From Shigella phage ESh15, in sequence record ON528725: a stretch of DNA of 64,000 nucleotides. One strand, given 5' to 3'. Positions 1 to 64,000 of the stretch are shown in pieces. The notes beneath the pieces are model-generated. The model was not told where the DNA came from. It worked only from the letters and a program-made list of their open reading frames with translations, and made no database searches. How positions within the stretch are numbered: the first letter of the stretch is position 1; each line of letters starts with the position of its first letter. A program made the position numbers and the translations under genes.

Positions 1-2
1 GA

Positions 3-1385
3 GGCACCTCTCTTGAAGTAATTGAGAACGCAATACCTGTTAAAGTGGTTGAGAACGAAACTTCTGATGAGTTGTTTAAAGCATTACCTACACCTGAAAA
101 GATTGATAATAAGCCAGACGAAGATTTCTTCCCAGCGCCGGTTCAAGAAAGTGCTAATTCTACTTCAGATCCTAAAGGTGGAATTAGCTTTAAATTGAGT
201 GATAAAATTGCAATGCTCACCAAAACAGTTCAAGCCGGGTTTAATAAATCAATATCAATTTCAGACAGAATTGCTGGAATGCTTTTCAAATACACTATAA
301 CGGCTGCTATTGAAGCAGCAAAAATGGCCGCACTTATTCTTGGTATTGTTATCGGTATTGATTTATTGATAGTCCATTTCAAATATTGGACAGACAAGTT
401 CACTTCTGCCTGGGATTTATTTGATGAAAACTTTACTAAATTCTCCGATGAAGCTAAAGAGTGGGGTAAATTCTTAAGTGATATATTCACTTCTATTGAC
501 TCGATAAAACAATTGTGGGAAGCTGGAGACTGGGGTGGTTTAACCGTTGCTATTGTCAAAGGTGTAGGAACAGCATTAATGAACTTAGGTGAACTAATTC
601 AATTAGGAATGGCTAAACTCTCCGCGTCTATATTGCGTGCTATAGGTTTTGGTGATACTGCGGACGAAATAGAAGGACGTGCTTTGGAAGGATTCCAAGA
701 AACTACTGGGAACAAATTAAAGAAAGAAGACCAAGAGAAAGTCGCTAAATATCAAATGAAGCGTGACGATGGGGAATTAGGAACCGTTTCTAAAGGTCTT
801 GATATGTTACAACGCGGCAAAACATTCGTTACTAACTGGGTTCGTGGTAATGACAATAAAGAAGAGTTTAGTACAAGCGATGAGCGTGCTGCGGAATCGG
901 CAAAATTAAAAGAGTTACCTGAAGAGGAACGTAAAGAGGCATACATAAAAGCGAATGAAACTCGTGCGGCACTGGTTAGATTTGAGGATTATATCGATAA
1001 AATCGATATGACTAATCCGGAAAATGCTAAAAACGTCGAGAAGTCTTATGCTGATTTAAGTAAACTTATTAAAGACCCTGAACTTAATAAAACTCCTGTT
1101 GTTAAAAAGGAAATAGATGCTAGATTTGAAAAGCTAAATAATAAAATGGCTGAAGCCAAAAAGGCTCAGACAACAGTTAAGCCTGAATCTTCGACTAAAT
1201 CTCCTGAAGCAAAACAAGTTCAGTCAATAGAGAAAGGACGTGCTTCTGAATCTAAACAACAGCAACCGGTAGCGGCGATTAGTAACACAAATAATGTCGT
1301 CAAAAAGAATACCGTAGTCCAGAATATGACCCCTGTAACAAGTACAACGGCTCCTGGAATTTTCCATGCCACCGGTGTTAATTAA
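3..1385 (+). CDS. 29: Tail tube length determinator / baseplate hub protein gp29, C-terminal part (5' end lies outside the window)
   Basis: Reading frame open to window start (track ORF begins at GTG 45); helical, low-complexity tape-measure-like sequence; sits immediately upstream of gp48 and gp54 as in T4. Confidence 0.7.
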   Translation, partial: GTSLEVIENAIPVKVVENETSDELFKALPTPEKIDNKPDEDFFPAPVQESANSTSDPKGGISFKLSDKIAMLTKTVQAGFNKSISISDRIAGMLFKYTITAAIEAAKMAALILGIVIGIDLLIVHFKYWTDKFTSAWDLFDENFTKFSDEAKEWGKFLSDIFTSIDSIKQLWEAGDWGGLTVAIVKGVGTALMNLGELIQLGMAKLSASILRAIGFGDTADEIEGRALEGFQETTGNKLKKEDQEKVAKYQMKRDDGELGTVSKGLDMLQRGKTFVTNWVRGNDNKEEFSTSDERAAESAKLKELPEEERKEAYIKANETRAALVRFEDYIDKIDMTNPENAKNVEKSYADLSKLIKDPELNKTPVVKKEIDARFEKLNNKMAEAKKAQTTVKPESSTKSPEAKQVQSIEKGRASESKQQQPVAAISNTNNVVKKNTVVQNMTPVTSTTAPGIFHATGVN

Positions 1386-1393
1386 GGATTATT

Positions 1394-2503
1394 ATGATTA
1401 GTGTAAAAGAAATAGTAGTAGATGCAAAGGATTTAAATAAAGCAATCCCAGTCTCAGAAAGTGCTGGGCAAAGCACTAAAACCGAAACAACTACTAAAAC
1501 TTATGTCGCTCAATTTCCTACAGGAAGAGCAGCCGGAAATGACTCCACAGGAGACTTCCAGGTAACAGACCTTTATAAGAATGGATTATTATTTACCGCG
1601 TACAATATGTCTGCACGCGATTCAGGATCCCTCAGGAATTTACGTCCGGCATACGCCGGGACTTCATCTAATGGTATCATATCAGATTTAACTGATAATG
1701 TGAAAGATGCAGTGACTAAATTCTCAAATGGGTTGCTTCCTGCCGGAGCTAATAAACCTACTATAAATAAAACTCCTGTTGCTAATATACTTTTGCCACG
1801 TTCCAAATCTGACGTTGATACAACTTCACATCGTTTTAATGATATCGGTGATAGCCTTATTACTAAAGGTGGAGGTACTGCTACAGGTGTTTTAAGTAAC
1901 ATTGCTTCTACTGCAGTCTTTGGTGCATTAGATTCTATTACTCAAGGGCTTATGGCTGATAATAACGAACAGATTTATACGACTTCTCGTAGTATGTATG
2001 GTGGTGCTGAGAACCGTACTAAAGTCTTTACATGGGATTTAACTCCGCGTTCAACTGAAGACCTTATGGCTATTATAAACATTTACCAGTATTTTAACTA
2101 TTTCTCATATGGTGAGACCGGTAAATCACAGTATGCCCAAGAGATTAAAAGTTATTTAGACGAATGGTACCGTTCAACGTTTATTGAGCCTATGACACCA
2201 GACGATGCAGTAAAAAATAAGACATTGTTTGAAAAGATTACTGCGTCATTAACAAACGTATTAGTTGTAAGCAACCCTACAATTTGGATGGTTAAAAACT
2301 TTGGTTATACGTCTAAATTTGATGGATTAACTGACGTATTTGGCCCATGTCAAATACAAAGCGTACGTTTTGATAAAACTCCAAATGGACAATTTAATGG
2401 TCTCGCTGTTGCTCCTAACTTACCGTCAACATTTACGTTAGAGATAACAATGCGAGAAATTATTACATTAAACCGTTCTTCACTTTATGCGGGGACTTTC
2501 TAA
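1394..2503 (+). CDS. 48: Baseplate tail tube cap protein gp48
   Basis: 369 aa (T4 gp48 about 364 aa); position between 29 and 54; same strand as late structural genes. Confidence 0.8.
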   Translation: MISVKEIVVDAKDLNKAIPVSESAGQSTKTETTTKTYVAQFPTGRAAGNDSTGDFQVTDLYKNGLLFTAYNMSARDSGSLRNLRPAYAGTSSNGIISDLTDNVKDAVTKFSNGLLPAGANKPTINKTPVANILLPRSKSDVDTTSHRFNDIGDSLITKGGGTATGVLSNIASTAVFGALDSITQGLMADNNEQIYTTSRSMYGGAENRTKVFTWDLTPRSTEDLMAIINIYQYFNYFSYGETGKSQYAQEIKSYLDEWYRSTFIEPMTPDDAVKNKTLFEKITASLTNVLVVSNPTIWMVKNFGYTSKFDGLTDVFGPCQIQSVRFDKTPNGQFNGLAVAPNLPSTFTLEITMREIITLNRSSLYAGTF

Positions 2504-3465
2504 TGTACTCTTTAGAAGAATTTAATAACCAAGCTATAAATGCAGATTTCCAACGAAACAATATGTTTAGTTGTGTATTTGCTACTACCCCATCGACCAA
2601 ATCATCTTCACTAATTTCGTCAATTGGTAGTTTTGCTTATAATAACTTAGGGTTGGATTCCGATTGGTTAGGATTAACTCAAGGTGATATCAATCAGGGC
2701 GTAACAACCCTGATTACAGCAGGAACACAGAAATTAATTCGAAAATCAGGTATAAGTAAATATCTGATTGGAGCAATGAGCCAACGTACGGTACAAAGCT
2801 TGTTAGGTGAGTTCACGGTAGGATCTTATCTGATAGATTTCTTCAATATGGCATATAATAATACAGGTTTAATGATTTATTCTGTAAAAATGCCTGAGAA
2901 CCGATTATCGTATGAAACAGATTTCAACTATAACTCCCCGAACATCCGAATTACCGGCCGTGAAATGGACCCGTTAGTAATAAGCTTTAGAATGGATTCC
3001 GAAGCATCTAACTTTAGAGCAATGCAAGACTGGGTAAACTCAGTCCAAGACCCTGTAACAGGTCTTCGCGCTTTACCACAAGACGTCGAAGCAGATATTC
3101 AGGTTAATTTACATGCACGAAATGGTTTACCACATACCGCTGTCATGTTCACTGGATGTATTCCTGTTAGTGTCTCTTCTCCTGAGTTAACGTATGATGG
3201 TGATAATCAGATAACAGTTTTTGACGTAACATTTGCTTATCGCGTTATGCAATCAGGTGCTGTAAATAGACAGGCTGCTTTAGAATGGCTGGAATCAGGA
3301 CTTATTAGTAGTGTTTCAGGAATGTTCGGAAATAATCAAAATGATTCTGGGCTAGGAAGTGCAGTATCAAGACTTTCTAGATTAGGTGGGACTGCTGGAG
3401 GTGTGTCTAATATAAACACATTGACAGGTGTGGTGAATTCTGCATCAAGAGTTTTAGGTCTATAA
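2503..3465 (+). CDS. 54: Baseplate tail tube initiator gp54
   Basis: 320 aa, same length as T4 gp54; start overlaps gp48 stop; followed by a hairpin terminator. Confidence 0.8.
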   Translation: MYSLEEFNNQAINADFQRNNMFSCVFATTPSTKSSSLISSIGSFAYNNLGLDSDWLGLTQGDINQGVTTLITAGTQKLIRKSGISKYLIGAMSQRTVQSLLGEFTVGSYLIDFFNMAYNNTGLMIYSVKMPENRLSYETDFNYNSPNIRITGREMDPLVISFRMDSEASNFRAMQDWVNSVQDPVTGLRALPQDVEADIQVNLHARNGLPHTAVMFTGCIPVSVSSPELTYDGDNQITVFDVTFAYRVMQSGAVNRQAALEWLESGLISSVSGMFGNNQNDSGLGSAVSRLSRLGGTAGGVSNINTLTGVVNSASRVLGL

Positions 3466-3469
3466 GAAA

Positions 3470-3492
3470 AAGGGAGACAACGTCTCCCTTTA
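3470..3492. terminator. Hairpin terminator between convergent gene 54 and the alt-side ORF (possibly bidirectional)
   Basis: GGGAGAC-AAC-GTCTCCC flanked by A-run upstream and T-run downstream. Confidence 0.6.
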
Positions 3493-3497
3493 GGGGT

Positions 3498-3791
3498 TTA
3501 TTTACGGAATGAAAGGAATGCTGGTGCTCGGAATGGAGTATCATCTTTAGAGTATTTAACTAATACGACCATTGGTACCTCTGTTTCTAAATGACCTGTC
3601 AGTACACCGATAAAAATTTGATCAGTGTGCTCAGGGTCACGAAAGTTTTTAAGAGGTTCCATAGCAATATGGAATGCACCCGGGAATACTCGATTCAATT
3701 CGTCAATCACAGCTTCGTTAAAAGCATCATCCGCTGGGATAGCATCTTCAACTACTAGTTCTTGACCATTAAAGCGAAGCATAGATTTCAT
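3498..3791 (-). CDS. Hypothetical small protein downstream of alt (probable start at internal Met, MKSMLRF)
   Basis: Minus-strand ORF; the longer track ORF would overlap the alt start, so the internal ATG is more likely. Confidence 0.4.
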   Translation of the reverse strand: MKSMLRFNGQELVVEDAIPADDAFNEAVIDELNRVFPGAFHIAMEPLKNFRDPEHTDQIFIGVLTGHLETEVPMVVLVKYSKDDTPFRAPAFLSFRK

Positions 3792-3849
3792 AACGTTTTC
3801 CTCATGTTGTTGATGGGATGATAGTATCACACATCCATGTGCTTGTAAA

Positions 3850-5937
3850 CTATCCTTGAACAAATTTAAACGGAACCGATTCTAAATCCATTAAAGATGC
3901 TAACAGTTTCAATCCTTTAGGTGCACTAGTTTTTTCTACAAATGAGGCAAAAGATACCGGCTCATCTGATTCGATTTCACCAGTCATAGCAACCACCTCG
4001 CCTGTTTCCATGAGAACATCACCATCGTAAATGACTGCTTCATCCAACTGGTCTGAGGACATGACTTCAGCTTGAATAAATTTAAGGTTGGATTCTAAAC
4101 CTGCACCAGTATCAGATGACGCATCTGTAATTTTATTTATCTGCAAGAGAATGCCTCTAGGCAAAATAATTTCTTGCTCATTAGGGTGATTACTCAACTG
4201 TCCTGGGTAAATCACGTTAACTTTATGAGCACCATCAATAGCCCATCCAACGTTAACACGGATTTGTTCTGGTGCATGCATAGCTGTTCTTACTTGACTA
4301 GGAGAAATAGTAACACCTTCGTCATTATTGTCAATGTTAAGCTCTTTGCGAACTTCTTCAGGAGCAAGTCCAAGGGCAACGTTCTCTTTAAACCCGCCGA
4401 AAATAATAGGAGCTAATGAAGTAGAAACATAGTTTCTGAAGTAGAATACCTTATTTTTAACCATTGCTTCGTAAATAGGCATTCTGATAGACTGAGCTCT
4501 ATATAACGTTAGTCCTTCAGGTAAACGGTCTCCATTTAAAAACGCTGAATCAAGACCATCAATAGCGCGTTTAACTTCATCTTCATCTGCAACATCATAA
4601 AAATCCGGTTTATAACGACCTAACAACATATTATTGATATCGGTATACGCAGAAGAGGCATATTCACGAATAGCTCGTTTTTCAGCAACAGAGTATTGTT
4701 TAGGGTCACGATTCATTGTTATATTAAAGGTGCCTCTAGCCGATTCTCGTGCATAAGTATACATCACATTAGACAAGAACGCCGATTTACGTTGTTTCCA
4801 AGTTTTTTCAGATACTTCAGCTAAAACGTCGTCAGCCAGTTGGAAATTATCTCGTCTAAAATCTTCAAACCATTCGTCTTTAATAGAGTCTGCAATTTCG
4901 TTTGCAGCTTCAACAAAAGCAGCTAATGCTTTAACAGATGTTGTTTTTTCGGTTTTAATTTTCTTAGCAAACTTTTCTAAAGACGGCTTAATAACACTAC
5001 CATAAGAAACTTCATCAGCAAATCTAAAGGATTCATCAATACGATTATAAATCTTATTTTCGATATCAGCAACTAAAGTGCCTTTTGCTGTGGACGATGC
5101 TTGGGCTAGTACGATTTCATATGCTTCAGGAAGTAATTCGGCTGTAGCCGGGCCACTAACTTCTTTAGCAGAATTTTCGTATTTCTGGAATAACTCGCCT
5201 TCTTGGCGGTCAGCTTCTAAAGATTGACTTGCTGCAATAGCACGACGAGAAATTTTAGTACGAGCAATAACAGGCTTATCTTTACGTTTTTCTTCTACAG
5301 CAGCAATAGAACCAGCGATAGCCGTTTCTTTGGTGACCTTTTCGCCAGTCTTTTTACTCACATAAACTTCGCCAACATCAGAATCTACTTTCGTGTACAA
5401 CTCTGTGTTAATGTTAGGGATGCCTTTAATATCTTCAATGTTGGCATTTTTACGAACCATCATCACATATGTGTGTTTACCTGTGAATTGATACATTGCA
5501 GACAGTACTTTAAAACGACCACCAGTTTTAGTAGAAACTAAACGAGCAAGAAGAGTTTGAAGCTGTTGTCCACGTCCTTTCAATTTCTTGGTAGGGAATC
5601 GGAACAAAACTGCATCCATACGAAGAGCTTTAACCTGTTCATACACTGTATTGAAAATGGTGTTGATTGCATCAATAGGAGCAGGACCAAGGCCATTTTT
5701 CAATTCAGCGAGATTACCCTTTTCAGACAGACTCATAATAACGACATGAGCGTATTTGTCGCCGAGTTTAACTTGTTTTACAGCATCGCCTTCGGAAAGG
5801 TAAGAGAATAAACGAACTACAATATTTGTATCGATATCACCAATTTTCCAGACTTGTGGAACTTTAGCTTTAGGGTTCAAATTGACGACAGGAAGACTGC
5901 CTTCAGATTCAAACACTTCATTTAATTGTTCAGACAT
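3850..5937 (-). CDS. alt: Alt ADP-ribosyltransferase (packaged, modifies host RNA polymerase)
   Basis: 695 aa (T4 Alt 682 aa); N-terminal sequence closely matches remembered T4 Alt; located between gene 54 and DNA ligase as in T4. Confidence 0.88.
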   Translation of the reverse strand: MSEQLNEVFESEGSLPVVNLNPKAKVPQVWKIGDIDTNIVVRLFSYLSEGDAVKQVKLGDKYAHVVIMSLSEKGNLAELKNGLGPAPIDAINTIFNTVYEQVKALRMDAVLFRFPTKKLKGRGQQLQTLLARLVSTKTGGRFKVLSAMYQFTGKHTYVMMVRKNANIEDIKGIPNINTELYTKVDSDVGEVYVSKKTGEKVTKETAIAGSIAAVEEKRKDKPVIARTKISRRAIAASQSLEADRQEGELFQKYENSAKEVSGPATAELLPEAYEIVLAQASSTAKGTLVADIENKIYNRIDESFRFADEVSYGSVIKPSLEKFAKKIKTEKTTSVKALAAFVEAANEIADSIKDEWFEDFRRDNFQLADDVLAEVSEKTWKQRKSAFLSNVMYTYARESARGTFNITMNRDPKQYSVAEKRAIREYASSAYTDINNMLLGRYKPDFYDVADEDEVKRAIDGLDSAFLNGDRLPEGLTLYRAQSIRMPIYEAMVKNKVFYFRNYVSTSLAPIIFGGFKENVALGLAPEEVRKELNIDNNDEGVTISPSQVRTAMHAPEQIRVNVGWAIDGAHKVNVIYPGQLSNHPNEQEIILPRGILLQINKITDASSDTGAGLESNLKFIQAEVMSSDQLDEAVIYDGDVLMETGEVVAMTGEIESDEPVSFASFVEKTSAPKGLKLLASLMDLESVPFKFVQG

Positions 5938-5977
5938 AGTGTTTTCCTTTTAGTAATAATTTATATTTATGCCAAAA

Positions 5978-5993
5978 AGAGCCCGAAGGCTCT
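5978..5993 (-). terminator. Hairpin terminator upstream of alt
   Basis: AGAGCC-CGAA-GGCTCT with U-run in the minus-strand transcript. Confidence 0.5.
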
Positions 5994-6202
5994 TAATCCA
6001 CAATCGGAAGCAAAGTACGATAAACTTCAAAATTAGGGCCTTTTTCGTACTTATCAAAATTGTCCATAAAAATATGATAGGAATCGTTATTAGGAAAATC
6101 TAATACAATTTGGGAACAAGAGGTGGAAACATCTCCACCATCCTTCTTAGCTACAATAACTGTTTCTAAATAAGCTTTCATTATAAACCTGTCTGGGACC
6201 AC
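5993..6202 (-). CDS. Hypothetical small protein between ligase and alt
   Basis: Minus-strand ORF, 69 aa in track; start uncertain. Confidence 0.35.
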   Translation of the reverse strand: MVPDRFIMKAYLETVIVAKKDGGDVSTSCSQIVLDFPNNDSYHIFMDNFDKYEKGPNFEVYRTLLPIVD

Positions 6203-7674
6203 GGTCCAAATACGTCTTCAAATGAATCCGCTTCTGTTTTATCAAAACGGAACCCTTTAATAATTGGAAGGAAAATACCTACAGTACCTTCACGGCCTTT
6301 AGAATGAACCCAACCATTACATTCACAATCAGCGATACGTCCAATTAATTTACCTTCACGAGCTTCAGTCATTAATCGTTCACGGTCTAAATCATGACGC
6401 TCGTCTAAAGGAATAAGAACCTTTACACCGTCAACTGTTTTATGAGTTGTATCTTTAAAACCTGAACCACAATCGGTTGTAATACGACGACAACGTGATA
6501 CGAGTTCGACACCACCTAATTTGTTAGGGTCCTTAGAGTGTTCATAGTATCCTACAACTTCTAAAGCGATATCAATAACTTCTTTAAATTTAATTAGGTT
6601 CTTAGAGCGTTTGTTTTCCCAATATGAATCACGGTTTTTAAGGATAATACCTTCAAGACCTTGGTCAACATATTTTTTATAAACCACTTTAGCTTCGTCA
6701 AGATTATGAACTAACTGATTTTCAATTGGCTCAATTCGTTTAAAGCCTTCAGCCATATTTTCAAGAGCAGCAAAACGAACATCATATTTCTGACCTTTAA
6801 TTTTGCCATCAGAATAGACTTCATCTAAAGGAACATAGTCCCAGGCTTGAAGAACCATACCTTCAGCTTCTTTAGGAGAAATAGTCCCTTGAAGAGATTT
6901 ATTTGCTAAACCGTTTGAAGTGCTACGGTCCGCAACTTGTACTTCTTCGGATTCTTCATTATCACCAAATAAGAACGACAGGTCATTTCCTGAGCTCACA
7001 GCCTTTTTAATATCAAATGAATGGTAAACTAATTCACCGTCGATTAAAACCCCATTAGGGTGTCTTTCACGGGCTTCTTTAGTCATTTCCATTAGTTCAT
7101 CCGCTAATAGAGTAAGACCATGGTATTCATTACCAGCACGAGAAAAGAATTGAACACCATCATCGCGAACTTCAGCGAAACAACGAGCACCATCTGCTTT
7201 TAATTGGGCAAATGCGGGCCATTTAATATTTTTAGTAATCAATTTCTCATCATATGCGGATGCTAACATCTGTGGTTGCAATTGAATAAGTCCAGGCCAT
7301 ACCTTATTCGCGATAGACACTGAAGCACCTACTTCAAGGTCGCGCATCATTACACGACGAAGGACTTCTACATCATCAGGTTTACCGTCAGCGATATAAC
7401 CCATGAGCTCTTTAATTGCTGCATTACCGGTGAGTTTACGAGTGGCCAATGTGAACTCAATAAAATCCAACATGTCATCTAATTCAAGAAGACCATACGC
7501 TTGAGACCTTTCACCTGGTCCTGGCCATTTCTTAATATAATACTGGATACCACGTGCATATGTTAAACGATACACACGTTCAAGTAATTTGTTGTCCTTA
7601 TTTTTCTTAAGGATTTCCTGTTTTGTTTTAGTAGAACCGATCGCAGCTATTTGGTTTAAAATATCTAAAATCAT
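6181..7674 (-). CDS. 30: ATP-dependent DNA ligase gp30
   Basis: 497 aa (T4 ligase 487 aa); adenylation motif KADGAR present (FAQLKADGARCFAEV). Confidence 0.95.
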   Translation of the reverse strand: MILDILNQIAAIGSTKTKQEILKKNKDNKLLERVYRLTYARGIQYYIKKWPGPGERSQAYGLLELDDMLDFIEFTLATRKLTGNAAIKELMGYIADGKPDDVEVLRRVMMRDLEVGASVSIANKVWPGLIQLQPQMLASAYDEKLITKNIKWPAFAQLKADGARCFAEVRDDGVQFFSRAGNEYHGLTLLADELMEMTKEARERHPNGVLIDGELVYHSFDIKKAVSSGNDLSFLFGDNEESEEVQVADRSTSNGLANKSLQGTISPKEAEGMVLQAWDYVPLDEVYSDGKIKGQKYDVRFAALENMAEGFKRIEPIENQLVHNLDEAKVVYKKYVDQGLEGIILKNRDSYWENKRSKNLIKFKEVIDIALEVVGYYEHSKDPNKLGGVELVSRCRRITTDCGSGFKDTTHKTVDGVKVLIPLDERHDLDRERLMTEAREGKLIGRIADCECNGWVHSKGREGTVGIFLPIIKGFRFDKTEADSFEDVFGPWSQTGL

Positions 7675-7940
7675 TTGATGTCCTCGATTTTGGTTACGGT
7701 TCTATTATAAGCCACTTCATCTAGAAGCGATTTCAGCGTTTTCTGATAAGTAGTAATCCATTTACCGAGTCCTTCAACATAGTATTCTGAAATGTAGATG
7801 AACCCTTGTTCAACACACTCTTTAAATACTTCTGCGTCTTTTACTGAACGAAACAATGGCCAGTCTCGAAAGAACATGTTAACATGACCGTAGTCACGTG
7901 TGGTGTTTTTGCCATCTGTAATATCATGAACTACAAACAT
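7671..7940 (-). CDS. Hypothetical protein (30.1-position)
   Basis: 89 aa ORF whose stop overlaps the ligase start. Confidence 0.5.
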   Translation of the reverse strand: MFVVHDITDGKNTTRDYGHVNMFFRDWPLFRSVKDAEVFKECVEQGFIYISEYYVEGLGKWITTYQKTLKSLLDEVAYNRTVTKIEDIK

Positions 7941-7949
7941 AATTAACCC

Positions 7950-8774
7950 TTAACAATTTATAGACCAAGTCCATTTAGACGAATCTAAAGGAAAGTTTTG
8001 AATCGTCCACCACGGCTGCATATCAGTTGGTCCTGGGGTTCGCCAGGTATATGGAGTACGTGTTGTCGAGGGGCCACCAATTTGATTAGGCCATGCGCCT
8101 GGACTTGTTGCACCAGATTCTTTAAGCAAATCCGCCAATCGTTTTAAAAGGTCTTCACGATCTGAATCTGAATTATTCTTAGGCAGAACCAAACGAGATT
8201 CAATATCATCCCATGTGTGTACACGTTGTGCAGTACGAGGAATATCATCACGTTCACCACGGGCCAACCAATAAATCGGTACATTAAGAATTTCCGCCGC
8301 ATGGTCACAGTGATGAGCTAAATCGTCAACATAACAAATCACGTTATATTTTGTTTTAGCTAGTTCGAATAATTGTTCTTTTGAAGAATCATGACCACAC
8401 ATCATTACTTCAGAGAAAGCGCCTGGGAACAAAGCATTCAAATTAAATTGTCTATTCAATCGGGCATCAATTGAATCACCTAGCGCCGTCACGGCTACAA
8501 AATTATAGTCTTCTTTTAGTTTATTGATAACTCGAAGAGCATCCGAATAAGGCGCTAAGTAACGAATAAAATCAGAGCGATTATATTTTTCTATTAATTG
8601 TTTACCAAGGTTATCGTCAGTATTGAACAGTTTACCAGGAGAAATAAATTTTTCGTCCTGAATCATTTTTAAAATATGTTCTAATGGAAGATTATATTTT
8701 TGGGCAAAATAAGGAAGTCCAGATTGCCAGCTTAAACATACACCATCAATATCAGTCAAAATAGTAGGCTTCAT
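7950..8774 (-). CDS. HAD-superfamily hydrolase/phosphatase-like protein with a low-complexity C-terminal extension
   Basis: N-terminal DxDG motif (MKPTILTDIDGV) typical of HAD phosphatases and 5'(3')-nucleotidases; ATG overlaps the stop of the upstream NADAR ORF (ATGA). Confidence 0.6.
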   Translation of the reverse strand: MKPTILTDIDGVCLSWQSGLPYFAQKYNLPLEHILKMIQDEKFISPGKLFNTDDNLGKQLIEKYNRSDFIRYLAPYSDALRVINKLKEDYNFVAVTALGDSIDARLNRQFNLNALFPGAFSEVMMCGHDSSKEQLFELAKTKYNVICYVDDLAHHCDHAAEILNVPIYWLARGERDDIPRTAQRVHTWDDIESRLVLPKNNSDSDREDLLKRLADLLKESGATSPGAWPNQIGGPSTTRTPYTWRTPGPTDMQPWWTIQNFPLDSSKWTWSINC

Positions 8775-9229
8775 AAAGAGTCTCTTAATAGGTTTAACAC
8801 ATCAATAAATTCAGCTTCGGTTAGTATTGTATCATCTTTTGTTAGGTGGCTAGCCATGCTGTGCTTCAAAATTTTTCCTTTAGAGGCTTGTAAGGCATCA
8901 CGAAACCCCTTATTTTGGATCGCGGCTTCAAAATATGCATTTGTGTATAATTCTTTCCACGCTTCAGAGTATCTTGAAAATGGAACTCCTAACCAGAAGA
9001 GAGTTCCACGGTCCTGAGCTCTTGCATAAGACCTTCCAGCTTGCTGTGCAGCCAATCCAGACAACCCAAATATACGTCTTTGTTGTTCAACATTTTTCAC
9101 CTTACATCCTTGGAGAAATCCTTCAAGACCTCCGAATTGAATACCATCCATAACAAAAGGCCATTGAGCAAAGTTACTTAATGCACATGACGGCCACTTG
9201 AAATTACTTCTTATTTCTAATTCAGACAT
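8771..9229 (-). CDS. NADAR-domain (YbiA/DUF1768-like) protein, putative ADP-ribose N-glycosidase
   Basis: Motif block FKWPSCALSNFAQWPFVMDGIQFGGLEGFLQGCK resembles the YbiA/NADAR signature (FSNFA..WP..VDG......E..FQ..K); track start is GTG at 9238, first ATG at 9229. Confidence 0.7.
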   Translation of the reverse strand: MSELEIRSNFKWPSCALSNFAQWPFVMDGIQFGGLEGFLQGCKVKNVEQQRRIFGLSGLAAQQAGRSYARAQDRGTLFWLGVPFSRYSEAWKELYTNAYFEAAIQNKGFRDALQASKGKILKHSMASHLTKDDTILTEAEFIDVLNLLRDSL

Positions 9230-9434
9230 CTTTAACACTTATAATTTCAACATCAGCCCAATGACCGTAACTAGGCAGACGGTCTTCAATAGATAAACCA
9301 CCGTCATTTTTAAGCATTTTAATTGTCTTGATAAACGGTTCATCCTGTGGATGAATAGGCGAGCAGTCAGTTACACGATAAGTAACTTCAATCATTTCCG
9401 TACCAAACAATTTCTGGATTAATTTATTCAACAT
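9222..9434 (-). CDS. Hypothetical small protein
   Basis: 70 aa minus-strand ORF in the 30.x block. Confidence 0.4.
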   Translation of the reverse strand: MLNKLIQKLFGTEMIEVTYRVTDCSPIHPQDEPFIKTIKMLKNDGGLSIEDRLPSYGHWADVEIISVKDV

Positions 9435-9621
9435 GTTTTAACCCTTTAATAGGAGACAGCTCTTTACCCATACGTATGTCAGAAGTCCCATCAACCCATT
9501 GAACCGCATACGCTTCATTGATAATACCTGCGCTAGTTTTAAATTCATGGAGAACTTTAAAAATCATCCCAGGGATTCCAACACCTTTTAATTGGACTGT
9601 TTGTGCTATTAAAAATTTCAT
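9424..9621 (-). CDS. Hypothetical small protein
   Basis: 65 aa minus-strand ORF; early promoter cassette immediately upstream. Confidence 0.4.
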   Translation of the reverse strand: MKFLIAQTVQLKGVGIPGMIFKVLHEFKTSAGIINEAYAVQWVDGTSDIRMGKELSPIKGLKHVE

Positions 9622-9641
9622 ATTTTTCCACTTACTAAAGA

Positions 9642-9676
9642 AATCATTATACTCTAATCCATCCTTGGATGTAAAC
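9642..9676 (-). promoter_or_regulatory. T4-type early promoter cassette (GTTTAC -35, TATAAT-like -10)
   Basis: Minus strand reads GTTTACATCCAAGGATGGATTAGAGTATAATG; upstream of ORF 9424-9621. Confidence 0.55.
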
Positions 9677-10293
9677 TACTTAACGAAATTAATTTCTACC
9701 GGATGAACAACAGGTTGAGCAGTGATATATTGAGTAATTGCTTTCATGACTAGAGCTTCAGAACCAGGATTTTTCTCAACGAATTCACGTGCTTGGTTAT
9801 GAGCTTCAAGTTCACTTAGTAAACCGCTTCGTTGGCATCCACGGTCTTGAGTACCCTGTTCAGATAAAAAGACGACGATGTATTTTTCGTCATCATCATA
9901 CGGTTTAGACGGTTGAGCAAATGTTCCTTTACTTCCGAAAGGAGAGTTATGCCGCCACATATCACCGTGAGGAGTTTCAACCTTCGTGTATTCATGCGGT
10001 CCATTTTTCTTAGTTTCTTTCCATGGAACTTCATGGACCTTAGGGTTAGGACATTCAATAAAATGCTCATCTAAATCGGTAGAGAATATTAAAGTAAAAC
10101 AATTACTGAATTTACCAGCACCTGCCTGATAAATTTTACCTTCAGAAGTTCTAATTTCACAAACTGAGCCGGCATCAGTAACTTCTAAAACTTCAAAAGG
10201 CTCGATAAGGTCATATGAGAACATGTTTTTAAGGCGTGGAGTAATATCCCCATTTTTAAAATTCATTTTATAAAAAGTATTAACTTTAAACAT
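9676..10293 (-). CDS. Hypothetical protein, 205 aa
   Basis: Minus-strand ORF with RBS-like GAGGAA upstream; no recognisable motif. Confidence 0.5.
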   Translation of the reverse strand: MFKVNTFYKMNFKNGDITPRLKNMFSYDLIEPFEVLEVTDAGSVCEIRTSEGKIYQAGAGKFSNCFTLIFSTDLDEHFIECPNPKVHEVPWKETKKNGPHEYTKVETPHGDMWRHNSPFGSKGTFAQPSKPYDDDEKYIVVFLSEQGTQDRGCQRSGLLSELEAHNQAREFVEKNPGSEALVMKAITQYITAQPVVHPVEINFVK

Positions 10294-10305
10294 AATTTCC
10301 TCAGT

Positions 10306-10321
10306 GGGAGCCGAAGCTCCC
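10306..10321 (-). other. UUCG-loop hairpin without U-run in the 5' leader of ORF 9676-10293
   Basis: GGGAGC-CGAA-GCTCCC between two co-directional ORFs. Confidence 0.4.
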
Positions 10322-10328
10322 AGTTAAA

Positions 10329-10694
10329 TTAGATATCAAATTCATTAAGAACTACATCAAAGATTGCTTCGAGATGTTCAGGTTTAGCTCGGTTGCTCAG
10401 GATATGACGAATCCAAGTTTTAACCAGAAGTTTACGATTATCACCATTCCAGCAAGGATGAGTACCTAAATCACGCTGACGGAAATCATCATCTAATGCA
10501 ATTTTAAAATTTGAACCTTCCATCGTGATTGAAACCGTGATACCATTTTCAAATCGCATATAAACGTAATTAGGAGTCATGCACTGTTCGATTTCACAAA
10601 CTGTACCGTTTTTGTGTTTCCATAAGCAAATAACTTCAGAAGAACCAGCGATACCGTTAGAAACATATTTACGTTCGAAGTTGATGTAGTTCAT
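10329..10694 (-). CDS. Hypothetical protein, 121 aa
   Basis: Minus-strand ORF preceded by an early promoter cassette. Confidence 0.5.
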   Translation of the reverse strand: MNYINFERKYVSNGIAGSSEVICLWKHKNGTVCEIEQCMTPNYVYMRFENGITVSITMEGSNFKIALDDDFRQRDLGTHPCWNGDNRKLLVKTWIRHILSNRAKPEHLEAIFDVVLNEFDI

Positions 10695-10721
10695 TTTATT
10701 CTCCAGATGTTTAAGTTGTTT

Positions 10722-10764
10722 GTTGGTACAGGTCTATAATAACATAACCTGTACCAAAGTAAAC
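10722..10764 (-). promoter_or_regulatory. Early promoter cassette with inverted repeat (TTGGTACAGG...CCTGTACCAA) around the -10 region
   Basis: GTTTAC -35 on minus strand; upstream of ORF 10329-10694. Confidence 0.5.
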
Positions 10765-10768
10765 TGTT

Positions 10769-11137
10769 TTATGCAACTTTAATCCAATTGTCTAAATTTA
10801 AAACACCTTTGGCTTTCATTTTTTCGATCAGGTTATCTGCTGTAATGCGTCCATTTTGATACCATGTAACATCTTCAGAGTAACCAGTTTCTTCGTCAAC
10901 ATATGTTTCTGAACGAATTTTACCGGTAATAATAGTTTTTAATTCGTATGTGTCACCTGTGAAAAAGTTTGCTAACACAATTTTCCAAGAGAAATCATCA
11001 GAAGGACCTTCAGGGGTCATACAACTTACGATCTCAAATTGCTCTTTGTATAACATCCACTGGAATTCTTTAATTTCGATAGCTTTATAACCGTCGTGGT
11101 CTTTACATTTGATGTATGAGTTCAGATTGATTTTCAT
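10769..11137 (-). CDS. Hypothetical protein, 122 aa
   Basis: Minus-strand ORF preceded by an early promoter cassette. Confidence 0.5.
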   Translation of the reverse strand: MKINLNSYIKCKDHDGYKAIEIKEFQWMLYKEQFEIVSCMTPEGPSDDFSWKIVLANFFTGDTYELKTIITGKIRSETYVDEETGYSEDVTWYQNGRITADNLIEKMKAKGVLNLDNWIKVA

Positions 11138-11169
11138 TTTGTTCTCCAGTTTGTTTTATTGATTAGGTG

Positions 11170-11208
11170 GTACAAGTCTATAGTAACACATCCTACAGGA
11201 GAGTAAAC
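11170..11208 (-). promoter_or_regulatory. Early promoter cassette
   Basis: GTTTAC -35 on minus strand; upstream of ORF 10769-11137. Confidence 0.5.
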
Positions 11209-11244
11209 ATCTTTTTAAACTTTTTCTGCCCTAAACGCACAAAA

Positions 11245-11262
11245 GGGAGACCGAAGTCTCCC
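11245..11262 (-). terminator. Intrinsic terminator with UUCG loop after the small basic protein gene
   Basis: GGGAGAC-CGAA-GTCTCCC followed by a U-run in the minus-strand transcript. Confidence 0.6.
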
Positions 11263-11267
11263 TAAAA

Positions 11268-11447
11268 TTATGCAACAACCTTTCCAAAACGAGAAGCATC
11301 ATCTCGAAGAACTGCACGTGCTCTGCGCATGATCTTCTCAACTGTTTGATTAATACGAGAGTTCGACCCACGCTTGTATCCAGCGCGTTTAGAGATACCA
11401 TCAACTTTCTTTTCAACTGCTTTCTTTGCTTTAGCTTGTTTTGCCAT
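11268..11447 (-). CDS. Small, highly basic protein (59 aa, MAKQAKAKKAVEKK...), not in the ORF track
   Basis: Hand-translated ATG-initiated ORF; Lys/Arg-rich; followed by a UUCG hairpin and U-run; track instead lists an out-of-frame ORF at 11231-11416. Confidence 0.5.
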   Translation of the reverse strand: MAKQAKAKKAVEKKVDGISKRAGYKRGSNSRINQTVEKIMRRARAVLRDDASRFGKVVA

Positions 11448-11612
11448 TATAAATTCTCTTTAAATGAAAATGCAGGACTTATTGACATTGCCTGCGCAAG
11501 CCCTCAAGGGGAACATAGGTTTTTGGATATTTAACGACCAGGATAACCATAAACCCGTCATCATACCAACCACGACTTAGACAGATAACCTTTTTCTGAC
11601 GCGTGATAGCAA

Positions 11613-11861
11613 TTATTTCAAAGTAATAACAAAATGACGAACTGCTTTACGAGCTGCTGAAGCCAAAGGCTTAGCATATTTCAGTTCATCTTTTGCTTCC
11701 AGTTCAGCAGCCAGAGTAGCCTGAGCAGGATTCAGATGTTTGAAATAACGCAGGATTTCCAGTGCTTCGGCTTCAACATCAATTGAAGCGCCGTAGTTTT
11801 CGTGACCGTTATTCCATGCGTTGCGTTGCAGTTCAAGAGCGTGTTGTAATTGTTTAATCAT
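11613..11861 (-). CDS. rIII: rIII lysis-inhibition accessory protein
   Basis: 82 aa, same size as T4 RIII; adjacent to gene 31. Confidence 0.75.
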   Translation of the reverse strand: MIKQLQHALELQRNAWNNGHENYGASIDVEAEALEILRYFKHLNPAQATLAAELEAKDELKYAKPLASAARKAVRHFVITLK

Positions 11862-11985
11862 TTTAAATTCTCAATTCGAGATAATATTTAGTAGCCACGT
11901 TCTTCTGAATTTCACCTTCTTTCGACAAGTCTCTCAGTTGTAGGCTACCGCTTAGAAGAGTGTTCTCTTCATATAGTTATTTATA

Positions 11986-12318
11986 TCACTTATAAAGACA
12001 CGGAATAGCTTTATAGTGGCATGTTACGAATTTCTGTTTAATTTCTTTAGGTTGTTTAAGTCCCAAAGCCACAAATGGATGTGGAACATTTCGAATTTGT
12101 CCAACTGGTAGTGGAGTCAAATCACCGACTTCAACAAAACCTTCAGGAACATCAGGACCTACAGAATGAACTACACATAGTTCAGGAACTTCACCTTGAA
12201 CACGTTTACCAATCACAAGTCCTGATTCGGTAACTTCTTCATCACCTGCTTGAGCAGGTTCAGAAACCAGAATGACATATTCACCAACAGCACGAATTGG
12301 GAGTTGTACTTCAGACAT
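11986..12318 (-). CDS. 31: Co-chaperonin gp31 (GroES-like, capsid folding)
   Basis: 110 aa (T4 gp31 111 aa); position between rIII and cd. Confidence 0.85.
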
Positions 12319-12375
12319 CTTATTTCCTTGTTGTTTGACGATAGATTAATAATACCATACTATTCGTAAAGCATA

Positions 12376-12684
12376 TTACATAAGAAGCAAACGTTCTACC
12401 GGAGTACCATCAACCGAAATTACTTTATCAAGGCGGAAAGAACGCCACTGACCTAACTTGGTATCGAATGCTCGAACTGATTCACGAGGTTCATAACGAA
12501 CTTCTGTTGCCGGATTGTTATTTTCATATTTGACTTCAAGTTCATCGCGCGAAGCAAACATAGTGCGTACCTCACCGTTAGCCTTTTCAAATACAACACA
12601 ATGAACGCCTACAGACAGAATAGTTTTAATACGTTCACGAAGAACCATAGTTTCTTGTTCAGTTAAAATCATATTATTCACCAC
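12376..12684 (-). CDS. Hypothetical protein (31.1-position)
   Basis: 102 aa ORF between gene 31 and cd. Confidence 0.5.
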   Translation of the reverse strand: MVNNMILTEQETMVLRERIKTILSVGVHCVVFEKANGEVRTMFASRDELEVKYENNNPATEVRYEPRESVRAFDTKLGQWRSFRLDKVISVDGTPVERLLLM

Positions 12685-13255
12685 AAAAGTTTCGAATTTG
12701 TTCCCAATTCAGAGAACGAAGATTATTACGAGAGTACTGAATTACTTCAATACCAGCTTGTTTAAGAATGTCTGCCCAATTTTCAGGAGATCGGTCATAT
12801 AATTCTGCATATACAACCTTTTTAATACCTGACTGCGTAATAGCTTTAGTGCAATCAGGACACGGAGAAAGCGTCGTATATAACGTAGCACCTTCAATAG
12901 AATTACCTTTACGAGCTGCAAACAAAATTGCGTTCAGTTCCGCATGGATTTCGTTATTAGCAGACCATGCACTATGAGCGGCCCGGTGTTCTTTAGCCAA
13001 AACAAAATTATCGGCCCGTCCAAATGCTGTAGTGCCTTCTTTATGTCCAGCAACGATGACCGGACTTGGTTTATTCTTCAACCAGCCTTGTTCAGTAGCA
13101 TGGTCACAACAGTTTATACCACCTGAAGGAGAGCCATTATATCCAGTAGAGATAATGCGTCCATCTTTTTCAATGACTGCGCCAACTTTCCATGAACAAC
13201 ATTTTGATTCTTGAGAAATCAGATATGCAATCTGAAGGTATGTGCTAGCTTTCAT
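12674..13255 (-). CDS. cd: dCMP deaminase
   Basis: 193 aa, same as T4 Cd; zinc-binding deaminase motifs HAELNAI and SPCPDC. Confidence 0.9.
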   Translation of the reverse strand: MKASTYLQIAYLISQESKCCSWKVGAVIEKDGRIISTGYNGSPSGGINCCDHATEQGWLKNKPSPVIVAGHKEGTTAFGRADNFVLAKEHRAAHSAWSANNEIHAELNAILFAARKGNSIEGATLYTTLSPCPDCTKAITQSGIKKVVYAELYDRSPENWADILKQAGIEVIQYSRNNLRSLNWEQIRNFCGE

Positions 13256-14247
13256 TATTGAACCTTATTAATATAAGTTAACAGCTCTTTAGTTTGTTCC
13301 CAACTGATGCACGCATCGGTAATGGAAACGCCATAGGACATATTATCAGAAATTTTTTGATTTCCTTCATGTAGGAACGATTCTATCATAATTCCTTTGA
13401 CCAAATCATTAGCTGCTAAATTTTTACCAATACCAATTTGATTGCTATAATGCCCATCAGCGTTTGCATGGCTACAGTCAACCATTACATAATGATTCAG
13501 ACCTACTGCCCTTGCTTTGTTAGAAGCTTCTTGAATATCAGAAGAATGATAGTTTGGGCCATTGGTCCCACCACGCAATACGATATGCGTATTCTGATTA
13601 CCTTCAGCTTCAACAATGCCTACAGTACCATCGACGTCCATACCCATATACCGATGAGGCCAGGCGGCACTATACATCGCGTCTGTAGCTACTTTAATAG
13701 AACCATTGGTTGCGTTCTTAAAGCCTACGCACATCGGTAGACCTGAAGCAATTTCACGATGTGTCTGACTTTCAGTCGTACGGGCGCCAATAGCAACCCA
13801 TGAGAAAATACCAGAAAGATACTTAATCGTGAATGGGTCTAATACTTCAGTTGCTAATGGAAGTCCCATACGTAGAAGTTTACGACACAATGTTCGTGCA
13901 ACTATAAGACCGTGGTTCATATCAAAACTTCCGTCAAGATATGGATCATTTACAAGACCTTTCCAACCTACGGTAGTTCGAGGCTTTTCAAAATAAACGC
14001 GCATCACTAACAGAACATTAGGAAGACGAGTTTGAAGTTCAGCCAGACGTTTGCCGTATTCAACAGCAGCAATAGGGTCATGAATTGAACAAGGACCTAC
14101 AACAATAAGTTTGCGTGGGTCTTCACCGTTCATAATCGAATTAACTTGTTCGCGATGAGAAGCCACTTGTGATGCGTAAGCTTCCGACAAAGGAATAATC
14201 TCAGCCAGTTCTTTTGGAGAAATAAGTTTTCCGACGACAGGTAACAT
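13255..14247 (-). CDS. 3-deoxy-D-arabino-heptulosonate-7-phosphate (DAHP) synthase, class I-alpha, AroG/AroF/AroH-like
   Basis: 330 aa; conserved blocks LIVVGPCSIHD, EKPRTTVGWKG, IGARTTESQ, VLRGGTNGPNY, VDCSHAN, IESFLHEGNQ, SITDACISWE match E. coli AroG; stop overlaps the cd start (TAATG). Confidence 0.85.
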   Translation of the reverse strand: MLPVVGKLISPKELAEIIPLSEAYASQVASHREQVNSIMNGEDPRKLIVVGPCSIHDPIAAVEYGKRLAELQTRLPNVLLVMRVYFEKPRTTVGWKGLVNDPYLDGSFDMNHGLIVARTLCRKLLRMGLPLATEVLDPFTIKYLSGIFSWVAIGARTTESQTHREIASGLPMCVGFKNATNGSIKVATDAMYSAAWPHRYMGMDVDGTVGIVEAEGNQNTHIVLRGGTNGPNYHSSDIQEASNKARAVGLNHYVMVDCSHANADGHYSNQIGIGKNLAANDLVKGIMIESFLHEGNQKISDNMSYGVSITDACISWEQTKELLTYINKVQ

Positions 14248-14367
14248 AACAATCCTTAGGAGATATAAACAGATTCTGATTCAACAATACCTTTAACCGG
14301 ATTAGACAGGCTAAGTTGGTAGTGCTCAGATTTATGACCATTCTCTATAGTAATGAGATAGCTCTCA

Positions 14368-14604
14368 TTATAGTGTTCCATATACTCGAGTTGCTTCAAC
14401 AAGACCATCACTGCCTAATTTAAGATTAGTAATTTGGTCACCATCTTTAGGATTAACGATTATGAGAAAAGAACGTGGAGATTCTTGAATAACTCGTAAT
14501 GTTGCATCCTGGAAACGTTCAGACACTTTATTGATGAGTGCTTGAGCAAATTCTTTTACTTTAATCTGAAATTCGTGTACTGTAATTGGATTTTCACTTA
14601 GCAT
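14368..14604 (-). CDS. Hypothetical small protein
   Basis: 78 aa minus-strand ORF with early promoter cassette upstream. Confidence 0.45.
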   Translation of the reverse strand: MLSENPITVHEFQIKVKEFAQALINKVSERFQDATLRVIQESPRSFLIIVNPKDGDQITNLKLGSDGLVEATRVYGTL

Positions 14605-14624
14605 TTCGATTTCCTCATTTGTTG

Positions 14625-14661
14625 GTAGAGTTATAGTACCACAACTCCACCATGTTGTAAA
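14625..14661 (-). promoter_or_regulatory. Early promoter cassette
   Basis: GTTTAC -35 on minus strand; upstream of ORF 14368-14604. Confidence 0.5.
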
Positions 14662-14664
14662 CCA

Positions 14665-14940
14665 TTAAATTGCTTTGCATTCAATTTTTTGTGTACCGAA
14701 ATTGATATCACATTGGATAACTAAATCGCCGTCAAGATCAAATACCACTATGACGTGTGCAGACCCAGGGAGAAGAGTAATAGCAATAGAATCTACTTGG
14801 TCTGGGAGCAAAGCATTGAGTACATGAGTTAGTTGAGCATGAACTCTGAGTTCGGCTGCATTATCAAGCACTTCAAACATATTATTAGCAATAATCTGAC
14901 TGAAGACTACCTTTACAATTTCAGAATAAGTTGGGAACAT
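14665..14940 (-). CDS. Hypothetical small protein
   Basis: 91 aa minus-strand ORF. Confidence 0.45.
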   Translation of the reverse strand: MFPTYSEIVKVVFSQIIANNMFEVLDNAAELRVHAQLTHVLNALLPDQVDSIAITLLPGSAHVIVVFDLDGDLVIQCDINFGTQKIECKAI

Positions 14941-14947
14941 AATTACC

Positions 14948-15172
14948 TCAGTGCACAGTATTTACTTTAACTCGAACAACAAATCGCTCGGTTGGTTCAC
15001 CTACAGGAACAAACTCTACATGATATTCGCCTTTGTAACGAGTATTCAGATCATTACGAATTCCTGCGAGTTTGTTGATTAATGTAGGACTCATATTAAG
15101 TCCCACTAGTTTACGAAGCATTTTGTATGCTTCATCTTCGATTTCATGATGTTTATCGTACATAGTTTTCAT
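14948..15172 (-). CDS. Hypothetical small protein
   Basis: 74 aa minus-strand ORF. Confidence 0.45.
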   Translation of the reverse strand: MKTMYDKHHEIEDEAYKMLRKLVGLNMSPTLINKLAGIRNDLNTRYKGEYHVEFVPVGEPTERFVVRVKVNTVH

Positions 15173-15343
15173 TTAACCATTCAATTGCCTGGTCGACGTT
15201 ATCAAATATACCACCGTCCAAACGTTCTTCATGCTCATAGTCCAGCACATCAATACCGAACTGTCCATTTACTAAAGGCCAGGCTACAAACAAATATTCT
15301 TTATGCTGTTCGACGGCCTCAATCACTTCATATAATCGTTTCA

Positions 15344-15344
<1 letters not shown>
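15153..15344 (-). CDS. Hypothetical small protein
   Basis: 63 aa minus-strand ORF abutting the pseT stop. Confidence 0.45.
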
Positions 15345-16430
<1,086 letters not shown>

Positions 16431-16431
<1 letters not shown>

Positions 16432-16730
16432 TATTTTATTCCTAAGAAAGCTTCAAGAATACGAATGTTATGTTCGCGCCGGTCTTTATTAATTTCAGCA
16501 ACGTTTTTATTAATTGACGTGCTTCTAACGTTTGAAGAAATAAATTTAATCATATGACTTTTGAGTTGTTGCAAATCCAACCCTTTTTCTTTAGCCGCTT
16601 TACGAAGAGCTTTACCTGCTTCATCTAGTGCCTTTGCAGCATCTTTGTCATAATTGTCGAGTGACATTCCATGGCAGATATCAATATACTCATCAGAACG
16701 TTTGATGTAATTCTCTAGTAATGTTTTCAT
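16431..16730 (-). CDS. Hypothetical protein
   Basis: 99 aa minus-strand ORF with early promoter cassette upstream. Confidence 0.45.
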
Positions 16731-16754
16731 TTAGATTTCCTCAATTATCCATAG

Positions 16755-16789
16755 GAGCATTATACTCTGCTCCCGAGAGTTTGTAAACT
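16755..16789 (-). promoter_or_regulatory. Early promoter cassette
   Basis: Plus strand CATTATACTCTGCTCCCGAGAGTTTGTAAAC; upstream of ORF 16431-16730. Confidence 0.5.
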
Positions 16790-17012
16790 ATTTTACTAAA
16801 GATTCAATATACTCATGAAGAGCTTTAGTCGCTACTGCCCATTTGTTTTGGTATTCATTTTTCAGATTAGCACGAGACTGAACTAACAAGCGGTCATTAG
16901 TCGGAGGCAAAGATTCTAATCGTTGAATCTGGCGCCCATAAATCATAGCCGCCATTTCAGATTCATAGATAAGCCCTTTAATGTATTCATACTGTTCTTT
17001 AGTCATTGGCAT
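16788..17012 (-). CDS. Hypothetical small protein
   Basis: 74 aa minus-strand ORF. Confidence 0.45.
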   Translation of the reverse strand: MPMTKEQYEYIKGLIYESEMAAMIYGRQIQRLESLPPTNDRLLVQSRANLKNEYQNKWAVATKALHEYIESLVK

Positions 17013-17293
17013 TTTTCCTCTTTTAAACCACTACGATAATAACATAACATAGACTTCTGGTCATGTACATATCTTTTTACGTCGTTTAACCAGATACGAA
17101 ATTCTTGAGAGTCTTCAAATGGCATTCCAACCCATGGATTACCATCAATAACCTTTACTTGCCATTTCTGGTTATATTCAACAATAGATTCAGGCCATGG
17201 CGGATGTAAAGTTTCTTTAGGGCTTAAGGGCACATCCTGGGCACATCCAGCCAAAATGCCAATAGATAATACAACTGCGGTTAATTTAATCAT
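17003..17293 (-). CDS. Outer-membrane spanin-like lipoprotein (o-spanin, pseT.2-position)
   Basis: Signal peptide plus lipobox (LAGC), Pro/Trp-rich, 96 aa; overlaps the upstream coiled-coil membrane protein by 4 nt. Confidence 0.6.
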   Translation of the reverse strand: MIKLTAVVLSIGILAGCAQDVPLSPKETLHPPWPESIVEYNQKWQVKVIDGNPWVGMPFEDSQEFRIWLNDVKRYVHDQKSMLCYYRSGLKEEKCQ

Positions 17294-17646
17294 TCTGAGA
17301 GCTTCCTGAGGTCTTCTGCAAAGGAATCAAAGGACCTGTTGATTTGTTTTTCGACCAATCCTGGCTTACTTGCCACCACGTTCTTCTTCTTCGAATCCTG
17401 ACGGAGCTTTTCATTTTCGGCCTTAAGTTGGTCAACTAAAACACGGTTCTTATAAGTCATTTCTTCGATTGACTGATATTGAACTTTGAAGTCGTCTAAT
17501 ACTTTAGCATTGTTTTTAGCAGTCTCTTTAACAGAAGCCAATTCAGTATTCAACGAATCAACTTTGTTGTTTAAGACAACTATTGTTACAGTAGAAACTA
17601 GAGCAAAAGCTGCTACTATAGCGTAAATCGGATTTACTTTAAGCAT
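17290..17646 (-). CDS. Inner-membrane spanin-like protein (i-spanin, pseT.3-position)
   Basis: N-terminal transmembrane segment followed by charged coiled-coil-like region, 118 aa; paired with the lipoprotein. Confidence 0.6.
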   Translation of the reverse strand: MLKVNPIYAIVAAFALVSTVTIVVLNNKVDSLNTELASVKETAKNNAKVLDDFKVQYQSIEEMTYKNRVLVDQLKAENEKLRQDSKKKNVVASKPGLVEKQINRSFDSFAEDLRKLSE

Positions 17647-18134
17647 GTTTTAATAATCTCAATGATTTCATCTCGGGACAATCCATTGATAAGAACGGTT
17701 TTCAAACCATCACACTGGATTTTGTACGATTCAAACAATACACACAACTCTTCTGCTGTATGATATGGACTTGAGATTCCGAGGCGGTTGAATTTGTCGG
17801 TAAGAGGGTCACAAATAATGTAGAATTTTATACCTGCGATATGTACGTTGGGTTGACTAATATTAATGAACACATTAGCATCATATTTAGTCAAATTGTT
17901 TTGAAGAAATTCTACCATAGCATTAACTGCTTCTGGCATCGCTTCGCGTTTCTCTTCAGCATATCGGGTTGAATATTCCTTTTGCTTTAACTTCTTTTTA
18001 GCATTTTTCGCTAGAGTAGTACGAAGGTCCGTAAGATAACCAACTGGACGGCCTTTCTTAAAGACCTGGATTCCATCTGTAGAATCACCAAATGCTGCCA
18101 CAACCATATCGTTAGTAATCAATTGCATATTCAT
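17634..18134 (-). CDS. Putative Alc-like protein (host transcription shut-off); start set at internal ATG (MNMQL)
   Basis: About 166 aa from the ATG with GGAGAAAA RBS (T4 Alc 167 aa); position between spanins and RNA ligase 1; no sequence comparison possible here. Confidence 0.45.
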   Translation of the reverse strand: MNMQLITNDMVVAAFGDSTDGIQVFKKGRPVGYLTDLRTTLAKNAKKKLKQKEYSTRYAEEKREAMPEAVNAMVEFLQNNLTKYDANVFINISQPNVHIAGIKFYIICDPLTDKFNRLGISSPYHTAEELCVLFESYKIQCDGLKTVLINGLSRDEIIEIIKTCLK

Positions 18135-18159
18135 AATTTTCTCCTCGTGTTGTTGACAA

Positions 18160-18194
18160 AAGCCATAGTAACACCATCCTTGGTGTTTGTAAAC
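18160..18194 (-). promoter_or_regulatory. Early promoter cassette upstream of the alc-like gene
   Basis: GTTTAC -35 on minus strand, followed by a GGAGAAAA RBS and ATG. Confidence 0.5.
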
Positions 18195-18196
18195 CA

Positions 18197-19330
<1,134 letters not shown>

Positions 19331-19344
19331 TCAGTTAGTTTTTT

Positions 19345-19377
19345 TTAATTGTACCACAATCCTTGTGGTATGTAAAC
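19345..19377 (-). promoter_or_regulatory. Early promoter cassette upstream of rnlA
   Basis: GTTTAC -35 on minus strand with an inverted repeat (ACCACAA...TTGTGGT). Confidence 0.5.
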
Positions 19378-19787
19378 TACTTTTTCTTATGTTGGATATT
19401 CCAAGGCGGGTTGAACTTTTTGATAAAAAGTGGTTCTTCAAGGTCCATTGTTGCGATGGTCATTGAACCAAGTTCGTTGGTGACTGAAAGGTCAAAACAT
19501 TGGCGGGCCCAGAATTCAACCTTTTTGCCTTGCATTAAGGCATCCAAAATCATAAGTGATTTTCTTGAATCTGAAGTCTGGTCTTTTCGATTTATGGCTG
19601 TTCGATAATAGTTAATGCGTTTCTTTAAATTCTTGGTTTTACCAATATACACAAGTTCGTCATCTATAGCAATAGCGTATATGACATTTTTCTTATTAGG
19701 GACATCAACTGTTTTAATTGTTGCATCTTCTAATAGCTCCAATTCTGTATATTTAATAAAGGAATATTCGGCGGCAATATCTTTCAT
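19377..19787 (-). CDS. denA: Endonuclease II (GIY-YIG family)
   Basis: 136 aa, same as T4 DenA; GIY-YIG motif (VYIGKTKNLKKRINYY). Confidence 0.85.
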   Translation of the reverse strand: MKDIAAEYSFIKYTELELLEDATIKTVDVPNKKNVIYAIAIDDELVYIGKTKNLKKRINYYRTAINRKDQTSDSRKSLMILDALMQGKKVEFWARQCFDLSVTNELGSMTIATMDLEEPLFIKKFNPPWNIQHKKK

Positions 19788-19795
19788 AATAAAGT

Positions 19796-19809
19796 GGGAC
19801 CGAAGTCCC
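19796..19809 (-). other. UUCG-loop hairpin between the nrdB stop and denA start
   Basis: GGGAC-CGAA-GTCCC immediately upstream of the denA RBS. Confidence 0.4.
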
Positions 19810-19813
19810 GTCC

Positions 19814-20992
19814 TTAGAAATATTTTTTGTATGAATTGATTACATTTTGGTCTACATCATTATCAATTTGTGCGACAAGATAAGAACTGATTTCAACTTC
19901 CTGAGGAGCTGCTTGAACTAAATCAGAGTTCAGATATTCACGAATCCAAGGATACGGATGCTTGGTCGGAGCATCAGTGATTGGGCATGGCAAACCACAC
20001 TGTTTCATACGAGACACAGTCAAGTAATCAACAAAAGCGCACATGCTCTGCGTATTGATACCAGGGCATGTACCGTCTTTAAAGAGGTGTGCAGCCCATT
20101 CCTTCTCTTGACTATTTACTTCCATAAAAATGTCAACTGCTTCTTGTTCACATTCTTTAGCAATTTGAACCCACTCATCACCGTCAGTACCAGATTGAAG
20201 TTGACGGATAATGTACTGAGTACCCTTAAGGTGGAGTTGTTCGTCACGAGCAATGAACTTCATAATCTTTGCATTGCCTTCCATAATTTCCATGTTTTTA
20301 TGGAAGTTAAAGGTACATGCGAAAGATACATAAAAACGAATAGCTTCCAAGGCGTTAATTACATGAAGGCAAAGATAAAGAGATTTCATTAGCTCACGCT
20401 TCCAATATGTCTCATGCCCAATAGCATCTTCAATAACGTCTTCGTCTGCATTAATTTCTTTTTGGTATTCGATATCAGCTTTAGCGTTTTCCCAATAACG
20501 AGTTTTAACCAGAACATCATCGTAATATTTACCTATTGATTCAGCTCGTTTCATGATTGCTTCGTCTAATACAATCTCATCAAATACCTTAGATGGATCG
20601 GTATAAAGATTTCGCATAATATGAGTATATGAACGAGAGTGAATAGTTTCACTGAATGTCCATGTTGCAACCCATGTATCTAATGAAGGGTCGGAAATCA
20701 ATGCCATAAGTACCGCAGATGGGGCCCTGCCTTGGATAGAATCTAATAATGATTGATACTTAAGGTTGTTTGTAAAGATGTCCTGTTGGAACTGAGGAAG
20801 CTTATTGAACTGCGCAGAGTCCAACATCAAGTTTACCTCTTCTGGGCGCCAGAAAAACGACAATTGCTTTTCAATAAGTTCTTCAAAAACTTTATGACGC
20901 TGAATATCATACCGTGCAAGACCAAGGCCGGAACCAAAGAACATCGGTTCGTTCAAAACATCGACTTGCTGTGTATTAAAAACTGTACTCAT
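19814..20992 (-). CDS. nrdB: Aerobic ribonucleotide reductase small subunit
   Basis: 392 aa; contiguous ORF with no intron; adjacent to nrdA. Confidence 0.9.
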   Translation of the reverse strand: MSTVFNTQQVDVLNEPMFFGSGLGLARYDIQRHKVFEELIEKQLSFFWRPEEVNLMLDSAQFNKLPQFQQDIFTNNLKYQSLLDSIQGRAPSAVLMALISDPSLDTWVATWTFSETIHSRSYTHIMRNLYTDPSKVFDEIVLDEAIMKRAESIGKYYDDVLVKTRYWENAKADIEYQKEINADEDVIEDAIGHETYWKRELMKSLYLCLHVINALEAIRFYVSFACTFNFHKNMEIMEGNAKIMKFIARDEQLHLKGTQYIIRQLQSGTDGDEWVQIAKECEQEAVDIFMEVNSQEKEWAAHLFKDGTCPGINTQSMCAFVDYLTVSRMKQCGLPCPITDAPTKHPYPWIREYLNSDLVQAAPQEVEISSYLVAQIDNDVDQNVINSYKKYF

Positions 20993-21046
20993 TATATTTT
21001 CTCACTTAGTTATAACTCATCCATGAGTAAATTATAATCAAAAGTC

Positions 21047-23302
21047 TTAAAGCTTACAAGCAGAGCAATCTTCGGCTTTAGGTGTTTCTAATTCGTAGTC
21101 ATCTGTACCTGACCCATCACGAGTGTTATGATAGTAGAGATTTTTTCCGCCAAAGTACCAGAAGTAAAGCAGATCGTCAAGCATTACTGACATTGGCACT
21201 TTACCTTTCTCAAATACTGCAGGGTCATAGTAAGTATTAGCAGAAGCAGATTGGCACACCCATTTCAACATGATAGCAACTTGGGTCAAATAAGGTTTAT
21301 TACCTTTCTTAGCAAGTTTCCACGCGTAGTCGTAAAGACTCATGTTATGTTCGATATTAGGAACAACCTGTCGGAAGTTGCCTTCTTTAGATTCTTTAAT
21401 ACTTACAGGTCCACGAGGTGGCTCTATACCGTTTGTGCTATTTGAGACTTGACTGCTTGATTCGCATGGCATGAGTGCAGACAACGTTGAGTTACGAATT
21501 CCATGTTCTTTGAGTTCAGCTCGAAGTTCTTCCCAGTCACAGACGTAGTTCGGGGCTGCGATTTGGTCAATCTTTTTATTGTACCAGTCGATAGGTAATT
21601 CGCCTCTAGACCATTTAGTGTCTGAATAATACTCACAAGGTCCTTTTTCTTTGGCGAGTTTGATTGAAGCTTTGATAAGGCCATATTGCAATCTCTCAAA
21701 CAATTCATGAGTCAAATCGTTAGCGTCTTCATATGAAGCAAAGTTAGAAGCTAACCATGCAGCATAGTTCGTCACACCAACACCGAGATTTCGACGCTTT
21801 TTAGCTTTTAAAGCTTCTGGAACCGGATAATCTTGATAGTCTAACAGGTTATCAAGTGCACGTACTTGTACTTCAGCAAGTTCATTAATTTTATCTTGGT
21901 CTTGCCAATCAAATTTATCTAATACAAAAGCAGATAACGTGCATAAACCAATTTCAGCATCAGGACCATTCACATCATTAGTTGGAATAGCGATTTCACA
22001 ACATAAGTTACTCTGTCGAATTGGAGCTTTTTCACGAATAAACGGAGTGTAGTTATTCGTATTATCAACAAACTGTGGATAAATTCGAGCAGTACCAGAA
22101 CGTTCAGTCATGAACAGTTCAAAGAGTTCTAGTGCTTTGATTCTTTTCTTTCTGATTGTTGGGTCTTTTTCAGCTTTCTCATAAAGTTCACGGAATTTAT
22201 CTTGATCTTCAAAGAAAGAGTAATATAGTTCGCCTGACATTTCGTGAGGGCTAAATAAAGTAATATAATCATTTTTACCAAGGCGTTCCATCATGAGGTC
22301 ATTAATCTGAATTCCGTAGTCCATATGTCGAATACGGTTTTCATCCACACCTTTGTTATTTTTCAGAACCAACAGGTTCTCTACTTCTAAGTGCCACATC
22401 GGATAATACGCCGTAGCAGCACCACCACGAATACCACCTTGAGAACAAGATTTTACTGCAGTTTGGAAATGTTTCCAGAATGGAATAACACCAGTATGAC
22501 GAACTTCACCCATACCAATCTTAGAACCTTCTGCACGAAGCATACCAACGTTGATACCGATACCAGCTCGTTTAGAAATATATTCAATAATTGATGCTGA
22601 AGTTTTGTTAATAGATTTTAACGAATCACCGGCTTCAATAACTACACAACTAGAGAACTGGCGAGTTGGAGTACGAGCACCTGCCATAATTGGGGTAGGC
22701 AATGAAACTTGATGAGTAGAAACAGCATCATAAAAACGAATAATATGTTTCAAACGGTCATGAGTTTCGTCTTGATGTAAGGCCATACCAATAGCCATGA
22801 TAGCAAACTGTGGAGTTTCATAAATCTTCCCAGTTGTTTTATCTTTAACCAGGTATTTTTCTTTAAGCTGCATAGCACCAGCATAAGTCAGGTCAAAATC
22901 TCGTTCATGTTTAATTTGAGAATCGAGATAAATGATTTCTTCTGCAGAATATCTAGACAATAACTCAGGGTCGTATTTGCCTTCATTAACACAATATGAG
23001 ATATGGTCGATAAAAGCAGGAGGTTCAAACTGTCCATATACGTCTTTACGAAGCGCAAACATTAATCCTTTAGCGGCAACATATTGATAATCAGGTTCTT
23101 CGACAGAAATCGAGTTAGCTGCAACTTTAATACAAATCTTCTGGATATCTTTGGTGCTCATCCCATCAACCAGATGAGTCTTAATTTCTTCATACAATTC
23201 GTATGGGTCAATTTGTGTTCCTTCACATTGCCAAGTTAATACTTGAATAATTTTCTGTGCATCAAAATTTTGGGATACCCCACTGCTCTTAGTTACTTGC
23301 AT
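21047..23302 (-). CDS. nrdA: Aerobic ribonucleotide reductase large subunit
   Basis: 751 aa (T4 NrdA 754 aa); class I RNR motifs including C-terminal CxxC (DCSACKL). Confidence 0.92.
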   Translation of the reverse strand: MQVTKSSGVSQNFDAQKIIQVLTWQCEGTQIDPYELYEEIKTHLVDGMSTKDIQKICIKVAANSISVEEPDYQYVAAKGLMFALRKDVYGQFEPPAFIDHISYCVNEGKYDPELLSRYSAEEIIYLDSQIKHERDFDLTYAGAMQLKEKYLVKDKTTGKIYETPQFAIMAIGMALHQDETHDRLKHIIRFYDAVSTHQVSLPTPIMAGARTPTRQFSSCVVIEAGDSLKSINKTSASIIEYISKRAGIGINVGMLRAEGSKIGMGEVRHTGVIPFWKHFQTAVKSCSQGGIRGGAATAYYPMWHLEVENLLVLKNNKGVDENRIRHMDYGIQINDLMMERLGKNDYITLFSPHEMSGELYYSFFEDQDKFRELYEKAEKDPTIRKKRIKALELFELFMTERSGTARIYPQFVDNTNNYTPFIREKAPIRQSNLCCEIAIPTNDVNGPDAEIGLCTLSAFVLDKFDWQDQDKINELAEVQVRALDNLLDYQDYPVPEALKAKKRRNLGVGVTNYAAWLASNFASYEDANDLTHELFERLQYGLIKASIKLAKEKGPCEYYSDTKWSRGELPIDWYNKKIDQIAAPNYVCDWEELRAELKEHGIRNSTLSALMPCESSSQVSNSTNGIEPPRGPVSIKESKEGNFRQVVPNIEHNMSLYDYAWKLAKKGNKPYLTQVAIMLKWVCQSASANTYYDPAVFEKGKVPMSVMLDDLLYFWYFGGKNLYYHNTRDGSGTDDYELETPKAEDCSACKL

Positions 23303-23389
23303 ATATTCCTCAGTATAGGTTGATAGACATTACTCCAAACGGGATAGTATTTATCCCGTTAATTTATTATATACTTTTAAACTGAAGCG

Positions 23390-23644
23390 TTAATTATTCT
23401 CAGCAATAATTTCTTTATATTCTTTAGGAGTCAAGACCGTGATATCGAAATAAACCAACGGTTCTTTTTCTATACCATAACCACCACAAAATTCACGATA
23501 TTCATAAATTCGTTCATGTGAATGGCAAATGAATCGTTCACCTTTAACTGTGATTTCACTATTTGGTGAAGGGATATCCAGTTCACTTGGATTTTTCATT
23601 TCAAAAATTGTGGTGCCATATGAATTAATAAAACGTAAAATCAT
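23390..23644 (-). CDS. Hypothetical small protein (nrdA.1-position)
   Basis: 84 aa minus-strand ORF between td and nrdA. Confidence 0.45.
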   Translation of the reverse strand: MILRFINSYGTTIFEMKNPSELDIPSPNSEITVKGERFICHSHERIYEYREFCGGYGIEKEPLVYFDITVLTPKEYKEIIAENN

Positions 23645-23645
23645 T

Positions 23646-25341
<1,696 letters not shown>

Positions 25342-25481
25342 TTTATTCTCCTTAACAAGCTTTAATCAAAAGATATAAACAAACTAACATAACCACTGCC
25401 ATAATATAAGGTGCTAACATTTTGATTTCCTCTCATTTGTTTTGATAGGACTACTATAACATAGCCCTATCTTGTTGTATA

Positions 25482-25871
25482 CTACTTTTTAAAAGTTTTT
25501 TGCAAAAGTTCGATGATTTCGTCGACGTTAGTTTCATCTACTACACAATGAATTTTTGTTACACCTAAAACTATGCCTTCGTTAACCGGTTGAGGCTTTT
25601 CTAAAGTTACCTCGTTGAAGTATTTGAATTCTTCAGGGTAAAGTTCAAAATATGTCTCTTCCGGACCACCAGCAGAACATTCTGTGCCATCTTCCATGGT
25701 TACACATACTACGTTTAGGCATCCATCATAATCATGTTCCATTCCATTTACAACAAAACTTGGACCATGCTTCTCAAGCAAATCTAGCATAAAGCCGTTA
25801 TTGTACGGGGCCTCTTCGATGAATTCATCTTTAAATAAAGGGTTAAAGATATAAGTTTTTCCGATTTCCAT
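25482..25871 (-). CDS. Hypothetical protein, tandem paralogue A
   Basis: 129 aa; shares GKTYI, DLLE/DLIELHGPSFVV, TMEDGTE/TMQDGTE and YFELY blocks with the adjacent ORF. Confidence 0.5.
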   Translation of the reverse strand: MEIGKTYIFNPLFKDEFIEEAPYNNGFMLDLLEKHGPSFVVNGMEHDYDGCLNVVCVTMEDGTECSAGGPEETYFELYPEEFKYFNEVTLEKPQPVNEGIVLGVTKIHCVVDETNVDEIIELLQKTFKK

Positions 25872-25900
25872 TTTGATTTCCTCGTTTGTTGATTAATAAA

Positions 25901-26263
25901 TTATTTTATTCCAAAAATTTCTTTAATTTCTGCAATCACATCTCGAGCATTTTCTACAGTAACTTCAAAGATGAGTGACTGTTTAGAAATAGACTCTGGA
26001 GATACCTCGATGAAGTGTTTGAACTCATCATCGTAAAGCTCAAAATATGAACCTGGAGGACCATCAAAACCAAATTCAGTACCGTCTTGCATAGTTACGC
26101 TGGTTACGCATTTATCATCATCGTACTCAGTGTTCATGTCCTTTACAACAAAACTAGGACCATGGAGCTCAATCAAATCCAACATATCAGCATTTTGTGG
26201 GCATTCATTGGCAAATGCAGCTTTACATTCTGGATTGATGATGTACGTTTTTCCAATTTTCAT
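25901..26263 (-). CDS. Hypothetical protein, tandem paralogue B
   Basis: 120 aa; paralogous to 25482-25871. Confidence 0.5.
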   Translation of the reverse strand: MKIGKTYIINPECKAAFANECPQNADMLDLIELHGPSFVVKDMNTEYDDDKCVTSVTMQDGTEFGFDGPPGSYFELYDDEFKHFIEVSPESISKQSLIFEVTVENARDVIAEIKEIFGIK

Positions 26264-26284
26264 TTCGATTTCCTCATTTGTTTT

Positions 26285-26322
26285 GATAGGTCTATAGTAT
26301 CATATCTCAAGGAGAAGTAAAC
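26285..26322 (-). promoter_or_regulatory. Early promoter cassette
   Basis: Plus strand GATAGGTCTATAGTATCATATCTCAAGGAGAAGTAAAC; upstream of ORF 25901-26263. Confidence 0.5.
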
Positions 26323-26353
26323 AACTTTTTCGGTAATTTACAGATACTCAAAA

Positions 26354-26371
26354 GGGAGACCGAAGTCTCCC
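26354..26371 (-). terminator. Intrinsic terminator after gene 32
   Basis: GGGAGAC-CGAA-GTCTCCC followed by UUUUG in the minus-strand transcript. Confidence 0.65.
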
Positions 26372-26377
26372 GATTTA

Positions 26378-27280
26378 TTATAGACCGGCTAACAGGTCAT
26401 CGAGGTCACCATCATCAGAGGATGAGGTAGAGCTCATGAAGTCATCTTCAGTTTTTGCAGAGCTAAAGGCTTCCATGTCTTTATCAAAATCGTCAAGGTC
26501 AGAAGCAACTTTATCTGCAACAGAAGCTGCTGCGGCTGCTGCACCACCAAGAGCGGCAGTACCAAGAACCTTAGCGAAAGATTCATTTAATTTTTCAAAG
26601 GATTTGAACTGGTCTTTAGCCGTCAAAGTAGTAAGGTCTACCATCTGGTCATATAGTTCTTTCTGGAATGCTTCGTCATTAATACGAGGAATTTCAGATT
26701 GACCCAAGAATTTAGATTCGTCATAGTTGCTAAAACCGGAAACCTGCTTAGCTTTCAGAACGAAGTTAGCACCTTCAAACGGACAAGTAACATCAACTGG
26801 AGTTTCACCCATTTCGGTATCAACTGCAATCATTGCATTGATTTTGTCCCAAATCTTTTTACCGAAACGATATTTAAATACTTTACCTTCGTTATCTGGA
26901 GCTTGAGGGTCTTTAACAACCAGAATATTAGCCCAATAAGAAGTTTTACGTTTCAGTTGAGAATATTCAGTTTTGTTTGTATTGTACAGGTCATTTTTAC
27001 TAATGTACTGACATACAGGACAAGAGTCGTAATCACCATGTGTAGAAGAGCAATTTTCAATATACCATTTACCATTTTTCTTGAAACCGTGGTTAACAAG
27101 AATTGCAAATGGTAGTGCATCATCAGTTTTTGCTGGCAAGAAACGAATTACCGCTTGACCATTACCTGATGCATCTAGCTTCAGCTTCCATTCGCCTTTA
27201 TCTTCTGAAGAGAAACCTTTGTTACCGTTCAGTTTAGCCATTTGAGCAGCGAGGTCAGCAGTAGATTTACGTTTAAACAT
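26378..27280 (-). CDS. 32: Single-stranded DNA-binding protein gp32
   Basis: 300 aa (T4 gp32 301 aa); acidic C-terminal tail; zinc-binding Cys/His region. Confidence 0.92.
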
Positions 27281-27359
27281 TATATTTACCTTTATTTAGA
27301 TTATTTAATTTATTTACAGTTGGTTGCTACGACACTTATACCTCGTAGCTGGTATGATT

Positions 27360-27367
27360 TATTTATA
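27360..27367 (-). promoter_or_regulatory. Possible late promoter upstream of gene 32
   Basis: Reverse complement TATAAATA about 80 nt upstream of the gp32 start. Confidence 0.45.
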
Positions 27368-27396
27368 AAGTAATTTTAACACACAAGAAATAAAGC

Positions 27397-28050
27397 TTAA
27401 TACTTACATGATTTGATTGTTTCTATGAACAATTTCTTAGCAGCATTTCCATCGATTTGAAGTATTTTTCGATATGCCTTTAATTTGGTAGAATAATTTT
27501 GCCAGACTAAATTGTCAGTAAGTTCGTCATGCTTATCTATAATATTCAAGAATGAATCCAACAACAAGAAGGTTTCAAATGAAATTATATTGCTTTGTAG
27601 CAATTTAAATATGTAGCTCGACTGAACTTTATTATTATAATCAAATATCTCTTGAAGCGCACTAACTTCCACTTTCTTACTAAAATAGTAGATGTTACGT
27701 ACATCTTCAGCAAACGTCTCCTTGGCTTGTTTGAGACGTCCAATATATTCCCTATAGAAAACTAATGCATCAGCGTCTGATATCTCACCAATCCATGCAT
27801 CTTGGTTAGCAACTAAGTTGCTTATGAATATTAAGGTGAGTTCCTTTAACTTATATTTCTCTGCTAGTTTCTCAAAGAAATATTTATCTCGGCGTTTTTG
27901 ATACGCATTATCCGAAACACGCATGCACCAGTTATATTTGATTACGTCATACCGACCATTAAAATGTTGTTTGCACATCAAGTATAGTTTGTATACCGAT
28001 TTTCCGTTAATATAACGTTCTCCATCAGGAGGCATGCGTATTTTAATCAT
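27397..28050 (-). CDS. 59: Helicase loader gp59
   Basis: 217 aa, same as T4 gp59; near-identical to remembered T4 sequence over most of its length. Confidence 0.9.
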   Translation of the reverse strand: MIKIRMPPDGERYINGKSVYKLYLMCKQHFNGRYDVIKYNWCMRVSDNAYQKRRDKYFFEKLAEKYKLKELTLIFISNLVANQDAWIGEISDADALVFYREYIGRLKQAKETFAEDVRNIYYFSKKVEVSALQEIFDYNNKVQSSYIFKLLQSNIISFETFLLLDSFLNIIDKHDELTDNLVWQNYSTKLKAYRKILQIDGNAAKKLFIETIKSCKY

Positions 28051-28385
28051 AATAAGAAATCTAACGTATTAGTTTTTTCACCACGAGCAACTGATGGGCG
28101 AAGCATGTTTTCGTCAATTGCTTCACTTGTAATTTTTTCAACAATTCCTGTAGGAATAAATTTAGCGAATTGTGTTTCTGGAATAGAATTTTCTTCCAAG
28201 AAAGCAGTTGTTGCTTCTAAATAAGACATACCAAATTGTTCAACCATGGATTCGATAATGAACCCGTTTTCTTGACGGTCAAGCAATTTAGCGATATCAT
28301 CTTTATCATGTTTTACTGCTAATTCTTGTTCAGATAAACCGGCCTCATCAACCGGTTTAATATCACTTAGTGAAAACTGTGTCAT
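28047..28385 (-). CDS. 33: Late transcription co-activator gp33
   Basis: 112 aa, same as T4 gp33; position between 59 and dsbA. Confidence 0.8.
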   Translation of the reverse strand: MTQFSLSDIKPVDEAGLSEQELAVKHDKDDIAKLLDRQENGFIIESMVEQFGMSYLEATTAFLEENSIPETQFAKFIPTGIVEKITSEAIDENMLRPSVARGEKTNTLDFLL

Positions 28386-28632
28386 AAAGCTCGACTACCT
28401 CTTCGTTTTCAGCTTCAAATTGGTCACGAGCATCTTTATGATAAAGAGCTAACAAACGATTAAACATTTTTCCATCAACGCCAAGCTCTTCTTTAGCACG
28501 AGTACGAATGTCTTTAATCAGTTCATTATAACCAGAAATTTTAAGTTTGTTATCGGAAGCTTCCTTGACTAGTTTAGCCAGTTCTTCACCATGCACATCT
28601 TGATTAAATTCAACTGCTTCTTTCTTAGCCAT
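28363..28632 (-). CDS. dsbA: dsDNA-binding protein DsbA (late transcription enhancer)
   Basis: 89 aa from internal ATG (MAKKEAVEF), same size as T4 DsbA; position between rnh and 33. Confidence 0.7.
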   Translation of the reverse strand: MAKKEAVEFNQDVHGEELAKLVKEASDNKLKISGYNELIKDIRTRAKEELGVDGKMFNRLLALYHKDARDQFEAENEEVVELYDTVFTK

Positions 28633-28639
28633 GTTTACC

Positions 28640-29557
28640 TCAGAATTCATTAATTACACTTGTTAATTTAGAAAGACCAGATTTTACAAAGTATGAATAA
28701 ATCTTGCCTTTAGGTTGTTGTTTATATGAGTTATAATACTCTATAATGGTTGAAGCAATATTATCAGGGATATAATCAAAATCAATGAGAACCAAATTTT
28801 CTTGGTACCGTTTATATTCTTCTGCACTTAATAATACTTTAGCTTGAGAACGGTCATTAGCAATTGCTTCAATAATCGTTGTTTTCATGCTCGGAGTTCG
28901 TTCACCTTCAACTCGAGTAAACCAGAAATCACCACGAACTCGAACAGACGCAACACCATCCTTACGGTCGCCTTTAAGAATTTTAGTCATGCAATCAATT
29001 TCAGCAGAACCGTTCTTAATTTTAACCCATTTTTTCTGTGGTGGCGACCACTGTTTAACGTTAGGATATTTGTGTAATTGTGTAAAGTCACCATCTGATG
29101 CAACAATACATACCTTATGACCAGCTAATGACAAATATTTAGTTAATACACCAATATGGTCATCCGCTTCATACTTGTCAATATCCATTACAACGTATGG
29201 CATGTATTTCTTAATCTCATCAACAACTTGATGGAGTGCAGTAAAATATCCTTCCCAATCCCACTTTGAAGCTTCACGATCGGTTTTACGATTTTTCTTA
29301 TAATAGTAAGCAAAGTCACGTCGCCAATAACCTGAAGTAGCATTATCCATACACAATACAAATTTTGTATAGCCTTGCTTACGGAACATCACTACGTTTT
29401 TACGAATTGAATTCAAGATTACATGCCGAACCATTGGAACAGTAATTTTATCGCCGTCTTCAAAGTTGTTTAATGCGGCGGCCAATGCAATGTTACTAAA
29501 GTCGGCAAGTGCAATACCTTCTTTGTAATCTTCATCCAACATCATTTCTAAATCCAT
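28640..29557 (-). CDS. rnh: RNase H / 5'-3' exonuclease (flap endonuclease family)
   Basis: 305 aa, same as T4 RNase H; position before the tail-fibre operon. Confidence 0.9.
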   Translation of the reverse strand: MDLEMMLDEDYKEGIALADFSNIALAAALNNFEDGDKITVPMVRHVILNSIRKNVVMFRKQGYTKFVLCMDNATSGYWRRDFAYYYKKNRKTDREASKWDWEGYFTALHQVVDEIKKYMPYVVMDIDKYEADDHIGVLTKYLSLAGHKVCIVASDGDFTQLHKYPNVKQWSPPQKKWVKIKNGSAEIDCMTKILKGDRKDGVASVRVRGDFWFTRVEGERTPSMKTTIIEAIANDRSQAKVLLSAEEYKRYQENLVLIDFDYIPDNIASTIIEYYNSYKQQPKGKIYSYFVKSGLSKLTSVINEF

Positions 29558-29584
29558 ATGAACCTCTTGTTCAGTTAGTCAACT

Positions 29585-29619
29585 TGACTATAGTAACACA
29601 CTCATTTGAAAGCGTAAAC
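29585..29619 (-). promoter_or_regulatory. Early promoter candidate upstream of rnh
   Basis: GTTTAC on minus strand about 55 nt upstream of the rnh start, back-to-back with the gene 34 late promoter. Confidence 0.45.
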
Positions 29620-29622
29620 TGG

Positions 29623-29630
29623 TATAAATA
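29623..29630 (+). promoter_or_regulatory. Late promoter TATAAATA for gene 34
   Basis: Exact TATAAATA about 30 nt upstream of the gp34 start. Confidence 0.7.
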
Positions 29631-29660
29631 AGTATTATTGAAACAATAAAGGAAAAACGA

Positions 29661-32600
29661 ATGGCCGACATCAAACGTAAGTTCAGAGCCGAAGACGGTC
29701 TGGACGCCGGTGGCGACAAGATTGTTAACGTAGCATTAGCCGACCGTACAGTAGGTACTGATGGCGTAAACGTTGACTTCCTTGTACAAGAAAACACCGT
29801 TCAAGTATATGATTCTACGCGTGGATATAACAAAGGATTTGTTGTTCTTTATGACAACCGTTTATATCAAGCAATAAATGATATCGTGTCTCCTTCCGGG
29901 GCATTTAACCTTTTACAATGGCGTGCAGTTCGTACTGATGCACAATGGATAACTGTAGCTTCTGGGGCTTATCAACTTTCTTCAGGTGAATCGATTTCGG
30001 TTAACACTGGTGCCGGCAATGATATGGTTTTCACGTTGCCAAATACTCCGGTTGATGGTGATACTGTTGTTTTGGCTGATATTGGTGGACGAACCGGGAC
30101 AGTTAAAGTACAGATTAACGCGTCTGTACAGAGTATTTTAAACTTTAGAGGTGAACAAGTTCGTACAGTTTTAATGACGCGCCCACGTTCACAACTATTG
30201 TTTGTGTTTAGTAATCGTTTGTGGCAGATGTATATTACCGATTATGGTAAAGAATCAATCACTGTTACACCTGCGACACCATATCAAGCACAAGCAAATG
30301 ATTTTATCGTTCGTCGTTTTACTAGTGCAGCACCAATCAACATTACACTTCCACGTAATGCTAACAATGGTGATATAATCAGCCTAGTCGATTTAGATAG
30401 ATTAAACCCACTGTATCATACATTTGTTAAAACATTTGATGATACAACGTCTATTGGTGAAGTCGGGACTCATATTGCCGAAGGCAGAAATGACTCTGAC
30501 GCGTTTTTTGTTTTTGATGCTGCAAATAGTTTATGGCGTATATGGGAAGGAGACCAGAAATCGCGTCTTCGTATTATCCGTGCGGATTCAAATATTCGAC
30601 CAAATGAAGAAGTTCTTATTTTTGGCACAAATAACGCTACACACGGAACTATTAATCTTACGCTGCCTTCCGGAATTTTGAGCGGTGACACTGTTAAAAT
30701 TTCAATGAACTACATGCGTAAAGGCCAAACGGTAAAAATTAAAGCTGCCGAAGGTGATACAATTGCTTCTTCTGTCGCATTACTTCAGTTCCCTAAACGT
30801 TCTGAATATCCACCTGATGCTCAATGGGTCTCTGTTACTGAACTAGAATTCAATGGTACTACTTCATATGTTCCTGTATTAGAATTAGCGTATATCGAAG
30901 ACACCGTTGCTGGTACACGCTATTGGGTTGTTCAACAAAACGTCCCAACTGTAGAACGTGTCGATGCTGGAACTGATACAACTAGAGCTCGTGTAGGTGT
31001 TATTGCTCTTGCAACTCAGGCACAGGCAAATGTTGATTTTGAAAATTCTCCGGCTAAAGAAGTTGCTATTACTCCGGAAACATTGGCAAATCGTACAGCA
31101 ACTGAAGCTAGACGTGGTATCGCTAAAATTGCTACAACAGCACAAGTTAACCAGAATTCCACAGCATCATTTGTGGACGATACTATTGTTACGCCTAAAA
31201 AACTAAATGAGCGTACAGCAACTGAAACTCGTCGTGGTCTTGCTGAAATTGCTACTCAGGTTGAAACCGATGCTGGTCTTGATGACACAACGATTATTAC
31301 ACCTAAGAAATTACAGGCACGTCAGGGTTCTGAAACACTATCTGGTATAGTTAAATATGTATCAACTACTTCTGCTACTCCTGCTGAAACTCGTGGGGCC
31401 GCAGGCACTAATGTTTATAATAAAACCGTAAATAATTTAACTATTTCTCCTAAAGCCCTTGACCAATATAAAGCAACTTATGCTCAACAAGGTGCAGTAA
31501 TTTTAGCTGTTGATAGTGAAGTAATTGCTGGTCAATCTCAAGCAGGTTATTCTCATGCTGTAGTAACTCCTGAAACACTACATAAGAAAACTTCTACTGA
31601 TGGACGTATTGGTTTAATTGAAATTGCTACGCAAGCAGAAACTAATGCTGGGACTGATTATACACGTGCAGTAACGCCTAAGACGTTAAATGATAGGAAA
31701 GCTACGGAAGGATTATCCGGCATAGCCGAAATTGCTACGCAAGTTGAATTTGATACTGGAACTGATGATACTCGTATCTCGACTCCACTGAAAATTAAAA
31801 CTCATTTTGATTCTTCTGACCGTACCAGTGTTAATTCTGATTCCGGACTTATTGAAGAAGGAACCTTGTGGAACCATTATACTCTTGATATTTCTAAAGC
31901 AAATGAAACACAACGTGGTACACTTCGCGTAGCGACCCAGGCAGAATCTAATGCAGGAACTTTAGATGATGTTCTTATTACTCCTAAAAAGCTTTTAGGG
32001 ACTAAGTCCACTGAAACGTCTGAAGGTGTAATTAAGGTTGCTACTCAGGCTGAAACTGTAACAGGAACTTCTACTAATACTGCTGTATCTCCTAAGAATT
32101 TAAAATGGATTGTCCAGAATGAACCAACATGGGCTGCTACCACAGCAATTCGTGGATTCGTTAAAACTTCATCCGGTTCTATTACATTTGTTGGTAATGA
32201 TACAGTCGGTTCAACGCAACCTTTAGAATCATATGAAAAAAATAGCTATGCTATATCTCCATATGAATTAAACCGTGTACTTGCTAACTATTTGCCATTA
32301 AAAGCAAAAGCTGCTGACGCAAATTTATTAGATGGTCTAGATTCATCTCAGTTCATTCGTAGGGATATTGCACAGACGGTTAATGGTTCACTAACCTTAA
32401 CCCAACAAACGAATCTGAGTGCCCCTCTTGTATCATCTAGTACTGCTACGTTTGGTGGTTCAGTTTCGGCAAATAGTACATTAACTATTTCTAATACCGG
32501 AACAGCTACTCGTCTGATTTTTGAGAAAGGACCTCAAACTGGAACTAACCCAGCGCAGACGATGAGTATCAGAGTTTGGGGAAATCAGTTTGGTGGCGGT

Positions 32601-33536
32601 TCAGATACAACACGTTCTACTGTATTTGAAGTTGGCGATGAAACGTCTAATCATTTTTATTCTCAACGTAATAAAGATGGGAATATAGCGTTTAGCATTA
32701 ATGGCACTGTAATGCCAATAAACATTAATGCTTCCGGCTTGATGAATGTGAATGGTGTTGCAACATTCGGCCGTTCAGTTACAGCCAATGGTGAATTCAT
32801 TAGCAAGTCTGCAAATGCTTTCAGAGCAATAAGTGGTGATTACGGATTCTTTATTCGTAATGATGCTGCTAATACCTATTTTATGCTTACTGCATCTGGT
32901 GATCAGACCGGTGGATTTAATGGATTACGTCCTTTGGCTATTAATAATGCATCTGGCCAAGTAACGATTGGTGAAAGCTTAATCATTGCTAAAGGTGCTA
33001 CTATAAATTCAGGTGGTTTAACTGTTAACTCGAGAATTCGTTCTCAGGGTTCTAAAACTGCTGATTTATACACTCGTGCTCCTACTGCTGATACAGTCGG
33101 ATTCTGGTCAATCGATATTAACGATTCAGCCACTTATAATCAGTTCCCGGGTTATTTTAAAATGGTTGAAAAAACTAATGAAGTGACTGGGCTTCCATAC
33201 TTAGAACGTGGTGAAGAAGTTAAATCTCCTGGTACATTGACTCAATTTGGTAATACGCTTGATTCTCTTTACCAAGATTGGATTACTTATCCAACGACAC
33301 CAGAAGCGCGTACCACTCGCTGGACACGTACATGGCAGAAAACCAAAAACTCATGGTCGAGTTTTGTTCAGGTATTTGATGGTGGAAACCCTCCTCAACC
33401 TTCTGATATTGGTGCTTTACCTTCCGATAATGCAACAATCGGAAACTTGACAATAAGGGATTTCTTAAGGATTGGTAATGTTCGCATTATTCCAGACCCT
33501 GTGAATAAATCTGTTAAATTCGAGTGGATTGAATAA
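29661..33536 (+). CDS. 34: Long tail fibre proximal subunit gp34
   Basis: 1291 aa (T4 gp34 1289 aa); N-terminus MADIKRKFRAEDGLDAGGDKI matches T4; TATAAATA late promoter about 30 nt upstream. Confidence 0.92.
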   Translation: MADIKRKFRAEDGLDAGGDKIVNVALADRTVGTDGVNVDFLVQENTVQVYDSTRGYNKGFVVLYDNRLYQAINDIVSPSGAFNLLQWRAVRTDAQWITVASGAYQLSSGESISVNTGAGNDMVFTLPNTPVDGDTVVLADIGGRTGTVKVQINASVQSILNFRGEQVRTVLMTRPRSQLLFVFSNRLWQMYITDYGKESITVTPATPYQAQANDFIVRRFTSAAPINITLPRNANNGDIISLVDLDRLNPLYHTFVKTFDDTTSIGEVGTHIAEGRNDSDAFFVFDAANSLWRIWEGDQKSRLRIIRADSNIRPNEEVLIFGTNNATHGTINLTLPSGILSGDTVKISMNYMRKGQTVKIKAAEGDTIASSVALLQFPKRSEYPPDAQWVSVTELEFNGTTSYVPVLELAYIEDTVAGTRYWVVQQNVPTVERVDAGTDTTRARVGVIALATQAQANVDFENSPAKEVAITPETLANRTATEARRGIAKIATTAQVNQNSTASFVDDTIVTPKKLNERTATETRRGLAEIATQVETDAGLDDTTIITPKKLQARQGSETLSGIVKYVSTTSATPAETRGAAGTNVYNKTVNNLTISPKALDQYKATYAQQGAVILAVDSEVIAGQSQAGYSHAVVTPETLHKKTSTDGRIGLIEIATQAETNAGTDYTRAVTPKTLNDRKATEGLSGIAEIATQVEFDTGTDDTRISTPLKIKTHFDSSDRTSVNSDSGLIEEGTLWNHYTLDISKANETQRGTLRVATQAESNAGTLDDVLITPKKLLGTKSTETSEGVIKVATQAETVTGTSTNTAVSPKNLKWIVQNEPTWAATTAIRGFVKTSSGSITFVGNDTVGSTQPLESYEKNSYAISPYELNRVLANYLPLKAKAADANLLDGLDSSQFIRRDIAQTVNGSLTLTQQTNLSAPLVSSSTATFGGSVSANSTLTISNTGTATRLIFEKGPQTGTNPAQTMSIRVWGNQFGGGSDTTRSTVFEVGDETSNHFYSQRNKDGNIAFSINGTVMPININASGLMNVNGVATFGRSVTANGEFISKSANAFRAISGDYGFFIRNDAANTYFMLTASGDQTGGFNGLRPLAINNASGQVTIGESLIIAKGATINSGGLTVNSRIRSQGSKTADLYTRAPTADTVGFWSIDINDSATYNQFPGYFKMVEKTNEVTGLPYLERGEEVKSPGTLTQFGNTLDSLYQDWITYPTTPEARTTRWTRTWQKTKNSWSSFVQVFDGGNPPQPSDIGALPSDNATIGNLTIRDFLRIGNVRIIPDPVNKSVKFEWIE

Positions 33537-33544
33537 GAGGTATT

Positions 33545-34672
33545 ATGGAAAAATTTATGGCTAAGTTTGGACAAGGATACGTCCAAACGCCATTTTTATC
33601 GGAAAGCAATTCAGTACGATTTAAATTAAGCATAGCGGGCTCTTGTCCGCTATCAACATCTCCTACTTATATTAAGTTCCAAGATAATCCACTTGGGTCT
33701 CAGGTTTTTTCTGTTGGATTAAATGTTCGTGTAATAAATCCTACAACAGGTGCAGTAGTTGAATCTAAGTCATATAATTTCTCTACTGAAAACGACGCCA
33801 CGTCAAGTGCATTTGTTACTTACATGGACACATATGCTTCTAATTTTATATTTGCTCTTGTTACTAACGCTAAAACAAACTTTCCTCCTGAAGTTCTTGC
33901 ATGGTTTACTAAAGCTGGAAGTTCTGTTATTCCATTAGCACAACAAGTTTTAAATATAGTGGACATTTCTTATTCGGCATTTTATATTTCCGGTAAGAAT
34001 GCTATAGCACTAGAACATATTAAGTATAGTAATAAGAAAACTTCAACTGACTATAGTACACCACTTGATGTTGTGTACGACACTATCAATGATATTGGTG
34101 CTACCGGCTTCCCTAGTCGTACGTATGAATCGACAGACACATTTTTATCTGCTGTTGGTGGTACTAATAATGAAATTAAAAGGATGCCTACAACGTCCAT
34201 TATTACACCTCTCGCTGGGTATAAATTGAAGCCTGGAGATTTCCTTTATATGAAATTCCAACTAATGGCCGATGCTGATTTGTTAGCACAAGGGACGACA
34301 CGACTTTCTATTCGTTTCTTTAAATCTCCTTCTACTTCACCTATTTCATTTAAGGATATAAACTTTGATGGGGATGCAGGTGAATGGAAGATATATGAAG
34401 ACTACATAGAAATTCCTGCTGGTGCTGACGGGTTCACGATTTATTGTTATCGTACAGCTCCAGTCGGGCAAGGCGGATTAAGAAACGTTATATTCACTGA
34501 AGTATCATGTAATGGAAGCGTTTCAAAACCTGCTGAGTTTGGTATAAATGGTATTCGTGTAAATTATGTTTCAGAATCTTTAAGTGCCCCGGACATAATG
34601 TCATTACCTACTCAATCTTCAACCGATACTGGTAAGGTATTTGGACAAGAATTTAAAGAAGCATCAGAATAA
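33545..34672 (+). CDS. 35: Long tail fibre hinge connector gp35
   Basis: 375 aa (T4 gp35 372 aa); position. Confidence 0.85.
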   Translation: MEKFMAKFGQGYVQTPFLSESNSVRFKLSIAGSCPLSTSPTYIKFQDNPLGSQVFSVGLNVRVINPTTGAVVESKSYNFSTENDATSSAFVTYMDTYASNFIFALVTNAKTNFPPEVLAWFTKAGSSVIPLAQQVLNIVDISYSAFYISGKNAIALEHIKYSNKKTSTDYSTPLDVVYDTINDIGATGFPSRTYESTDTFLSAVGGTNNEIKRMPTTSIITPLAGYKLKPGDFLYMKFQLMADADLLAQGTTRLSIRFFKSPSTSPISFKDINFDGDAGEWKIYEDYIEIPAGADGFTIYCYRTAPVGQGGLRNVIFTEVSCNGSVSKPAEFGINGIRVNYVSESLSAPDIMSLPTQSSTDTGKVFGQEFKEASE

Positions 34673-34677
34673 ATTTA

Positions 34678-34695
34678 GGGAGACTTCGGTCTCCC
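34678..34695 (+). terminator. Intrinsic terminator after gene 35
   Basis: GGGAGAC-TTCG-GTCTCCC followed by ATTTTTG. Confidence 0.65.
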
Positions 34696-34702
34696 ATTTT
34701 TG

Positions 34703-34710
34703 TATAAATA
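34703..34710 (+). promoter_or_regulatory. Late promoter TATAAATA for gene 36 (36-37-38 transcription unit)
   Basis: Exact TATAAATA about 25 nt upstream of gp36, just after the gene 35 terminator. Confidence 0.7.
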
Positions 34711-34734
34711 TGGTATACATATAAGGAGACAACT

Positions 34735-35400
34735 ATGGCCGATTTAAAAGCTGGTAGTACAACTGGCGGTGCCGTTATATGGCATCAAGGTAATTTCCCT
34801 TTAATGCCAGCAGGTGATGACGTCCTGTATAAAACGTTTAAACTCTATTCAGAATATAATAAACCACAAGCTGCTGATAACGATTTCGTTTCTAAAGCTA
34901 ATGGTGGTACGTATGCCGCTCGAGTAACATTTAATAACGGTGTGCAAATACCTTATGCCATAAATAACACAAATCAAAGTGGTATTTTCCCAGGCAACGG
35001 TGACAATGCAACATATGATATGGCAAACATCGATATTGTTTCATGGTATGGCATTGGATTTAAATCTTCTCAAGGTTCTGCATTACGTACTGTGGTTATT
35101 AACACTCGTACCGGTGATATCAGCACTAAGGGCGGTCTTTATGCAACTGGTCCTGTCCGTTCTAACGCTACTGCTCCTATAGCAGCAAATGACCTTACTC
35201 GTAAAGATTATGTTGATGGACGAATAAATATTGTTACGGATAACGCAAATTCCCGTGTATTGCGTAAAGGCGATACCATGACTGGTACTTTAACAGCACC
35301 AAACTTTTTCTCACAGAATCCGGCCTCCGAGGCTAATCATGTTCCTCGTTTCGACCAGATTGTAATTAAAGATTCTGTTCAAGATTTCGGCTATTATTAA
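34735..35400 (+). CDS. 36: Long tail fibre distal connector gp36
   Basis: 221 aa, same as T4 gp36; late promoter upstream. Confidence 0.85.
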
Positions 35401-35408
35401 GAGGACTT

Positions 35409-38400
35409 ATGGCTACATTAAAACAGATACAATTTAAAAGAAGCAAAGTAGCAGGAGTTAATCCTACTGCAGCACAATTAGCCGAAGGCGAATTAGCGAT
35501 AAACTTAAAAGATCGAACTCTTTTTACTAAAGATGACCTCGGTAATATTATTAGCCTAGGCTTTGCTAAGGGTGGTGATATTAACGGTAATGTAACTCAA
35601 ACCGGCGATTATTTACAAAACGGCACATATAATCTTAATGGAAATCAGTTCGTTTATGCAGGAAAGTATATTGAATTTTTGCCAAAAACTGCTGGAAATG
35701 GCGCTTGGGCTAACCAACACACAAATAAAGCCCCTATCTTTACAGATTTGAGTTCAACTACTTCAACTTCTGAATACCACCCTTTGATTAAGCAACGTTA
35801 TAAAGACGGTACTTTTTCAGTAGGTACATTAGTAAGCGAAGGCTCATTTAGAGTTCATTATATTGATTCTACAGCTCCAGACAATTCTAAACACTGGGTC
35901 TTTAACCGTAATGGTAATTTTATTGTAGATTCTGGTAGTATTGAGGTCCGCGCAGGTAATATTTCTGCGTCAGGCAATATTAACTCCGCTAATGGTATAG
36001 TTTCTGCTCCACAAGTTAATACGAAAACCATTGTTTTAGACACAAAAGCATTCGGACAATATGATTCACAGTCATTAGTTCAATATGTTTATCCTGGAAC
36101 AGGTGAAGAAAACGGTATAAACTATCTTCGTAAAGTTCGAGCTAAATCAGGCGGAACTATTTACCATGAAATCGCTTCGGCTCAAACTGGTAAGAATGAT
36201 GAAATTTCTTGGTGGACCGGAAATACACTTACTACTAAATTAATGGGTCTTCGTAATGATGGCGCAATGGTATTACGTCGTTCACTTGCTATTGGCACAA
36301 TTACCACTGATGAAAATACTAACAACTACGGTTCTCCTACTCCAATGGGAGAAAGATATATTGCTTTGGGCGATGCTGCAACCGGTTTAAAATACATTAA
36401 GCAGGGTGTTTATGATTTAGTAGGTAATTGGAATTCTGTTGCGTCTATTACTCCAGATAGTTTCCGTAGTACTCGTAAAGGTATATTTGGTCGTTCTGAG
36501 GACCAAGGCGCAACTTGGATAATGCCTGGTACAAATGCTGCTCTCTTGTCTGTTCAAACACAAGCTGATAATAACAACGCTGGAGACGGTCAAACTCATA
36601 TTGGGTACAATGCTGGCGGCAAAATGAGTCATTATTTCCGCGGTAAAGGCAAAACTAATATTAATACTCAGGAAGGTGTAGACGTTAACCCAGGTATATT
36701 GAAGTTAACCACCGGCGGTGAAAGTATTAGCTTTAATGCCGCAACTGGAAGTATTAATTCTACATTAGCTTTTCGTCTTAATAAAGGCATAATTATTGAT
36801 GGACCTGATAATCAGGGATTCCAGTTTAACGCTCCGACGGCTGCAGATGGTACTAGAAGTATATACTGGAACAGTGGTACTCGCCCAGGTCAAAACAAAA
36901 GCCCTGTTACAGTTAAAGCATGGGGTAATTCATTTAATGCCACCGGTGATAAATCTCGTGAAACCATTTTTGAAATTGGTGACGGCCAAGGGTATCATTT
37001 TTACTCTCAACGTGCCGCGCCTACAAATGATGAAACTGTTGGCCCTGTATTAATGCAAGTTTCAGGTTCTTTAAATGCAAAAGGAACATTGACCGCCACT
37101 GGCAACCTTTATGTGGGAGGATTGAGTACACATGAAGGTGCTGTGACCATGAATAATGGACTTAATTTAACTGGTGGTTCTTCTATTACTGGCCAAGTTA
37201 AAATCGGTGGAACAGCAGATGCATTGAGAATTTGGAACGCTAAATACGGTGCTATTTTCCGTCGTTCAGAAGATTCGTTGTATATAATTCCAACTCCGCG
37301 GGATGCTGGTGAATCAGGTGGTATTTCTAATTTGCGTCCGTTCTATATTTCATTAAGTGATGGTAAAGTCAGCATGGATCATGATGTTGATATCGGTGGT
37401 GGAAGATTTAAAGTAGAAACTAGTGGAACAACATCAGGGCAACGTATTACAGTTAATACTGCCTCCGATGCTATTAGAATAAATGCCCCAACACAAGAAT
37501 CTTCTAACTTCATCCAAGGACGTAAAGCAGATGTTCCGAAATGGTATTTAGGTATTGGCGATGGCGGCAACGTCGTTCGTATGCACAGTTACACCTACTC
37601 CCATGGTATTGCATTAAACTCTGATACGGTTGATATAGCTAAACCTCTTAGAATAGGTTCAACCCAGATTGGTACTGATGGTAACATAACTGGCGGCACT
37701 GGTAATTTTGCTAACTTGAATACCACAATAAATAACCTTAAGACAGATATCGTCTCGAGTTACCCAATTGGTGCTCCGATTCCTTGGCCTACTGATACAC
37801 CTCCTGAAGGTTATGCCATAATGGAAGGTCAAACATTTGATGCTGGCTTGTATCCTAAGTTAGCTGCGGTGTATCCTTCCGGCGCTCTGCCTGATATGCG
37901 TGGACAAACGATTAAAGGTAAACCATCTGGGCGTGCTGTATTAAGTACAGAAGCAGACGGTGTTAAGTCACACACTCATAGTGCAAGTGCATCAAGCACA
38001 GATTTGGGTACTAAGACCACTTCTAGTTTTGATTACGGTAGCAAAACGACTTCAAGCTTTGATTATGGTACTAAGACCAGTAATACCACTGGCAACCACA
38101 ACCATACAGTGAGTGGTAATACTAGTTCAGCAGGAGCTCACCAACACGCTCGTTCAGGCCCTCAAATGCAAGGCGGCATACCCACTAGCATATTCTATGA
38201 TGGATACAATAGCGCGGGTCCAAACGGCAACGCTAAAATCACTGGAACCGTGAGTGGTGCTACTGCATCGTCGAATATGGCCAAAACTTCTTCAGACGGT
38301 GCCCACACCCATAGTTGGTCAGGAACTACTAGCTCTACGGGTAACCATGCTCATACTGTGGGTATTGGTGCTCATACCCATTCGGTAGGTATTGGTGCTC

Positions 38401-38516
38401 ATTCTCATACTGTTGCAATTGGTTCCCATGGACATACAATAACTGTAAATGCCACAGGAAATACAGAAAACACAGTTAAAAACATTGCTTTTAACTATAT
38501 CGTTCGTTTAGCATAA
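35409..38516 (+). CDS. 37: Long tail fibre distal subunit / receptor-binding protein gp37
   Basis: 1035 aa (T4 gp37 1026 aa); C-terminal His-X-His repeats ([33 protein letters not shown]) and T4-like C-terminus [11 protein letters not shown]. Confidence 0.9.
38007..38080 (+). repeat. In-frame tandem repeat within the gp37 tip domain
   Basis: Two and a half copies of a 30-nt unit encoding [10 protein letters not shown] / [10 protein letters not shown] / GTKTS. Confidence 0.6.
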
Positions 38517-38523
38517 GGAGAAG

Positions 38524-38537
38524 GGACTTCGGTCCCT
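38524..38537 (+). terminator. Hairpin after gene 37 (attenuator/terminator)
   Basis: GGGAC-TTCG-GTCCC followed by TTTTTAT. Confidence 0.55.
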
Positions 38538-38546
38538 TTTTATAAT

Positions 38547-39098
38547 ATGAAACTCTATCACTATTATTTTGACACTAAAGAATTTTACAAAGAAGAAAAT
38601 TATAAACCATTAAAAGGCGTAGGATTTCCGGCTCATTCGACACCAAAAAAACCTTTAGACCCTAAAGAAGGCTATGCTGTTGTATTTGACGAACGCGAAC
38701 AAGAATGGGTATATGTTGAAGACCATCGTGGAAAAACAGTATGGACATATGATAAGCAAAAAATTGTTATTGACACTCCAGGTGCTCTTCAAAATGTTAC
38801 TACAGAAGAACCTGGTGAATTTGACATTTGGACCGACGACGGGTGGAAGGAAGATGAAGCATATAAACGCGTAGTTCAACGTGATAAGAAAATTCATGAA
38901 CTCTATAAATTATTCAGTGTTTTAAGTTCTCTTATTGACGCAGAGGTTGCTAATAGAGAAGAAAAACGAAAATTTAAAGAGCTCAAAAAATTCTTTGCCC
39001 TTTTAGAAAAACATGAACATCTTGGCGGCGAATTCCCTAAATTCCCTGACCTTGAAAACAAATCTATTGTCAAAGCGATTATAAATATCTTTAAGTAA
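38547..39098 (+). CDS. 38: Tail fibre assembly chaperone gp38
   Basis: 183 aa, same as T4 gp38; N-terminus MKLYHYYFDTKEFYKEENYKP. Confidence 0.8.
   Translation: MKLYHYYFDTKEFYKEENYKPLKGVGFPAHSTPKKPLDPKEGYAVVFDEREQEWVYVEDHRGKTVWTYDKQKIVIDTPGALQNVTTEEPGEFDIWTDDGWKEDEAYKRVVQRDKKIHELYKLFSVLSSLIDAEVANREEKRKFKELKKFFALLEKHEHLGGEFPKFPDLENKSIVKAIINIFK
39080..39087 (+). promoter_or_regulatory. Late promoter TATAAATA for holin t
   Basis: Exact TATAAATA about 20 nt upstream of the t start, inside the 3' end of gene 38. Confidence 0.65.
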
Positions 39099-39107
39099 GG
39101 AGGTATT

Positions 39108-39767
39108 ATGGCAACACCAAAAGTGTCATTTTCGCCTAGTGATATTCTATTTGGGTTGCTAGATCGTATTTTCAAAGATAACGCTACTGGAAAGGTTTTA
39201 ATGTCCCGAGTAGCGGTAATTATTCTTTTGTTCCTAATGGCACTAATATGGTACAAAGGAAGTATTTTGCTGGATTATTATGTAAGATCTAAGTATGATA
39301 CTTATACTGAAATAATCCAAAAAGAACGAGCTTTACGTTTTGAATCTGCGGCTCTAGAACAACTGCAAATAGTTCATATCTCATCTGGTGCAGATTTTAG
39401 TGCTGTGTATTCTTTCAGACCTAAAAACTTAAATTATTTCGTCGACCTTATAGCTTATGAAGGCAAACTACCTAGCACAATTTCTGAAAAGTCTCTTGGT
39501 GGATTCCCGGTGGATAAAACGGCCAATGAATATATAATTCATTTAAGTGGCCGTCATTTCTCGTCTAAATCAGAATTTGCATTTTTGCCTACAAAATCTA
39601 AGACTGCCGAACTTTCTTATATGTATAGTTGTCCATACTTTAATTTGGATAACATCTATGCTGGAACTGTGACGATGTATTGGTATAAGGGGAATAATAT
39701 ACTTGAGGAAGACCGCTTAGCGGCTATATGCAACCAAGCGGTCCGAATACTAGGAAGGGCTAAATAA
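39108..39767 (+). CDS. t: Holin (lysis-inhibition sensor) T
   Basis: 219 aa (T4 T 218 aa); N-terminal region and single transmembrane segment closely match T4 holin; late promoter upstream. Confidence 0.9.
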   Translation: MATPKVSFSPSDILFGLLDRIFKDNATGKVLMSRVAVIILLFLMALIWYKGSILLDYYVRSKYDTYTEIIQKERALRFESAALEQLQIVHISSGADFSAVYSFRPKNLNYFVDLIAYEGKLPSTISEKSLGGFPVDKTANEYIIHLSGRHFSSKSEFAFLPTKSKTAELSYMYSCPYFNLDNIYAGTVTMYWYKGNNILEEDRLAAICNQAVRILGRAK

Positions 39768-40040
39768 TTAGTTGTTAGAATACATCGCTAAATGACGATA
39801 AATATTTTCAAAACCTTCATTGAATTCACTAATCAGTGTTTTCTTTTCTTCGGCAGTTAAATTTGTAATTAGTTTTCTGAACGAATTCTGATTTAGCTGC
39901 CGACCATCTTTTTTAATTCCAATCTCATTCAAGAATCCGATGAAACTTGCTCGGTCTTCAACAATATCTTCCCTAGAGAATTTAATCAAAATAGAAGCAA
40001 TAGTAATAATTTCACGTACGATTTCAATATCTTTATTCAT
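39768..40040 (-). CDS. asiA: Anti-sigma70 factor AsiA
   Basis: 90 aa, same as T4 AsiA; most of the sequence matches remembered T4 AsiA. Confidence 0.9.
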   Translation of the reverse strand: MNKDIEIVREIITIASILIKFSREDIVEDRASFIGFLNEIGIKKDGRQLNQNSFRKLITNLTAEEKKTLISEFNEGFENIYRHLAMYSNN

Positions 40041-40086
40041 AACGTTTTATTCATTCCACTTAATTGATAGGAGTATAATACCATTA

Positions 40087-40302
40087 TCAGTGTTGATTGT
40101 AAACGGCTTTTTCTACGCTTTTAACGTAATCAATGTAGTCTTCCTGTTCGTACGAGTTTAAGGCTAAAAACGAGGCTAATAGTTCATTATAGACTAAAGC
40201 CTCACGCTCACGTTCGGCCTCTACTACGTTCTGAAGATTATGACTCATATCGTTCCTTATAACTATCAATGTAGTCCTGTATGTCAAAGAATGACATTTC
40301 AT
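40087..40302 (-). CDS. Hypothetical small protein (arn-region)
   Basis: 71 aa minus-strand ORF next to asiA; partly overlaps the next ORF, start uncertain. Confidence 0.4.
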   Translation of the reverse strand: MKCHSLTYRTTLIVIRNDMSHNLQNVVEAEREREALVYNELLASFLALNSYEQEDYIDYVKSVEKAVYNQH

Positions 40303-40537
40303 ATTCTAGGACATTAAGAGCCCGTTCTTCAGTATAGTCAGAACCAAAGACGATAGTTATTTCACCAGGCTTCATATGGTTGAAATCAACACTAAAAGGA
40401 ATACGAGAACATACTTCGTCTGCCATATCTACGATAACACTACGACACACTTCTCGGTTAACCTGATAAAGCTCTGCAAGTTCTTCACAACGAATAACAA
40501 GTTCAGTGGCAGGATTTTCTTTGATTTTAGTAAGCAT
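40238..40537 (-). CDS. Hypothetical acidic protein (arn-region)
   Basis: 99 aa, acidic; T4 encodes the DNA-mimic anti-restriction protein Arn in this interval, identity not verifiable here. Confidence 0.45.
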   Translation of the reverse strand: MLTKIKENPATELVIRCEELAELYQVNREVCRSVIVDMADEVCSRIPFSVDFNHMKPGEITIVFGSDYTEERALNVLEYEMSFFDIQDYIDSYKERYES

Positions 40538-40611
40538 AGTCTTTACCCTTATGTTTTTGTTTGCGTTTAGATTGAAGTTCTGATTTCTTCTTGTCCTTAT
40601 GGACAGAAGCC

Positions 40612-40839
40612 TTATTGAAATCGTGTTTTGCTACAAGATTGTTCATAATGATTTATAACCTCATTTAAACATTTGTCTGTGAAAGAAAACTTTTTAGCCA
40701 CAGAACATTCGATAATGTGCTCTTTCAAATCTTTAGAGTCAGTATAACCCATCTCAGTAATAAAGTGGCGAATTAAAGCTTTATTCTTATCATTAACAGA
40801 ATTAAAATAATCTGCTTTAGAATCAATTATTCTCATCAT
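40612..40839 (-). CDS. Hypothetical small protein
   Basis: 75 aa minus-strand ORF. Confidence 0.45.
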   Translation of the reverse strand: MMRIIDSKADYFNSVNDKNKALIRHFITEMGYTDSKDLKEHIIECSVAKKFSFTDKCLNEVINHYEQSCSKTRFQ

Positions 40840-41104
40840 CTAATTTCCTTAATTGATATTGCAACGAGCTAATAATTTCTTCGTTCATTTTAATATACAT
40901 GTCGCGCAAGAAAGGTTTTAACCCATCACGAATAATTGCTAACGTATCACCTTTACATAAATTAACCAAATAAGGATGGTCTAAAGCGTCCCAACCAGGC
41001 TGATTAGCGTACATACCATAATTTTCTTCCATCATAGCATTCAGGCGTTTGATATGATTAATGTGGGCTTCAATAGCATCAATCTGGAGTTGTTTAAGAT
41101 TCAT
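40823..41104 (-). CDS. Hypothetical protein
   Basis: 93 aa minus-strand ORF. Confidence 0.45.
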   Translation of the reverse strand: MNLKQLQIDAIEAHINHIKRLNAMMEENYGMYANQPGWDALDHPYLVNLCKGDTLAIIRDGLKPFLRDMYIKMNEEIISSLQYQLRKLDDENN

Positions 41105-41565
41105 TAGTAAAGGTCCTCAGAGTAAAGTTCTTTTTCATTACCACCACGTTCAATACGTACTTGTCCAGCGTAAGTTGCAATAATCATTGCTTCTTCACGT
41201 GTCCAATAATTACTATATTGGTCAATAAACCCTTGGTCATCATCACAAACTTGTTGAGTAACTAATTGAGGTTTAACTACATCTAAAACTTCTGCCATAT
41301 CTTTAGAATAATGACGAGCACCTGGAATAATAAGAGTTCGTCCATCTTTTAATTTAAAACGGTTGGCTGCACAGACAATTCGTCGTTGATACTTTTGGTT
41401 TTCATCCCAATACAAAGTCTGCCAACAGATTTCAGGAACTTCATCTAAAACATTTTGTTCTGTATATTCACCACCATAAGAAGCTAATTTAGCAGCCAGA
41501 CTTTCCGGGGTCTCACGCGACAAAGCTTTATCTAACAGAGCTAAACGTTCTTTAAAAGTTTTCAT
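41104..41565 (-). CDS. Hypothetical protein, 153 aa
   Basis: Minus-strand ORF; stop overlaps next start; no recognisable motif. Confidence 0.5.
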
Positions 41566-41891
41566 TTAAACCATCCTTTAATACGTTGCCAAATAGATTT
41601 TTGTGATTGTTTATTTACACCAATCGAACGAATAACCGGTTGTGACTGCTGATATTCTTTATAATCTTCTTTATAGATTTCGTAAGCTGCATCAACAAAT
41701 GAACTGATCGCTGCCATGTAGTTTTTACGAAGGCCAAATGGCGCGTCATTATTTTCACGAATAACCGTATATTGGCCTGCTTTAATCTTTACAATTGTCC
41801 CTAAATAAGCCCCGTGGTACCAAATATCCCATCCTTCCTGAGTAGGTTCTGCACATTTACGAAGTTCGTTAATAATATTCAGCTTATTCAT
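41562..41891 (-). CDS. Hypothetical protein, 109 aa (motA.1-position)
   Basis: Minus-strand ORF immediately downstream of motA. Confidence 0.5.
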
Positions 41892-41901
41892 TATGTATTC
41901 C

Positions 41902-42534
41902 TCACAGTACGTTAGTTACAAGGGTAATGATTTCTTTGGACACATTAGGGAAGTCAATGTAAGTATATTTACCACCGATTTTAATCTTAACATCATTTTC
42001 AAGAGAAGTAAACAGCTTTGATTCAGTTTCTGACATGTTGTATGCAAAGATTCTAAGAGCGCCATCTCGTCGAATTTCAATTTGGCGAATACCTAGAACT
42101 CGTTTTGCAAATCGAACTTCCAAGTTACTACGGTTTTCACCAATTTCTTTAACTTCAACTTTATCTTTAATATTTTCAAAAACAAAGTTTGCTAATTCAT
42201 GCATTTCAGGAGTAACTCCACGTGCTTTTCTGGTGTTACGTTTCTGAAGAAGTTCTGGAGCATTTTCTTGGGCAAAGAGGTCTGCAGCTTTTTGGATAAT
42301 ATCCATTGCTTCGCCTGTTGCTACAAGTCCATCACCGGATTTTTCGACTAAACCTTTCTTAATCAATACACCAATGTTAGAGTTAACAACTGATGCATTG
42401 TATTCTGCTTCCAGAGCTTCACGGACATTGGCAGCAGTGGTGAAGTTGTTCTTAATGATATAAACCATTATTGCAGCAGTTTTTTCATTCAGAGCGTTTT
42501 CAGAAGCTTTGATGATGTAAGTAACTTTAGACAT
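41902..42534 (-). CDS. motA: Middle-promoter transcription activator MotA
   Basis: 210 aa (T4 MotA 211 aa); N-terminal MSKVTYIIKAS and NSNIGVLIKKGLVEKSGDGL match T4 MotA. Confidence 0.9.
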   Translation of the reverse strand: MSKVTYIIKASENALNEKTAAIMVYIIKNNFTTAANVREALEAEYNASVVNSNIGVLIKKGLVEKSGDGLVATGEAMDIIQKAADLFAQENAPELLQKRNTRKARGVTPEMHELANFVFENIKDKVEVKEIGENRSNLEVRFAKRVLGIRQIEIRRDGALRIFAYNMSETESKLFTSLENDVKIKIGGKYTYIDFPNVSKEIITLVTNVL

Positions 42535-42600
42535 TTTATTTCTCCAAATTAGTATTTGTTTTGATAGGTCTATAATATCATGTTTGAAGCAAAAGTAAAC
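42529..42600 (-). repeat. Direct repeat copy 1: motA promoter plus leader
   Basis: About 70 bp nearly identical to 42848-42921. Confidence 0.7.
42565..42600 (-). promoter_or_regulatory. Early promoter cassette upstream of motA
   Basis: Plus strand GATAGGTCTATAATATCATGTTTGAAGCAAAAGTAAAC. Confidence 0.55.
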
Positions 42601-42637
42601 TTTATTTTGGGCTCTTTTTCAAAAGCCCTGGTAAAAT

Positions 42638-42853
42638 TTACAAACTCATTTCTTTAATAAGGCTAATAAGTTTTGCCTTTTTAGAACGAAGCTTTTCTAA
42701 ATGATGTCCATTTGAACCGCGAACAACTAAAGAATTGATTTCAACTTCTAAGAAATTTAATTCTTCAACAAGTGCTTTACGTAGAGCATTCATACCAGGT
42801 TTAACTTTACCGAAACGAGTAGTTGTGTTTTGGGTTAATTTCATTTTAGACAT
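42638..42853 (-). CDS. Hypothetical small protein behind a duplicated motA-type promoter and leader
   Basis: 71 aa; leader and first codons (MSK) are copies of the motA leader. Confidence 0.45.
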   Translation of the reverse strand: MSKMKLTQNTTTRFGKVKPGMNALRKALVEELNFLEVEINSLVVRGSNGHHLEKLRSKKAKLISLIKEMSL

Positions 42854-42921
42854 TTTATTTCTCCAATTTGGTTGTTTTGTTTTGATAGGTCTATAATATC
42901 ATGTTTGAAGCACATGTAAAC
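42848..42921 (-). repeat. Direct repeat copy 2: duplicated promoter plus leader
   Basis: About 70 bp nearly identical to 42529-42600. Confidence 0.7.
42886..42921 (-). promoter_or_regulatory. Duplicate of the motA promoter cassette, upstream of ORF 42638-42853
   Basis: Near-identical copy of 42565-42600. Confidence 0.55.
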
Positions 42922-42947
42922 TGTTTTGTGAGAAAAAATGCACAAAA

Positions 42948-42963
42948 GGGAGCCGAAGCTCCC
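42948..42963 (-). terminator. Intrinsic terminator after gene 52
   Basis: GGGAGC-CGAA-GCTCCC followed by a U-run in the minus-strand transcript. Confidence 0.6.
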
Positions 42964-43039
42964 TAATCGCGATTGTCCAACCAATACAGCCAAATCACTA
43001 GTACAGCTATTGCACCGAGAAATCCTAAGGCTAGGGCAC

Positions 43040-44365
43040 TCAAAGTGCCTCCAAGTCTTTAGTGTACTCTGTCACAACATCAGTAGACTTCCAATACTCA
43101 TTTTCTTCTTTCTTAGCTTTAGCTTCTTCTGCTAGTTTACGTGCTTCATCGGAAGTGATATGGAAGATGTTAAGACCTACCAGTTTATCGACATGTTCTT
43201 TATACATTTCTATTTGTGCTAGCTCTTCAGTCAAAGCTTTACGAGTCTTGCCCTGAATCACAATTTCGCCATTGATAACTTTTTTGATGAAGTGTGCCTT
43301 AGCAAAAGCAAGTTTAAATGCTTTTTCAGATTCAAGGATTTTGTTGTCAATACGTTTCTGAACGTAAGTCTTACGGACTTCAACAAAATCTTTGATTAAG
43401 TCTACTACATTATCGTAGACCGCTAATTTACCCTTTTCATTAATCACTGTGATGTTTTGTGAACGACGTTCGATGAGGCTAAAATCTTTCATGATTTTTT
43501 CATGACGTAGCTCTTCATCGTCTGGAAGCGAGTACTCTTTACGGAACTTCACCTTAAACCCAAAGCCGTGTTCACCACAATCATCTTCCCATGAGATTAG
43601 ACCTTTATCTTCTAATGGGTCAAGAACCTTACTCACATACGTTTCACGGTCGAATTTATATGGTATTTCGGTTATCTGCATTTGAGTACGAGATGTGAAC
43701 TTATATGTTCCGTGAATCTCATAACGCCCATCAACTTCATGCACTTCACCACGGAATTCTGGAAATTCAACTTTTGGCTTAGCGACATTTTTACCTTGAA
43801 GAGCTTGTAATACAGCCTTTTTGACAGATTTAAAACTATGAGGCAGAATATTTGTTGCGTAACCGGTTGCAATACCAGAGACACCATTCAAAAGAACTGT
43901 CGGAATAATAGGAAGATAGAATTTTGGTGGAACGTGTTCTTTATCTTCATGAGCTGGAGCATATTCAGTATCTTTATAGACATTATAGAAATTTTTACTT
44001 ACACGAGCAAAAATATAACGAGATGCTGCAGCTTTTTGGACTGTTCGAGAACCAAAGTTGCCTTGACCATCTAATAGTGGATAGTTGTTATTCCATGTGT
44101 TAGCCATCAATGCACCTGCATCTTGTGCAGAAGATTCACCATGGTGATAACCTAAATCTGCAACACCGCCTGCAATTGACGCAAGTTTATGAAATTTTTC
44201 TTTATTACCACGAGCCAAATCTAATGCACGATGAACCACAAAACGTTGAACCGGCTTAAATCCATCAATCATATTTGGGATTGCACGGTTTTCAACGGTG
44301 TACATCGCATATGCTAAGGCTTCGTTATCAATAATACTTTTTAGATTACGAGAATTCAATTGCAT
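43040..44365 (-). CDS. 52: DNA topoisomerase II medium subunit gp52 (GyrA-like)
   Basis: 441 aa (T4 gp52 442 aa); GyrA N-terminal signature (AMYTVENRAIPNMIDGFKPVQRF). Confidence 0.92.
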   Translation of the reverse strand: MQLNSRNLKSIIDNEALAYAMYTVENRAIPNMIDGFKPVQRFVVHRALDLARGNKEKFHKLASIAGGVADLGYHHGESSAQDAGALMANTWNNNYPLLDGQGNFGSRTVQKAAASRYIFARVSKNFYNVYKDTEYAPAHEDKEHVPPKFYLPIIPTVLLNGVSGIATGYATNILPHSFKSVKKAVLQALQGKNVAKPKVEFPEFRGEVHEVDGRYEIHGTYKFTSRTQMQITEIPYKFDRETYVSKVLDPLEDKGLISWEDDCGEHGFGFKVKFRKEYSLPDDEELRHEKIMKDFSLIERRSQNITVINEKGKLAVYDNVVDLIKDFVEVRKTYVQKRIDNKILESEKAFKLAFAKAHFIKKVINGEIVIQGKTRKALTEELAQIEMYKEHVDKLVGLNIFHITSDEARKLAEEAKAKKEENEYWKSTDVVTEYTKDLEAL

Positions 44366-44474
44366 ATTTTCACCATATTAATGAACGAATATCCATTATA
44401 ACATCTGAAATGAAAAGCACTACTTGGATTAGTCCAAACATCACACCGTAGTACAGAACCGTAAGCAACAACAA

Positions 44475-44488
44475 GAGCCCGAAGGCTC
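44475..44488 (-). terminator. Hairpin terminator after the ac-like small gene
   Basis: GAGCC-CGAA-GGCTC followed by a U-rich tract in the minus-strand transcript. Confidence 0.5.
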
Positions 44489-44502
44489 CTGCTAAGATTT
44501 TC

Positions 44503-44655
44503 TTAATCATTACTCGCCTTTTAACACGTTAAAAAGAGCTAAGACCGCTAAGGTGCCTTGTGATACGGCCTGTTGAAATACCGTTGTTTCGCCTGTAACT
44601 AAAGTGTTAACGAATAAAAACGACCAACACAACAATGCAATAATCCATGATACCA
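44503..44655 (-). CDS. Small hydrophobic membrane protein (50 aa), not in the ORF track; occupies the position of T4 ac
   Basis: Hand-translated ATG ORF with GAGGT RBS; MVSWIIALLCWSFLFVNTLVTGETTVFQQAVSQGTLAVLALFNVLKASND; followed by a hairpin and U-run. Confidence 0.45.
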
Positions 44656-44708
44656 TTTTAATTACCTCAAAAATAAATTAAAGGCCTAACTTAATAGGCC
44701 TGTATAAA

Positions 44709-45155
44709 TTAGTAACTCTGCAGAATGAATTTGAAATTATCGGCCAGAAGACGGTTCATTTCAGTGAGTGTTTGATATTCTGATGTATGGTTGCGAGTGA
44801 ACGCTAGAGCCAATTGTCCTTTACCATAACCAGTAGTCAGAGGTTTCATGTTCTTAGCTGAAACAAAGATTACATCGTATTCAATATTGTTAGTGCCCAT
44901 GGTACGAGCCAGTTGTGAACGGCCTTGACGAATGTGAGAAAGAATTGCATCCAACCCTTGTTTAGAACGTTGACGTCCTACAAAGAATCGTGCTGCTACT
45001 TGACGCCAGTCAGATGAACCTTTAACAAAGAAGTAAAAACCTTCACGAGAACGAAACTCTTTAGAAACTTCAGAACCATATTCGCCATTACGAACTACTG
45101 CAACAACTTCACCGCCAACTGCCAGAAGGTCTTTACGAGTTAAATATTTGGTCAT
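44709..45155 (-). CDS. ndd: Nucleoid disruption protein Ndd
   Basis: 148 aa (T4 Ndd 151 aa); long matches to remembered T4 Ndd ([64 protein letters not shown]). Confidence 0.85.
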
Positions 45156-45231
45156 GCTAATTTCCTCAATTGATTAATGTTTTTGTAATCCATGAGAGCA
45201 TTATACTCTGCTCTCAAGAGTTTGTACAATT

Positions 45232-45432
45232 TTATTCAGTAATATCAGAACGTTCAAAAAGCTCTTCAACAGTTAAACATTCGGTGTCATCTTCAATAAA
45301 GAATCGAGTCCAACACGTTGGGGCGATACAGTTATGAGTTTGTCCTGCGATAGAAGCTACACGAATAAGCTGCTGACCATTATTCAGAACAAATTTTTCA
45401 CCAATTTCAACATCTTTAAAAAGCTTAGCCAT
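45232..45432 (-). CDS. Hypothetical small protein
   Basis: 66 aa minus-strand ORF with early promoter cassette upstream. Confidence 0.45.
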   Translation of the reverse strand: MAKLFKDVEIGEKFVLNNGQQLIRVASIAGQTHNCIAPTCWTRFFIEDDTECLTVEELFERSDITE

Positions 45433-45449
45433 TTTGTGTTCCTCATGTT

Positions 45450-45490
45450 TTGATAGGACTACTATACCATAATCCTACCGTAATGTAAAC
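45450..45490 (-). promoter_or_regulatory. Early promoter cassette
   Basis: Plus strand GATAGGACTACTATACCATAATCCTACCGTAATGTAAAC; upstream of ORF 45232-45432. Confidence 0.5.
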
Positions 45491-45682
45491 AATTAAATTA
45501 CGTTAAAATATGTTAAAGCCAACCATGTTCCAGTGAACGAACATGCAATGTAAAAACCAGTATCACAAATTGTTCTTAGTACAATAAGAAGTGCATTTTT
45601 CATAAGTACCTCAATGCAATTGAAAATATTATACAAATCATAGGGATACTAAGCAACCATATTCCGATCCACATTTTAGAAC

Positions 45683-45946
45683 TCATATCTCAACTTCCGC
45701 GAGTTCCATATATCCTTTGTTGATAACCTCTTTAAGGTCTTTAGAAAGAATAACACCAAAATGGTCGTTCATATGTCCATTAACCAGACGAGTTATTTCG
45801 GCTTCAGATGACATATAAGGCACGTCCGAGTCCCAATGAGATAGACCTAAATGGGTATAAATCATCCCTTCGTCATCTGCGGTGTTGTACATTGAAACAA
45901 ATTCGCCGGTTACTTTATGTTTTGCGTAGAAAAATTTAAATTTCAT
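45683..45946 (-). CDS. Hypothetical small protein
   Basis: 87 aa minus-strand ORF with early promoter cassette upstream; two coupled micro-ORFs follow. Confidence 0.45.
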   Translation of the reverse strand: MKFKFFYAKHKVTGEFVSMYNTADDEGMIYTHLGLSHWDSDVPYMSSEAEITRLVNGHMNDHFGVILSKDLKEVINKGYMELAEVEI

Positions 45947-45964
45947 GATGTTATCCTCTTTTAG

Positions 45965-46002
45965 ATAGGACTACTGTATCATAGTCCTACTTAGTTGTAA
46001 AC
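45965..46002 (-). promoter_or_regulatory. Early promoter cassette
   Basis: Plus strand GATAGGACTACTGTATCATAGTCCTAC...GTAAAC; upstream of ORF 45683-45946. Confidence 0.5.
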
Positions 46003-46014
46003 ACTTTTATGAAA

Positions 46015-46572
46015 TTAAAGTTGAAGATACCATCCGTTGTAGTTGCTCTTGCGGACGATTTTCTTTAGGTCTTCATGGTCTCCCACGAACTTTATAGAAT
46101 AAGAGAAGACGTCAGGTGAGGTTTCTTTGACATTCAATATAATAATACAGTCTGCAACTCGATGATTCAGGAAGGGCCCTATGTTGATTCCGTTGCCACC
46201 TGGATAATCACCGCTGTATCCTGTGGTAACAGAAATCCATTTAGAATCCATCTGATGTGTCTTGACTTCTACACGAATTCCACAATATTTAGGATGGGCT
46301 AACACGTCCCACGCATATGTGTACGGGTCTTCTACGTCTTCATTACCTTTATTAACATATCCGTCTAGCCAATTTGCTACTACATACTCTGCAAAGACTG
46401 CAACCTTACAACGTCGAACTACATCTTCTTTGTTTTGGTCTGGATTTTGGCTCAGGGAATACCGAGCAGTGTCAGCAATCTTCACTTTCATTTCACTAGT
46501 CAAAAACTCATTCGACAGGATAAATGTCGGAAGATTCTTCAGTCTCAACAGTCCCAAGTTCGTCTTTACCAT
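46015..46572 (-). CDS. Putative endonuclease IV (DenB-position); start set at internal ATG giving 185 aa
   Basis: Position between ndd and rIIB and length equal to T4 DenB; sequence identity not verifiable from memory. Confidence 0.45.
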   Translation of the reverse strand: MVKTNLGLLRLKNLPTFILSNEFLTSEMKVKIADTARYSLSQNPDQNKEDVVRRCKVAVFAEYVVANWLDGYVNKGNEDVEDPYTYAWDVLAHPKYCGIRVEVKTHQMDSKWISVTTGYSGDYPGGNGINIGPFLNHRVADCIIILNVKETSPDVFSYSIKFVGDHEDLKKIVRKSNYNGWYLQL

Positions 46573-46834
46573 AGATACCTCTGATGTGTAGTTCGCCAAA
46601 ATAAATGCGGTCACCTTCTTCAAGATATTCAGCATCTACAGGTGGAATTTCATTAACAACTTCGTCACATTCTAACCAGCCATAGTGTGCATCACCAGGA
46701 TGTTTTACTAATTTAGCACAATAAACTGATTTACACTTATGATGACCACGAAGATTAGCAATTTTGGATTCTGATACGTCAAATGGATGAATCATAATTA
46801 CCCCTAAAGAAAAAAAGGGGACCGAAGTCCCCAA
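46508..46834 (-). CDS. Possible small protein between rIIB and the DenB-like gene
   Basis: 108 aa track ORF overlapping the 5' end of the DenB-like ORF; boundaries unresolved. Confidence 0.3.
   Translation of the reverse strand: MGTSVPFFSLGVIMIHPFDVSESKIANLRGHHKCKSVYCAKLVKHPGDAHYGWLECDEVVNEIPPVDAEYLEEGDRIYFGELHIRGIYGKDELGTVETEESSDIYPVE
46816..46831 (-). terminator. Strong intrinsic terminator after rIIB
   Basis: GGGGAC-CGAA-GTCCCC followed by UUUUUUU in the minus-strand transcript. Confidence 0.7.
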
Positions 46835-46837
46835 TTA

Positions 46838-47785
46838 TTATTCTGCAAATAATTCAGTAACGTCTGAAATTACTTCATAACGACAAGTACGCATCTTAGC
46901 ATCACCGTAGTCAACCGGGATTGATACAACATCACGTGGATGAACTTTAACCTTAACAACTTTATCTGAGCTTGAACCAAAGTGGCGAATATAAGATTTA
47001 GCACAAACATGTAGACCACGGGAACAAGTTTGAGTATCATCATCGTTAACACGAGTACGAGGCATTGAAACAACTTTACCTGGGGAGTTATCAAATGTAC
47101 CACTATAACAGTCTAAATAGTCCTTACGAACTACTTTCCACGCATAGAAATACCCATCTTCAGTGATTTCAATATCATTTGCAACCAAGAAGTCGAATAA
47201 ACGTTGTACAGCTTTTTCGCTTGGGTTTTCTAACAGGTTTTCAAGGAACGGCAGATAGAATTTAAAGTCTTCGCCTTTTTCCATGGAATCAATAATACGA
47301 TTAACCAGTCCTGAACGAATTTCTATACCTTGATAAAATAAACTACCACCTTCAATAGTAACATTACCATCAACAAACTTACTAATAGCTTTCTTGATGT
47401 TAATAAGTTCGACAGCTTTACTAAGGTTTCCTGCGACCAGATTAGCTTTAATTTCTTCAAAATTTGCATGGCTTGATGGGGTCGCATTGTATGCTACGCG
47501 TCCTTCAATAATTGAAATAAATTTAGATGACGCGTTCCATACGATTTCAGGACGATGTCCGCCGATAATAGGTTCATCATTTTCTGGAACTTCTTCGATT
47601 ACATAAGAGGCATCGTTTGCTTCAGGGACAACGCCTTCTGCTTTAAAATTCTTAACAATCTTACGAAGAGTATCTGTTGAAATGTCGAAGTAATCGGCAA
47701 TTTCTTTACGAGTCCATTTGCCTGATTCAACCAGGCCGTAAGCTTCTAACTGTTCTTCTTGGGACAAGCATTTGATATTGTACAT
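46838..47785 (-). CDS. rIIB: rIIB protein (membrane-associated, counteracts Rex-type exclusion)
   Basis: 315 aa (T4 rIIB 312 aa); immediately downstream of rIIA; strong terminator follows. Confidence 0.85.
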   Translation of the reverse strand: MYNIKCLSQEEQLEAYGLVESGKWTRKEIADYFDISTDTLRKIVKNFKAEGVVPEANDASYVIEEVPENDEPIIGGHRPEIVWNASSKFISIIEGRVAYNATPSSHANFEEIKANLVAGNLSKAVELINIKKAISKFVDGNVTIEGGSLFYQGIEIRSGLVNRIIDSMEKGEDFKFYLPFLENLLENPSEKAVQRLFDFLVANDIEITEDGYFYAWKVVRKDYLDCYSGTFDNSPGKVVSMPRTRVNDDDTQTCSRGLHVCAKSYIRHFGSSSDKVVKVKVHPRDVVSIPVDYGDAKMRTCRYEVISDVTELFAE

Positions 47786-47794
47786 AATGTTTCC

Positions 47795-50008
47795 TTATTT
47801 GGCCGCTTCTACGGCCTTCATGAATTTAACGATTTGAGCGACCTGTTCTTTAGAAAGAGTACCACGTCGTCCCATGTATTCTGACACAATATGATAATTG
47901 GTTTCGAATTCAATAACCATTTTATCATCATTATCGTAAGCATTATCTTTAAGCTTATCGAAAATTTTAGCACACAATTCTAACTTCCTGTTAAGGTCTC
48001 TGTTATCAGCACCTGCGAATCGATTCCATCCCCAACGATTATTTACTGTTGAGAGTTTTGCAAAATCTTTACTGATTTCTTTGTTTTTAGAGCTAAAATA
48101 CTTACTAAGGAAGTTAAGCTCTTCATTACGAGTAATATGATTCAAATAAGGTTGAGCTCTACGACTTGGTGATACATACTCATCATAATCCACTTTATCG
48201 ATTAGCGTAATATAGTCATTAATTGATTTTTCGAACAAGCATTCTACTTCACCAAGTTTACGAACTTTCTTAGCAATCTGTGGACGAACTACAGTGAACT
48301 CTTTAATACCTGACAAATCAGCAATACGAGTCAAGAAATTGGAGTCATAGTTCAACCAACCTTTATCTGCATCAAGACATTCAGCATTAGAACGATTACG
48401 AACTATAGCATAACCTTGGATTTCATCTGCTTCACTCGCCGGAATAAAGAGGTCTTCTGATACCCAAACATTGTTTTCATTCTTAAAGAATCGATGAGCA
48501 CTTGGCGATTTAGGACGAGGCTCATTAGTCCGTTTCCTGACTTCAATCCATGGCTTAACGATTTGTAAAAGCTCTGAAGTCTTGTACATGTTAATGTTGT
48601 CGCCATCAAAGATAACTTTAAGGCGTTCCAGAAGTTTCATTGCATCTTCGTCTGTAGGGTCAACGAATAGTACGCTTTTACCAAAACCGCGTGGAACTTT
48701 ACCAGTTAATTTAACCTCGTCTTTAGACATTTCAATTGAATTAAGAGCTCGCATTAATGGAACGCGTCCCTTAACGTCGTCAATAACAATTTCAACATTT
48801 TTAATGTTAATGCCAATCAGACTGTTAATTGAAATGGTTGCCGTTGAGCTACCGCTTTCACGAATACGACGAAGACGAGGGGATTCAACGATATCGTATA
48901 CGACACCAAGATTACACCACTCAGGCCCCATTTTAAAACGTTTATACAACTCAGAATAAGTTAGTTGTTCTTTAGAGTATTTCAGTGATTCAATATTAGA
49001 CCCGGCCTTTTCCATGTATTTACGAGCGGTATAGCCAAGAGAATCAATTTCACGGAACACATGACGTGGGTATTTACAATCAATCCATTTCTTAGAATCT
49101 TCAGCGAACAATTTAGCATCGATTTCTGCAACGCGTTTATGGATATTTGCTACTGTACGTTTATCAAATGACAATGCTTCACGAGACGGAGCTACATCTA
49201 GTTCACCCATAGGGAATTTAATATAAGCTGTAGTGCATCGTGTCATCATCCATGTTTGTTCTTTAATAACACTTCCGATTGGATATACAATACCGCCATA
49301 AACAGCCATGATATTACCACGTTCACCCCATGGAGCTTCCTTGGCCAAATATACATCGTCAAATTCAGGGAAGTATTTAATATCTTTAACACCACGAACT
49401 TCTGCAATATCACCTAGAGGACGCATAACATATGCAATTTCGGATGCGAACTTTTCAAAATCTTCTGGGTTAACCGGTACAACTACTTCTACACCTGTAC
49501 GGTCGTCAGGACCCATCTTATCTACAAAGGTCGGCTTAATTTGTGGACCTGTGTCATCTTGGTAGATTACGTAACCACGAACTTCACCGTTGTGATAAGA
49601 CGTAAGGTTAAACGTATCGGTATATGCTAGCGGAGCTTTAGAACCGAGTCCGAATCCACCAATGAAATCGTTACTAGATGTTTTAGTTGAAGCAAAATAT
49701 GAGTTATAGATTCCTGGCTCTTCGTCATTACCTCTAATGGTGAAATCGCTCATACCAGGACCAAAGTCTCGAACTACAAAGCGTGGGTCTAAACGACCTG
49801 GAGCCTGAACAATAAACTTATCAGTGCAACCATTAAGAATTTGTCCATCAATACAGTTTGTGATTAATTCACGTACACAAGCCAATTCTTTGTTTGTATA
49901 AAGGTCATTAGACAAAATCTTATAAACTTTGCTATTGCCTTGAATAGTGAATGCTGTGCTCTTACCGCCTGAACCAATAATCGTTTCTTTAGACGTTTCA
50001 ATAATCAT
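47795..50008 (-). CDS. rIIA: rIIA protein
   Basis: 737 aa (T4 rIIA 725 aa); GHKL-type ATPase-like N-terminal region; adjacent to rIIB. Confidence 0.9.
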   Translation of the reverse strand: MIIETSKETIIGSGGKSTAFTIQGNSKVYKILSNDLYTNKELACVRELITNCIDGQILNGCTDKFIVQAPGRLDPRFVVRDFGPGMSDFTIRGNDEEPGIYNSYFASTKTSSNDFIGGFGLGSKAPLAYTDTFNLTSYHNGEVRGYVIYQDDTGPQIKPTFVDKMGPDDRTGVEVVVPVNPEDFEKFASEIAYVMRPLGDIAEVRGVKDIKYFPEFDDVYLAKEAPWGERGNIMAVYGGIVYPIGSVIKEQTWMMTRCTTAYIKFPMGELDVAPSREALSFDKRTVANIHKRVAEIDAKLFAEDSKKWIDCKYPRHVFREIDSLGYTARKYMEKAGSNIESLKYSKEQLTYSELYKRFKMGPEWCNLGVVYDIVESPRLRRIRESGSSTATISINSLIGINIKNVEIVIDDVKGRVPLMRALNSIEMSKDEVKLTGKVPRGFGKSVLFVDPTDEDAMKLLERLKVIFDGDNINMYKTSELLQIVKPWIEVRKRTNEPRPKSPSAHRFFKNENNVWVSEDLFIPASEADEIQGYAIVRNRSNAECLDADKGWLNYDSNFLTRIADLSGIKEFTVVRPQIAKKVRKLGEVECLFEKSINDYITLIDKVDYDEYVSPSRRAQPYLNHITRNEELNFLSKYFSSKNKEISKDFAKLSTVNNRWGWNRFAGADNRDLNRKLELCAKIFDKLKDNAYDNDDKMVIEFETNYHIVSEYMGRRGTLSKEQVAQIVKFMKAVEAAK

Positions 50009-50020
50009 ATTTTTCTCTCA

Positions 50021-50221
50021 TCACAAGTTACGTTTAAAAATTTCTGCTACTTCAAGAAGTTCTTCTTTAGTAGCTGTATCGGTTTGTATTTTATATCGAA
50101 TTTCTTTAAAGCGTTCTTTAAAGGACTCTGCTGACTCGATATCAAAAAATCTTTGGATAAGCCGGAATTCCCGGAGTACTGCTTTATCAAAAAGTTCCAA
50201 GTCCACGTTATATGTTCTCAT
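50021..50221 (-). CDS. Hypothetical small protein (rIIA.1-position)
   Basis: 66 aa minus-strand ORF upstream of rIIA. Confidence 0.45.
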   Translation of the reverse strand: MRTYNVDLELFDKAVLREFRLIQRFFDIESAESFKERFKEIRYKIQTDTATKEELLEVAEIFKRNL

Positions 50222-50313
50222 AATATTCTCTTCAGTAGATTCCTAGGGCACTATTACTAAAGACCATATAATCTATCATCTTATGTGTAATAGTGCCTCA
50301 GGCTATTCAGGAT

Positions 50314-51414
50314 TTACGCTGTGAAGATTTTATCCCACATCGCAACAACTGCATCTCGGTTATACTTCTTCCATACGGCTTCAGCACGTTTAACTCGAGC
50401 TTCGTATGTGTCAGTGAATTCTAATACAGCTTTTGTGTAAAGCGCAACTACTTCTTTCTTAGGAGTAGAGGAATCAATTTCTACACGCACAGTATCTGGG
50501 TCATATTCGAATGTCGCGTGCGGATAATCCTTAAAAACTAACTGAATCACAGGTACACCTTTAGAGATGGCTTCAATAGAACTATTCTCTACCGTACCCG
50601 TGTCAGGACACGTATTGATAAGTGCTTTAGCTGTTTTAAGACGTTCCATAATTTCACTGTGTGGAGCATCAATAATAACAGGATACTTGGCCGGTGGTGC
50701 CCATTTGCTTGGACAGTATCCTGCGCCATTTTCGCCTAATGCTTTAATCGCTTCAAGAGCAACATCAGTACGACGCATCTTAGTGTCATAACGTTGAGCA
50801 CTAATAATCAAATCAGTTGCTGGAAGAACTTCAGGTTTCTCATTCAAACAAATAACCGGATAATCTTCGGCTTCAAACAACGGATTTGCTCGCCAATAAT
50901 CATAATCAATTTTGTCAGTCAGTCCTGAAGTCATATAACAATATTTGCGTTCAAATTCACGGAAGGCTTTAGTAGGAGCATAACTCTTACCACCGTTCTT
51001 ATGAATTTGAATAGTCTGGTCCCAAATTTGAACAATGCCACGAGATACCGGTTCAAATGGTGTCGCCATAAAATTCTTATGAACTTTAGAGAGACCTGCG
51101 TCTTTAATTGCCTGAACGGTTAGTTTGGTCGGTTCCATTGTAACAACGAAATCGTACTCATTGATGCCGGCTAGTTCAACAATCTTACGAGCCATAGTAT
51201 AACTCATACCTAGACTGAATTTAGTCAGATGACCAACAGGATGATGATTAACCTTCCAGTCACCAAACGTGTCATTATCAAAACCGATATAATCAATATC
51301 AGCACCGATGGACACAAGATATTTCAATACATTTAAATGTACTGCTTCAAGACCACCTTGTACACGTTCAGGATTAAATGGGACTGCACGAGATGGGATA
51401 AACATAACTTTCAT
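50314..51414 (-). CDS. GT-B fold (GT4-like) glycosyltransferase, candidate DNA sugar-modification enzyme
   Basis: 366 aa; N-terminal Rossmann-like start with GGLE motif (MKVMFIPSRAVPFNPERVQGGLEAV) and C-terminal donor-binding-like block (GTVENSSIEAISKGVPVIQ) typical of retaining GT-B transferases. Confidence 0.6.
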   Translation of the reverse strand: MKVMFIPSRAVPFNPERVQGGLEAVHLNVLKYLVSIGADIDYIGFDNDTFGDWKVNHHPVGHLTKFSLGMSYTMARKIVELAGINEYDFVVTMEPTKLTVQAIKDAGLSKVHKNFMATPFEPVSRGIVQIWDQTIQIHKNGGKSYAPTKAFREFERKYCYMTSGLTDKIDYDYWRANPLFEAEDYPVICLNEKPEVLPATDLIISAQRYDTKMRRTDVALEAIKALGENGAGYCPSKWAPPAKYPVIIDAPHSEIMERLKTAKALINTCPDTGTVENSSIEAISKGVPVIQLVFKDYPHATFEYDPDTVRVEIDSSTPKKEVVALYTKAVLEFTDTYEARVKRAEAVWKKYNRDAVVAMWDKIFTA

Positions 51415-51441
51415 AATTAAGCCTTATTAAAATTAAAATGA

Positions 51442-51457
51442 AGCTCCCGAAGGAGCT
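51442..51457 (-). terminator. Hairpin terminator at the 3' end of gene 39
   Basis: AGCTCC-CGAA-GGAGCT followed by a U-rich tract in the minus-strand transcript. Confidence 0.55.
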
Positions 51458-53274
51458 TAGGACATCCATTCTTTACGAAGTTCTGAATCATCACCCATCA
51501 ACATTTCAAAGAGTTCTTTCCAATTTTCAGGAAGTTTAACTACGTCGTACACAGGGTTCTGAATCATTTCACGATATTCTGACTTTTCAAGGGAGCCTAA
51601 TCCCTTGATGTATCGAATACTATGCTTAGGCAGCGTATCTTTAGCTTCTTCGTACTCAGCTACAGTATAAAACCATTTTTGAGTTTTGCCGATTTGTGCA
51701 ATAATTACAGGTGTTTTAACAAAGCGAATACGTCCTTGTTCAAACAATTCAGGCCAATTACTAAAGAAAGCAAGCAAAGCCGGATAGATACTTCCAAGAC
51801 CGTCATGATCGGCATCGGTCATAATTGCAATATTACGATAGTTCGTATTCTCTGCTTTTTCACCAAGAATAAGACCTGTGATAGCACAGATATCAAAGAG
51901 CTCTTTGTTCTTCATCATATCAGCATATGACATACCCCAGCTATTCATCACCTTACCACGTAATGGGAATCCGCCATGTAGTTCACGGTCACGAACATCA
52001 ATGAGATATCCAATTGCCGAATCACCTTCTGTTAAGAACAATGTCGTATCTGCGTCTTTACCGCATTGGTTAGCTTTAATATGCTTATGAACCTTAGCTT
52101 TAGTGGCCTTTTTAGCTGCTTTAGTTTCTGCAGCCTTTTCTGCTGCCAATTTACGAGCTAATGCTGCTTCAACAATAGGCATAATCAAGGCTTCGTTTTT
52201 AAGAAGTGCCTGAGCAATTTTCTTAGCATCTAATTGGATATGATTACGAATATCACCATATGTTGACGTTAAACGTTCTTTAGTCTGAGAATCAAAACGC
52301 ATGTTACTCATGTCTCTAATAAACATCAACATTGTGAGGCATTCTTTAACACGAGCTTTAGTGACTTCAATACCCTTATATTTCTTTTTAATACCTGGCA
52401 AAAGATGTTCGCAGATATCGTCCATTACACATTCAACATGATGTCCACCATTTTTAGTATGGATGTTATTCACATAAGTTAAATGACGGAAGCCATCTGG
52501 TGATGTTGTGAATGCTATAGAGACTTTATCATTTTCTTGAATGATGTTATCTTCACCAAATTGTTTAGCAAATCGTTTAAAATTACCATCAACCTTTTTA
52601 CCATTAAATGTGAACTTGATATCAGGATAAACGACTGCCAATGTTTGAAGTCGGTCTAAAGTAATATCTAAATAAATTTGAGATAAATTATGCTCTTCAA
52701 ATGAAGAGAAATCAGGAGTGAAGATTACTTTAGTGCCTTTACCTTTAGATTTCTTAGAAGACCATGATTTGTTTTCCATTCCGTTTGAACAGTTAACAGT
52801 GATTTCATTTTCGCCATCTGACGTGATGCCTGTAAACAACGTAGAGAAGATATTAGTTAAACTACTCCCGACGCCGTTCATACCACCAGTCTTGCGTTCA
52901 GAGTCATCACCAAAGTTACCACCGGCCTTTGGAATAGTCCAGGCTGCTACAGGCCCAGGAATTTGTTCACCTGTTTGGTCGGTAACTAAACCTTGAGGAA
53001 TACCACGTCCGTTATCTTCCACAGAAACTTGATTATTTTTAATTTGCACATCAATTTTATTTGCAAACTTAAATGATGTACGAATAGCTTCATCAACCGA
53101 GTTGTCAATAATCTCATCGATTAATTTAACCAGACCAGGAACATATTCAACTTGTTGATATTTACCAAACAAAAAACGCTCATGTGCTTCTTTGGCCGAA
53201 GAACCAATATACATACCACTACGTTTCTTAATATGTTCTACATCCGACAATACCTTAATTTCATTTTTAATCAT
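51457..53274 (-). CDS. 39: DNA topoisomerase II large subunit gp39, unsplit (includes the gene-60-equivalent C-terminal part)
   Basis: 605 aa (T4 gp39 plus gp60 about 516+160 aa); GyrB ATPase and TOPRIM motifs; no bypass element or split. Confidence 0.92.
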   Translation of the reverse strand: MIKNEIKVLSDVEHIKKRSGMYIGSSAKEAHERFLFGKYQQVEYVPGLVKLIDEIIDNSVDEAIRTSFKFANKIDVQIKNNQVSVEDNGRGIPQGLVTDQTGEQIPGPVAAWTIPKAGGNFGDDSERKTGGMNGVGSSLTNIFSTLFTGITSDGENEITVNCSNGMENKSWSSKKSKGKGTKVIFTPDFSSFEEHNLSQIYLDITLDRLQTLAVVYPDIKFTFNGKKVDGNFKRFAKQFGEDNIIQENDKVSIAFTTSPDGFRHLTYVNNIHTKNGGHHVECVMDDICEHLLPGIKKKYKGIEVTKARVKECLTMLMFIRDMSNMRFDSQTKERLTSTYGDIRNHIQLDAKKIAQALLKNEALIMPIVEAALARKLAAEKAAETKAAKKATKAKVHKHIKANQCGKDADTTLFLTEGDSAIGYLIDVRDRELHGGFPLRGKVMNSWGMSYADMMKNKELFDICAITGLILGEKAENTNYRNIAIMTDADHDGLGSIYPALLAFFSNWPELFEQGRIRFVKTPVIIAQIGKTQKWFYTVAEYEEAKDTLPKHSIRYIKGLGSLEKSEYREMIQNPVYDVVKLPENWKELFEMLMGDDSELRKEWMS

Positions 53275-53325
53275 GTTGTCTCCTCGTTATGAAGGTATTC
53301 TATCATCCGAAATCTAAAGCAAAAA

Positions 53326-53337
53326 GGGCCGGAGCCC
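53326..53337 (-). terminator. Hairpin terminator after ORF 53338-53784
   Basis: GGGC-CGGA-GCCC followed by UUUUUG in the minus-strand transcript. Confidence 0.5.
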
Positions 53338-53784
53338 TTATTTAAATTTAATTTTCTGAAGTGTATCAATTGCAGCTAAACGCCCTTGTTCACTTTTAAC
53401 CGTAATGACCACATCACCTGATACGATCACCGAACCATCAACAAATTCTATAGAGCCTTTTTTGAAATCGACAGCTGTATCTGGTTCCGGAACTTCTTCA
53501 AAGAATTTAAATTCTGCACCATAAATCAGAATATCACCTTGCATACTATGAATAGTTCGGCCATAATCGCCTACGGCTTCTACAGCAATCACTGAAACAC
53601 CATAACCAATCATCTCTTCCACAATAAAATCTTTAGACAATAAAGTAGTATGCAGATTAGTATTAAGACGTTTACCAGTCGTATTAAGAATTCTCAAGAA
53701 ATTATCTTCCTGTCCTTTGATAATACGATATTTCTTACCAACTTCAAAACCTTTAAAACCTTTAAAAGACGTATTAAAAGCCAT
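53338..53784 (-). CDS. Hypothetical protein, 148 aa
   Basis: Minus-strand ORF followed by a hairpin terminator. Confidence 0.45.
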   Translation of the reverse strand: MAFNTSFKGFKGFEVGKKYRIIKGQEDNFLRILNTTGKRLNTNLHTTLLSKDFIVEEMIGYGVSVIAVEAVGDYGRTIHSMQGDILIYGAEFKFFEEVPEPDTAVDFKKGSIEFVDGSVIVSGDVVITVKSEQGRLAAIDTLQKIKFK

Positions 53785-53786
53785 AA

Positions 53787-53966
53787 TTAACCCTTCTTAA
53801 GTAAGTCGTAAAAACCACCGTTCACATGTTTAGGAGCAGAAACCCGACGAGTAGACAGACGATGACATTCAGGGCAAACATCGTTTTCTCGTTCAGAAAT
53901 CCTTTTAATTTTTTCATATTCATGACCACAATCTTCAGATTGACATTTATAGTCGTATAACGGCAT
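53787..53966 (-). CDS. Zinc-ribbon protein (FmdB-like CxxC...CxxC), 59 aa, not in the ORF track
   Basis: Hand-translated MPLYDYKCQSEDCGHEYEKIKRISERENDVCPECHRLSTRRVSAPKHVNGGFYDLLKKG; tightly packed between flanking ORFs. Confidence 0.5.
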   Translation of the reverse strand: MPLYDYKCQSEDCGHEYEKIKRISERENDVCPECHRLSTRRVSAPKHVNGGFYDLLKKG

Positions 53967-53968
53967 TA

Positions 53969-54397
53969 TTATTCCTTAAAATGTGCTTTCAACATTTGAT
54001 ACAAAGACCATGCCTGGTCGTTATTTTCGATAGTAATCGTCATCACAGGAAATTCAGACAATTCGTCAAGTTCACTAGAATCTTGCTCTTCAGACGCTTG
54101 ATATGGATTTCCAACTTCGTCAAAGAACTCTGCTTCATTCGTGGAGAGCCAGATAAAGTTTTCATCAAGAATATCACCGCCTGTTGCGTATCCAACCATA
54201 CCAGTAGATGTCACAATTTTAGTAGGTCGTCCAAGATGGTCAACATCTAATACTTTAAATGGTTCCATGCCAAGACGTCGTGCATAAATCCCATTATCAG
54301 TGTGGTTTTTAATAAACTCTTCTTGGGCACGTTTATCTTTAAATTGGTACCATGAGTTAACGCGGAATTTATTAGCCATTAGTAAGTTTCCTTCCAA
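53969..54397 (-). CDS. Hypothetical acidic protein, 142 aa (goF-position)
   Basis: Size and position similar to T4 GoF (141 aa); identity not verifiable. Confidence 0.4.
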
Positions 54398-54606
54398 TAA
54401 GTTGTACCATTTTCAGTGATTTCACGGAAGATACCATAGATAGGCATTTCATCACCGAGTTTTTCGTAAACGTAAACCACTTCAGTGTAGCATAAAAATT
54501 CAGTCCAGTTTTTCTGTACAACAACTAAATCAGGATTAAACAGAACATCTTCAAACTCATCGATGTTTGAATCAGTAGTTACGTTTTTAATGATTTGACG
54601 TTTCAT
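54379..54606 (-). CDS. Hypothetical small protein (start at internal ATG, MKRQII)
   Basis: Track ORF start would lie inside the promoter cassette; internal ATG has a GGAGAA RBS. Confidence 0.4.
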
Positions 54607-54663
54607 AATATTCTCCTCTTGTTTTGATAGGTCTATAGTATCATAGACCATAGTTGTTGTACA

Positions 54664-55188
54664 TCATTTTAGCAAAATAAAATCAACTTGTTCTGCCAAT
54701 GAACGTCTGAACATTAATTGACAACTTCCGAGGATGAAATCAGGTGCTTCATAGACCGCGATGTAGTATCCTTTAGCTTTCAAGAGTTCAACATCCACCT
54801 GGTCATCAAACCATGCATAAACCGCGTCAACACTTTCAAATCCAAAATAGAACCCTTGAGCCCAATCTTCACTCAATTCAAATGTGTGCTCAATTCTATA
54901 GTATCTTAAGATATTTTGTTCAAGGAGTTTATCTTCATTTACTGTAGGACGATTAGGGACATTATAGTTGTCGCCGTGATGGTAGAAATTACCTGAGAGT
55001 ATTCCATGTTTATCAAGGAACTCCCATGTTTCTTCAGAGTTGTCGGTGCCTGACCAACCGTAAGGTGAGCGAGGTTCTTTATTCCAAGAGGTTTCCCAAA
55101 TTCTGACGGCTTTACCGTCTTCGATGGCAATTCCTGGTAATGATTCACGTTGAGTACAAAAACTACGTTCTACGCGGTAAACTAACAT
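54664..55188 (-). CDS. Hypothetical protein, 174 aa
   Basis: Minus-strand ORF with early promoter cassette upstream. Confidence 0.45.
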   Translation of the reverse strand: MLVYRVERSFCTQRESLPGIAIEDGKAVRIWETSWNKEPRSPYGWSGTDNSEETWEFLDKHGILSGNFYHHGDNYNVPNRPTVNEDKLLEQNILRYYRIEHTFELSEDWAQGFYFGFESVDAVYAWFDDQVDVELLKAKGYYIAVYEAPDFILGSCQLMFRRSLAEQVDFILLK

Positions 55189-55204
55189 ATTATTCTCCTC
55201 TAGT

Positions 55205-55243
55205 CGATAGATTTATAGTATCAAAACTAGAGGAGAAGTAAAC
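55205..55243 (-). promoter_or_regulatory. Early promoter cassette
   Basis: GTTTAC -35 on minus strand; upstream of ORF 54664-55188. Confidence 0.5.
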
Positions 55244-55247
55244 AACT

Positions 55248-55667
55248 TTATGCAAAAGATGCTGGACAATATTTTTTGATTTGGAACTCAGGAACTACCA
55301 TGAACTGTCCAGCGAAAACGATGTTATAAAGCTTAACACCATCTTCTACCCATTGGTCGCTAATAAATCCGGCGATTTGCTTAGTTTTCCATGGCGTTCC
55401 ATCAGTTGCAGAAGCAATAGTAAATTCATGGTCTTTTACAACTAAAACAGACCTGCATAGTCCCCATTTGAACGCTTTTTCTTCTGGTTCAATGAATTGG
55501 CTTGAGACGTAGCCAATGTTGCCATCAGCATCACGAACTTTAACTTGATGCGGACTAAAGAGTCCACAACTTACAGAAAGAACTTCAACCAACTTCCCAG
55601 CAACTTTAGAGCGAGAAGCAACAGGTACATATACGTAATCACCTGTAGAGAGATTTGCAATATTCAT
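55248..55667 (-). CDS. Paralogue family member 1 (C-terminal GFISDQWVEDGxKLYNIVF motif)
   Basis: 139 aa; shares N- and C-terminal blocks with 55677-56162 and the C-terminal block with 56225-56716. Confidence 0.5.
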   Translation of the reverse strand: MNIANLSTGDYVYVPVASRSKVAGKLVEVLSVSCGLFSPHQVKVRDADGNIGYVSSQFIEPEEKAFKWGLCRSVLVVKDHEFTIASATDGTPWKTKQIAGFISDQWVEDGVKLYNIVFAGQFMVVPEFQIKKYCPASFA

Positions 55668-55676
55668 AATAATTCC

Positions 55677-56162
55677 TTAAGCTTTACGAGGAGACACATA
55701 GCGAGTGATTTCAGATTCTTCAACAACTCGGAAGTCACCTAAGAATACAATATTGTATAGCTTTTTACCATCTTCAACCCATTGGTCGCTGATGAAGCCG
55801 CACATAGTATCAGTTTTGCTTGGATAACCATATTCGTCGATGAAATCAAATTCTTTATCAGTCTGGAATTCAACGCCTTTGCAAAGGGCCCATTTGAACT
55901 GTGCATTATGCTCTGTAGATTCAACTTTTTCTCTTGAAGCAAAAGCACTACTCACAGGCGTTTCCAAGAACTTTGCACGAACATAAGCAAATTGGGTTTC
56001 CTGTGTCCCAAAACTAGGAATAATACGAACTTTTACCTCAGAATCTTCATCTTTAACGCCTTCTTTAAGTTGAATACTTACAACTTCGACCAATTTTCCT
56101 GCGGCTTTAGAACGAGATTTGTTAGATACGCGAACGATTTCACCAATAATACCAAGATTCAT
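55677..56162 (-). CDS. Paralogue family member 2 (start at internal ATG, MNLGII)
   Basis: 161 aa from ATG with GAGAGAAA RBS; SRSKAAGKLVEV and GFISDQWVEDGKKLYNIVFLGDF blocks shared with member 1. Confidence 0.5.
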   Translation of the reverse strand: MNLGIIGEIVRVSNKSRSKAAGKLVEVVSIQLKEGVKDEDSEVKVRIIPSFGTQETQFAYVRAKFLETPVSSAFASREKVESTEHNAQFKWALCKGVEFQTDKEFDFIDEYGYPSKTDTMCGFISDQWVEDGKKLYNIVFLGDFRVVEESEITRYVSPRKA

Positions 56163-56224
56163 AATTTCTCTCTCTTTGTTTAAATTGAATTCACTATACT
56201 CCATCCATCCTTGGATGTACAACA

Positions 56225-56716
56225 TTAATTTAGAATATTAACCACAGCACTACGTGGAACTACACTAAAATCACCGGCATGAACAACGTTCAGAAGTTCA
56301 ACCCCATCTTCAATCCACTGGTCAGTTACCCAGCCACTTACTGGACCAGCGAATGGGCGTCGAATTGAAACAGCTTTACACAACAAATCAGTAGGCTCAA
56401 TAGGCTTAATCAGAGTACCATACATACAAGCGATATCCATATCAAAGATGTCTTTAACTGGTTCTACTTCTTCAATCAACAGTTCAAAGTCGGTGCTTGG
56501 AAGGGCGGTAGTAGAAATTGTACCGTATGAATTTTTAATTTCTAAGAATAACCAAGGGCCTTCAGCTTGTTTGATGAAGTTAACAATAGTGAAACTATTA
56601 CCTTGAGTGGCACCTAAAATTTCACAAAACTTTTCGTAAGCTCGCACTGAAGCACCGTACCAGTTGATTTGTTTTTCGTCTTTCAGGATGTAAGTAGCCA
56701 TAGCAGTGATATTCAT
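56225..56716 (-). CDS. Paralogue family member 3 (dexA.1/motB-region)
   Basis: 163 aa; C-terminal GWVTDQWIEDGVELLNVVHAGDFSVVP block shared with members 1 and 2. Confidence 0.5.
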   Translation of the reverse strand: MNITAMATYILKDEKQINWYGASVRAYEKFCEILGATQGNSFTIVNFIKQAEGPWLFLEIKNSYGTISTTALPSTDFELLIEEVEPVKDIFDMDIACMYGTLIKPIEPTDLLCKAVSIRRPFAGPVSGWVTDQWIEDGVELLNVVHAGDFSVVPRSAVVNILN

Positions 56717-56739
56717 AATGTTTTTCCTGTTTGGTTAAG

Positions 56740-56777
56740 ATAGATTCATTATACTCCAACCATCCTTGGTTGTAAAC
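56740..56777 (-). promoter_or_regulatory. Early promoter cassette
   Basis: Plus strand CATTATACTCCAACCATCCTTGGTTGTAAAC; upstream of ORF 56225-56716. Confidence 0.5.
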
Positions 56778-56782
56778 TGTTT

Positions 56783-57460
56783 TTATCGCTGTTTTACACT
56801 TAACGGGTCAGGATTCTCAGGGACATCTTCAAGGCCAAGCGCATAACGCTGAGCATATTTTAACATCAAAATATCTTTAGCACAATCGTGAATACTATCA
56901 TGGGCAACGAATCCTTTTAGCGCACCCATCGGTAATGGACACATACTTAATCCTCGTGTCAACGAGTAAGCTTCGATTGCCGTACGAATATCGCGTTGAG
57001 CCCAGAATTTAACAGGTTCTAATTTATCAGTATCAATATCTGGTTCAAGAACACCTTCATCACGATAGAGGTCACGAATCAAATCGACCAATATCGGGAA
57101 GTCAAAGCTCATACCACGGCACCACATCTGTGATTTCCATTGGTCAACTTTATTAGCTCGACAATAATCTAAAAAGATTTTAATGCCTTCAAGCGTAGTG
57201 ACATCGTCTTCAGACGGAGCCAGGTTTTTACGTGCTTCTGCTGATTGTTCTTTCCACCATTTCATAGTGGATTTAGCGAAAACTCGCTTCCCTTTCTGAG
57301 AAGCTAAATTAAATTTAATTCGCTTACCTCGTTGAACAAGTTCTTCGAATGTTTCAACAACTTCAGGGTCGGAATTATATGCAATAACCGCCAGGTCAAT
57401 AACAGCCGCTTTTGATGTATTGCCGAATGTTTCAAAATCTATAATAACATCAGTGCTCAT
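56783..57460 (-). CDS. dexA: Exonuclease A (DEDD-type 3'-5' exonuclease)
   Basis: 225 aa (T4 DexA 227 aa); N-terminal DFETFG motif; adjacent to dda. Confidence 0.85.
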   Translation of the reverse strand: MSTDVIIDFETFGNTSKAAVIDLAVIAYNSDPEVVETFEELVQRGKRIKFNLASQKGKRVFAKSTMKWWKEQSAEARKNLAPSEDDVTTLEGIKIFLDYCRANKVDQWKSQMWCRGMSFDFPILVDLIRDLYRDEGVLEPDIDTDKLEPVKFWAQRDIRTAIEAYSLTRGLSMCPLPMGALKGFVAHDSIHDCAKDILMLKYAQRYALGLEDVPENPDPLSVKQR

Positions 57461-57469
57461 AATTTTCTC

Positions 57470-58783
57470 TCAAATAAAATGGACGTCAAAACGACCACGA
57501 GTCGTGCCGACATACAATAACTGTTTAGCTAATTCTGAATCGGCATAATGGATACACGGTGTATAAACAAAGGCCGTGTCAACAGACATACCCTGGGCCT
57601 TATGGAAGGTTGATACTGGTAGTGCCTTTACCTTAGTGAACATACGTTTAGCATCCCAGAATTCACTCCATGGAGCTTTACCACCTTTATTCCAGAATTT
57701 GTATGTTTCTGCTGTCTTAGCCAAAAACAAATTGAATTTATAAAGCTCTTCTTCAGAAGAAATAACCTTTATATCCTCGCGGACGTATTCTTCATCATCA
57801 CCGTATGTTTCTACTGTAAGATTCCAGTATCGTATCATATATTCGCCTGAAACACCACGTGCTTTAACGAATGTAGACGTTTCTACAGCGTCTCGAATAC
57901 GAACGAATTGCCCGTTATTGAAAAGCATTTCGGTCATATTTTTGCCATCTAGCTTATATGTCTTAGTAAATGGCTCTTGTAGAACAATGACTTCGTCTTT
58001 AATAAATGGTTTTTCTGTTTCAAGAAGTTTTCGGCGAATAATTGAATTTAACTTGTCCACCGACTTATTTGTGAATGCCATCATTCGATTTTCGAAAAGG
58101 TCTTCAGGAGTTTTAACGACATTAAAATAGTTCATCATATACGATTTAAGGTCTGTATATCTATGAACACCGTGCCCGTCAACTACTTTATCGTAAATCC
58201 ATTTGCCATTACGAATATCAGTCGCAACATCAATAATTGGTGCATTGCTACGTTTAACTTCTGTAAGGTTGCATTGCACGAAGTCTTTGTGAGTGAAGAA
58301 AGGACTTAGATACGCAGTTGATTCGCCTGGGTCTACCGGTCGAATCTGGCATCTGTCGCCGATTCCAATTACTGTACACCATTTAGGGATACTAGCTAAC
58401 ATTATTTTAAACAGAGAACGGTCACACATTGACGCTTCATCAAATAACAGTACACGGCACAAGGCTAAGTCTGGAACCTTTTTCTGTTCAAATAATACGT
58501 TTTCTTCGTATGTAGTTGGGTTGATTTTAAGAATGCTATGAATAGTCGATGCTTCTTGACCTGCAAGTTTGCTTAGAACCTTTTTAGCAGCGTGTGTTGG
58601 TGCTGCTAAAATAATACCTGATTCTCCAGAAGAAATAAGGGCTTCAACGATGAATCTAGTAAGGGTTGTTTTACCTGTACCTGCAGGTCCATTAATAGTT
58701 ACGTGATGTTTCTTTTCTTTAATAGCTTTCATAACAACGTTGAAGGCGTTTTTCTGGCCTTCAGTCAAGTCATCAAATGTCAT
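57470..58783 (-). CDS. dda: Dda DNA helicase (SF1B)
   Basis: 437 aa (T4 Dda 439 aa); Walker A GPAGTGKTT, Walker B LLFDEASM, C-terminal YVGTTRG. Confidence 0.92.
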   Translation of the reverse strand: MTFDDLTEGQKNAFNVVMKAIKEKKHHVTINGPAGTGKTTLTRFIVEALISSGESGIILAAPTHAAKKVLSKLAGQEASTIHSILKINPTTYEENVLFEQKKVPDLALCRVLLFDEASMCDRSLFKIMLASIPKWCTVIGIGDRCQIRPVDPGESTAYLSPFFTHKDFVQCNLTEVKRSNAPIIDVATDIRNGKWIYDKVVDGHGVHRYTDLKSYMMNYFNVVKTPEDLFENRMMAFTNKSVDKLNSIIRRKLLETEKPFIKDEVIVLQEPFTKTYKLDGKNMTEMLFNNGQFVRIRDAVETSTFVKARGVSGEYMIRYWNLTVETYGDDEEYVREDIKVISSEEELYKFNLFLAKTAETYKFWNKGGKAPWSEFWDAKRMFTKVKALPVSTFHKAQGMSVDTAFVYTPCIHYADSELAKQLLYVGTTRGRFDVHFI

Positions 58784-59091
58784 CGTAAAGTCCCTGCAAT
58801 TGGAATACTAACAATACGGCCGGTATCTAGAATTCGTTGATACAATCTTTGCGTCTCTGCATCTAGTTTAACGTGTTTCATTTCAAGCTTATTAAACCAG
58901 AACTTACGCGGAGTTTCGACCATTCTTAGAACTCCCATTTTTAAATCTGTTTTATACTGTGTTTTCAAAGTATCGAAAACTTTATCTGCAATATCCTTTC
59001 TAAAAAATACTGCAGGACGATGTTCATCAAGTGGAACCGGGACAGTAAATCCTTCCATATCTCGATAAACTATTGCATATACATAAACCAT
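58780..59091 (-). CDS. Hypothetical protein (dda.1-position)
   Basis: 103 aa ORF overlapping the dda start by 4 nt. Confidence 0.45.
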   Translation of the reverse strand: MVYVYAIVYRDMEGFTVPVPLDEHRPAVFFRKDIADKVFDTLKTQYKTDLKMGVLRMVETPRKFWFNKLEMKHVKLDAETQRLYQRILDTGRIVSIPIAGTLR

Positions 59092-59093
59092 AA

Positions 59094-59840
59094 TTAACCT
59101 TTAATCAGTTGGAATAATGATGCGCTAAGTGGTAAGCCACGTTTCAATTTTAATTTACCAATGAAACCAATCTTTTCAAAACGTTGCAGACCTTGGATAA
59201 CTTTATCATATGTATCGAAAAGCGATTCAGCGTCAGTTAATTTAGTTTTAGTTTTCCAGTCAGAGCCTTTAAGAAGAACGTTGAGTTTAGTAAGTTCATG
59301 GCCTTCTGCTTGGTGTGAGCCATTAATGCGTGCTTTCAAAGCAACAATTCTAAGTTTAGATTCGTTGGATAAAGGTTGATTTTTCATCATGTTCGCCATA
59401 TGCTTAACACGATTTTCACGTTTTGCTCGGATTTTTAAAATAGTGCCATAAACCTTTTTAATTTGGGCCCATTTCTTCTCGTCGAGATTAAGTTTCTCTA
59501 CTTTACGGACAGAAGGATTAGCGATACGTCTTGCAATGGCATCACGTTTCTCAATAAGTTCTTCTAATGTTAAATCAGAACGGGCCGTGTTATATTTTTT
59601 CTTAACTGGGATAACATTACCTTTAATGTAGCCGATATCGTTATCAAAACGTTCTAAGGATAATTTCTCACCTTCAACAGAGTTATTGAAAGATTCACCT
59701 GAGTAAGCGCAGACCTTTTGATCAAGAATGTTTTTAAGGTAATTAAAGTCTAAGTTAAAATCCTTAGAGCGTCTCTTCGCAGAAGCTCTGGTGTGGTCAA
59801 GACGACGATTGATTTTGTTAATTTTATTATTTGATAACAT
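59094..59840 (-). CDS. Putative Srd-like protein (basic, sigma-similarity protein position)
   Basis: 248 aa basic protein immediately upstream of dda.1/dda as in T4; assignment by position and size only. Confidence 0.45.
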   Translation of the reverse strand: MLSNNKINKINRRLDHTRASAKRRSKDFNLDFNYLKNILDQKVCAYSGESFNNSVEGEKLSLERFDNDIGYIKGNVIPVKKKYNTARSDLTLEELIEKRDAIARRIANPSVRKVEKLNLDEKKWAQIKKVYGTILKIRAKRENRVKHMANMMKNQPLSNESKLRIVALKARINGSHQAEGHELTKLNVLLKGSDWKTKTKLTDAESLFDTYDKVIQGLQRFEKIGFIGKLKLKRGLPLSASLFQLIKG

Positions 59841-59991
59841 AATATTTTCCTCTGTCTTACGGACGTTAGGTCATTTAGCTGATAAGCTTATAATATCATG
59901 CCCTCAGGTAGTGTACACTCTTTTTCGTAAAATGCTTTAATTTTTTATGTGTTATAATGGTTCTGAGTTCCATCCGGTTATTCCAATCCAG

Positions 59992-60600
59992 TCAGTAACT
60001 GACAATAGTCAGATTCCAGATTGTATAATTTCCGTCTTGAATAATAGAATCTACACGCAGTGTAGTCCCTATAGGGAGCATAAATTCACATTCGTCAGAT
60101 ATAAGTCTAGCATTAGACCGTCTTGTCGCTTCAGGGAAAGCTCCATTGAACTCACAAGATGGCGCAGCCAGAATCATGTTAAGCATATGTTCACGGAAGT
60201 TGAAAGCAAATGGTGCATCTTTGATACAGAACATATTAAATGTTCCGTAAAAATTATACGAAGCGAAGTTACGTGCTACACCGAACACCGGGCTGAAGCT
60301 CATTACTCTGTCAAATTTAATAATACTACCAATGCCTTTATCAACGAGTGTGGCCATAGTTTTCTTAGAGATTCCACGATACATTGTCTCAGGAACAGAA
60401 GACGTCCAATTTCTACGAACGATTGAACTTAACTCCTGTTGAATACAGTCTGGCTTGTTTTCCATACACTGCCACAGTATACTTTGTTCAATGTCGCTGA
60501 ATTGACTATCAATTTCGTACTGCAATACATCTTGATATTCGGGGTTTTGAGCACGACGAACCATTTCTTCAATTTCACACTCGTTATACGGCATAAACAT
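59992..60600 (-). CDS. ModA/ModB-like mono-ADP-ribosyltransferase
   Basis: 202 aa (T4 ModA 200, ModB 207); R-S-E triad candidates (YRGISKK, SFSP, ISDECEFMLP); position upstream of the Srd-like gene. Confidence 0.7.
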   Translation of the reverse strand: MFMPYNECEIEEMVRRAQNPEYQDVLQYEIDSQFSDIEQSILWQCMENKPDCIQQELSSIVRRNWTSSVPETMYRGISKKTMATLVDKGIGSIIKFDRVMSFSPVFGVARNFASYNFYGTFNMFCIKDAPFAFNFREHMLNMILAAPSCEFNGAFPEATRRSNARLISDECEFMLPIGTTLRVDSIIQDGNYTIWNLTIVSY

Positions 60601-60811
60601 TTAGGTTTCTCCTGTGGTTGATAAAGGTATAGTATCATCATCGGAAGAGTTTGTACACTAAAAATTCAACATTTTTAAATGAATGATTTTGTATAATCGA
60701 GATAAAGGGTCATATTCTAAGTCTTCAATTTCCACAATCTCAAATCGAGAGATGCCTGAGACCATGTACTCTTGTTCAGATTGACATGTCATGATAGACC
60801 TCCATTTAAAG

Positions 60812-60848
60812 ATAAGCCTATCATAACACGAGAGGAGGGAATGTAAAC
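60812..60848 (-). promoter_or_regulatory. Early promoter cassette
   Basis: GTTTAC -35 on minus strand; upstream of a small unlisted ORF (about 60795-60646). Confidence 0.45.
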
Positions 60849-61189
60849 TACTTTTTAAGCTTTCCGACTAAAGGTCCATCAGGGCCAGGTTGTTCTATCA
60901 TGAATAAGGATGCTTTAAGAAGCAATGCTAACCCTTTCACCATTCGATACCATATCTCAAAGTCCTTTTTCTTGGTTTCCACTAAGAATTGCTCTTTCAA
61001 ATGCTCTTTCATTTCCAAGGACTCCATGGTGGTGGGTCGTCATAATAAGAGGCTAGGTCTTTCAGGACTTCTAATGGTAAACTAAAACCATGGCGTTGTA
61101 TAATACTATCAATTTCATTGACAAGATCACCACGTTGTTCTTTAGGAGCCTTGACTTCAGGCTCATCAAACATACTCATCAAGTCCATA

Positions 61190-61654
61190 TTATTCACCGA
61201 GATAAAAACTAGCCGGTTCAGAGAATGTTTCTAGTGCTATACCTTTTGTCTTAAAAAATTTCCAAATAGCTCGTTGCAAATGGATTAAATCTGCTAATGA
61301 TGTAATAAAGTATTTTTTGGCAAAATACTTATGGTCTCGCTTTTCAAACAGGTCTAAACGCTTTTCAGGATTCACATAAACAGCATTTTCTGTAGATTCG
61401 TACCCTAAATCCTTTATGCCTTCTTCAAGACTAAACGGAGAATTTTTAGAATGAGTAATAGCTCCAACTCGCTCTACACGAATTTTGTAACCTTTAGGAA
61501 TCTGCAATTTGCAGAATTCTTCTACGATATATTGCGGATTATTTAGACTTTTGTTAATGAGAATAGCTATTTCTAGTGGAGTCTTATCTTCTACTGGTAT
61601 ATGTTTAAATGACTTGGCTTCAAGCAAATACATTTTAAATAACATAGCATCCAT
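61190..61654 (-). CDS. Hypothetical protein, 154 aa
   Basis: Minus-strand ORF between the Mod-like gene and soc. Confidence 0.45.
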   Translation of the reverse strand: MDAMLFKMYLLEAKSFKHIPVEDKTPLEIAILINKSLNNPQYIVEEFCKLQIPKGYKIRVERVGAITHSKNSPFSLEEGIKDLGYESTENAVYVNPEKRLDLFEKRDHKYFAKKYFITSLADLIHLQRAIWKFFKTKGIALETFSEPASFYLGE

Positions 61655-61860
61655 TATAATTTCCTCAATGGTTCACCCATATAAAGTTTTACAATACGTT
61701 CGCCTTCATCTTCGACGAGCTTTTCTTCATGTTTCTGGAATTCTTTAGCCATATTCTCTTCAATAACATCCAGCCAATCTTCTGGACCGACACCATCGTC
61801 CCAGCTTTTAAACCATTTAACTATCTTGTTCATTCGCAGCTCCCTGAGCTTGAACCACAA
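61654..61860 (-). CDS. Hypothetical small protein
   Basis: 68 aa ORF whose stop overlaps the next start. Confidence 0.4.
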   Translation of the reverse strand: MWFKLRELRMNKIVKWFKSWDDGVGPEDWLDVIEENMAKEFQKHEEKLVEDEGERIVKLYMGEPLRKL

Positions 61861-62043
61861 TCAGAATAACTTGACCCGGAATCACCAGGCCAAGACGATA
61901 CGTATGAATGATTATAACTTGAAGAGCTTGAAGCATTAACCTGTTTTGTTTTTGGACGAATAACTTCTTCCATCATGCCGTCACCAATGTATTCCCAACT
62001 TTTTTCATGTGTATCAGGAATAGGCATCATCCCTTCGCCTGGT

Positions 62044-62271
62044 TTAACAGCAAACAACTTCTTCAGTATCGTAAGCATTAATTGTTCCTCGAACAAAACG
62101 AACACCACCATCATCCCAACGGATTTCGGCATTAAATTTGACGTCTTCACCATCCATCATGAATGAGTGTACGACTACATCATCGTAATATCCAAGACCG
62201 TATTTCAACGAAACTTCTTGAGCAATCAAAGCACCTAATGTGTTATTAGGTTTAATCCAACGATTTAACAT
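62044..62271 (-). CDS. Hypothetical small protein (start at internal ATG, MLNRWIKP)
   Basis: Internal ATG has a GAGGAGAA RBS; the longer track ORF would run into the promoter cassette. Confidence 0.4.
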   Translation of the reverse strand: MLNRWIKPNNTLGALIAQEVSLKYGLGYYDDVVVHSFMMDGEDVKFNAEIRWDDGGVRFVRGTINAYDTEEVVCC

Positions 62272-62291
62272 ATTGTTCTCCTCTTGAGTAA

Positions 62292-62329
62292 GTAAGAATA
62301 TCTTAACACAGTTTTTAGTGGTTGTAAAC
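62292..62329 (-). promoter_or_regulatory. Early promoter cassette
   Basis: GTTTAC -35 on minus strand; upstream of ORF 62044-62271. Confidence 0.5.
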
Positions 62330-62344
62330 TGTAGAAACAAAAAA

Positions 62345-62364
62345 AGGAATCCCGAAGGATTCCT
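62345..62364 (-). terminator. Intrinsic terminator after soc
   Basis: AGGAATCC-CGAA-GGATTCCT followed by UUUUUUUG in the minus-strand transcript. Confidence 0.65.
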
Positions 62365-62372
62365 TAAATTAT

Positions 62373-62609
62373 TTAACCACTTACTGGTGTAGGGGTAAAC
62401 ATTGCAGCGTTCTTAGTTTTCCAAGTTGCTGCATCAGAAACGACATCAGAATACGCTGCCTTTTCTGATGGAAAGATTTGGTAATGAGAATCTGCAATCC
62501 GATGTTCGTTTGAATAAATCTCAAACGGAACAGAAACTTCCATACCTTTAACTTCTTTGCCTTCACCAGCAGGATGCGTAAAGGTTTTGATGTTTACATA
62601 ACCACCCAT
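62373..62609 (-). CDS. soc: Small outer capsid protein Soc
   Basis: 78 aa (T4 Soc 80 aa); GYVNIKTF and HYQ.FPSEKAAYS blocks match T4 Soc; TATAAATA late promoter upstream. Confidence 0.8.
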   Translation of the reverse strand: MGGYVNIKTFTHPAGEGKEVKGMEVSVPFEIYSNEHRIADSHYQIFPSEKAAYSDVVSDAATWKTKNAAMFTPTPVSG

Positions 62610-62640
62610 AATTAACTCCTTTGTTGTTTAATTACAGGTG

Positions 62641-62648
62641 TATTTATA
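62641..62648 (-). promoter_or_regulatory. Late promoter TATAAATA for soc
   Basis: Plus strand reads TATTTATA (reverse complement TATAAATA) about 32 nt upstream of the soc start. Confidence 0.65.
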
Positions 62649-62654
62649 ACTTAA

Positions 62655-63176
62655 TTAGTAACCATTATCCTGACGTTCAAAGTTGTGTTGGTTTTTCAAG
62701 TAATACAGTTTAAAGATTTCTTCAGCCGAAAGACCTAGACCTTGGAACATATTCAGAACAAAGTGGAGGATATCAATCATCTCGAATTTAATTTCAAGCT
62801 GGTCTTCAGGAGACAGTTCATCGATACGTCGATTTCGATATTCAGCATGTTGTGCTTTCCAAGGCTTCCATACACTGCTGGCGGCTTTTTCACCATTGCT
62901 CATACCACCAAGTGAAGTCAGCAGTTCACGGAATTCATCATCAATATAATCTTTCTGATTACGCAGCCAATCAACAACATCACCAGCAGTAGCCAATTCA
63001 TCAGGATGTTTGTTATGTTCAGGCTTGTCATTTGCCAGACGAACCTGTAAAGATTTCTGCATATCAAGCATAACTTGCAGTGGGTCTTTATCTTCGTGAA
63101 TCAGAGCATTAAAATAAGCTTCTTCTGCTTTATCAACACCAGAAATAAGTTGTGAACATTCGTTAAAGTGTGCCAT
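62655..63176 (-). CDS. 56: dCTPase/dUTPase gp56 (MazG-like dCTP pyrophosphatase)
   Basis: 173 aa from internal ATG (MAHFNEC), T4 gp56 171 aa; long near-identical stretches (DKDPLQVMLDMQ, TAGDVV.W.R.QKD.IDDEFRELLTSLG, SPEDQLEIKFE, HFVLNMF.GLG, EEIFKLYYLKN). Confidence 0.88.
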   Translation of the reverse strand: MAHFNECSQLISGVDKAEEAYFNALIHEDKDPLQVMLDMQKSLQVRLANDKPEHNKHPDELATAGDVVDWLRNQKDYIDDEFRELLTSLGGMSNGEKAASSVWKPWKAQHAEYRNRRIDELSPEDQLEIKFEMIDILHFVLNMFQGLGLSAEEIFKLYYLKNQHNFERQDNGY

Positions 63177-63265
63177 TATTTTTCCTTTCAATTCAGTAAT
63201 AAGTGAGTTAATTCTAACATTAATTTTATAAAGCGTAATAAATAATAGGTAACTAAGGAGATATT

Positions 63266-63463
63266 ATGTTTAAACTTCCATCGTTAATCAACGCTATTAA
63301 AGGCAATAAAAAGAAAACTGCTATCGCTGCAATAGTTGTAGGCGGCATTATTTCATGGAACTTCGGGATTGCACCATTGTTAGTTGCCCATGGTGTTATA
63401 GTTCCTTCTGTTCCATTGGATACTGTAGTTGATTTGGCCTTTGCTATTATAGGGCTTGTTTAA
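63266..63463 (+). CDS. Small hydrophobic membrane peptide (65 aa) on the opposite strand to its neighbours
   Basis: Strong RBS AAGGAG 6 nt before ATG; basic N-terminus then about 45 hydrophobic residues with GG and G-x-x-x-A patterns. Confidence 0.4.
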   Translation: MFKLPSLINAIKGNKKKTAIAAIVVGGIISWNFGIAPLLVAHGVIVPSVPLDTVVDLAFAIIGLV

Positions 63464-63999
63464 ATCTTCGAATAACGAGATAATCTCATTTTAGCATGCA
63501 ACCCACTTGAAATATTCTGTTTCATATATTCTAAAATTTCTTGTGGTGTTGCATTTTCTTTCATTACCATATCATTCACATCCTTTGATCTCCACGGAGC
63601 TCGGTCCCAGAACATGACACGTTCGCCTGCATCAACTAATCGCTTCATGCGAGCTATAGTATCCGGATGCCTAGGTTCATTATCCATTACCCATACCCGA
63701 CGTTCTTTAAATGGTACCACATCTAAATCTATTGAGCCGCCTGTAATAGCGATTGCATTGGGTATGAATAAACTATCAATAGGGCCTTCCATTACCCAGA
63801 CGTCTCCTTCCTTAACACGTTCAACACCATAAATTTTTGTTGCAGACTCAAACGCTTTAATAGTGATATATTTTTGAGGAGCATCTTTGCGAAGTGCACG
63901 TCCTTGGAATGACTCGGCCTTCCCGTCTTTATTAAAAATAGGAATCACTAAACGTGGTTCGGGAATCTCTTTCTTATACGTACCAGGTTGAATCTTGTT
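63460..63999 (-). CDS. 61: DNA primase gp61, C-terminal part (5' end lies beyond the window end)
   Basis: Frame open to the window end (track start is GTG); TOPRIM-like motifs (VMEGPID, VMDNEP); position upstream of gene 56. Confidence 0.65.
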   Translation of the reverse strand, partial: NKIQPGTYKKEIPEPRLVIPIFNKDGKAESFQGRALRKDAPQKYITIKAFESATKIYGVERVKEGDVWVMEGPIDSLFIPNAIAITGGSIDLDVVPFKERRVWVMDNEPRHPDTIARMKRLVDAGERVMFWDRAPWRSKDVNDMVMKENATPQEILEYMKQNISSGLHAKMRLSRYSKI

Positions 64000-64000
64000 G

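Follow-up and report, generated by a model that had tools for sequence, protein, structure and literature searches.

A putative chain-extending DNA arabinosyltransferase gene beside topoisomerase gene 39 in the RB69-like Shigella phage ESh15

Two studies from 2026 (Lee et al., PMC13326640; the Readshaw group, PMC13390438) describe the DNA of Mosigvirus phages as containing mono- and di-arabinofuranosyl-5-hydroxycytosine, not hydroxymethylcytosine (hmC), the sugar being joined to C5 of cytosine by a direct ether bond. RB69 DNA carries beta-D-Araf-3-alpha-D-Araf-5hodC plus the mono form (PMC13326640), while in Mosigvirus NP the mono and di forms occur at a ratio of 1:4 (PMC13390438). The gp42-like enzyme of the genus is a flavin-dependent 5hodCMP synthase (PMC13326640; PMC13390438). 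As for the transferases, Thomas et al. (2018) proposed ORF003c as the RB69 arabinosyltransferase based on HMM/HHpred comparisons, and the same protein, gp3, has since been assigned as “beta-arabinosyltransferase 2”, explicitly as a proposal (PMC13326640, Lee et al. 2026). In the Acinetobacter phage DLP3, gp76 and gp77 act jointly in vitro, using UDP-Araf to attach a third Araf to RB69 DNA, and single DLP3 transferases are inactive alone (PMC13326640). We found no demonstration of direct activity for RB69 gp3 or its orthologs in the accessible literature.

The DNA analyzed here (the window) is a 64-kb stretch of Shigella phage ESh15 (ON528725). The source phage is a Mosigvirus of the RB69-like kind; the entire window is colinear with RB69, and it represents a distinct isolate with about 94–96% DNA identity to RB69 and CAU_ECP01. 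It encodes a transferase identical at 363 of 366 residues to RB69 ORF003c/gp3 (NP_861693.1) in the same synteny. The CAU_ECP01 protein is 100% identical (DNA identity between these phages is ~96%), and the “phage HY126 glycosyltransferase”, whose apo (PDB 9IQZ) and UDP-bound (9IR0) structures were released in 2025, is 98% identical over 366 aa. By sequence, the gene is an ortholog of both RB69 ORF003c/gp3 and the crystallized HY126 glycosyltransferase, and the UDP complex of the latter (9IR0, 98% identity) predicts that the ESh15 protein binds a UDP-sugar donor.

The initial annotation of this DNA had recognized a DNA-modifying sugar transferase with a GT-B fold, and that part of its reading stands. 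The base it named does not, the acceptor it named probably does not, and the gene is not new: it is RB69 ORF003c, put forward for this kind of role in 2018. The transferase is thus already known, and our analysis adds nothing to the literature of 2018–2026. Its practical value is in annotation: the gene is unrecognized by Pfam, NCBIfam, and PADLOC models, most GenBank records label it “hypothetical protein” and a few “DNA alpha-glucosyltransferase”, and adjacent pathway genes are often mislabeled as dCMP hydroxymethylase.

Table 1. Features of the ESh15 window discussed in the text
Feature	Position	Strand	Evidence
Putative DNA arabinosyltransferase CDS (second-sugar enzyme), 366 aa	50314..51414	-	ORF, RB69 gp3 orthology, PHROG 8302, GT-B fold, pN/pS
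Gene 39, unsplit topoisomerase II large subunit, 605 aa	51457..53274	-	Pfam DNA_gyraseB, HATPase_c, Toprim; synteny with RB69p004
rIIA.1, 66 aa, directly downstream of the transferase gene	50021..50221	-	PF24210 T4_RIIA1, E=2.1e-30; synteny with RB69p002/p001
rIIA, after rIIA.1	47795..50008	-	Synteny with RB69p002/p001
Terminator-like hairpin between gene 39 stop and transferase start	51441..51458	-	Pattern scan
Long RNA hairpin in the 92-nt gap between transferase gene and rIIA.1	about 50242..50302	-	Minimum free energy (MFE), dinucleotide shuffles
gp56 dCTPase, pathway partner	62655..63176	-	tblastn with RB69 gp56, 97% over 173 aa
cd	12761-13255		RB69 comparison
alc	17637-18128		RB69 comparison

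The 366-aa frame is real. It starts with ATG, and AAGG, a plausible Shine-Dalgarno sequence, lies ~7 nt 5' of the start codon. The gene differs from that of RB69 by 44 nucleotides and 3 amino acids and from that of CAU_ECP01 by 24 nucleotides and 0 amino acids, giving pN/pS values of 0.00–0.04 in these two comparisons. The transferase gene is under strong purifying selection and is clearly no chance ORF.

When the ORFs were compared with the RB69 annotation, the Mosigvirus order rIIA, rIIA.1, glycosyltransferase, gene 39 was found (Table 1). The gene indeed lies between gene 39 and rIIA, as first described, except that the small rIIA.1 had been overlooked. Gene 39, directly upstream, is the fused form of 39 and 60, as in RB69. 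T4 has no transferase at this locus, the T4 slot being filled by genes 60, 60.1, and mobA, and its a-gt and b-gt are located elsewhere in the genome. The locus can therefore be called non-canonical with respect to T4 only; within Mosigvirus, it is a fixed position in ~155 genomes.

Hairpins flank the gene on both sides. The one overlapping the gene 39 stop has a 7-bp stem, a UUCG tetraloop, and a U-rich tail; the pattern scan would be expected to return one such site by chance in a 1.8-kb region, and the record of phage SA79RD annotates the same element as a rho-independent terminator. The downstream hairpin consists of an 11-bp perfect stem (GGCACUAUUAC/GUAAUAGUGCC) plus extensions, with an MFE of -28.6 kcal/mol (z = -4.4 relative to dinucleotide shuffles) and no U tract. 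A search of the 42-nt gap upstream of the transferase gene for a dedicated promoter found no promoter-like site. The hairpin-bounded context proposed for the gene is thus present, but it does not establish a transcription unit of its own.

Both motifs by which the protein had been recognized as a glycosyltransferase are present. GGLE (G20-G21-L22-E23) follows the N-terminal beta-strand MKVMFIP, and the C-terminal half contains the block G273-T-V-E276-N-S-S-I-E281-A-I-S-K-G-V-P-V-I290. In an alignment of six family members, with identities down to 41%, nearly all residues of the two are invariant, including E281, which corresponds to the second Glu of the E-x7-E motif. The motif itself, typical of retaining GT4 enzymes, is absent: a Gly occurs 8 residues before E281, and E276-x4-E281 is found instead. 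No Pfam family, including Glyco_transf_4 and Glycos_transf_1, matched the transferase at E<=1, nor did any NCBIfam or PADLOC model at that threshold. PHROG 8302 matched over residues 1-366 (E=1.6e-222) and is labeled “unknown function”.

Profile searching and fold prediction nevertheless point to GT-B architecture, with bacterial GT4-type enzymes as neighbors. The family profile aligns end to end with the GT4 protein P0015 (93% probability, E=3.4e-7), which is itself Pfam-positive (PF13439, 31.9 bits, above the 28.5 cut-off), so the GT4 link is only transitive. The AlphaFold2 model, of moderate confidence and built on a shallow alignment (pLDDT 62, with N-domain residues 115-188 below 50), shows alternating strands and helices in both halves, in agreement with the GT-B plan of a cleft between two Rossmann-like domains. 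Foldseek returned 207 PDB matches at E<=1e-3, led by PimA, WaaG, BshA, and tll1591, and the top ones are all GT-B. Describing the protein as “retaining GT4-like”, as had been done, goes too far, given the missing Pfam GT4 match, the E-x4-E in place of E-x7-E, and the beta linkage assigned in RB69. Membership of the T4 alpha- or beta-glucosyltransferase families is rejected, as hhalign gave no signal against either (probability 0.2%).

Hydroxymethylcytosine was the base first suggested as the target, based on gp56, cd, and alc. All three are encoded in the window at 95–97% identity to RB69; as all three occur in hmC and 5hoC phages alike, they do not imply hmC. The accompanying idea of a non-glucose sugar fares better, since the DNA sugar pathway uses arabinose rather than glucose, although on 5-hydroxycytosine. 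That the transferase attaches such a sugar to hmC DNA, in line with the arabinosyl-hmC reported for RB69 in 2018 (Thomas et al. 2018) and with the T4-like presence of gp56, cd, and alc, is hardly credible. Tandem mass spectrometry, NMR, and 18O2 labeling identify 5-hydroxycytosine (fragment m/z 128.05, not 142.06), and RB69 gp48 produces 5hodCMP (PMC13326640). The independent work on Mosigvirus NP agrees and calls the hmC assignment erroneous (PMC13390438), and the thymidylate synthase homolog of a close relative is 98.7% identical to RB69 gp48. For the genus Mosigvirus, arabinosyl-hmC is refuted by the chemistry of RB69 and NP.

The transferase is probably the chain-extending DNA arabinosyltransferase of Mosigvirus, which adds the second Araf. 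In the proposed pathway, gp56 would convert dCTP to dCMP; it is listed as a pathway member in Table 1 of PMC13326640, removing dCTP and supplying dCMP for the 5hodCMP synthase. The thymidylate-synthase-like flavoenzyme corresponding to RB69 gp48 would then form 5-hydroxy-dCMP, to be phosphorylated and incorporated instead of C. UDP-D-arabinofuranose would be made by a phage arabinose-5-phosphate isomerase, bifunctional kinase/pyrophosphorylase, and HAD phosphatase, and a first transferase of the RB69 gp46:47 family would place alpha-D-Araf onto the 5-OH. The two-Rossmann-domain GT-B enzyme described here, with UDP in its inter-domain cleft, would transfer a second D-Araf onto O3 of the first, yielding beta-D-Araf-(1->3)-alpha-D-Araf-O5-dC, the dominant modified base in Mosigvirus virion DNA. 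That this particular enzyme makes the second addition, which donor anomer it uses, and how it catalyzes the transfer are all inferred.

The 64-kb window contains no 5hodCMP synthase, first transferase, or sugar-nucleotide genes. RB69 synteny places these remaining pathway genes 7–14 kb beyond its right edge, with the ara/5hoC cluster expected between uvsX and gene 43, and in the nearest relatives, LF82-41 and CAU_ECP01, the cluster is complete, at 98–99% identity to RB69. Synteny thus predicts that ESh15 encodes the rest of the pathway.

The distribution of the two transferase families agrees with the gp3 family (PHROG 8302) acting as a chain extender. The first-transferase family occurs in 348 phage records from many genera, including the mono-arabinosylated Thanatos-1. 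The gp3 family is found only in Mosigvirus (one copy; ~155 records at 95–100% protein identity) and in Acinetobacter phages (two copies, both inside the ara/5hoC cluster in phage Lazarus). A word-indexed homolog search returned only 5 clusters, an exhaustive HMM search of 1.84 billion representatives only 12 matches, of which 2 were marginal, and a scan of IMG/VR the same Mosigvirus and Acinetobacter phage genomes, with no new lineage or context. The arabinose chain comprises one sugar in Thanatos-1, two in Mosigvirus, and three in Acinetobacter phages; with 0, 1, and 2 gp3-family copies, respectively, chain length equals copy number plus one. A defense or anti-defense protein unrelated to DNA sugars was rejected on distribution and context.

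These data also bear on where the sugar is attached. Thomas et al. (2018) selected ORF003c as the best RB69 glycosyltransferase candidate by HMM/HHpred, which would fit a base-proximal enzyme, the first or only one, transferring arabinose directly onto the modified cytosine. We consider this unlikely: all arabinosylating lineages have the RB69 gp46:47 family next to the 5hodCMP synthase, and it is the sole family in Thanatos-1, which is mono-arabinosylated, in Dhakavirus, and in Klebsiella, Serratia, and Proteus phages, from all of which the gp3 family is absent. Moreover, gp3 paralogs act on DNA that is already arabinosylated (PMC13326640). In 2018, a frameshifted annotation (p046/p047) hid RB69's other transferase. 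In place of the direct attachment to the base initially assumed, the paralogs and the distribution make extension of the chain from the first arabinofuranose the most likely role.

A “second-sugar enzyme” may be too simple a description if the transferase works only in complex with the first transferase, or if the two are interchangeable or cooperative. DLP3 gp76 and gp77 are active only together, none of the DLP3 transferases acted on 5hoC DNA by itself (PMC13326640), and the sequence is listed as four chains (e.g., chain H) across 9IQZ and 9IR0 taken together, hinting at several copies per entry. We regard such an arrangement as improbable for Mosigvirus, where the transferase gene lies 21 kb from that of the first transferase and is conserved separately. 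As Mosigvirus has a single gp3-family member, pairing of the gp76/gp77 type cannot apply as such.

It is very unlikely that the link to DNA arabinosylation is coincidental and that the acceptor is something other than DNA, whether LPS or a lipid of the host envelope, a protein, or a small molecule. Among the nearest structural relatives are the LPS and lipid glycosyltransferases WaaB, WaaG, PimA, and PimB', and the Mosigvirus gene is surrounded by early genes at a distance from the ara cluster. However, the family occurs solely in phages that, where tested, have poly-arabinosylated DNA; in Acinetobacter phages, its genes are part of the ara cluster, and the paralogs of the transferase modify DNA in vitro (PMC13326640).

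The assignment as a second-sugar transferase is not entirely clean, in that the closest structural neighbors are retaining GT4 enzymes and the linkage of the assigned product is beta. Tentatively, the transferase could be a mechanistic outlier, in which a GT4-like GT-B scaffold without the first Glu of E-x7-E, lost in this family, makes a beta (1,2-cis) arabinofuranosidic linkage with a sugar that duplex DNA already carries; we hold this possible but doubtful. Were UDP-alpha-D-Araf the phage donor, the reaction would be inverting, on a fold with only retaining enzymes as its nearest relatives. As a corollary, the presence and copy number of the gp3 family would set arabinose chain length, and hence defense sensitivity, across the Straboviridae, which predicts mono-arabinosylation in Dhakavirus, such as JS98, and in those Klebsiella (including Marfavirus), Proteus, and Yersinia phages with the first transferase only.

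Which restriction enzymes, CRISPR systems, DNA glycosylases, and type IV nucleases can attack a phage depends in part on how long the arabinose chains on its cytosines are. MluCI cuts RB69 DNA partially and tri-arabinosylated DLP3 DNA not at all; BrxU cuts arabinosylated DNA, and CMoRE acts weakly against Bas46 and Bas47. As Mosigviruses are often considered for therapy and biocontrol, it is useful to know which gene sets the di-arabinosyl state.

Among known systems, RB69 gp3 and the HY126 glycosyltransferase are the closest to the ESh15 protein, sharing 99% and 98% identity over 366 aa, the locus, the genus, and PHROG 8302; the 3 and 7 substitutions, respectively, are conservative and nothing of substance. 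DLP3 gp76 and gp77 (equivalent to Lazarus_072/073 and Acj61 p076/p077) belong to the same family, with 41–43% identity end to end and the invariant GGLE, CPSKWAP, and TGTVEN-S-EAIS-G-PV motifs. They differ in being a tandem pair with 57% mutual identity, produced by a duplication in the Acinetobacter phage lineage, and their genes lie inside the ara/5hoC cluster, whereas the Mosigvirus gene adjoins gene 39. Acting jointly, gp76 and gp77 produce a tri-arabinoside whose third sugar is beta-1,5-linked. As the paralogs are closer to each other than to the ESh15 protein, function cannot be transferred one to one.

The RB69 gp46:47/DLP3 gp79 family has in common with the transferase the pathway, the expected donor, and a fold reported as GT-B-like (PMC13326640), yet BLASTP detects no similarity between their sequences (E>5). 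Its members are ~300 aa long, are always encoded beside the 5hodCMP synthase, and form an alpha linkage to the base. T4 alpha-GT (GT72) and beta-GT (GT63) are likewise phage GT-B enzymes that transfer a UDP-sugar to hydroxylated cytosine in dsDNA after replication, with the same biological purpose of evading restriction and CRISPR. They differ in using glucose, in their acceptor, the hmC hydroxyl instead of a sugar hydroxyl, and in their loci. The bacterial GT4-type enzymes (PimA/PimB', WaaB/WaaG, BshA, and tll1591) share the two-Rossmann GT-B fold, UDP- or GDP-sugar donors, and the C-terminal nucleotide-binding block with its conserved ribose-binding Glu (E281 in the transferase). Identity to them is 11–14%, and the transferase is without the first Glu of E-x7-E; whereas they are retaining, its assigned linkage is beta and its putative acceptor is a glycosylated DNA base.

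The 366-residue protein encoded between gene 39 and rIIA.1 is best supported as the Mosigvirus chain-extending DNA arabinosyltransferase, a UDP-binding GT-B enzyme (putative activity) that would add a second D-arabinofuranose (Araf) to alpha-D-Araf-5-hydroxycytosine in phage DNA. It matches RB69 ORF003c (gp3; RB69p003, NP_861693.1) at 363 of 366 residues and in equivalent position, and is 98% identical to PDB entries 9IQZ ("phage HY126 glycosyltransferase") and 9IR0 ("with UDP"), both released 2025-07-16. ORF calling returned exactly the frame described in the initial annotation, with an AAGG ribosome-binding site close 5' of its start. The gene had been placed between gene 39 and rIIA, which is correct on the gene 39 side, while rIIA.1 intervenes on the other. 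RB69 and the entire 64-kb window are colinear (window 47795 is RB69 position 1; the window end is RB69 16795), and DNA of the region is 97–98% identical to that of about 150 Mosigvirus (RB69-like) phages. The transferase gene differs from that of RB69 at 44 nucleotides and 3 amino acids, and from that of the close relative CAU_ECP01 at 24 nucleotides and no amino acid; pN/pS is 0.00–0.04 in four comparisons, and the ORF is subject to strong purifying selection.

Features of the window discussed in the text
Feature	Position	Strand	Remarks
Transferase ORF	50314..51414	-	366 aa, ATG start
Gene 39	51457..53274		gyrase-B, HATPase and Toprim Pfam domains
rIIA.1	50021..50221		small gene; PF24210, E=2e-30
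rIIA	47795..50008		next after rIIA.1
gp56	62658-63176		
cd	12761-13255		
alc	17637-18128		
Gene 39 hairpin	51441-51458		pattern scan; 7-bp stem, UUCG loop, U-rich tail; overlaps gene 39 stop codon
Long hairpin	~50242-50302	-	11-bp perfect stem; -28.6 kcal/mol, z = -4.4; no U tract
DAHP synthase ORF	13255-14247	-	330 aa; class I, PF00793, E=4e-75; directly downstream of cd
Segment without RB69 counterpart	9438-10286		849 bp
ORF in 849-bp segment	9676-10293	-	205 aa; no Pfam match
Tail-fibre region	32457-33213 and 35642-39077		genes 34 to 38 by synteny

Pfam, NCBIfam, and PADLOC scans of the protein gave no match at E<=1, and PHROGs assigns it to family 8302, labelled "unknown function". The AlphaFold2 model was built on a shallow family alignment and is of moderate quality (mean pLDDT 62), with a C-terminal domain at about 80–90 and residues 115–188 poor. 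The remaining structural-search matches are solely GT4-type GT-B proteins (PimA, WaaG, BshA, tll1591, SenB, WaaB, PimB', and GlgM). A distant metagenomic relative, P0015, exceeds the Pfam Glyco_transf_4 threshold; its end-to-end alignment to the family profile (93% probability) thereby links the window family to GT4 transitively by sequence. The initial annotation was right about the GT-B fold class. Its narrower GT4-like label agrees with the structural matches and the P0015 link, but not with the lack of a direct Pfam match or with the E-x7-E motif, which is not intact: the ribose-binding Glu, E281, is conserved, but a Gly stands eight residues before it, and E276 is the other conserved Glu. 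Both motifs quoted for the protein, GGLE (residues 20–23) and GTVENSSIEAISKGVPVI (residues 273–290), are present, and nearly every position in them is invariant in a family alignment whose members are just 41–44% identical.

Thomas et al. (2018, PMC6024577) detected arabinose in RB69 DNA and, as HMM and HHpred searches matched ORF003c (366 residues) to GT-B enzymes, put it forward as the arabinosyltransferase. Lee et al. (2026, PMC13326640) revised the base from hydroxymethylcytosine (hmC) to 5-hydroxycytosine (5hoC), with 5hodCMP produced by the thymidylate-synthase (TS) homolog RB69 gp48, and described alpha-D-Araf-O5-dC and beta-D-Araf-(1->3)-alpha-D-Araf-O5-dC in RB69, as well as a third, beta-1,5-linked Araf in Acinetobacter phage DLP3. 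RB69 gp46:47, one ORF split by sequencing error, is their proposed first transferase and gp3 their proposed "beta-arabinosyltransferase 2"; in vitro, DLP3 gp76 and gp77 jointly, neither alone, put the third arabinose on RB69 DNA from UDP-Araf (PMC13326640). Mono- and di-arabinosylated cytidine stand at 1:4 in Mosigvirus NP (2026 AEM paper, PMC13390438). According to citing papers, Bas46 and Bas47 are reported to be doubly arabinosylated and an Aat deletion to have a phenotype (Mahler et al., Cell Host Microbe 2025), and the HY126 structures and the Afh gene names evidently come from He et al. (Nat Chem Biol 2026).

The window protein very probably belongs to the DNA arabinosylation pathway, as a glycosyltransferase, and the general role first suggested, a DNA sugar transferase with arabinose mentioned, agrees with ORF003c/gp3 and with arabinosylated Mosigvirus DNA. 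The hmC base that had been inferred is the wrong one; 5hoC is reported for RB69 (PMC13326640). Although gp56, cd, and alc are all encoded in the window, as claimed, they are common to hmC and 5hoC phages and cannot tell the two bases apart. The proposed acceptor, the modified base itself, is probably wrong; addition of the second sugar is favoured, gp3 being the proposed "beta-arabinosyltransferase 2" (PMC13326640).

A tblastn search of 50,697 phage records found the window protein in 211: Acinetobacter phages, which have two copies, and otherwise only Mosigvirus-type coliphages or Shigella phages, each with a single copy. One of these records is named "Tegunavirus" and two DNA-match records "Yersinia", which may be Mosigvirus-like phages under another name or true occurrences in other genera. 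Just 12 clusters came up when 1.84 billion representatives were searched exhaustively by HMM, and an IMG/VR scan added nothing to the occurrences already found. The first-transferase family, queried with the 299-aa ortholog of gp46:47 from the close relative LF82-41, occurs in 348 phage records, spanning Mosigvirus, Dhakavirus, and Klebsiella, Enterobacter, Serratia, Proteus, Yersinia, Edwardsiella, and Acinetobacter phages, as well as Shewanella phage Thanatos-1. From the two record counts, the window family is therefore missing from all remaining first-transferase genera, including mono-arabinosylated Thanatos-1. The number of window-family copies plus one equals the measured arabinose chain length: one in Thanatos-1, two in RB69 and NP, and three in DLP3. 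We consider it likely that the window protein specifically adds the second sugar.

Acinetobacter phage Lazarus has its two copies within the modification cluster (Lazarus record L003, 9001-11296), beside a kinase-like gene, the first transferase, the TS homolog, a phosphatase, a pyrophosphorylase/kinase, and an arabinose-5-P isomerase; the Mosigvirus gene lies 21 kb from its cluster. The Acinetobacter copies are closer to each other (57% identity) than to the window protein (41–43%), which indicates a lineage-specific duplication. The window protein is co-orthologous to both, and the literature pairing of gp3 with gp77 is only marginally backed by sequence.

The 5hodCMP synthase, first transferase, and isomerase were not found within the 64-kb window; synteny predicts them 7–14 kb beyond its right edge. 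LF82-41 and CAU_ECP01 carry all three at 98–99% identity to RB69. The RB69 reference record (L001) splits the first transferase (p046/p047, 24597-25497) and the kinase/pyrophosphorylase (p052/p053, 28094-29780), each of which is one ORF in LF82-41 and CAU_ECP01 (299 and 561 aa, respectively); this fits the sequencing errors that PMC13326640 describes. Pathway annotations are misleading in records including CAU_ECP01 (5761-7376), HX01, and Lazarus: public labels include "deoxycytidylate 5-hydroxymethyltransferase" or "thymidylate synthase" for the 5hodCMP synthase homolog, "RNA polymerase binding protein" for the first arabinosyltransferase, and "hypothetical protein" or "DNA alpha-glucosyltransferase" for window-gene orthologs.

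The initial annotation had also given the gene its own hairpin-bounded transcription context. Hairpins do flank it on both sides, but no sigma-70-like promoter was found in the 42-nt gap upstream, and read-through from promoters farther upstream, early or middle, is as likely as an independent unit. The annotation of phage SA79RD gives the gene 39 hairpin as a rho-independent terminator; about one such site is expected by chance in the region, so the scan alone is weak evidence. The long, unusually stable hairpin occupies the 92-nt gap between the transferase gene and rIIA.1. SA79RD has a T4-type middle promoter annotated within rIIA.1, not in this gap.

Elsewhere in the window, the DAHP synthase gene lies in a 1.1-kb segment missing from RB69 and may be an auxiliary metabolic gene using erythrose-4-P and PEP. 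It occurs in 212 phage records by tblastn, about 139 of them Mosigvirus-type, with further carriers among Klebsiella, Proteus, Serratia, Edwardsiella, and some Acinetobacter phages, a host range overlapping that of arabinosylating phages. RB69 lacks it yet is di-arabinosylated, so it is not required for modification. The tail-fibre segments have absent or 74–87% DNA matches to RB69 and CAU_ECP01; the distal fibre/adhesin part is the window's most divergent stretch, as expected of a host-range determinant.

The gene, treated in the initial annotation as new, is RB69 ORF003c, already published (PMC6024577); the finding is real and ordinary for Mosigvirus. As was correctly stated there, T4 differs: its equivalent slot holds genes 60, 60.1, and mobA and no transferase, and its a-gt and b-gt map elsewhere.

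Follow-up and report, generated by a model that had tools for sequence, protein, structure and literature searches.

MotB of phage T4 binds DNA non-specifically, is toxic in E. coli, co-purifies with H-NS/StpA and alters the H-NS footprint (PMC6070864, PMC7827196). It also compacts DNA, according to the account of Son et al. 2021 (NAR 49:9229) given in PMC13096335. Its C-terminal domain was assigned by HHpred to the OB fold, SCOPe b.40.4.5 (PMC7827196). The N-terminal domain of MotB.1 was described as LSm-like, in a family with GoF and Frd.2 (PMC12152347). In T4, burst size is unaffected when motB.1 is deleted and changes only two-fold when motB is deleted (PMC12152347, PMC6070864). Patterson-West et al. 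2021 (Viruses 13:84, PMC7827196) distinguished four categories and listed two motB genes, one motB.1 gene and a 29-aa peptide for RB69.

Here we analysed a 64,000-nt stretch of Shigella phage ESh15 (ON528725), referred to as the window. Judged by its sequence, the window is DNA of a Mosigvirus, one of the RB69-like T-even phages, and the Mosigvirus phages phiE142 and phiC120 match it at 97% DNA identity. The best explanation of the locus, with a probability of roughly 0.85, is that it contains the RB69-like early genes motB.1 (ORF3) and motB (ORF2) and an older motB paralogue (ORF1), which evolve by recombination under purifying selection. An earlier note on this DNA had pointed out the three genes as tandem paralogues. 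Neither the family and its common C-terminal domain nor the RB69-type triplet is new: they appear in Pfam, PHROGs, GenBank notes and the 2021 paper, and the paralogy, including the RB69 arrangement, is both published (PMC7827196) and noted in GenBank records. As a discovery the locus has little weight, and its value lies in practical points for work on T4 early genes. The present work makes two small additions: natural hybrids joined at the FKW and DQWVEDG motifs, and the recognition that frameshifts in reference records gave rise to the 119-aa T4 MotB.1 and the RB69 29-aa peptide.

Genes and promoters of the motB locus

The following features are found on the minus strand:

55248-55667, minus strand: ORF1 (139 aa), second, shorter MotB paralogue, the RB69 ORF010c "MotB-like" protein
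55677-56162, minus strand: ORF2 (161 aa from MNLGII), MotB orthologue
56225-56716, minus strand: ORF3 (163 aa), full-length MotB.1 orthologue
56402-56446, minus strand: linear motif FDMDIACMYGTLIKP (ORF3 residues 91-105), short and conserved, within the disordered linker and directly before the C-terminal domain
56748-56776, minus strand: early-type sigma-70 promoter upstream of ORF3, TTTACA-17-TATAAT, 11/12 consensus
56193-56221, minus strand: weaker promoter-like site upstream of ORF2, TGTACA-17-TATAGT, 9/12
55668-55679, minus strand: ORF2-ORF1 junction, with an AAGGA Shine-Dalgarno that lies 7 nt ahead of the ORF1 ATG and shares bases with the ORF2 stop TAA

The gene order is dexA, motB.1 (ORF3), motB (ORF2), motB-like (ORF1), motB.2 and cef. 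A position between dexA and cef/goF in the early region of a Tevenvirinae genome, which we took as a mark of MotB proper, is common to the window, Shf125875, RB69, T4 and RB27. Annotations of the orthologues in the Shf125875 and RB69 records agree with the gene assignment, and the GenBank note on the ORF1 orthologue reads "similar to RB69ORF010c; similar to motB". Gene order and annotations thus identify the T4 motB region as the counterpart of this locus, as the earlier note had proposed. Its further comparison with dexA.1 and dexA.2 fails, since BLASTP found nothing better than E 0.77 and T4 carries both genes on the opposite side of dexA, in the interval from dda to dexA. The motB.1 slot itself is variable, being empty in RPN187 and occupied by a 181-aa class in pSe_SNUABM_01. 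An Rfam scan of positions 53000-59000 gave no match.

An early promoter had been claimed for each gene. The claim holds well for ORF3, and phage NBG1 has an annotated promoter in the corresponding position. It holds less well for ORF2, whose weaker site runs into the end of ORF3; across the region 10 promoter-like sites were counted, against a shuffle expectation of 9.4. A 48-nt direct repeat (56172-56219 and 56727-56774, 81% identical) covers the ORF2 site and the ORF3 promoter and leader. For ORF1 the claim does not hold: neither the 9 bp that separate it from ORF2 nor the minus strand within ORF2 contains a promoter-like site. With so short a spacer and no promoter in it, ORF1 is probably co-transcribed with ORF2. 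A 182-aa reading of ORF2 from the ATG at 56225 was rejected: its extra N-terminal part runs over the promoter-like site of ORF2 itself, and the alignment with T4 MotB begins at the internal Met.

A shared C-terminal domain with different N-terminal domains

Smith-Waterman scores were 226 for ORF1/ORF2, 107 for ORF1/ORF3 and 97 for ORF2/ORF3, while shuffled sequences scored 28 +/- 5 and reached the observed scores in 0 of 2000 shuffles. All three proteins exceed the gathering threshold of the Pfam family PF17613 (motB), which is 25 bits, with 76 bits for ORF1, 182 bits for ORF2 and 34 bits for ORF3; the ORF3 match is limited to residues 93-158. These results bear out the observation in the earlier note of three tandem paralogues with a common C-terminal DQW(V/I)EDG module. 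The motifs it quoted are also present, GFISDQWVEDGxKLYNIVFxGxFxVV in ORF1 and ORF2 and GWVTDQWIEDGVELLNVVHAGDFSVVP in ORF3, and the SRSKxAGKLVEV and FKWxLC blocks occur in ORF1 and ORF2 only. Family alignments carry the C-terminal consensus FKW/PTDLL...G(F/W)(I/V)(S/T)DQW(V/I)EDG...L(Y/L)N(I/V)V...VV, in which D, W, E, G, L, N, V and V are invariant. The KOW-like N-terminal motif SRSKAAGK(L/R)VEV of MotB proper (phrog_1671) is found in ORF1 and ORF2 and is absent from ORF3, and the N-terminal part of ORF3 scores 21 against ORF1/ORF2, equal to the shuffle mean and showing no similarity.

A profile of the C-terminal domain detected exactly three copies in the 64-kb window, and a six-frame DQW scan, tblastn and HMM searches found neither a fourth copy nor a detached C-terminal peptide there. 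When a deep profile of this domain alone was run against 1.84 billion representatives, about 27 credible clusters were obtained, all of small phage proteins with the same architecture, and no credible cellular relative was found. Multi-stretch matches at E ~1e-4 in this search were tail-fibre-like repeats (SGYATEQWV), which we judged spurious. A PDB sequence search with ORF2 gave no match.

ORF1 contains a KOW-like N-terminal barrel (residues 1-62) and the MotB C-terminal domain (63-139), and lacks the ~22-aa linker present in MotB. It matches phrog_1671 at E 1.5e-49. ORF2 consists of a basic KOW-like N-terminal domain (1-66), a variable linker (67-87) and the C-terminal domain (88-161). By BLASTP, ORF1 shares only 42% identity with ORF2 and 36% with T4 MotB, but ORF2 and T4 MotB share 58% over 152 aa, so the duplication predates the T4/RB69 split. 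A recent triplication therefore finds no place, since the ORF1/ORF2 duplication is ancient.

In ORF3, an unrelated N-terminal domain (1-85) and a disordered insert (86-106) precede a MotB-type C-terminal domain (107-163), which lacks one hairpin, seen as a ~16-aa gap in the alignment with MotB. ORF3 matches phrog_2333 at E 5e-79 over residues 1-163 and T4 MotB.1 at 39% identity over 127 aa (E 6e-27), and its MotB.1-type homologues are 143-169 aa long. Further MotB.1-type proteins carry the FDMDIACMYGTLIKP motif, between domains or N-terminally, and MotB-type proteins never do.

The reference records of T4 and RB69 contain frameshift errors in motB.1. In T4, the 119-aa reference MotB.1 (13.8 kDa) is due to a 1-nt insertion that cuts inside DQWIEDG and is present only in AF158101 and NC_000866; this was checked by megablast against phage records, as IMG/VR pattern scans were too sparse (0 versus 4 matches). 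Resequenced T4 encodes a 143-aa MotB.1 with the full C-terminal domain. Because of the frameshift, MotB.1 constructs derived from NC_000866 lack half of this domain, which is complete in the real protein. The RB69 reference motB.1 is broken by two frameshifts, which left its tail detached as the RB69 "29-aa category 3 peptide"; motB.1 of the window is intact.

Purifying selection and recombination

The earlier note suggested a triplicated family under diversifying selection, with host-factor binders and anti-defence proteins as examples; as a rival explanation, this would mean a recent triplication and an arms race. Several observations agree with it. Within Mosigvirus, MotB (71-98% protein identity) and MotB-like (86-96%) are far more divergent than the products of the flanking genes dda, dexA, motB.2 and cef (97-100%). 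The motB.1 slot varies, as described above. N-terminal domains are swapped, with at least four distinct N-termini on a nearly invariant C-terminal domain in the alignments. The dN/dS of the MotB linker reaches ~0.5-1.1. However, across nine Mosigvirus loci the gene-wide dN/dS was 0.14 for ORF3, 0.27 for ORF2 and 0.17 for ORF1, and in the C-terminal domains dN was 0.00-0.07 versus a dS of 0.15-0.45; these are pairwise Nei-Gojobori estimates over whole genes or domains of 7-9 sequences, in which a few positively selected sites would escape detection. The dS of the trio (0.30-0.45) is 3-6 times that of the neighbouring genes (0.07-0.13), so the excess divergence lies mostly in dS and points to older or imported alleles, not to fast protein evolution. 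Across genera, the MotB.1 class shows almost no variation in its C-terminal domain. PADLOC-DB models of defence and anti-defence gave no match at E up to 0.1, nor did an NCBIfam search of the trio. These results and the absent or two-fold burst-size effects of the T4 deletions speak against the rival explanation. We conclude that the three genes are under purifying selection in all domains, and diversifying selection is quite improbable.

The selection estimates also bear on ORF1, which could be a functionless, decaying remnant of a motB duplication. Compared with ORF2 it is shorter (139 versus 161 aa) and without a linker, no promoter belongs to it alone, and its N-terminal domain is non-basic. 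However, its dN/dS is 0.17, its AlphaFold2 model is confident (pLDDT 88, pTM 0.76), and its Shine-Dalgarno is good and coupled to the stop codon of ORF2. Versions of ORF1 at 80% identity or more occur in ~206 phage records from Mosigvirus and some Tequatrovirus phages, in which the frame is unbroken and always 139 aa long. We therefore regard decay of ORF1 as highly improbable.

Besides the raised dS, exchange of domains or alleles contributes to the extra divergence. Two short repeats lie within the conserved coding stretches:

55339-55358, with copies at 55768-55787 and 56304-56323, no strand assigned: 20-nt repeat encoding DQWVEDG (family D3, 90-95% identity), candidate crossover point
55454-55473, with a copy at 55880-55899, no strand assigned: 20-nt repeat encoding FKWxLC (family D4, 85% identity), second candidate crossover point

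Three natural hybrid genes from metagenome assemblies are joined at these motifs. P0151 switches from MotB-type to ORF1-type exactly at DQWVEDG, and P0147 and P0149 switch at FKW. In 5 independent contigs from several runs, the locus has P0149 as its only motB gene. The family evolves by homologous recombination between alleles and between tandem copies at the FKW- and DQWVEDG-coding stretches, and both mosaic genes and fused hybrid genes result from it. ORF2 itself joins a T4-type N-terminal allele to a Mosigvirus-type C-terminal allele: its N-terminal dN is 0.18 to T4 and 0.32-0.38, with dS >1, to RB69-type MotB, and its C-terminal dN is 0.02-0.04 to Mosigvirus alleles. When tandem T-even paralogues are reshuffled in this way at short conserved motifs of their coding sequence, the outcome looks like "rapid divergence" although no positive selection is at work.

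Predicted fold, proposed function and known systems

In small beta-barrels, the absence of a helix between strands 3 and 4 indicates an SH3-like fold and not an OB fold. In the AlphaFold2 models of ORF1 and ORF3, each barrel has four strands, a one-turn helix and a fifth strand. The ORF3 model has two domains (pLDDT 81) and a linker, residues 86-105, with pLDDT below 50. The C-terminal module of the MotB family is thus predicted to be a five-stranded small beta-barrel, with the invariant D-x-W-x-E-x-G on strand 2 and the next turn. The N-terminal domains of ORF1 and ORF2 are KOW-like barrels, and that of ORF3 is an unrelated barrel followed by the disordered linker motif.

The published HHpred assignment (PMC7827196) would instead make the C-terminal module an OB-fold DNA binder of the cold-shock/eIF5A type, so that all three proteins coat DNA and the N-terminal domains are accessory. 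This domain is indeed the sole part common to all members and strongly conserved, and in T4 MotB it is slightly basic (net charge +1). However, the C-terminal domains of the window are neutral to acidic (+1 in ORF1, -4 in ORF2 and -3 in ORF3), and the modelled strand order, without a helix between strands 3 and 4, fits an SH3-like barrel better. We consider the OB-fold explanation possible but rather unlikely. If the domain is SH3/Tudor-like as modelled, different residues should be mutated.

By analogy with its T4 orthologue, ORF2 may be made early and in abundance, coat DNA irrespective of its sequence and shift H-NS placement on it, giving a better burst size. The N-terminal domain is basic in ORF2 (net charge +3) and T4 MotB (+5) and non-basic in ORF1. 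Together with the near-invariance of the C-terminal domain, these charges suggest that the basic KOW-like domain would give most of the nucleic-acid contact and that the shared C-terminal barrel may be a common docking or oligomerisation surface, which could then be combined with different N-terminal domains.

A broader and doubtful proposal, to which we give little credence, is that the C-terminal domain is a Tudor/SH3-like docking barrel and not an OB DNA binder, through which the paralogues form mixed nucleoid oligomers. Its invariant acidic-aromatic face (D-x-W-x-E) would bind a basic partner or mediate contacts between C-terminal domains, and the N-terminal "readers" would be a basic KOW domain (DNA), a neutral KOW domain, and an acidic LSm-like domain with the linear motif (RNA or host protein). 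If this were true, the published negative results with T4 MotB.1 may come from a 119-aa protein cut in the middle of the barrel.

Among known systems, T4 MotB resembles ORF2 in its equal length, the KOW-like N-terminal motif SRSKAAGKLVEVVSIQLK, the FKW and DQWVEDG blocks, and a locus downstream of dexA and upstream of cef. It differs in its pI (9.2 versus 5.4) and in that the linker and C-terminal domain of ORF2 are Mosigvirus-type; as ORF2 is acidic overall, its DNA affinity may differ. T4 MotB.1 shares with ORF3 an early promoter, the slot immediately upstream of motB and a C-terminal domain related to that of MotB, but lacks the extra ~20-aa insert (FDMDIACMYGTLIKP). ORF1 has the two-domain plan of T4 MotB and no T4 counterpart of its own, whereas RB27 and some other Tequatrovirus phages have one. 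The RB69 arrangement ORF010c / motB / motB.1 / RB69p012 has the three genes in the same order as the window, but the RB69 MotB N-terminal domain is unlike the T4-type N-terminal allele of the window. Tandem small beta-barrels that bind nucleic acid or chromatin, namely the Spt5/NusG KOW domains and the 53BP1 tandem Tudor domain, resemble the trio at the level of fold only, with 9-19% identity and no detectable sequence homology.

The motB genes of the window

Between dexA and a motB.2-like gene, in a region (53.3-58.8 kb) where every gene lies on the minus strand, the window carries three related genes:

55248-55667, minus strand: ORF1, 139 aa, MotB-like
55677-56162, minus strand: ORF2, 161 aa counted from MNLGII, MotB orthologue
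56225-56716, minus strand: ORF3, 163 aa, MotB.1 orthologue

The motifs quoted in the earlier note were found as described in these ORFs. Local alignment scores were 226 for ORF1 and ORF2, 107 for ORF1 and ORF3, and 97 for ORF2 and ORF3, compared with 28 ± 5 for shuffled sequences; the observed scores were not reached in any of 2000 shuffles. The similarity among the three ORFs far exceeds chance, and an HMM search found exactly three copies of the shared C-terminal domain in the 64-kb window, namely these ORFs. Motifs, alignment and HMM thus confirm that the observation was real and that the genes are paralogues. The N-terminal 105 residues of ORF3 showed no relation to ORF1 or ORF2 in the local alignments against shuffles.

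At the DNA level the region shares 97% identity with two Mosigvirus (RB69-like T-even) phages, phiE142 and phiC120, and 96% with Shf125875. In the records of these related phages, the counterparts of ORF1, ORF2 and ORF3 are annotated as 'similar to RB69ORF010c; similar to motB', 'RB69 motB', and 'RB51 and RB69 motB.1', respectively. All three ORFs pass the 25-bit cut-off of Pfam PF17613 (motB), with 76, 182 and 34 bits, the match in ORF3 being confined to residues 93-158. In PHROGs, ORF1 and ORF2 fall into phrog_1671 ('MotB-like transcriptional regulator') and ORF3 into phrog_2333. By BLASTP, T4 MotB is 58% identical to ORF2 and 36% to ORF1, ORF1 and ORF2 share 42% identity, and ORF3 is 39% identical to T4 MotB.1 (E 6e-27); none of the three matched T4 DexA.1, DexA.2 or MotB.2. 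The earlier comparison with T4 had the right locus, but dexA.1 and dexA.2 were the wrong T4 ORFs to name.

From an alignment of 102 phage homologues, Patterson-West et al. 2021 (PMC7827196) distinguished four categories: MotB proteins, two classes with a common C-terminal domain and different N-terminal domains (one including T4 MotB.1), and a single 29-aa RB69 peptide. They proposed that one gene originated from the other by duplication, and credited RB69 with two copies of motB, a single motB.1 and the 29-aa peptide. The three window genes are members of this known MotB/MotB.1 family in the known RB69-type arrangement.

The gene order in T4 is dda, dexA.2, dexA.1, dexA, motB.2, motB.1, motB, cef, whereas that in the window is dda, dexA, motB.1, motB, motB-like, motB.2-like, cef, goF. 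The motB.2-like gene (54664-55188, phrog_1106, 34% identical to T4 MotB.2) has no similarity to the MotB family, its name notwithstanding. It lies downstream of the motB genes, whereas motB.2 is between dexA and motB.1 in T4 and RB27, and it has therefore been relocated within the cluster. The motB.1 slot also varies between phages: RPN187 lacks motB.1, so that dexA is directly followed by motB, and in pSe_SNUABM_01 and several metagenome contigs the slot is filled by a 181-aa protein that combines another N-terminal domain with the same C-terminal domain.

By tblastn, ~780 of 50,697 phage records contain the family, and the hosts of these phages are all enterobacterial. The ORF1 type (at least 80% identity) is present in ~206 of these, including some Tequatrovirus phages such as RB27 and pSe_SNUABM_01, and the more distant T-even relatives infecting Enterobacter and Edwardsiella gave one match per record. 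When 1.84 billion cluster representatives were searched with the C-terminal-domain profile alone, only ~27 credible clusters were found, all of them small proteins in which the MotB-family C-terminal domain comes after a KOW-like or LSm-like N-terminus.

Promoters, selection and domain exchange

The expression signals around these genes are as follows:

56776-56748, minus strand: early-type promoter of ORF3, near-consensus (11 of 12 consensus positions)
56221-56193, minus strand: promoter-like site of ORF2 (9 of 12 consensus positions)
56172-56219 and 56727-56774: 48-nt direct repeat, 81% identical

The proposal that each gene has its own early promoter holds for ORF3, is weaker for ORF2, and fails for ORF1, for which a consensus scan of the minus strand inside ORF2 found no promoter-like site. 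We note that the whole scan gave 10 sites versus 9.4 in shuffles, which is no excess, and therefore only the ORF3 promoter is convincing by itself. The 48-nt repeat spans the promoter spacer, -10 element and leader of ORF2 and ORF3, and its similarity seems greater than the general T4 early-promoter consensus alone would give. Because the ORF2 site sits within this repeat of the ORF3 promoter and leader, the sequence suggests that the promoter cassette was duplicated together with the gene. ORF1 is most likely co-transcribed with ORF2, as the gap between them is 9 bp, the Shine-Dalgarno sequence of ORF1 shares bases with the ORF2 stop codon, and ORF2 contains no promoter-like site on that strand.

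Pairwise Nei-Gojobori values for nine Mosigvirus loci
ORF3: dN/dS 0.14, mean dS 0.12
ORF2: dN/dS 0.27, mean dS 0.45
ORF1: dN/dS 0.17, mean dS 0.30
dda, dexA, motB.2, cef and goF: dN/dS 0.02-0.09, mean dS 0.07-0.16

Across these loci the flanking genes have 97-100% protein identity, and identity drops to 71-79% for MotB in five of the eight other Mosigvirus genomes and to 86-89% for MotB-like in six of the eight. The dS of ORF2 and ORF1 exceeds that of the neighbouring genes several-fold. Diversifying selection, as suggested in the earlier note, is unsupported, given gene-wide dN/dS of 0.14-0.27, low C-terminal dN, and a dS that is itself raised. The N-terminal domain of the window MotB (55965-56162) shows dN of 0.32-0.38 and saturated dS (1.1-1.6) against RB69-type alleles and is nearer to T4 (dN 0.18), and its C-terminal domain is near-identical to Mosigvirus alleles (dN 0.02-0.04). 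With one domain of T4 type and the other of Mosigvirus type, the window motB is therefore an inter-genus mosaic; the same allele is found in phages Shf125875, ESh27 and phiC120. In the C-terminal domains of ORF1 and ORF3, dN is 0.00-0.07 and dS is 0.2-0.45. The MotB linker, which also contains indels, is the sole part approaching neutrality. In the MotB.1 class, an almost invariant C-terminal domain carries at least four unrelated N-terminal architectures. Based on the low dN/dS, the per-domain values and this invariant domain on varied N-termini, the pattern is one of purifying selection with exchange of alleles and domains.

Three natural proteins from metagenome contigs are hybrids, which is direct evidence that the paralogues recombine with one another. 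P0147 and P0149 consist of a MotB-type N-terminal domain and linker joined at the FKW block to an ORF1-type C-terminal domain, and in P0151 the change from MotB-type to ORF1-type sequence falls exactly on DQWVEDG. P0149 recurs on five contigs, the product of several sequencing runs, and one of these contigs is 19 kb long. All five have P0149 as their sole motB gene, with a 181-aa MotB.1-class gene on one side and cef on the other; P0147 has the same context. A single hybrid motB is consistent with collapse of a tandem pair via unequal crossing-over. The DNA encoding DQWVEDG is a 20-nt repeat in all three window genes (90-95% identical), and that encoding FKWxLC is a 20-nt repeat in ORF1 and ORF2 (85% identical).

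Predicted structures and putative functions

AlphaFold2 models of ORF1 (pLDDT 88, pTM 0.76) and ORF3 (pLDDT 81, residues 86-105 disordered), built from family alignments, were rated confident. The ORF1 N-terminal domain and the C-terminal domains of both models contain four strands, a one-turn helix and a fifth strand, and because of this order we read the MotB-family proteins here as predicted to consist of SH3-like small barrels, the structure searches having used whole models. A PDB sequence search with ORF2 gave no hit. This reading agrees with the published KOW assignment of the MotB N-terminal domain but disagrees with the HHpred-based OB assignment of its C-terminal domain. Among viral models, the Foldseek matches were confined to the family itself and a few phage proteins labelled 'KOW domain'. 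Compared with MotB, a hairpin of ~16 residues is missing from the MotB.1-type C-terminal domain. Kim et al. 2025 (PMC12152347) describe the N-terminal domain of MotB.1 as LSm-like, a barrel with relatives in GoF and Frd.2, and report a normal burst size for T4 with motB.1 deleted.

The disordered linker of the ORF3 model contains the motif FDMDIACMYGTLIKP (residues 91-105, window 56402-56446). Similar motifs, with the pattern hydrophobic-D-x-D-hydrophobic-x-x-x-Y-x-x-P, occur in many MotB.1-type proteins, at the N-terminus or just ahead of the C-terminal domain, and in none of the MotB-type proteins. FDMDIACMYGTLIKP may be a short linear interaction motif.

T4 MotB is toxic in E. coli and doubles burst size. 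Its DNA binding shows no sequence specificity and extends to modified and unmodified DNA alike. H-NS and StpA co-purify with it only if DNA is present; MotB also alters how H-NS footprints at proV and relieves repression of part of the H-NS regulon (PMC6070864, PMC7827196). Nucleoid compaction by T4 MotB was also proposed (Son et al. 2021, as cited in PMC13096335). By analogy, ORF2 most likely acts like T4 MotB: it would be made early and in abundance, coat DNA and reshape nucleoid and H-NS complexes.

Net charges of domains and proteins
ORF2 N-terminal domain: +3
T4 MotB N-terminal domain: +5
ORF1 C-terminal domain: +1
ORF2 C-terminal domain: -4
ORF3 C-terminal domain: -3
ORF3 whole protein: -9

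The KOW-like N-terminal domain would putatively make the main nucleic-acid contact, and the conserved C-terminal barrel may serve as a shared docking or oligomerisation surface; the published alternative, in which the C-terminal domain is an OB-type DNA binder, is possible. ORF2 is acidic overall (pI 5.4, net -3), its N-terminal domain being the only basic part, in contrast to the basic T4 MotB (pI 9.2, net +6). This acidity may limit the transfer of the DNA-coating behaviour of T4 MotB to ORF2.

Frameshifts in the reference motB.1 genes

The motB.1 genes of two reference genomes are broken:

NC_000866 2222-2330, minus strand: break in T4 motB.1 (compare window 56228-56330)
NC_004928 3377-3563, minus strand: break in RB69 motB.1, two 1-nt insertions

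In NC_000866 and AF158101, T4 MotB.1 has 119 aa and ends in ...DQWIGRWR. One extra G inside the DQWIEDG motif truncates the gene, and the conserved tail EDGVELLNVVHAGEYSVVPRSAVVAILN is encoded in the next reading frame. The extra G is present only in these two records; 13 records of resequenced T4, T4T, RB55 and RB59 are 1 nt shorter, MT984581 has MotB.1 annotated at 143 aa, and the 143-aa protein (P0011) is recorded on 256 contigs. In RB69, the C-terminal tail of MotB.1 has become detached and is annotated as a separate 29-aa ORF, RB69p012, immediately downstream of motB.1; this is the 'category 3 peptide' of PMC7827196. Constructs based on NC_000866 would miss the last three strands of the MotB.1 C-terminal domain. 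The amber-mutant sequences in PMC12152347 were drawn from NC_000866.4, and the 13.8-kDa monomer given there for MotB.1 corresponds in size to the 119-aa reference product.

Follow-up and report, generated by a model that had tools for sequence, protein, structure and literature searches.

[quoted passage not shown] This raises the question as to whether the ORF is a gene and, if so, what its product could do for the phage. In the window, by which we mean the whole stretch of 64,000 nucleotides that was analysed (record ON528725), its surroundings are as follows:

62655–63176, minus strand: gene 56 (dCTPase), the divergent upstream neighbour, named as annotated in relatives
63266–63463, plus strand: coding sequence of 65 aa, PHROG 2024 (RB69ORF029w family), from profile match, dN/dS and identity to YP_010093341.1
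63460–63463, both strands: TTAA, shared by the overlapping stop codons of the ORF (plus) and gene 61 (minus), from sequence
63460–64000, minus strand: 3' part of gene 61 (primase), the convergent neighbour, named as annotated in relatives

Our preferred reading, a real gene that is expressed late and whose inner-membrane product has a part in lysis, has a probability of roughly 0.35 when taken as a whole. The ORF starts with ATG and is intact, the range given including the stop codon. A preliminary description of this DNA had reported a 65-aa plus-strand ORF with an AAGGAG ribosome-binding site between the dCTPase and primase genes, inside a long run of minus-strand genes, and both observations hold: the ribosome-binding site lies 5 nt before the ATG, and the ORF is the sole plus-strand gene within more than 22 kb of minus-strand genes, with every non-shadow ORF of at least 120 aa between 41 and 64 kb on the minus strand. 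Judged by the window's ORF list, no other gene overlaps it apart from the TTAA that its stop shares with gene 61, and the family HMM found no paralogue elsewhere in the window. The further claim that the 56–61 interval is unusually compact compared with T4 was mistaken, because the small T4 genes are found beyond gene 61: in T4 and T2, 61.1, 61.2, sp, 61.4 and dmd are on that far side, and the interval itself contains dam (plus one ORF in T2) and the same plus-strand ORF.

The ORF is almost certainly a real protein-coding gene, judging by how its sequence has evolved. In the ORF frame, dN/dS is 0.10–0.31 for all pairs with unsaturated dS, which corresponds to purifying selection; values of 0.1–0.3 together with saturated synonymous sites mean that it is the amino-acid sequence that is conserved and not the nucleotide sequence. 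Absence or disruption of the ORF in close relatives had been proposed as a way of refuting it, and this check clearly favours a gene, the ORF being intact in 691 of the 858 phage records (coverage at least 80%). Frameshifted or truncated alleles do exist (P0093, P0112 and P0117, of which P0112 comes from a 175-kb NCBI contig), so that the gene may be dispensable. The gene belongs to the RB69ORF029w / PHROG 2024 family, which is conserved throughout the Tevenvirinae and is always on the opposite strand to gene 61 and convergent with it. The protein matches phrog_2024 over its full length (E 2.1e-27, residues 1–65 of 65), scores 97 bits with a family HMM built in this analysis, has the same sequence as hypothetical protein YP_010093341.1 from Shigella phage phi25-307, and carries the core motif W-N-x4-P-x5-G-x3-P-x3/4-[DE] as W31, N32, P37, G43, P47 and D52. 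In lying on the plus strand and pointing towards the 3' end of gene 61, it shows no difference from the other members (RB69ORF029w / RB32ORF030w). At least ten Tevenvirinae genera keep an uninterrupted copy of the ORF in the same place, convergent with gene 61 and in most cases with the two stops overlapping in TTAA; we have seen it in Mosigvirus, Tequatrovirus, Gaprivervirus, Jiaodavirus, Moonvirus and the Klebsiella phages Potts1 and Marfa, and further tblastn matches come from phages that we take to be Karamvirus, Kanagawavirus and Gelderlandvirus.

Members of PHROG 2024 (RB69ORF029w / RB32ORF030w) are labelled "hypothetical protein" everywhere, and the ORF and its product have no match in Pfam, NCBIfam, PADLOC or Rfam. 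A profile search of the PDB gave chance matches alone (E 0.1 or worse), Foldseek against BFVD returned family members only, and a profile search run exhaustively against 1.8 billion representatives produced only 21 clusters, all of small proteins of the same type. Literature searches with ORF names, peptide strings, T4 re-annotation and transcript maps found nothing on the 65-aa gene. The T4 copy lies on the plus strand at 17738–17938 of NC_000866 and is unannotated in the T4 RefSeq record; since it is absent from the reference proteome, its product has so far been undetectable by proteomics. T4 is the reference for this phage family and its annotation underpins transcriptomic, proteomic and CRISPRi screens, to all of which a gene missing from it is invisible. 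Adding the gene would be cheap and would provide an extra handle on late membrane events in T-even phages, such as lysis timing, membrane assembly and late protection. Otherwise the gene is a modest curiosity, one among many small phage membrane proteins, and no new kind of system.

The elements upstream of the ORF point to when it would be expressed:

63211–63235, minus strand: candidate middle promoter for gene 56, read by eye (MotA-box-like CGCTTTA, 12-nt spacer, TAGAAT)
63237–63244, plus strand: late-promoter-like box AATAAATA, of the T4 gp55 type TATAAATA with A at −13, from motif position and conservation
63255–63260, plus strand: Shine-Dalgarno sequence AAGGAG, 5 nt before the ATG, from sequence

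Motif and conservation together suggest that the gene is very probably transcribed late. The box AATAAATA lies 21 nt before the ATG, with a predicted transcript start at about 63250, and this matches the layout of a T4 late gene, in which a box of the TATAAATA type stands about 6 nt before the start and a −35 element is unneeded. Among natural variants of the late box, the one with A at −13 is the most frequent (PMC2988020, PMC1524935), being present in 9 of 50 T4 late promoters (PMC2988020), and RB69-type phages have either A or T at this position (PMC1524935). With the single exception of KM16, every T4-like locus and lineage has the heptamer ATAAATA 19–40 nt ahead of the ATG that starts its first plus-strand family gene. 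For this heptamer the chance expectation is about 0.006 per 30 nt, yet it is conserved in about 10 lineages, with the exact TATAAATA in three of them (L018, L019 and L020), and it is kept despite unrelated upstream neighbours (gene 56, dam, a homing endonuclease, small ORFs). Some relatives have tandem pairs of family genes, the second of which has no promoter of its own. Upstream of the ORF in the window, the late box stands alone, with no sigma-70-like promoter on the plus strand.

The candidate middle promoter of gene 56 is back to back with the late promoter of the ORF. The T4 MotA-box core is TGCTTtA, from which CGCTTTA departs by one mismatch. We considered whether ATAAATA is merely the flank of a minus-strand MotA box and rejected this, because T4, T2, Potts1, Marfa and L023 keep the heptamer without such a box; in Gaprivervirus the flank reading does hold, AAAGCATAAATA there being the complement of a perfect TGCTTTA.

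In relatives the position of the Shine-Dalgarno sequence is occupied by AGGAGG or GGAGG, and every lineage has a consensus version. The initiation region lacks structure (MFE −3.1 kcal/mol, with shuffled sequences doing equally well). We strongly infer that the gene has its own gp55-type promoter, with AATAAATA about 6 nt before the start of transcription, and that the consensus Shine-Dalgarno sequence would allow efficient translation from a 5' leader of about 16 nt.

For the product, charge, hydropathy, an AlphaFold2 (AF2) model and the family alignment divide the 65 residues into three parts:

63266–63316, plus strand: residues 1–17, basic N-terminal helix MFKLPSLINAIKGNKKK, net charge +5, predicted cytoplasmic (charge; AF2)
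63317–63388, plus strand: residues 18–41, single transmembrane (TM) helix with the invariant W31-N32 (63356–63361) and P37 (hydropathy; AF2; alignment)
63389–63460, plus strand: residues 42–65, predicted periplasmic, loop HGVIVPSVP and C-terminal helix LDTVVDLAFAIIGLV (hydropathy; AF2; alignment)

The model has a pLDDT of 81, with helices at residues 3–13, 15–41 (pLDDT 87–90) and 51–62, and the product can with good confidence be predicted to be a small inner-membrane protein. The basic N-terminus followed by hydrophobic residues, as described earlier, is borne out by the net charge of +5 and by a strongly hydrophobic stretch at 18–41 that gives way to a hydrophobic and acidic tail (charge −2) ending in LAFAIIGLV. 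TM prediction, which had been recommended as a check, yields one helix at residues 18–41. A second TM helix at residues 47–65 was ruled out because this segment is too polar (about +9 kcal/mol, summed by hand on the Hessa scale). W31, N32, P37 and G43 are invariant across the family, P47 and G63 are nearly so, and the acidic residue at position 52, in the short C-terminal helix, is conserved. Among distant members, conservation is highest in residues 42–65, and the remotest ones still retain the motif, at 17–30% identity and even in unrelated prophages where no primase gene adjoins. The basic N-terminal sequence is conserved within E. coli-phage clades only, and TM hydrophobicity is marginal in some clades. 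Small-residue packing motifs had also been pointed out, and G26xxxS30xxxG34 is indeed present, but it is specific to Mosigvirus, and what the family conserves is W31, N32, P37 and G43.

The protein would insert into the inner membrane as a bitopic protein with its N-terminus inside and C-terminus outside: a basic cytoplasmic helix, one TM helix with a Trp-Asn pair and a Pro kink, and about 24 residues at the periplasmic face that form a Gly/Pro loop and then a short acidic, hydrophobic helix. The conserved core would comprise the outer half of the TM helix and the periplasmic part, so that the protein probably acts by helix-helix association in the membrane. This association is probably driven by the buried Asn, with the protein itself, a paralogue or some partner at the periplasmic leaflet as its counterpart. 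The small membrane peptide of the preliminary description thus stands as far as coding-level conservation, the conserved late promoter and Shine-Dalgarno sequence and the predicted TM helix go, but its functional analogies with membrane toxins, immunity or superinfection-exclusion peptides and bacteriocin-like peptides find no support: there is no match to a toxin, defence or holin family, the early promoter that exclusion of the T4 Imm/Sp type needs is absent, and no leader or processing signature holds family-wide.

We infer that the product is most likely a late, oligomerising accessory factor at the inner membrane. Our guess is that it assists the late programme of membrane permeabilisation or lysis, perhaps as a holin-like factor or one that sets lysis timing, and that plaques can form without it; a lysis-related role is tentative, even as the leading guess. 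What speaks for such a late lysis or membrane role are the tandem paralogues and the surroundings of homologues in prophages. Enterobacterial prophages carry distant homologues within their late blocks of tail or lysis genes, and in three lineages (L026, L028 and L029) the homologue is in a late operon, 0–2 kb from a lysozyme of the T4 e type. Prophage homologues also adjoin a protein with a TM segment and a coiled coil that has weak similarity to Rz spanins, and in the complete prophage of E. coli PSS-15 only three small TM proteins, the family member among them, are candidates for the holin of the soluble lysozyme. Scans of genome collections with two prophage-type members as queries gave no matches.

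Among characterised proteins, single-TM holins (T4 holin T and T7 gp17.5) are among the closest comparisons. Like them, the product is small, with at least one TM domain, and by prediction located in the inner membrane and expressed late; its polar TM residues could drive oligomerisation, and its distant homologues lie near T4-type lysozyme genes. With holin T it also shares a predicted N-in/C-out topology and a charged cytoplasmic N-terminus, but the large periplasmic domain of T is absent. Canonical holins end in a charged cytoplasmic tail, whereas here the charged domain is N-terminal and a charged C-terminal tail is lacking. Searches of Pfam, NCBIfam, PHROG (including its lysis families), Foldseek, PADLOC and the PDB found no similarity, in sequence or profile, to a holin, antiholin, spanin or any other characterised family, and adjacency to an endolysin or spanin is confined to the distant prophage homologues, the T-even gene lying away from the endolysin; in the window it stands between genes 56 and 61, with no lysis gene nearby. 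Two relatives are labelled 'Holin' or 'putative holin', to which we gave no weight as the labels come with no stated evidence. The pinholin S21-68 of phage 21 and SAR-type proteins such as the T4 antiholin RI are alike in length (65–70 aa) and in that 11 of the 24 residues of the Mosigvirus TM helix are Gly, Ala or Ser, with a marginal predicted insertion energy. However, a pinholin has two TM domains, the first able to exit the membrane, whereas the ORF product has a single TM helix and no homology, and the weak hydrophobicity is unconserved, the TM helix of SP18 being strongly hydrophobic. Lysis and lysis inhibition of T4 are accounted for by t, e, rI, rIII and sp, and T4 lysis genetics does not require the 65-aa product. 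A near-saturating hunt for T4 r mutants by Burch and colleagues in 2011 reportedly found no gene beyond these five, so any lysis role must be subtle or host-dependent.

The same prophage neighbourhoods could be read differently, with the protein as a tail- or virion-associated membrane factor that either anchors or assists tail or baseplate assembly, or travels with the virion and enters the inner membrane of the recipient at DNA delivery. We consider this unlikely, and nevertheless the tightest linkage in prophages is to tail genes, which favours it: in four prophage-type lineages overlapping stop and start codons couple the homologue translationally to the gene of a 180-aa protein with a weak match to phrog_1924, 'minor tail protein', after which come a tail chaperone and a tape measure protein, and in E. 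coli PSS-15 the homologue lies between the gene for a tail-tip protein and those for a tail chaperone, a tail protein and the tape measure protein. A structural role, or one in assembly, agrees with the late expression predicted for T-even phages, and the T4 product could have escaped proteomics by its absence from the reference proteome. In a broader and rather far-fetched form, the protein would be an unrecognised component common to T-even phages and a group of temperate enterobacterial siphophages, made late with the tail proteins and serving tail biogenesis or, in the virion, the formation of a conduit for DNA across the recipient's inner membrane. To our knowledge, the crossing of the recipient inner membrane by T4 DNA is still without explanation; if such a shared component were real, it would have escaped detection because its gene is missing from the T4 reference proteome.

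Late protection of the inner membrane, in the form of superinfection exclusion, resistance to lysis from without, or counter-defence against a late-firing membrane-embedded abortive-infection or defence effector, also seems improbable; exclusion was among the ideas of the preliminary description. Such tasks often fall to small bitopic phage proteins of the inner membrane, examples being HK97 gp15 and T4 Imm, both small inner-membrane proteins of superinfection exclusion. Conservation of the ORF product is centred on the periplasmic leaflet, where incoming phages and host sensors act; the gene looks dispensable, duplicating and decaying between lineages in the manner of accessory host-interaction genes; and the far side of gene 61 carries spackle, dmd and an AdfA-family gene. 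The prophage homologues of the ORF lie among the tail genes, close to that for the tape measure protein, which is also where HK97 has its gene 15. However, exclusion must act within minutes of infection, and the sole promoter of the ORF is of the late type, without the early expression of Imm and Sp. In prophages the homologues are embedded in a late operon and are not morons with a promoter of their own, so that neither an early gene nor a prophage-expressed moron is at hand; sequence similarity to gp15 or Imm is absent, and PADLOC, with its profiles of known anti-phage defence and counter-defence, and other family searches gave no match.

Far less credible than a lysis accessory is a membrane toxin or bacteriocin-like secreted peptide, in which the N-terminal 43 residues would be a signal peptide cut after A-H-G to free a hydrophobic peptide of 22 aa. 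The window protein obeys the −3/−1 rule (A41, G43) and G43 is invariant, but position −3 is W, M or F in the distant members P0128, P0132 and P0122, and we ruled out cleavage after AHG because these violate the rule. Moreover, an h-region of about 24 and an n-region of about 17 residues are too long for a Sec signal peptide, and the most conserved residues (W31, N32 and P37) would fall inside the supposed signal. Genes for a leader, immunity and export are absent, as is any antisense-RNA or antitoxin arrangement of the kind seen with type I toxins.

Finally, the end of the gene bears on its transcript. The 4-nt overlap with the stop of gene 61, which is also found in T4, T2, KM16, Slopekvirus, Marfavirus and L023, leaves no space for a terminator between the convergent genes, and we found no plus-strand terminator downstream of the ORF in the window. 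Where an intergenic gap exists there are hairpin terminators 3' of the gene, as in KP1079 and L015, in which the gap holds a G+C-rich hairpin. A late transcript of the ORF must therefore run antisense into gene 61. That the interval is just promoter and terminator DNA, or a source of late RNA antisense to the transcripts of genes 61 and 56, with an incidental ORF, gains from this guaranteed antisense transcription, from the candidate minus-strand promoter of gene 56 and from the transcription of both strands at several T4 sites (PMC2988020), but is scarcely credible given dN/dS of 0.1–0.3 with saturated synonymous sites, a protein motif retained at 17–30% identity without a primase neighbour, a consensus Shine-Dalgarno sequence in every lineage and no Rfam match. 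With the ORF read as a late gene, the locus would neatly illustrate how a late transcription unit can run antisense into an early replication gene.

The 65-codon ORF between genes 56 and 61 is a real gene, and inspection of the sequence bore out the coordinates, strand, ribosome-binding site and composition given in the preliminary description. The window belongs to an RB69-like Mosigvirus, a T-even phage, and the 1.4 kb around the ORF are 98% identical to Escherichia phages 348Ecol098PP, APCEc01, HX01 and some 150 more. From 41 kb to the window end, all non-shadow ORFs of at least 120 aa are on the minus strand, making this the sole plus-strand gene in more than 22 kb. Its surroundings are as follows.

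62655..63176, minus strand: gene 56 (dCTPase), one neighbour of the ORF
63237-63244, plus strand: late-promoter-like box AATAAATA, 21 nt ahead of the ORF's ATG
63255-63260, plus strand: AAGGAG (Shine-Dalgarno), 5 nt ahead of the ATG
63266..63463, plus strand: the ORF, 65 codons with an ATG start (ORF calling)
63460.., minus strand: gene 61 (primase), the other neighbour
63460-63463, both strands: TTAA palindrome in which the stop codons of the ORF and gene 61 overlap

By tblastn the ORF is present in 858 phage records, and in 691 the match spans 80% or more of its length. Nei-Gojobori dN/dS in the ORF frame is 0.10-0.15 for Mosigvirus, 0.12-0.30 for Tequatrovirus, 0.29 for Gaprivervirus and 0.26-0.31 between genera, distant pairs having saturated or nearly saturated synonymous sites. 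No overlapping ORF of any size was found (the opposite-strand maximum is 31 aa), so that the constraint falls on the ORF's protein. The translation initiation region is unstructured (MFE -3.1 kcal/mol; 169 of 200 shuffles fold equally well or better). Frameshifted or truncated alleles occur in a few of the 117 clusters of family proteins (P0093, P0117 and P0112, the last from a 175-kb NCBI contig), so propagation may not require the gene. Hundreds of genomes already list the family as an anonymous ORF, and it is not a new kind of element. Shigella phage phi25-307 has the identical protein (YP_010093341.1), and PHROG 2024 ('unknown function') matches the product over its full length (E 2e-27). 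Most relatives annotate the homologue as 'hypothetical protein', the T2 record remarks 'similar to RB69ORF029w; RB32030w', and database names for the family are all 'hypothetical' or 'uncharacterized' except for a UniRef entry named 'Holin' and a 'putative holin' in GenBank, both labels stating no evidence. Pfam, NCBIfam, PADLOC, PDB sequences and Rfam gave zero matches to the ORF or its protein, Foldseek against viral models returned family members only, and a full-text literature search by ORF names and peptide strings found no paper on the gene.

A plus-strand homologue lies directly 3' of gene 61 in many lineages:

L001, plus strand: Mosigvirus
L002 and L003, plus strand: T2 and T4
Plus strand: Gaprivervirus SP18 and P479
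Plus strand: Jiaodavirus KP1079
Plus strand: Moonvirus KM16
Plus strand: Klebsiella phages Potts1 and Marfa
Plus strand: several uncultured T4-like contigs

Tblastn also found homologues in, for example, Enterobacter CIP9, Edwardsiella PEi20 and Salmonella S16, which we take to be Karamvirus, Kanagawavirus and Gelderlandvirus. The 4-nt stop-codon overlap with gene 61 is the same in most lineages; KP1079 and comparison locus L015 have a short gap with a G+C-rich hairpin inside. The T4 reference (NC_000866) has no annotated feature in the 309-bp interval from dam (end 17625) to gene 61 (start 17935). An intact 66-aa homologue, 55.6% identical over aligned residues, is nevertheless encoded at 17738..17938 on the plus strand (L003 3239-3439), with GATAAATA and AGGAGG upstream, and its exact sequence has no NCBI accession in a collection of 15 billion proteins. 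The idea that several small genes separate 56 and 61 in T4 was mistaken: 61.1, 61.2, sp, 61.4 and dmd sit between 61 and 41, and the 56-61 interval contains dam and this plus-strand ORF. A Tevenvirinae-wide, predicted late membrane-protein gene is thus missing from the T4 reference annotation, which is worth recording.

Late promoters of T4 consist of the octamer TATAAATA at positions -13 to -6, perfect in 32 of 50 T4 late sites and with A at -13 in nine (PMC2988020); RB69 and other relatives have either A or T at -13 (PMC1524935). The box at 63237-63244 predicts that transcription starts near 63250, which would put the Shine-Dalgarno sequence inside a leader of about 16 nt. Across the T4-like loci fetched, an ATAAATA heptamer stands 19-40 nt (mostly 23-29) ahead of the start codon of the first family gene on the plus strand, where chance would give 0.006 per 30-nt window; the sole deviation is KM16, carrying ATTAAATA, and three loci (L018, L019 and L020) have the exact octamer. 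The heptamer is kept despite varying upstream neighbours (gene 56, dam, a homing endonuclease, small ORFs) and otherwise unalignable flanks, and the second gene of each tandem pair has no late box of its own. In the whole window VATAAATA variants are rarer than chance (9 sites vs. 19.1 expected; 99 of 100 shuffles had at least 9), consistent with selection against stray late promoters. No sigma-70-like promoter facing the ORF was found. From these promoter signals we conclude that the ORF is a predicted late transcription unit. The overlapping stops leave a terminator no space and no plus-strand terminator was found downstream, so a late RNA must run on antisense into gene 61; a conserved late promoter belonging to this gene and reading into the primase gene also deserves recording. 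By eye, CGCTTTA, a 12-nt spacer and TAGAAT (63235-63211, minus strand) look like a MotA-type middle promoter that would be a candidate for driving gene 56 and that stands back to back with the late box. Judged against the familiar MotA-box consensus, the Gaprivervirus heptamer abuts the complement of a perfect box, TGCTTTA (AAAGCA joined to TAAATA). Conservation of the heptamer as a MotA-box flank was rejected, since T4, T2, Potts1, Marfa and locus L023 keep it without such a box. Elsewhere, a perfect late promoter TATAAATA (62641-62648, minus strand) stands just upstream of soc, and a hairpin just downstream of soc (62344-62365; 9-bp stem, T-runs flanking on both strands) fits a putative bidirectional terminator.

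The structural description as a small membrane protein holds, hydropathy predicting a single membrane-spanning stretch at residues 18-41. It follows a basic segment (net +5) and precedes 24 residues of net charge -2, a distribution that, by the positive-inside rule, predicts an N-in/C-out topology. AlphaFold2 (27-sequence family alignment; mean pLDDT 81) gives three helices (3-13, 15-41 and 51-62), with residues 42-50 forming a loop. The segment 47-65, which contains two Asp and two Pro, is too polar for a second TM helix, and signal-peptide cleavage after A-H-G is unlikely given a hydrophobic region of about 24 residues with conserved residues within it, and W/M/F at -3 in distant members. 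M1, W31, N32, P37 and G43 are invariant over paralogue types A and B, P47 and G63 nearly so, and the most distant members (21 clusters at 50% identity, from an exhaustive profile search of 1.8 billion proteins) keep [WY]-[ND]-x4-P-x5/6-G-x3-[PA]-x3/4-[DE], which places the conserved core in the outer half of the TM helix and the first part of the periplasmic tail. Between clades, the cytoplasmic N-terminus differs. The packing motif noted earlier is present as G26xxxS30xxxG34 but is confined to Mosigvirus. An Asn buried in a lone TM helix is well known to drive association between helices, and on this basis the product likely acts by self-association or partner association in the membrane.

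Some lineages carry tandem pairs of plus-strand family genes. Type A, to which the window ORF belongs, has the pattern MxKL..AIKGNKK..WNF..AHG..P.V.LD, and type B MGTxFYQIWKL..D..WNL..ATQG... The order is A then B in P479 and B then A in three Mosigvirus-like contigs; Potts1 and Marfa have B alone, and SP18 retains only fragments of its B copy. A family HMM run over the 64-kb window found no second copy, only type A.

L005 2207-2407; L015 and L017 2305-2508; L018 2285-2491; L004 2199-2310: type B tandem paralogue, Gaprivervirus and some Mosigvirus-like contigs

Five distant members could be placed in genome context. P0122 is again on a T4-like contig, beside the primase gene, and P0130 is on an uninformative 513-bp contig. 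P0125/P0126, P0131, P0123 and an unannotated ORF in GenBank PQ671644 (DCP80) belong to another kind of phage, of which a 34-kb E. coli PSS-15 prophage between ybiT and ldtB is a complete example.

L032 20723-20935 (NZ_AP027709 3377046-3377258): PSS-15 family member, 70 aa

The PSS-15 order is major tail protein, DUF6950, lambda-J-like tail-tip protein, a 98-aa TM plus coiled-coil protein (whose homologues show weak Rz-spanin similarity), endonuclease VII, the family member, a 179-aa protein (weak match to phrog_1924, 'minor tail protein'), a 107-aa protein, tail chaperone, tail protein and tape measure protein. At the opposite prophage end, just past the recombinase, there is a T4 e-type lysozyme, and only three small TM proteins, the family member among them, could serve this soluble lysozyme as holin. 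Other prophage-type lineages keep the trio of family member, 180-aa and about-106-aa proteins, and in them the stop codon of the member overlaps the 180-aa gene's start; in L026 and L029 the next gene is a T4-type lysozyme, which in L028 is 1.5 kb off.

Taken together, the evidence points strongly to a late, well-translated bitopic inner-membrane protein with a conserved face at the periplasmic leaflet. Its functional role is a guess. Our leading but tentative reading, at a probability of roughly 0.3, is an accessory role in late membrane permeabilisation or lysis. It draws on the late timing, the polar TM helix, the paralogue pairs and the lysozyme and spanin-like genes that neighbour distant relatives; in addition, small late membrane proteins of phages that have been characterised are mostly lysis proteins. 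However, a charged C-terminal tail and lysis-protein homology are absent, and T4 genetics speak against it: lysis and lysis inhibition are accounted for by t, e, rI, rIII and sp, and the near-saturating r-mutant hunt of Burch et al. in 2011, a study cited in PMC6832632, reportedly found no further gene. The tight coupling to tail genes in prophages would suit a tail- or virion-associated membrane factor, which we regard as somewhat less probable. On a par with it is a late protection or counter-defence factor, given that the gene looks accessory, is predicted to act at the periplasmic face and adjoins a region rich in protection/counter-defence-type genes, although the promoter timing is wrong for the superinfection exclusion raised initially. 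The toxin or bacteriocin-like peptide also proposed there is very improbable, and an incidental ORF within a regulatory or antisense region, contradicted by dN/dS and the prophage homologues, is the least probable of all.

The homologues in L032, L022, L025, L026 and L028 are in temperate siphophage-type Enterobacterales prophages. A T4 e-like lysozyme, endonuclease VII and a SegE-like gene are found in these prophages as well, a gene content that suggests exchange with T-even phages. CTAAATA precedes the prophage-type homologue in L026/L027 (L026 5960-5990); Aeromonas phage Aeh1 has this sequence as its late-promoter consensus (PMC1524935), and the match is probably a coincidence. The record of 'Escherichia phage DCP80' (141 kb, classed Gaprivervirus; L029 is PQ671644 17620-30129) holds a block typical of the prophage group, with lambda-J-like tail-tip protein, endonuclease VII, small membrane protein and lysozyme, and may be a chimeric assembly.

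L029 5792-5965: unannotated 57-aa family member in DCP80
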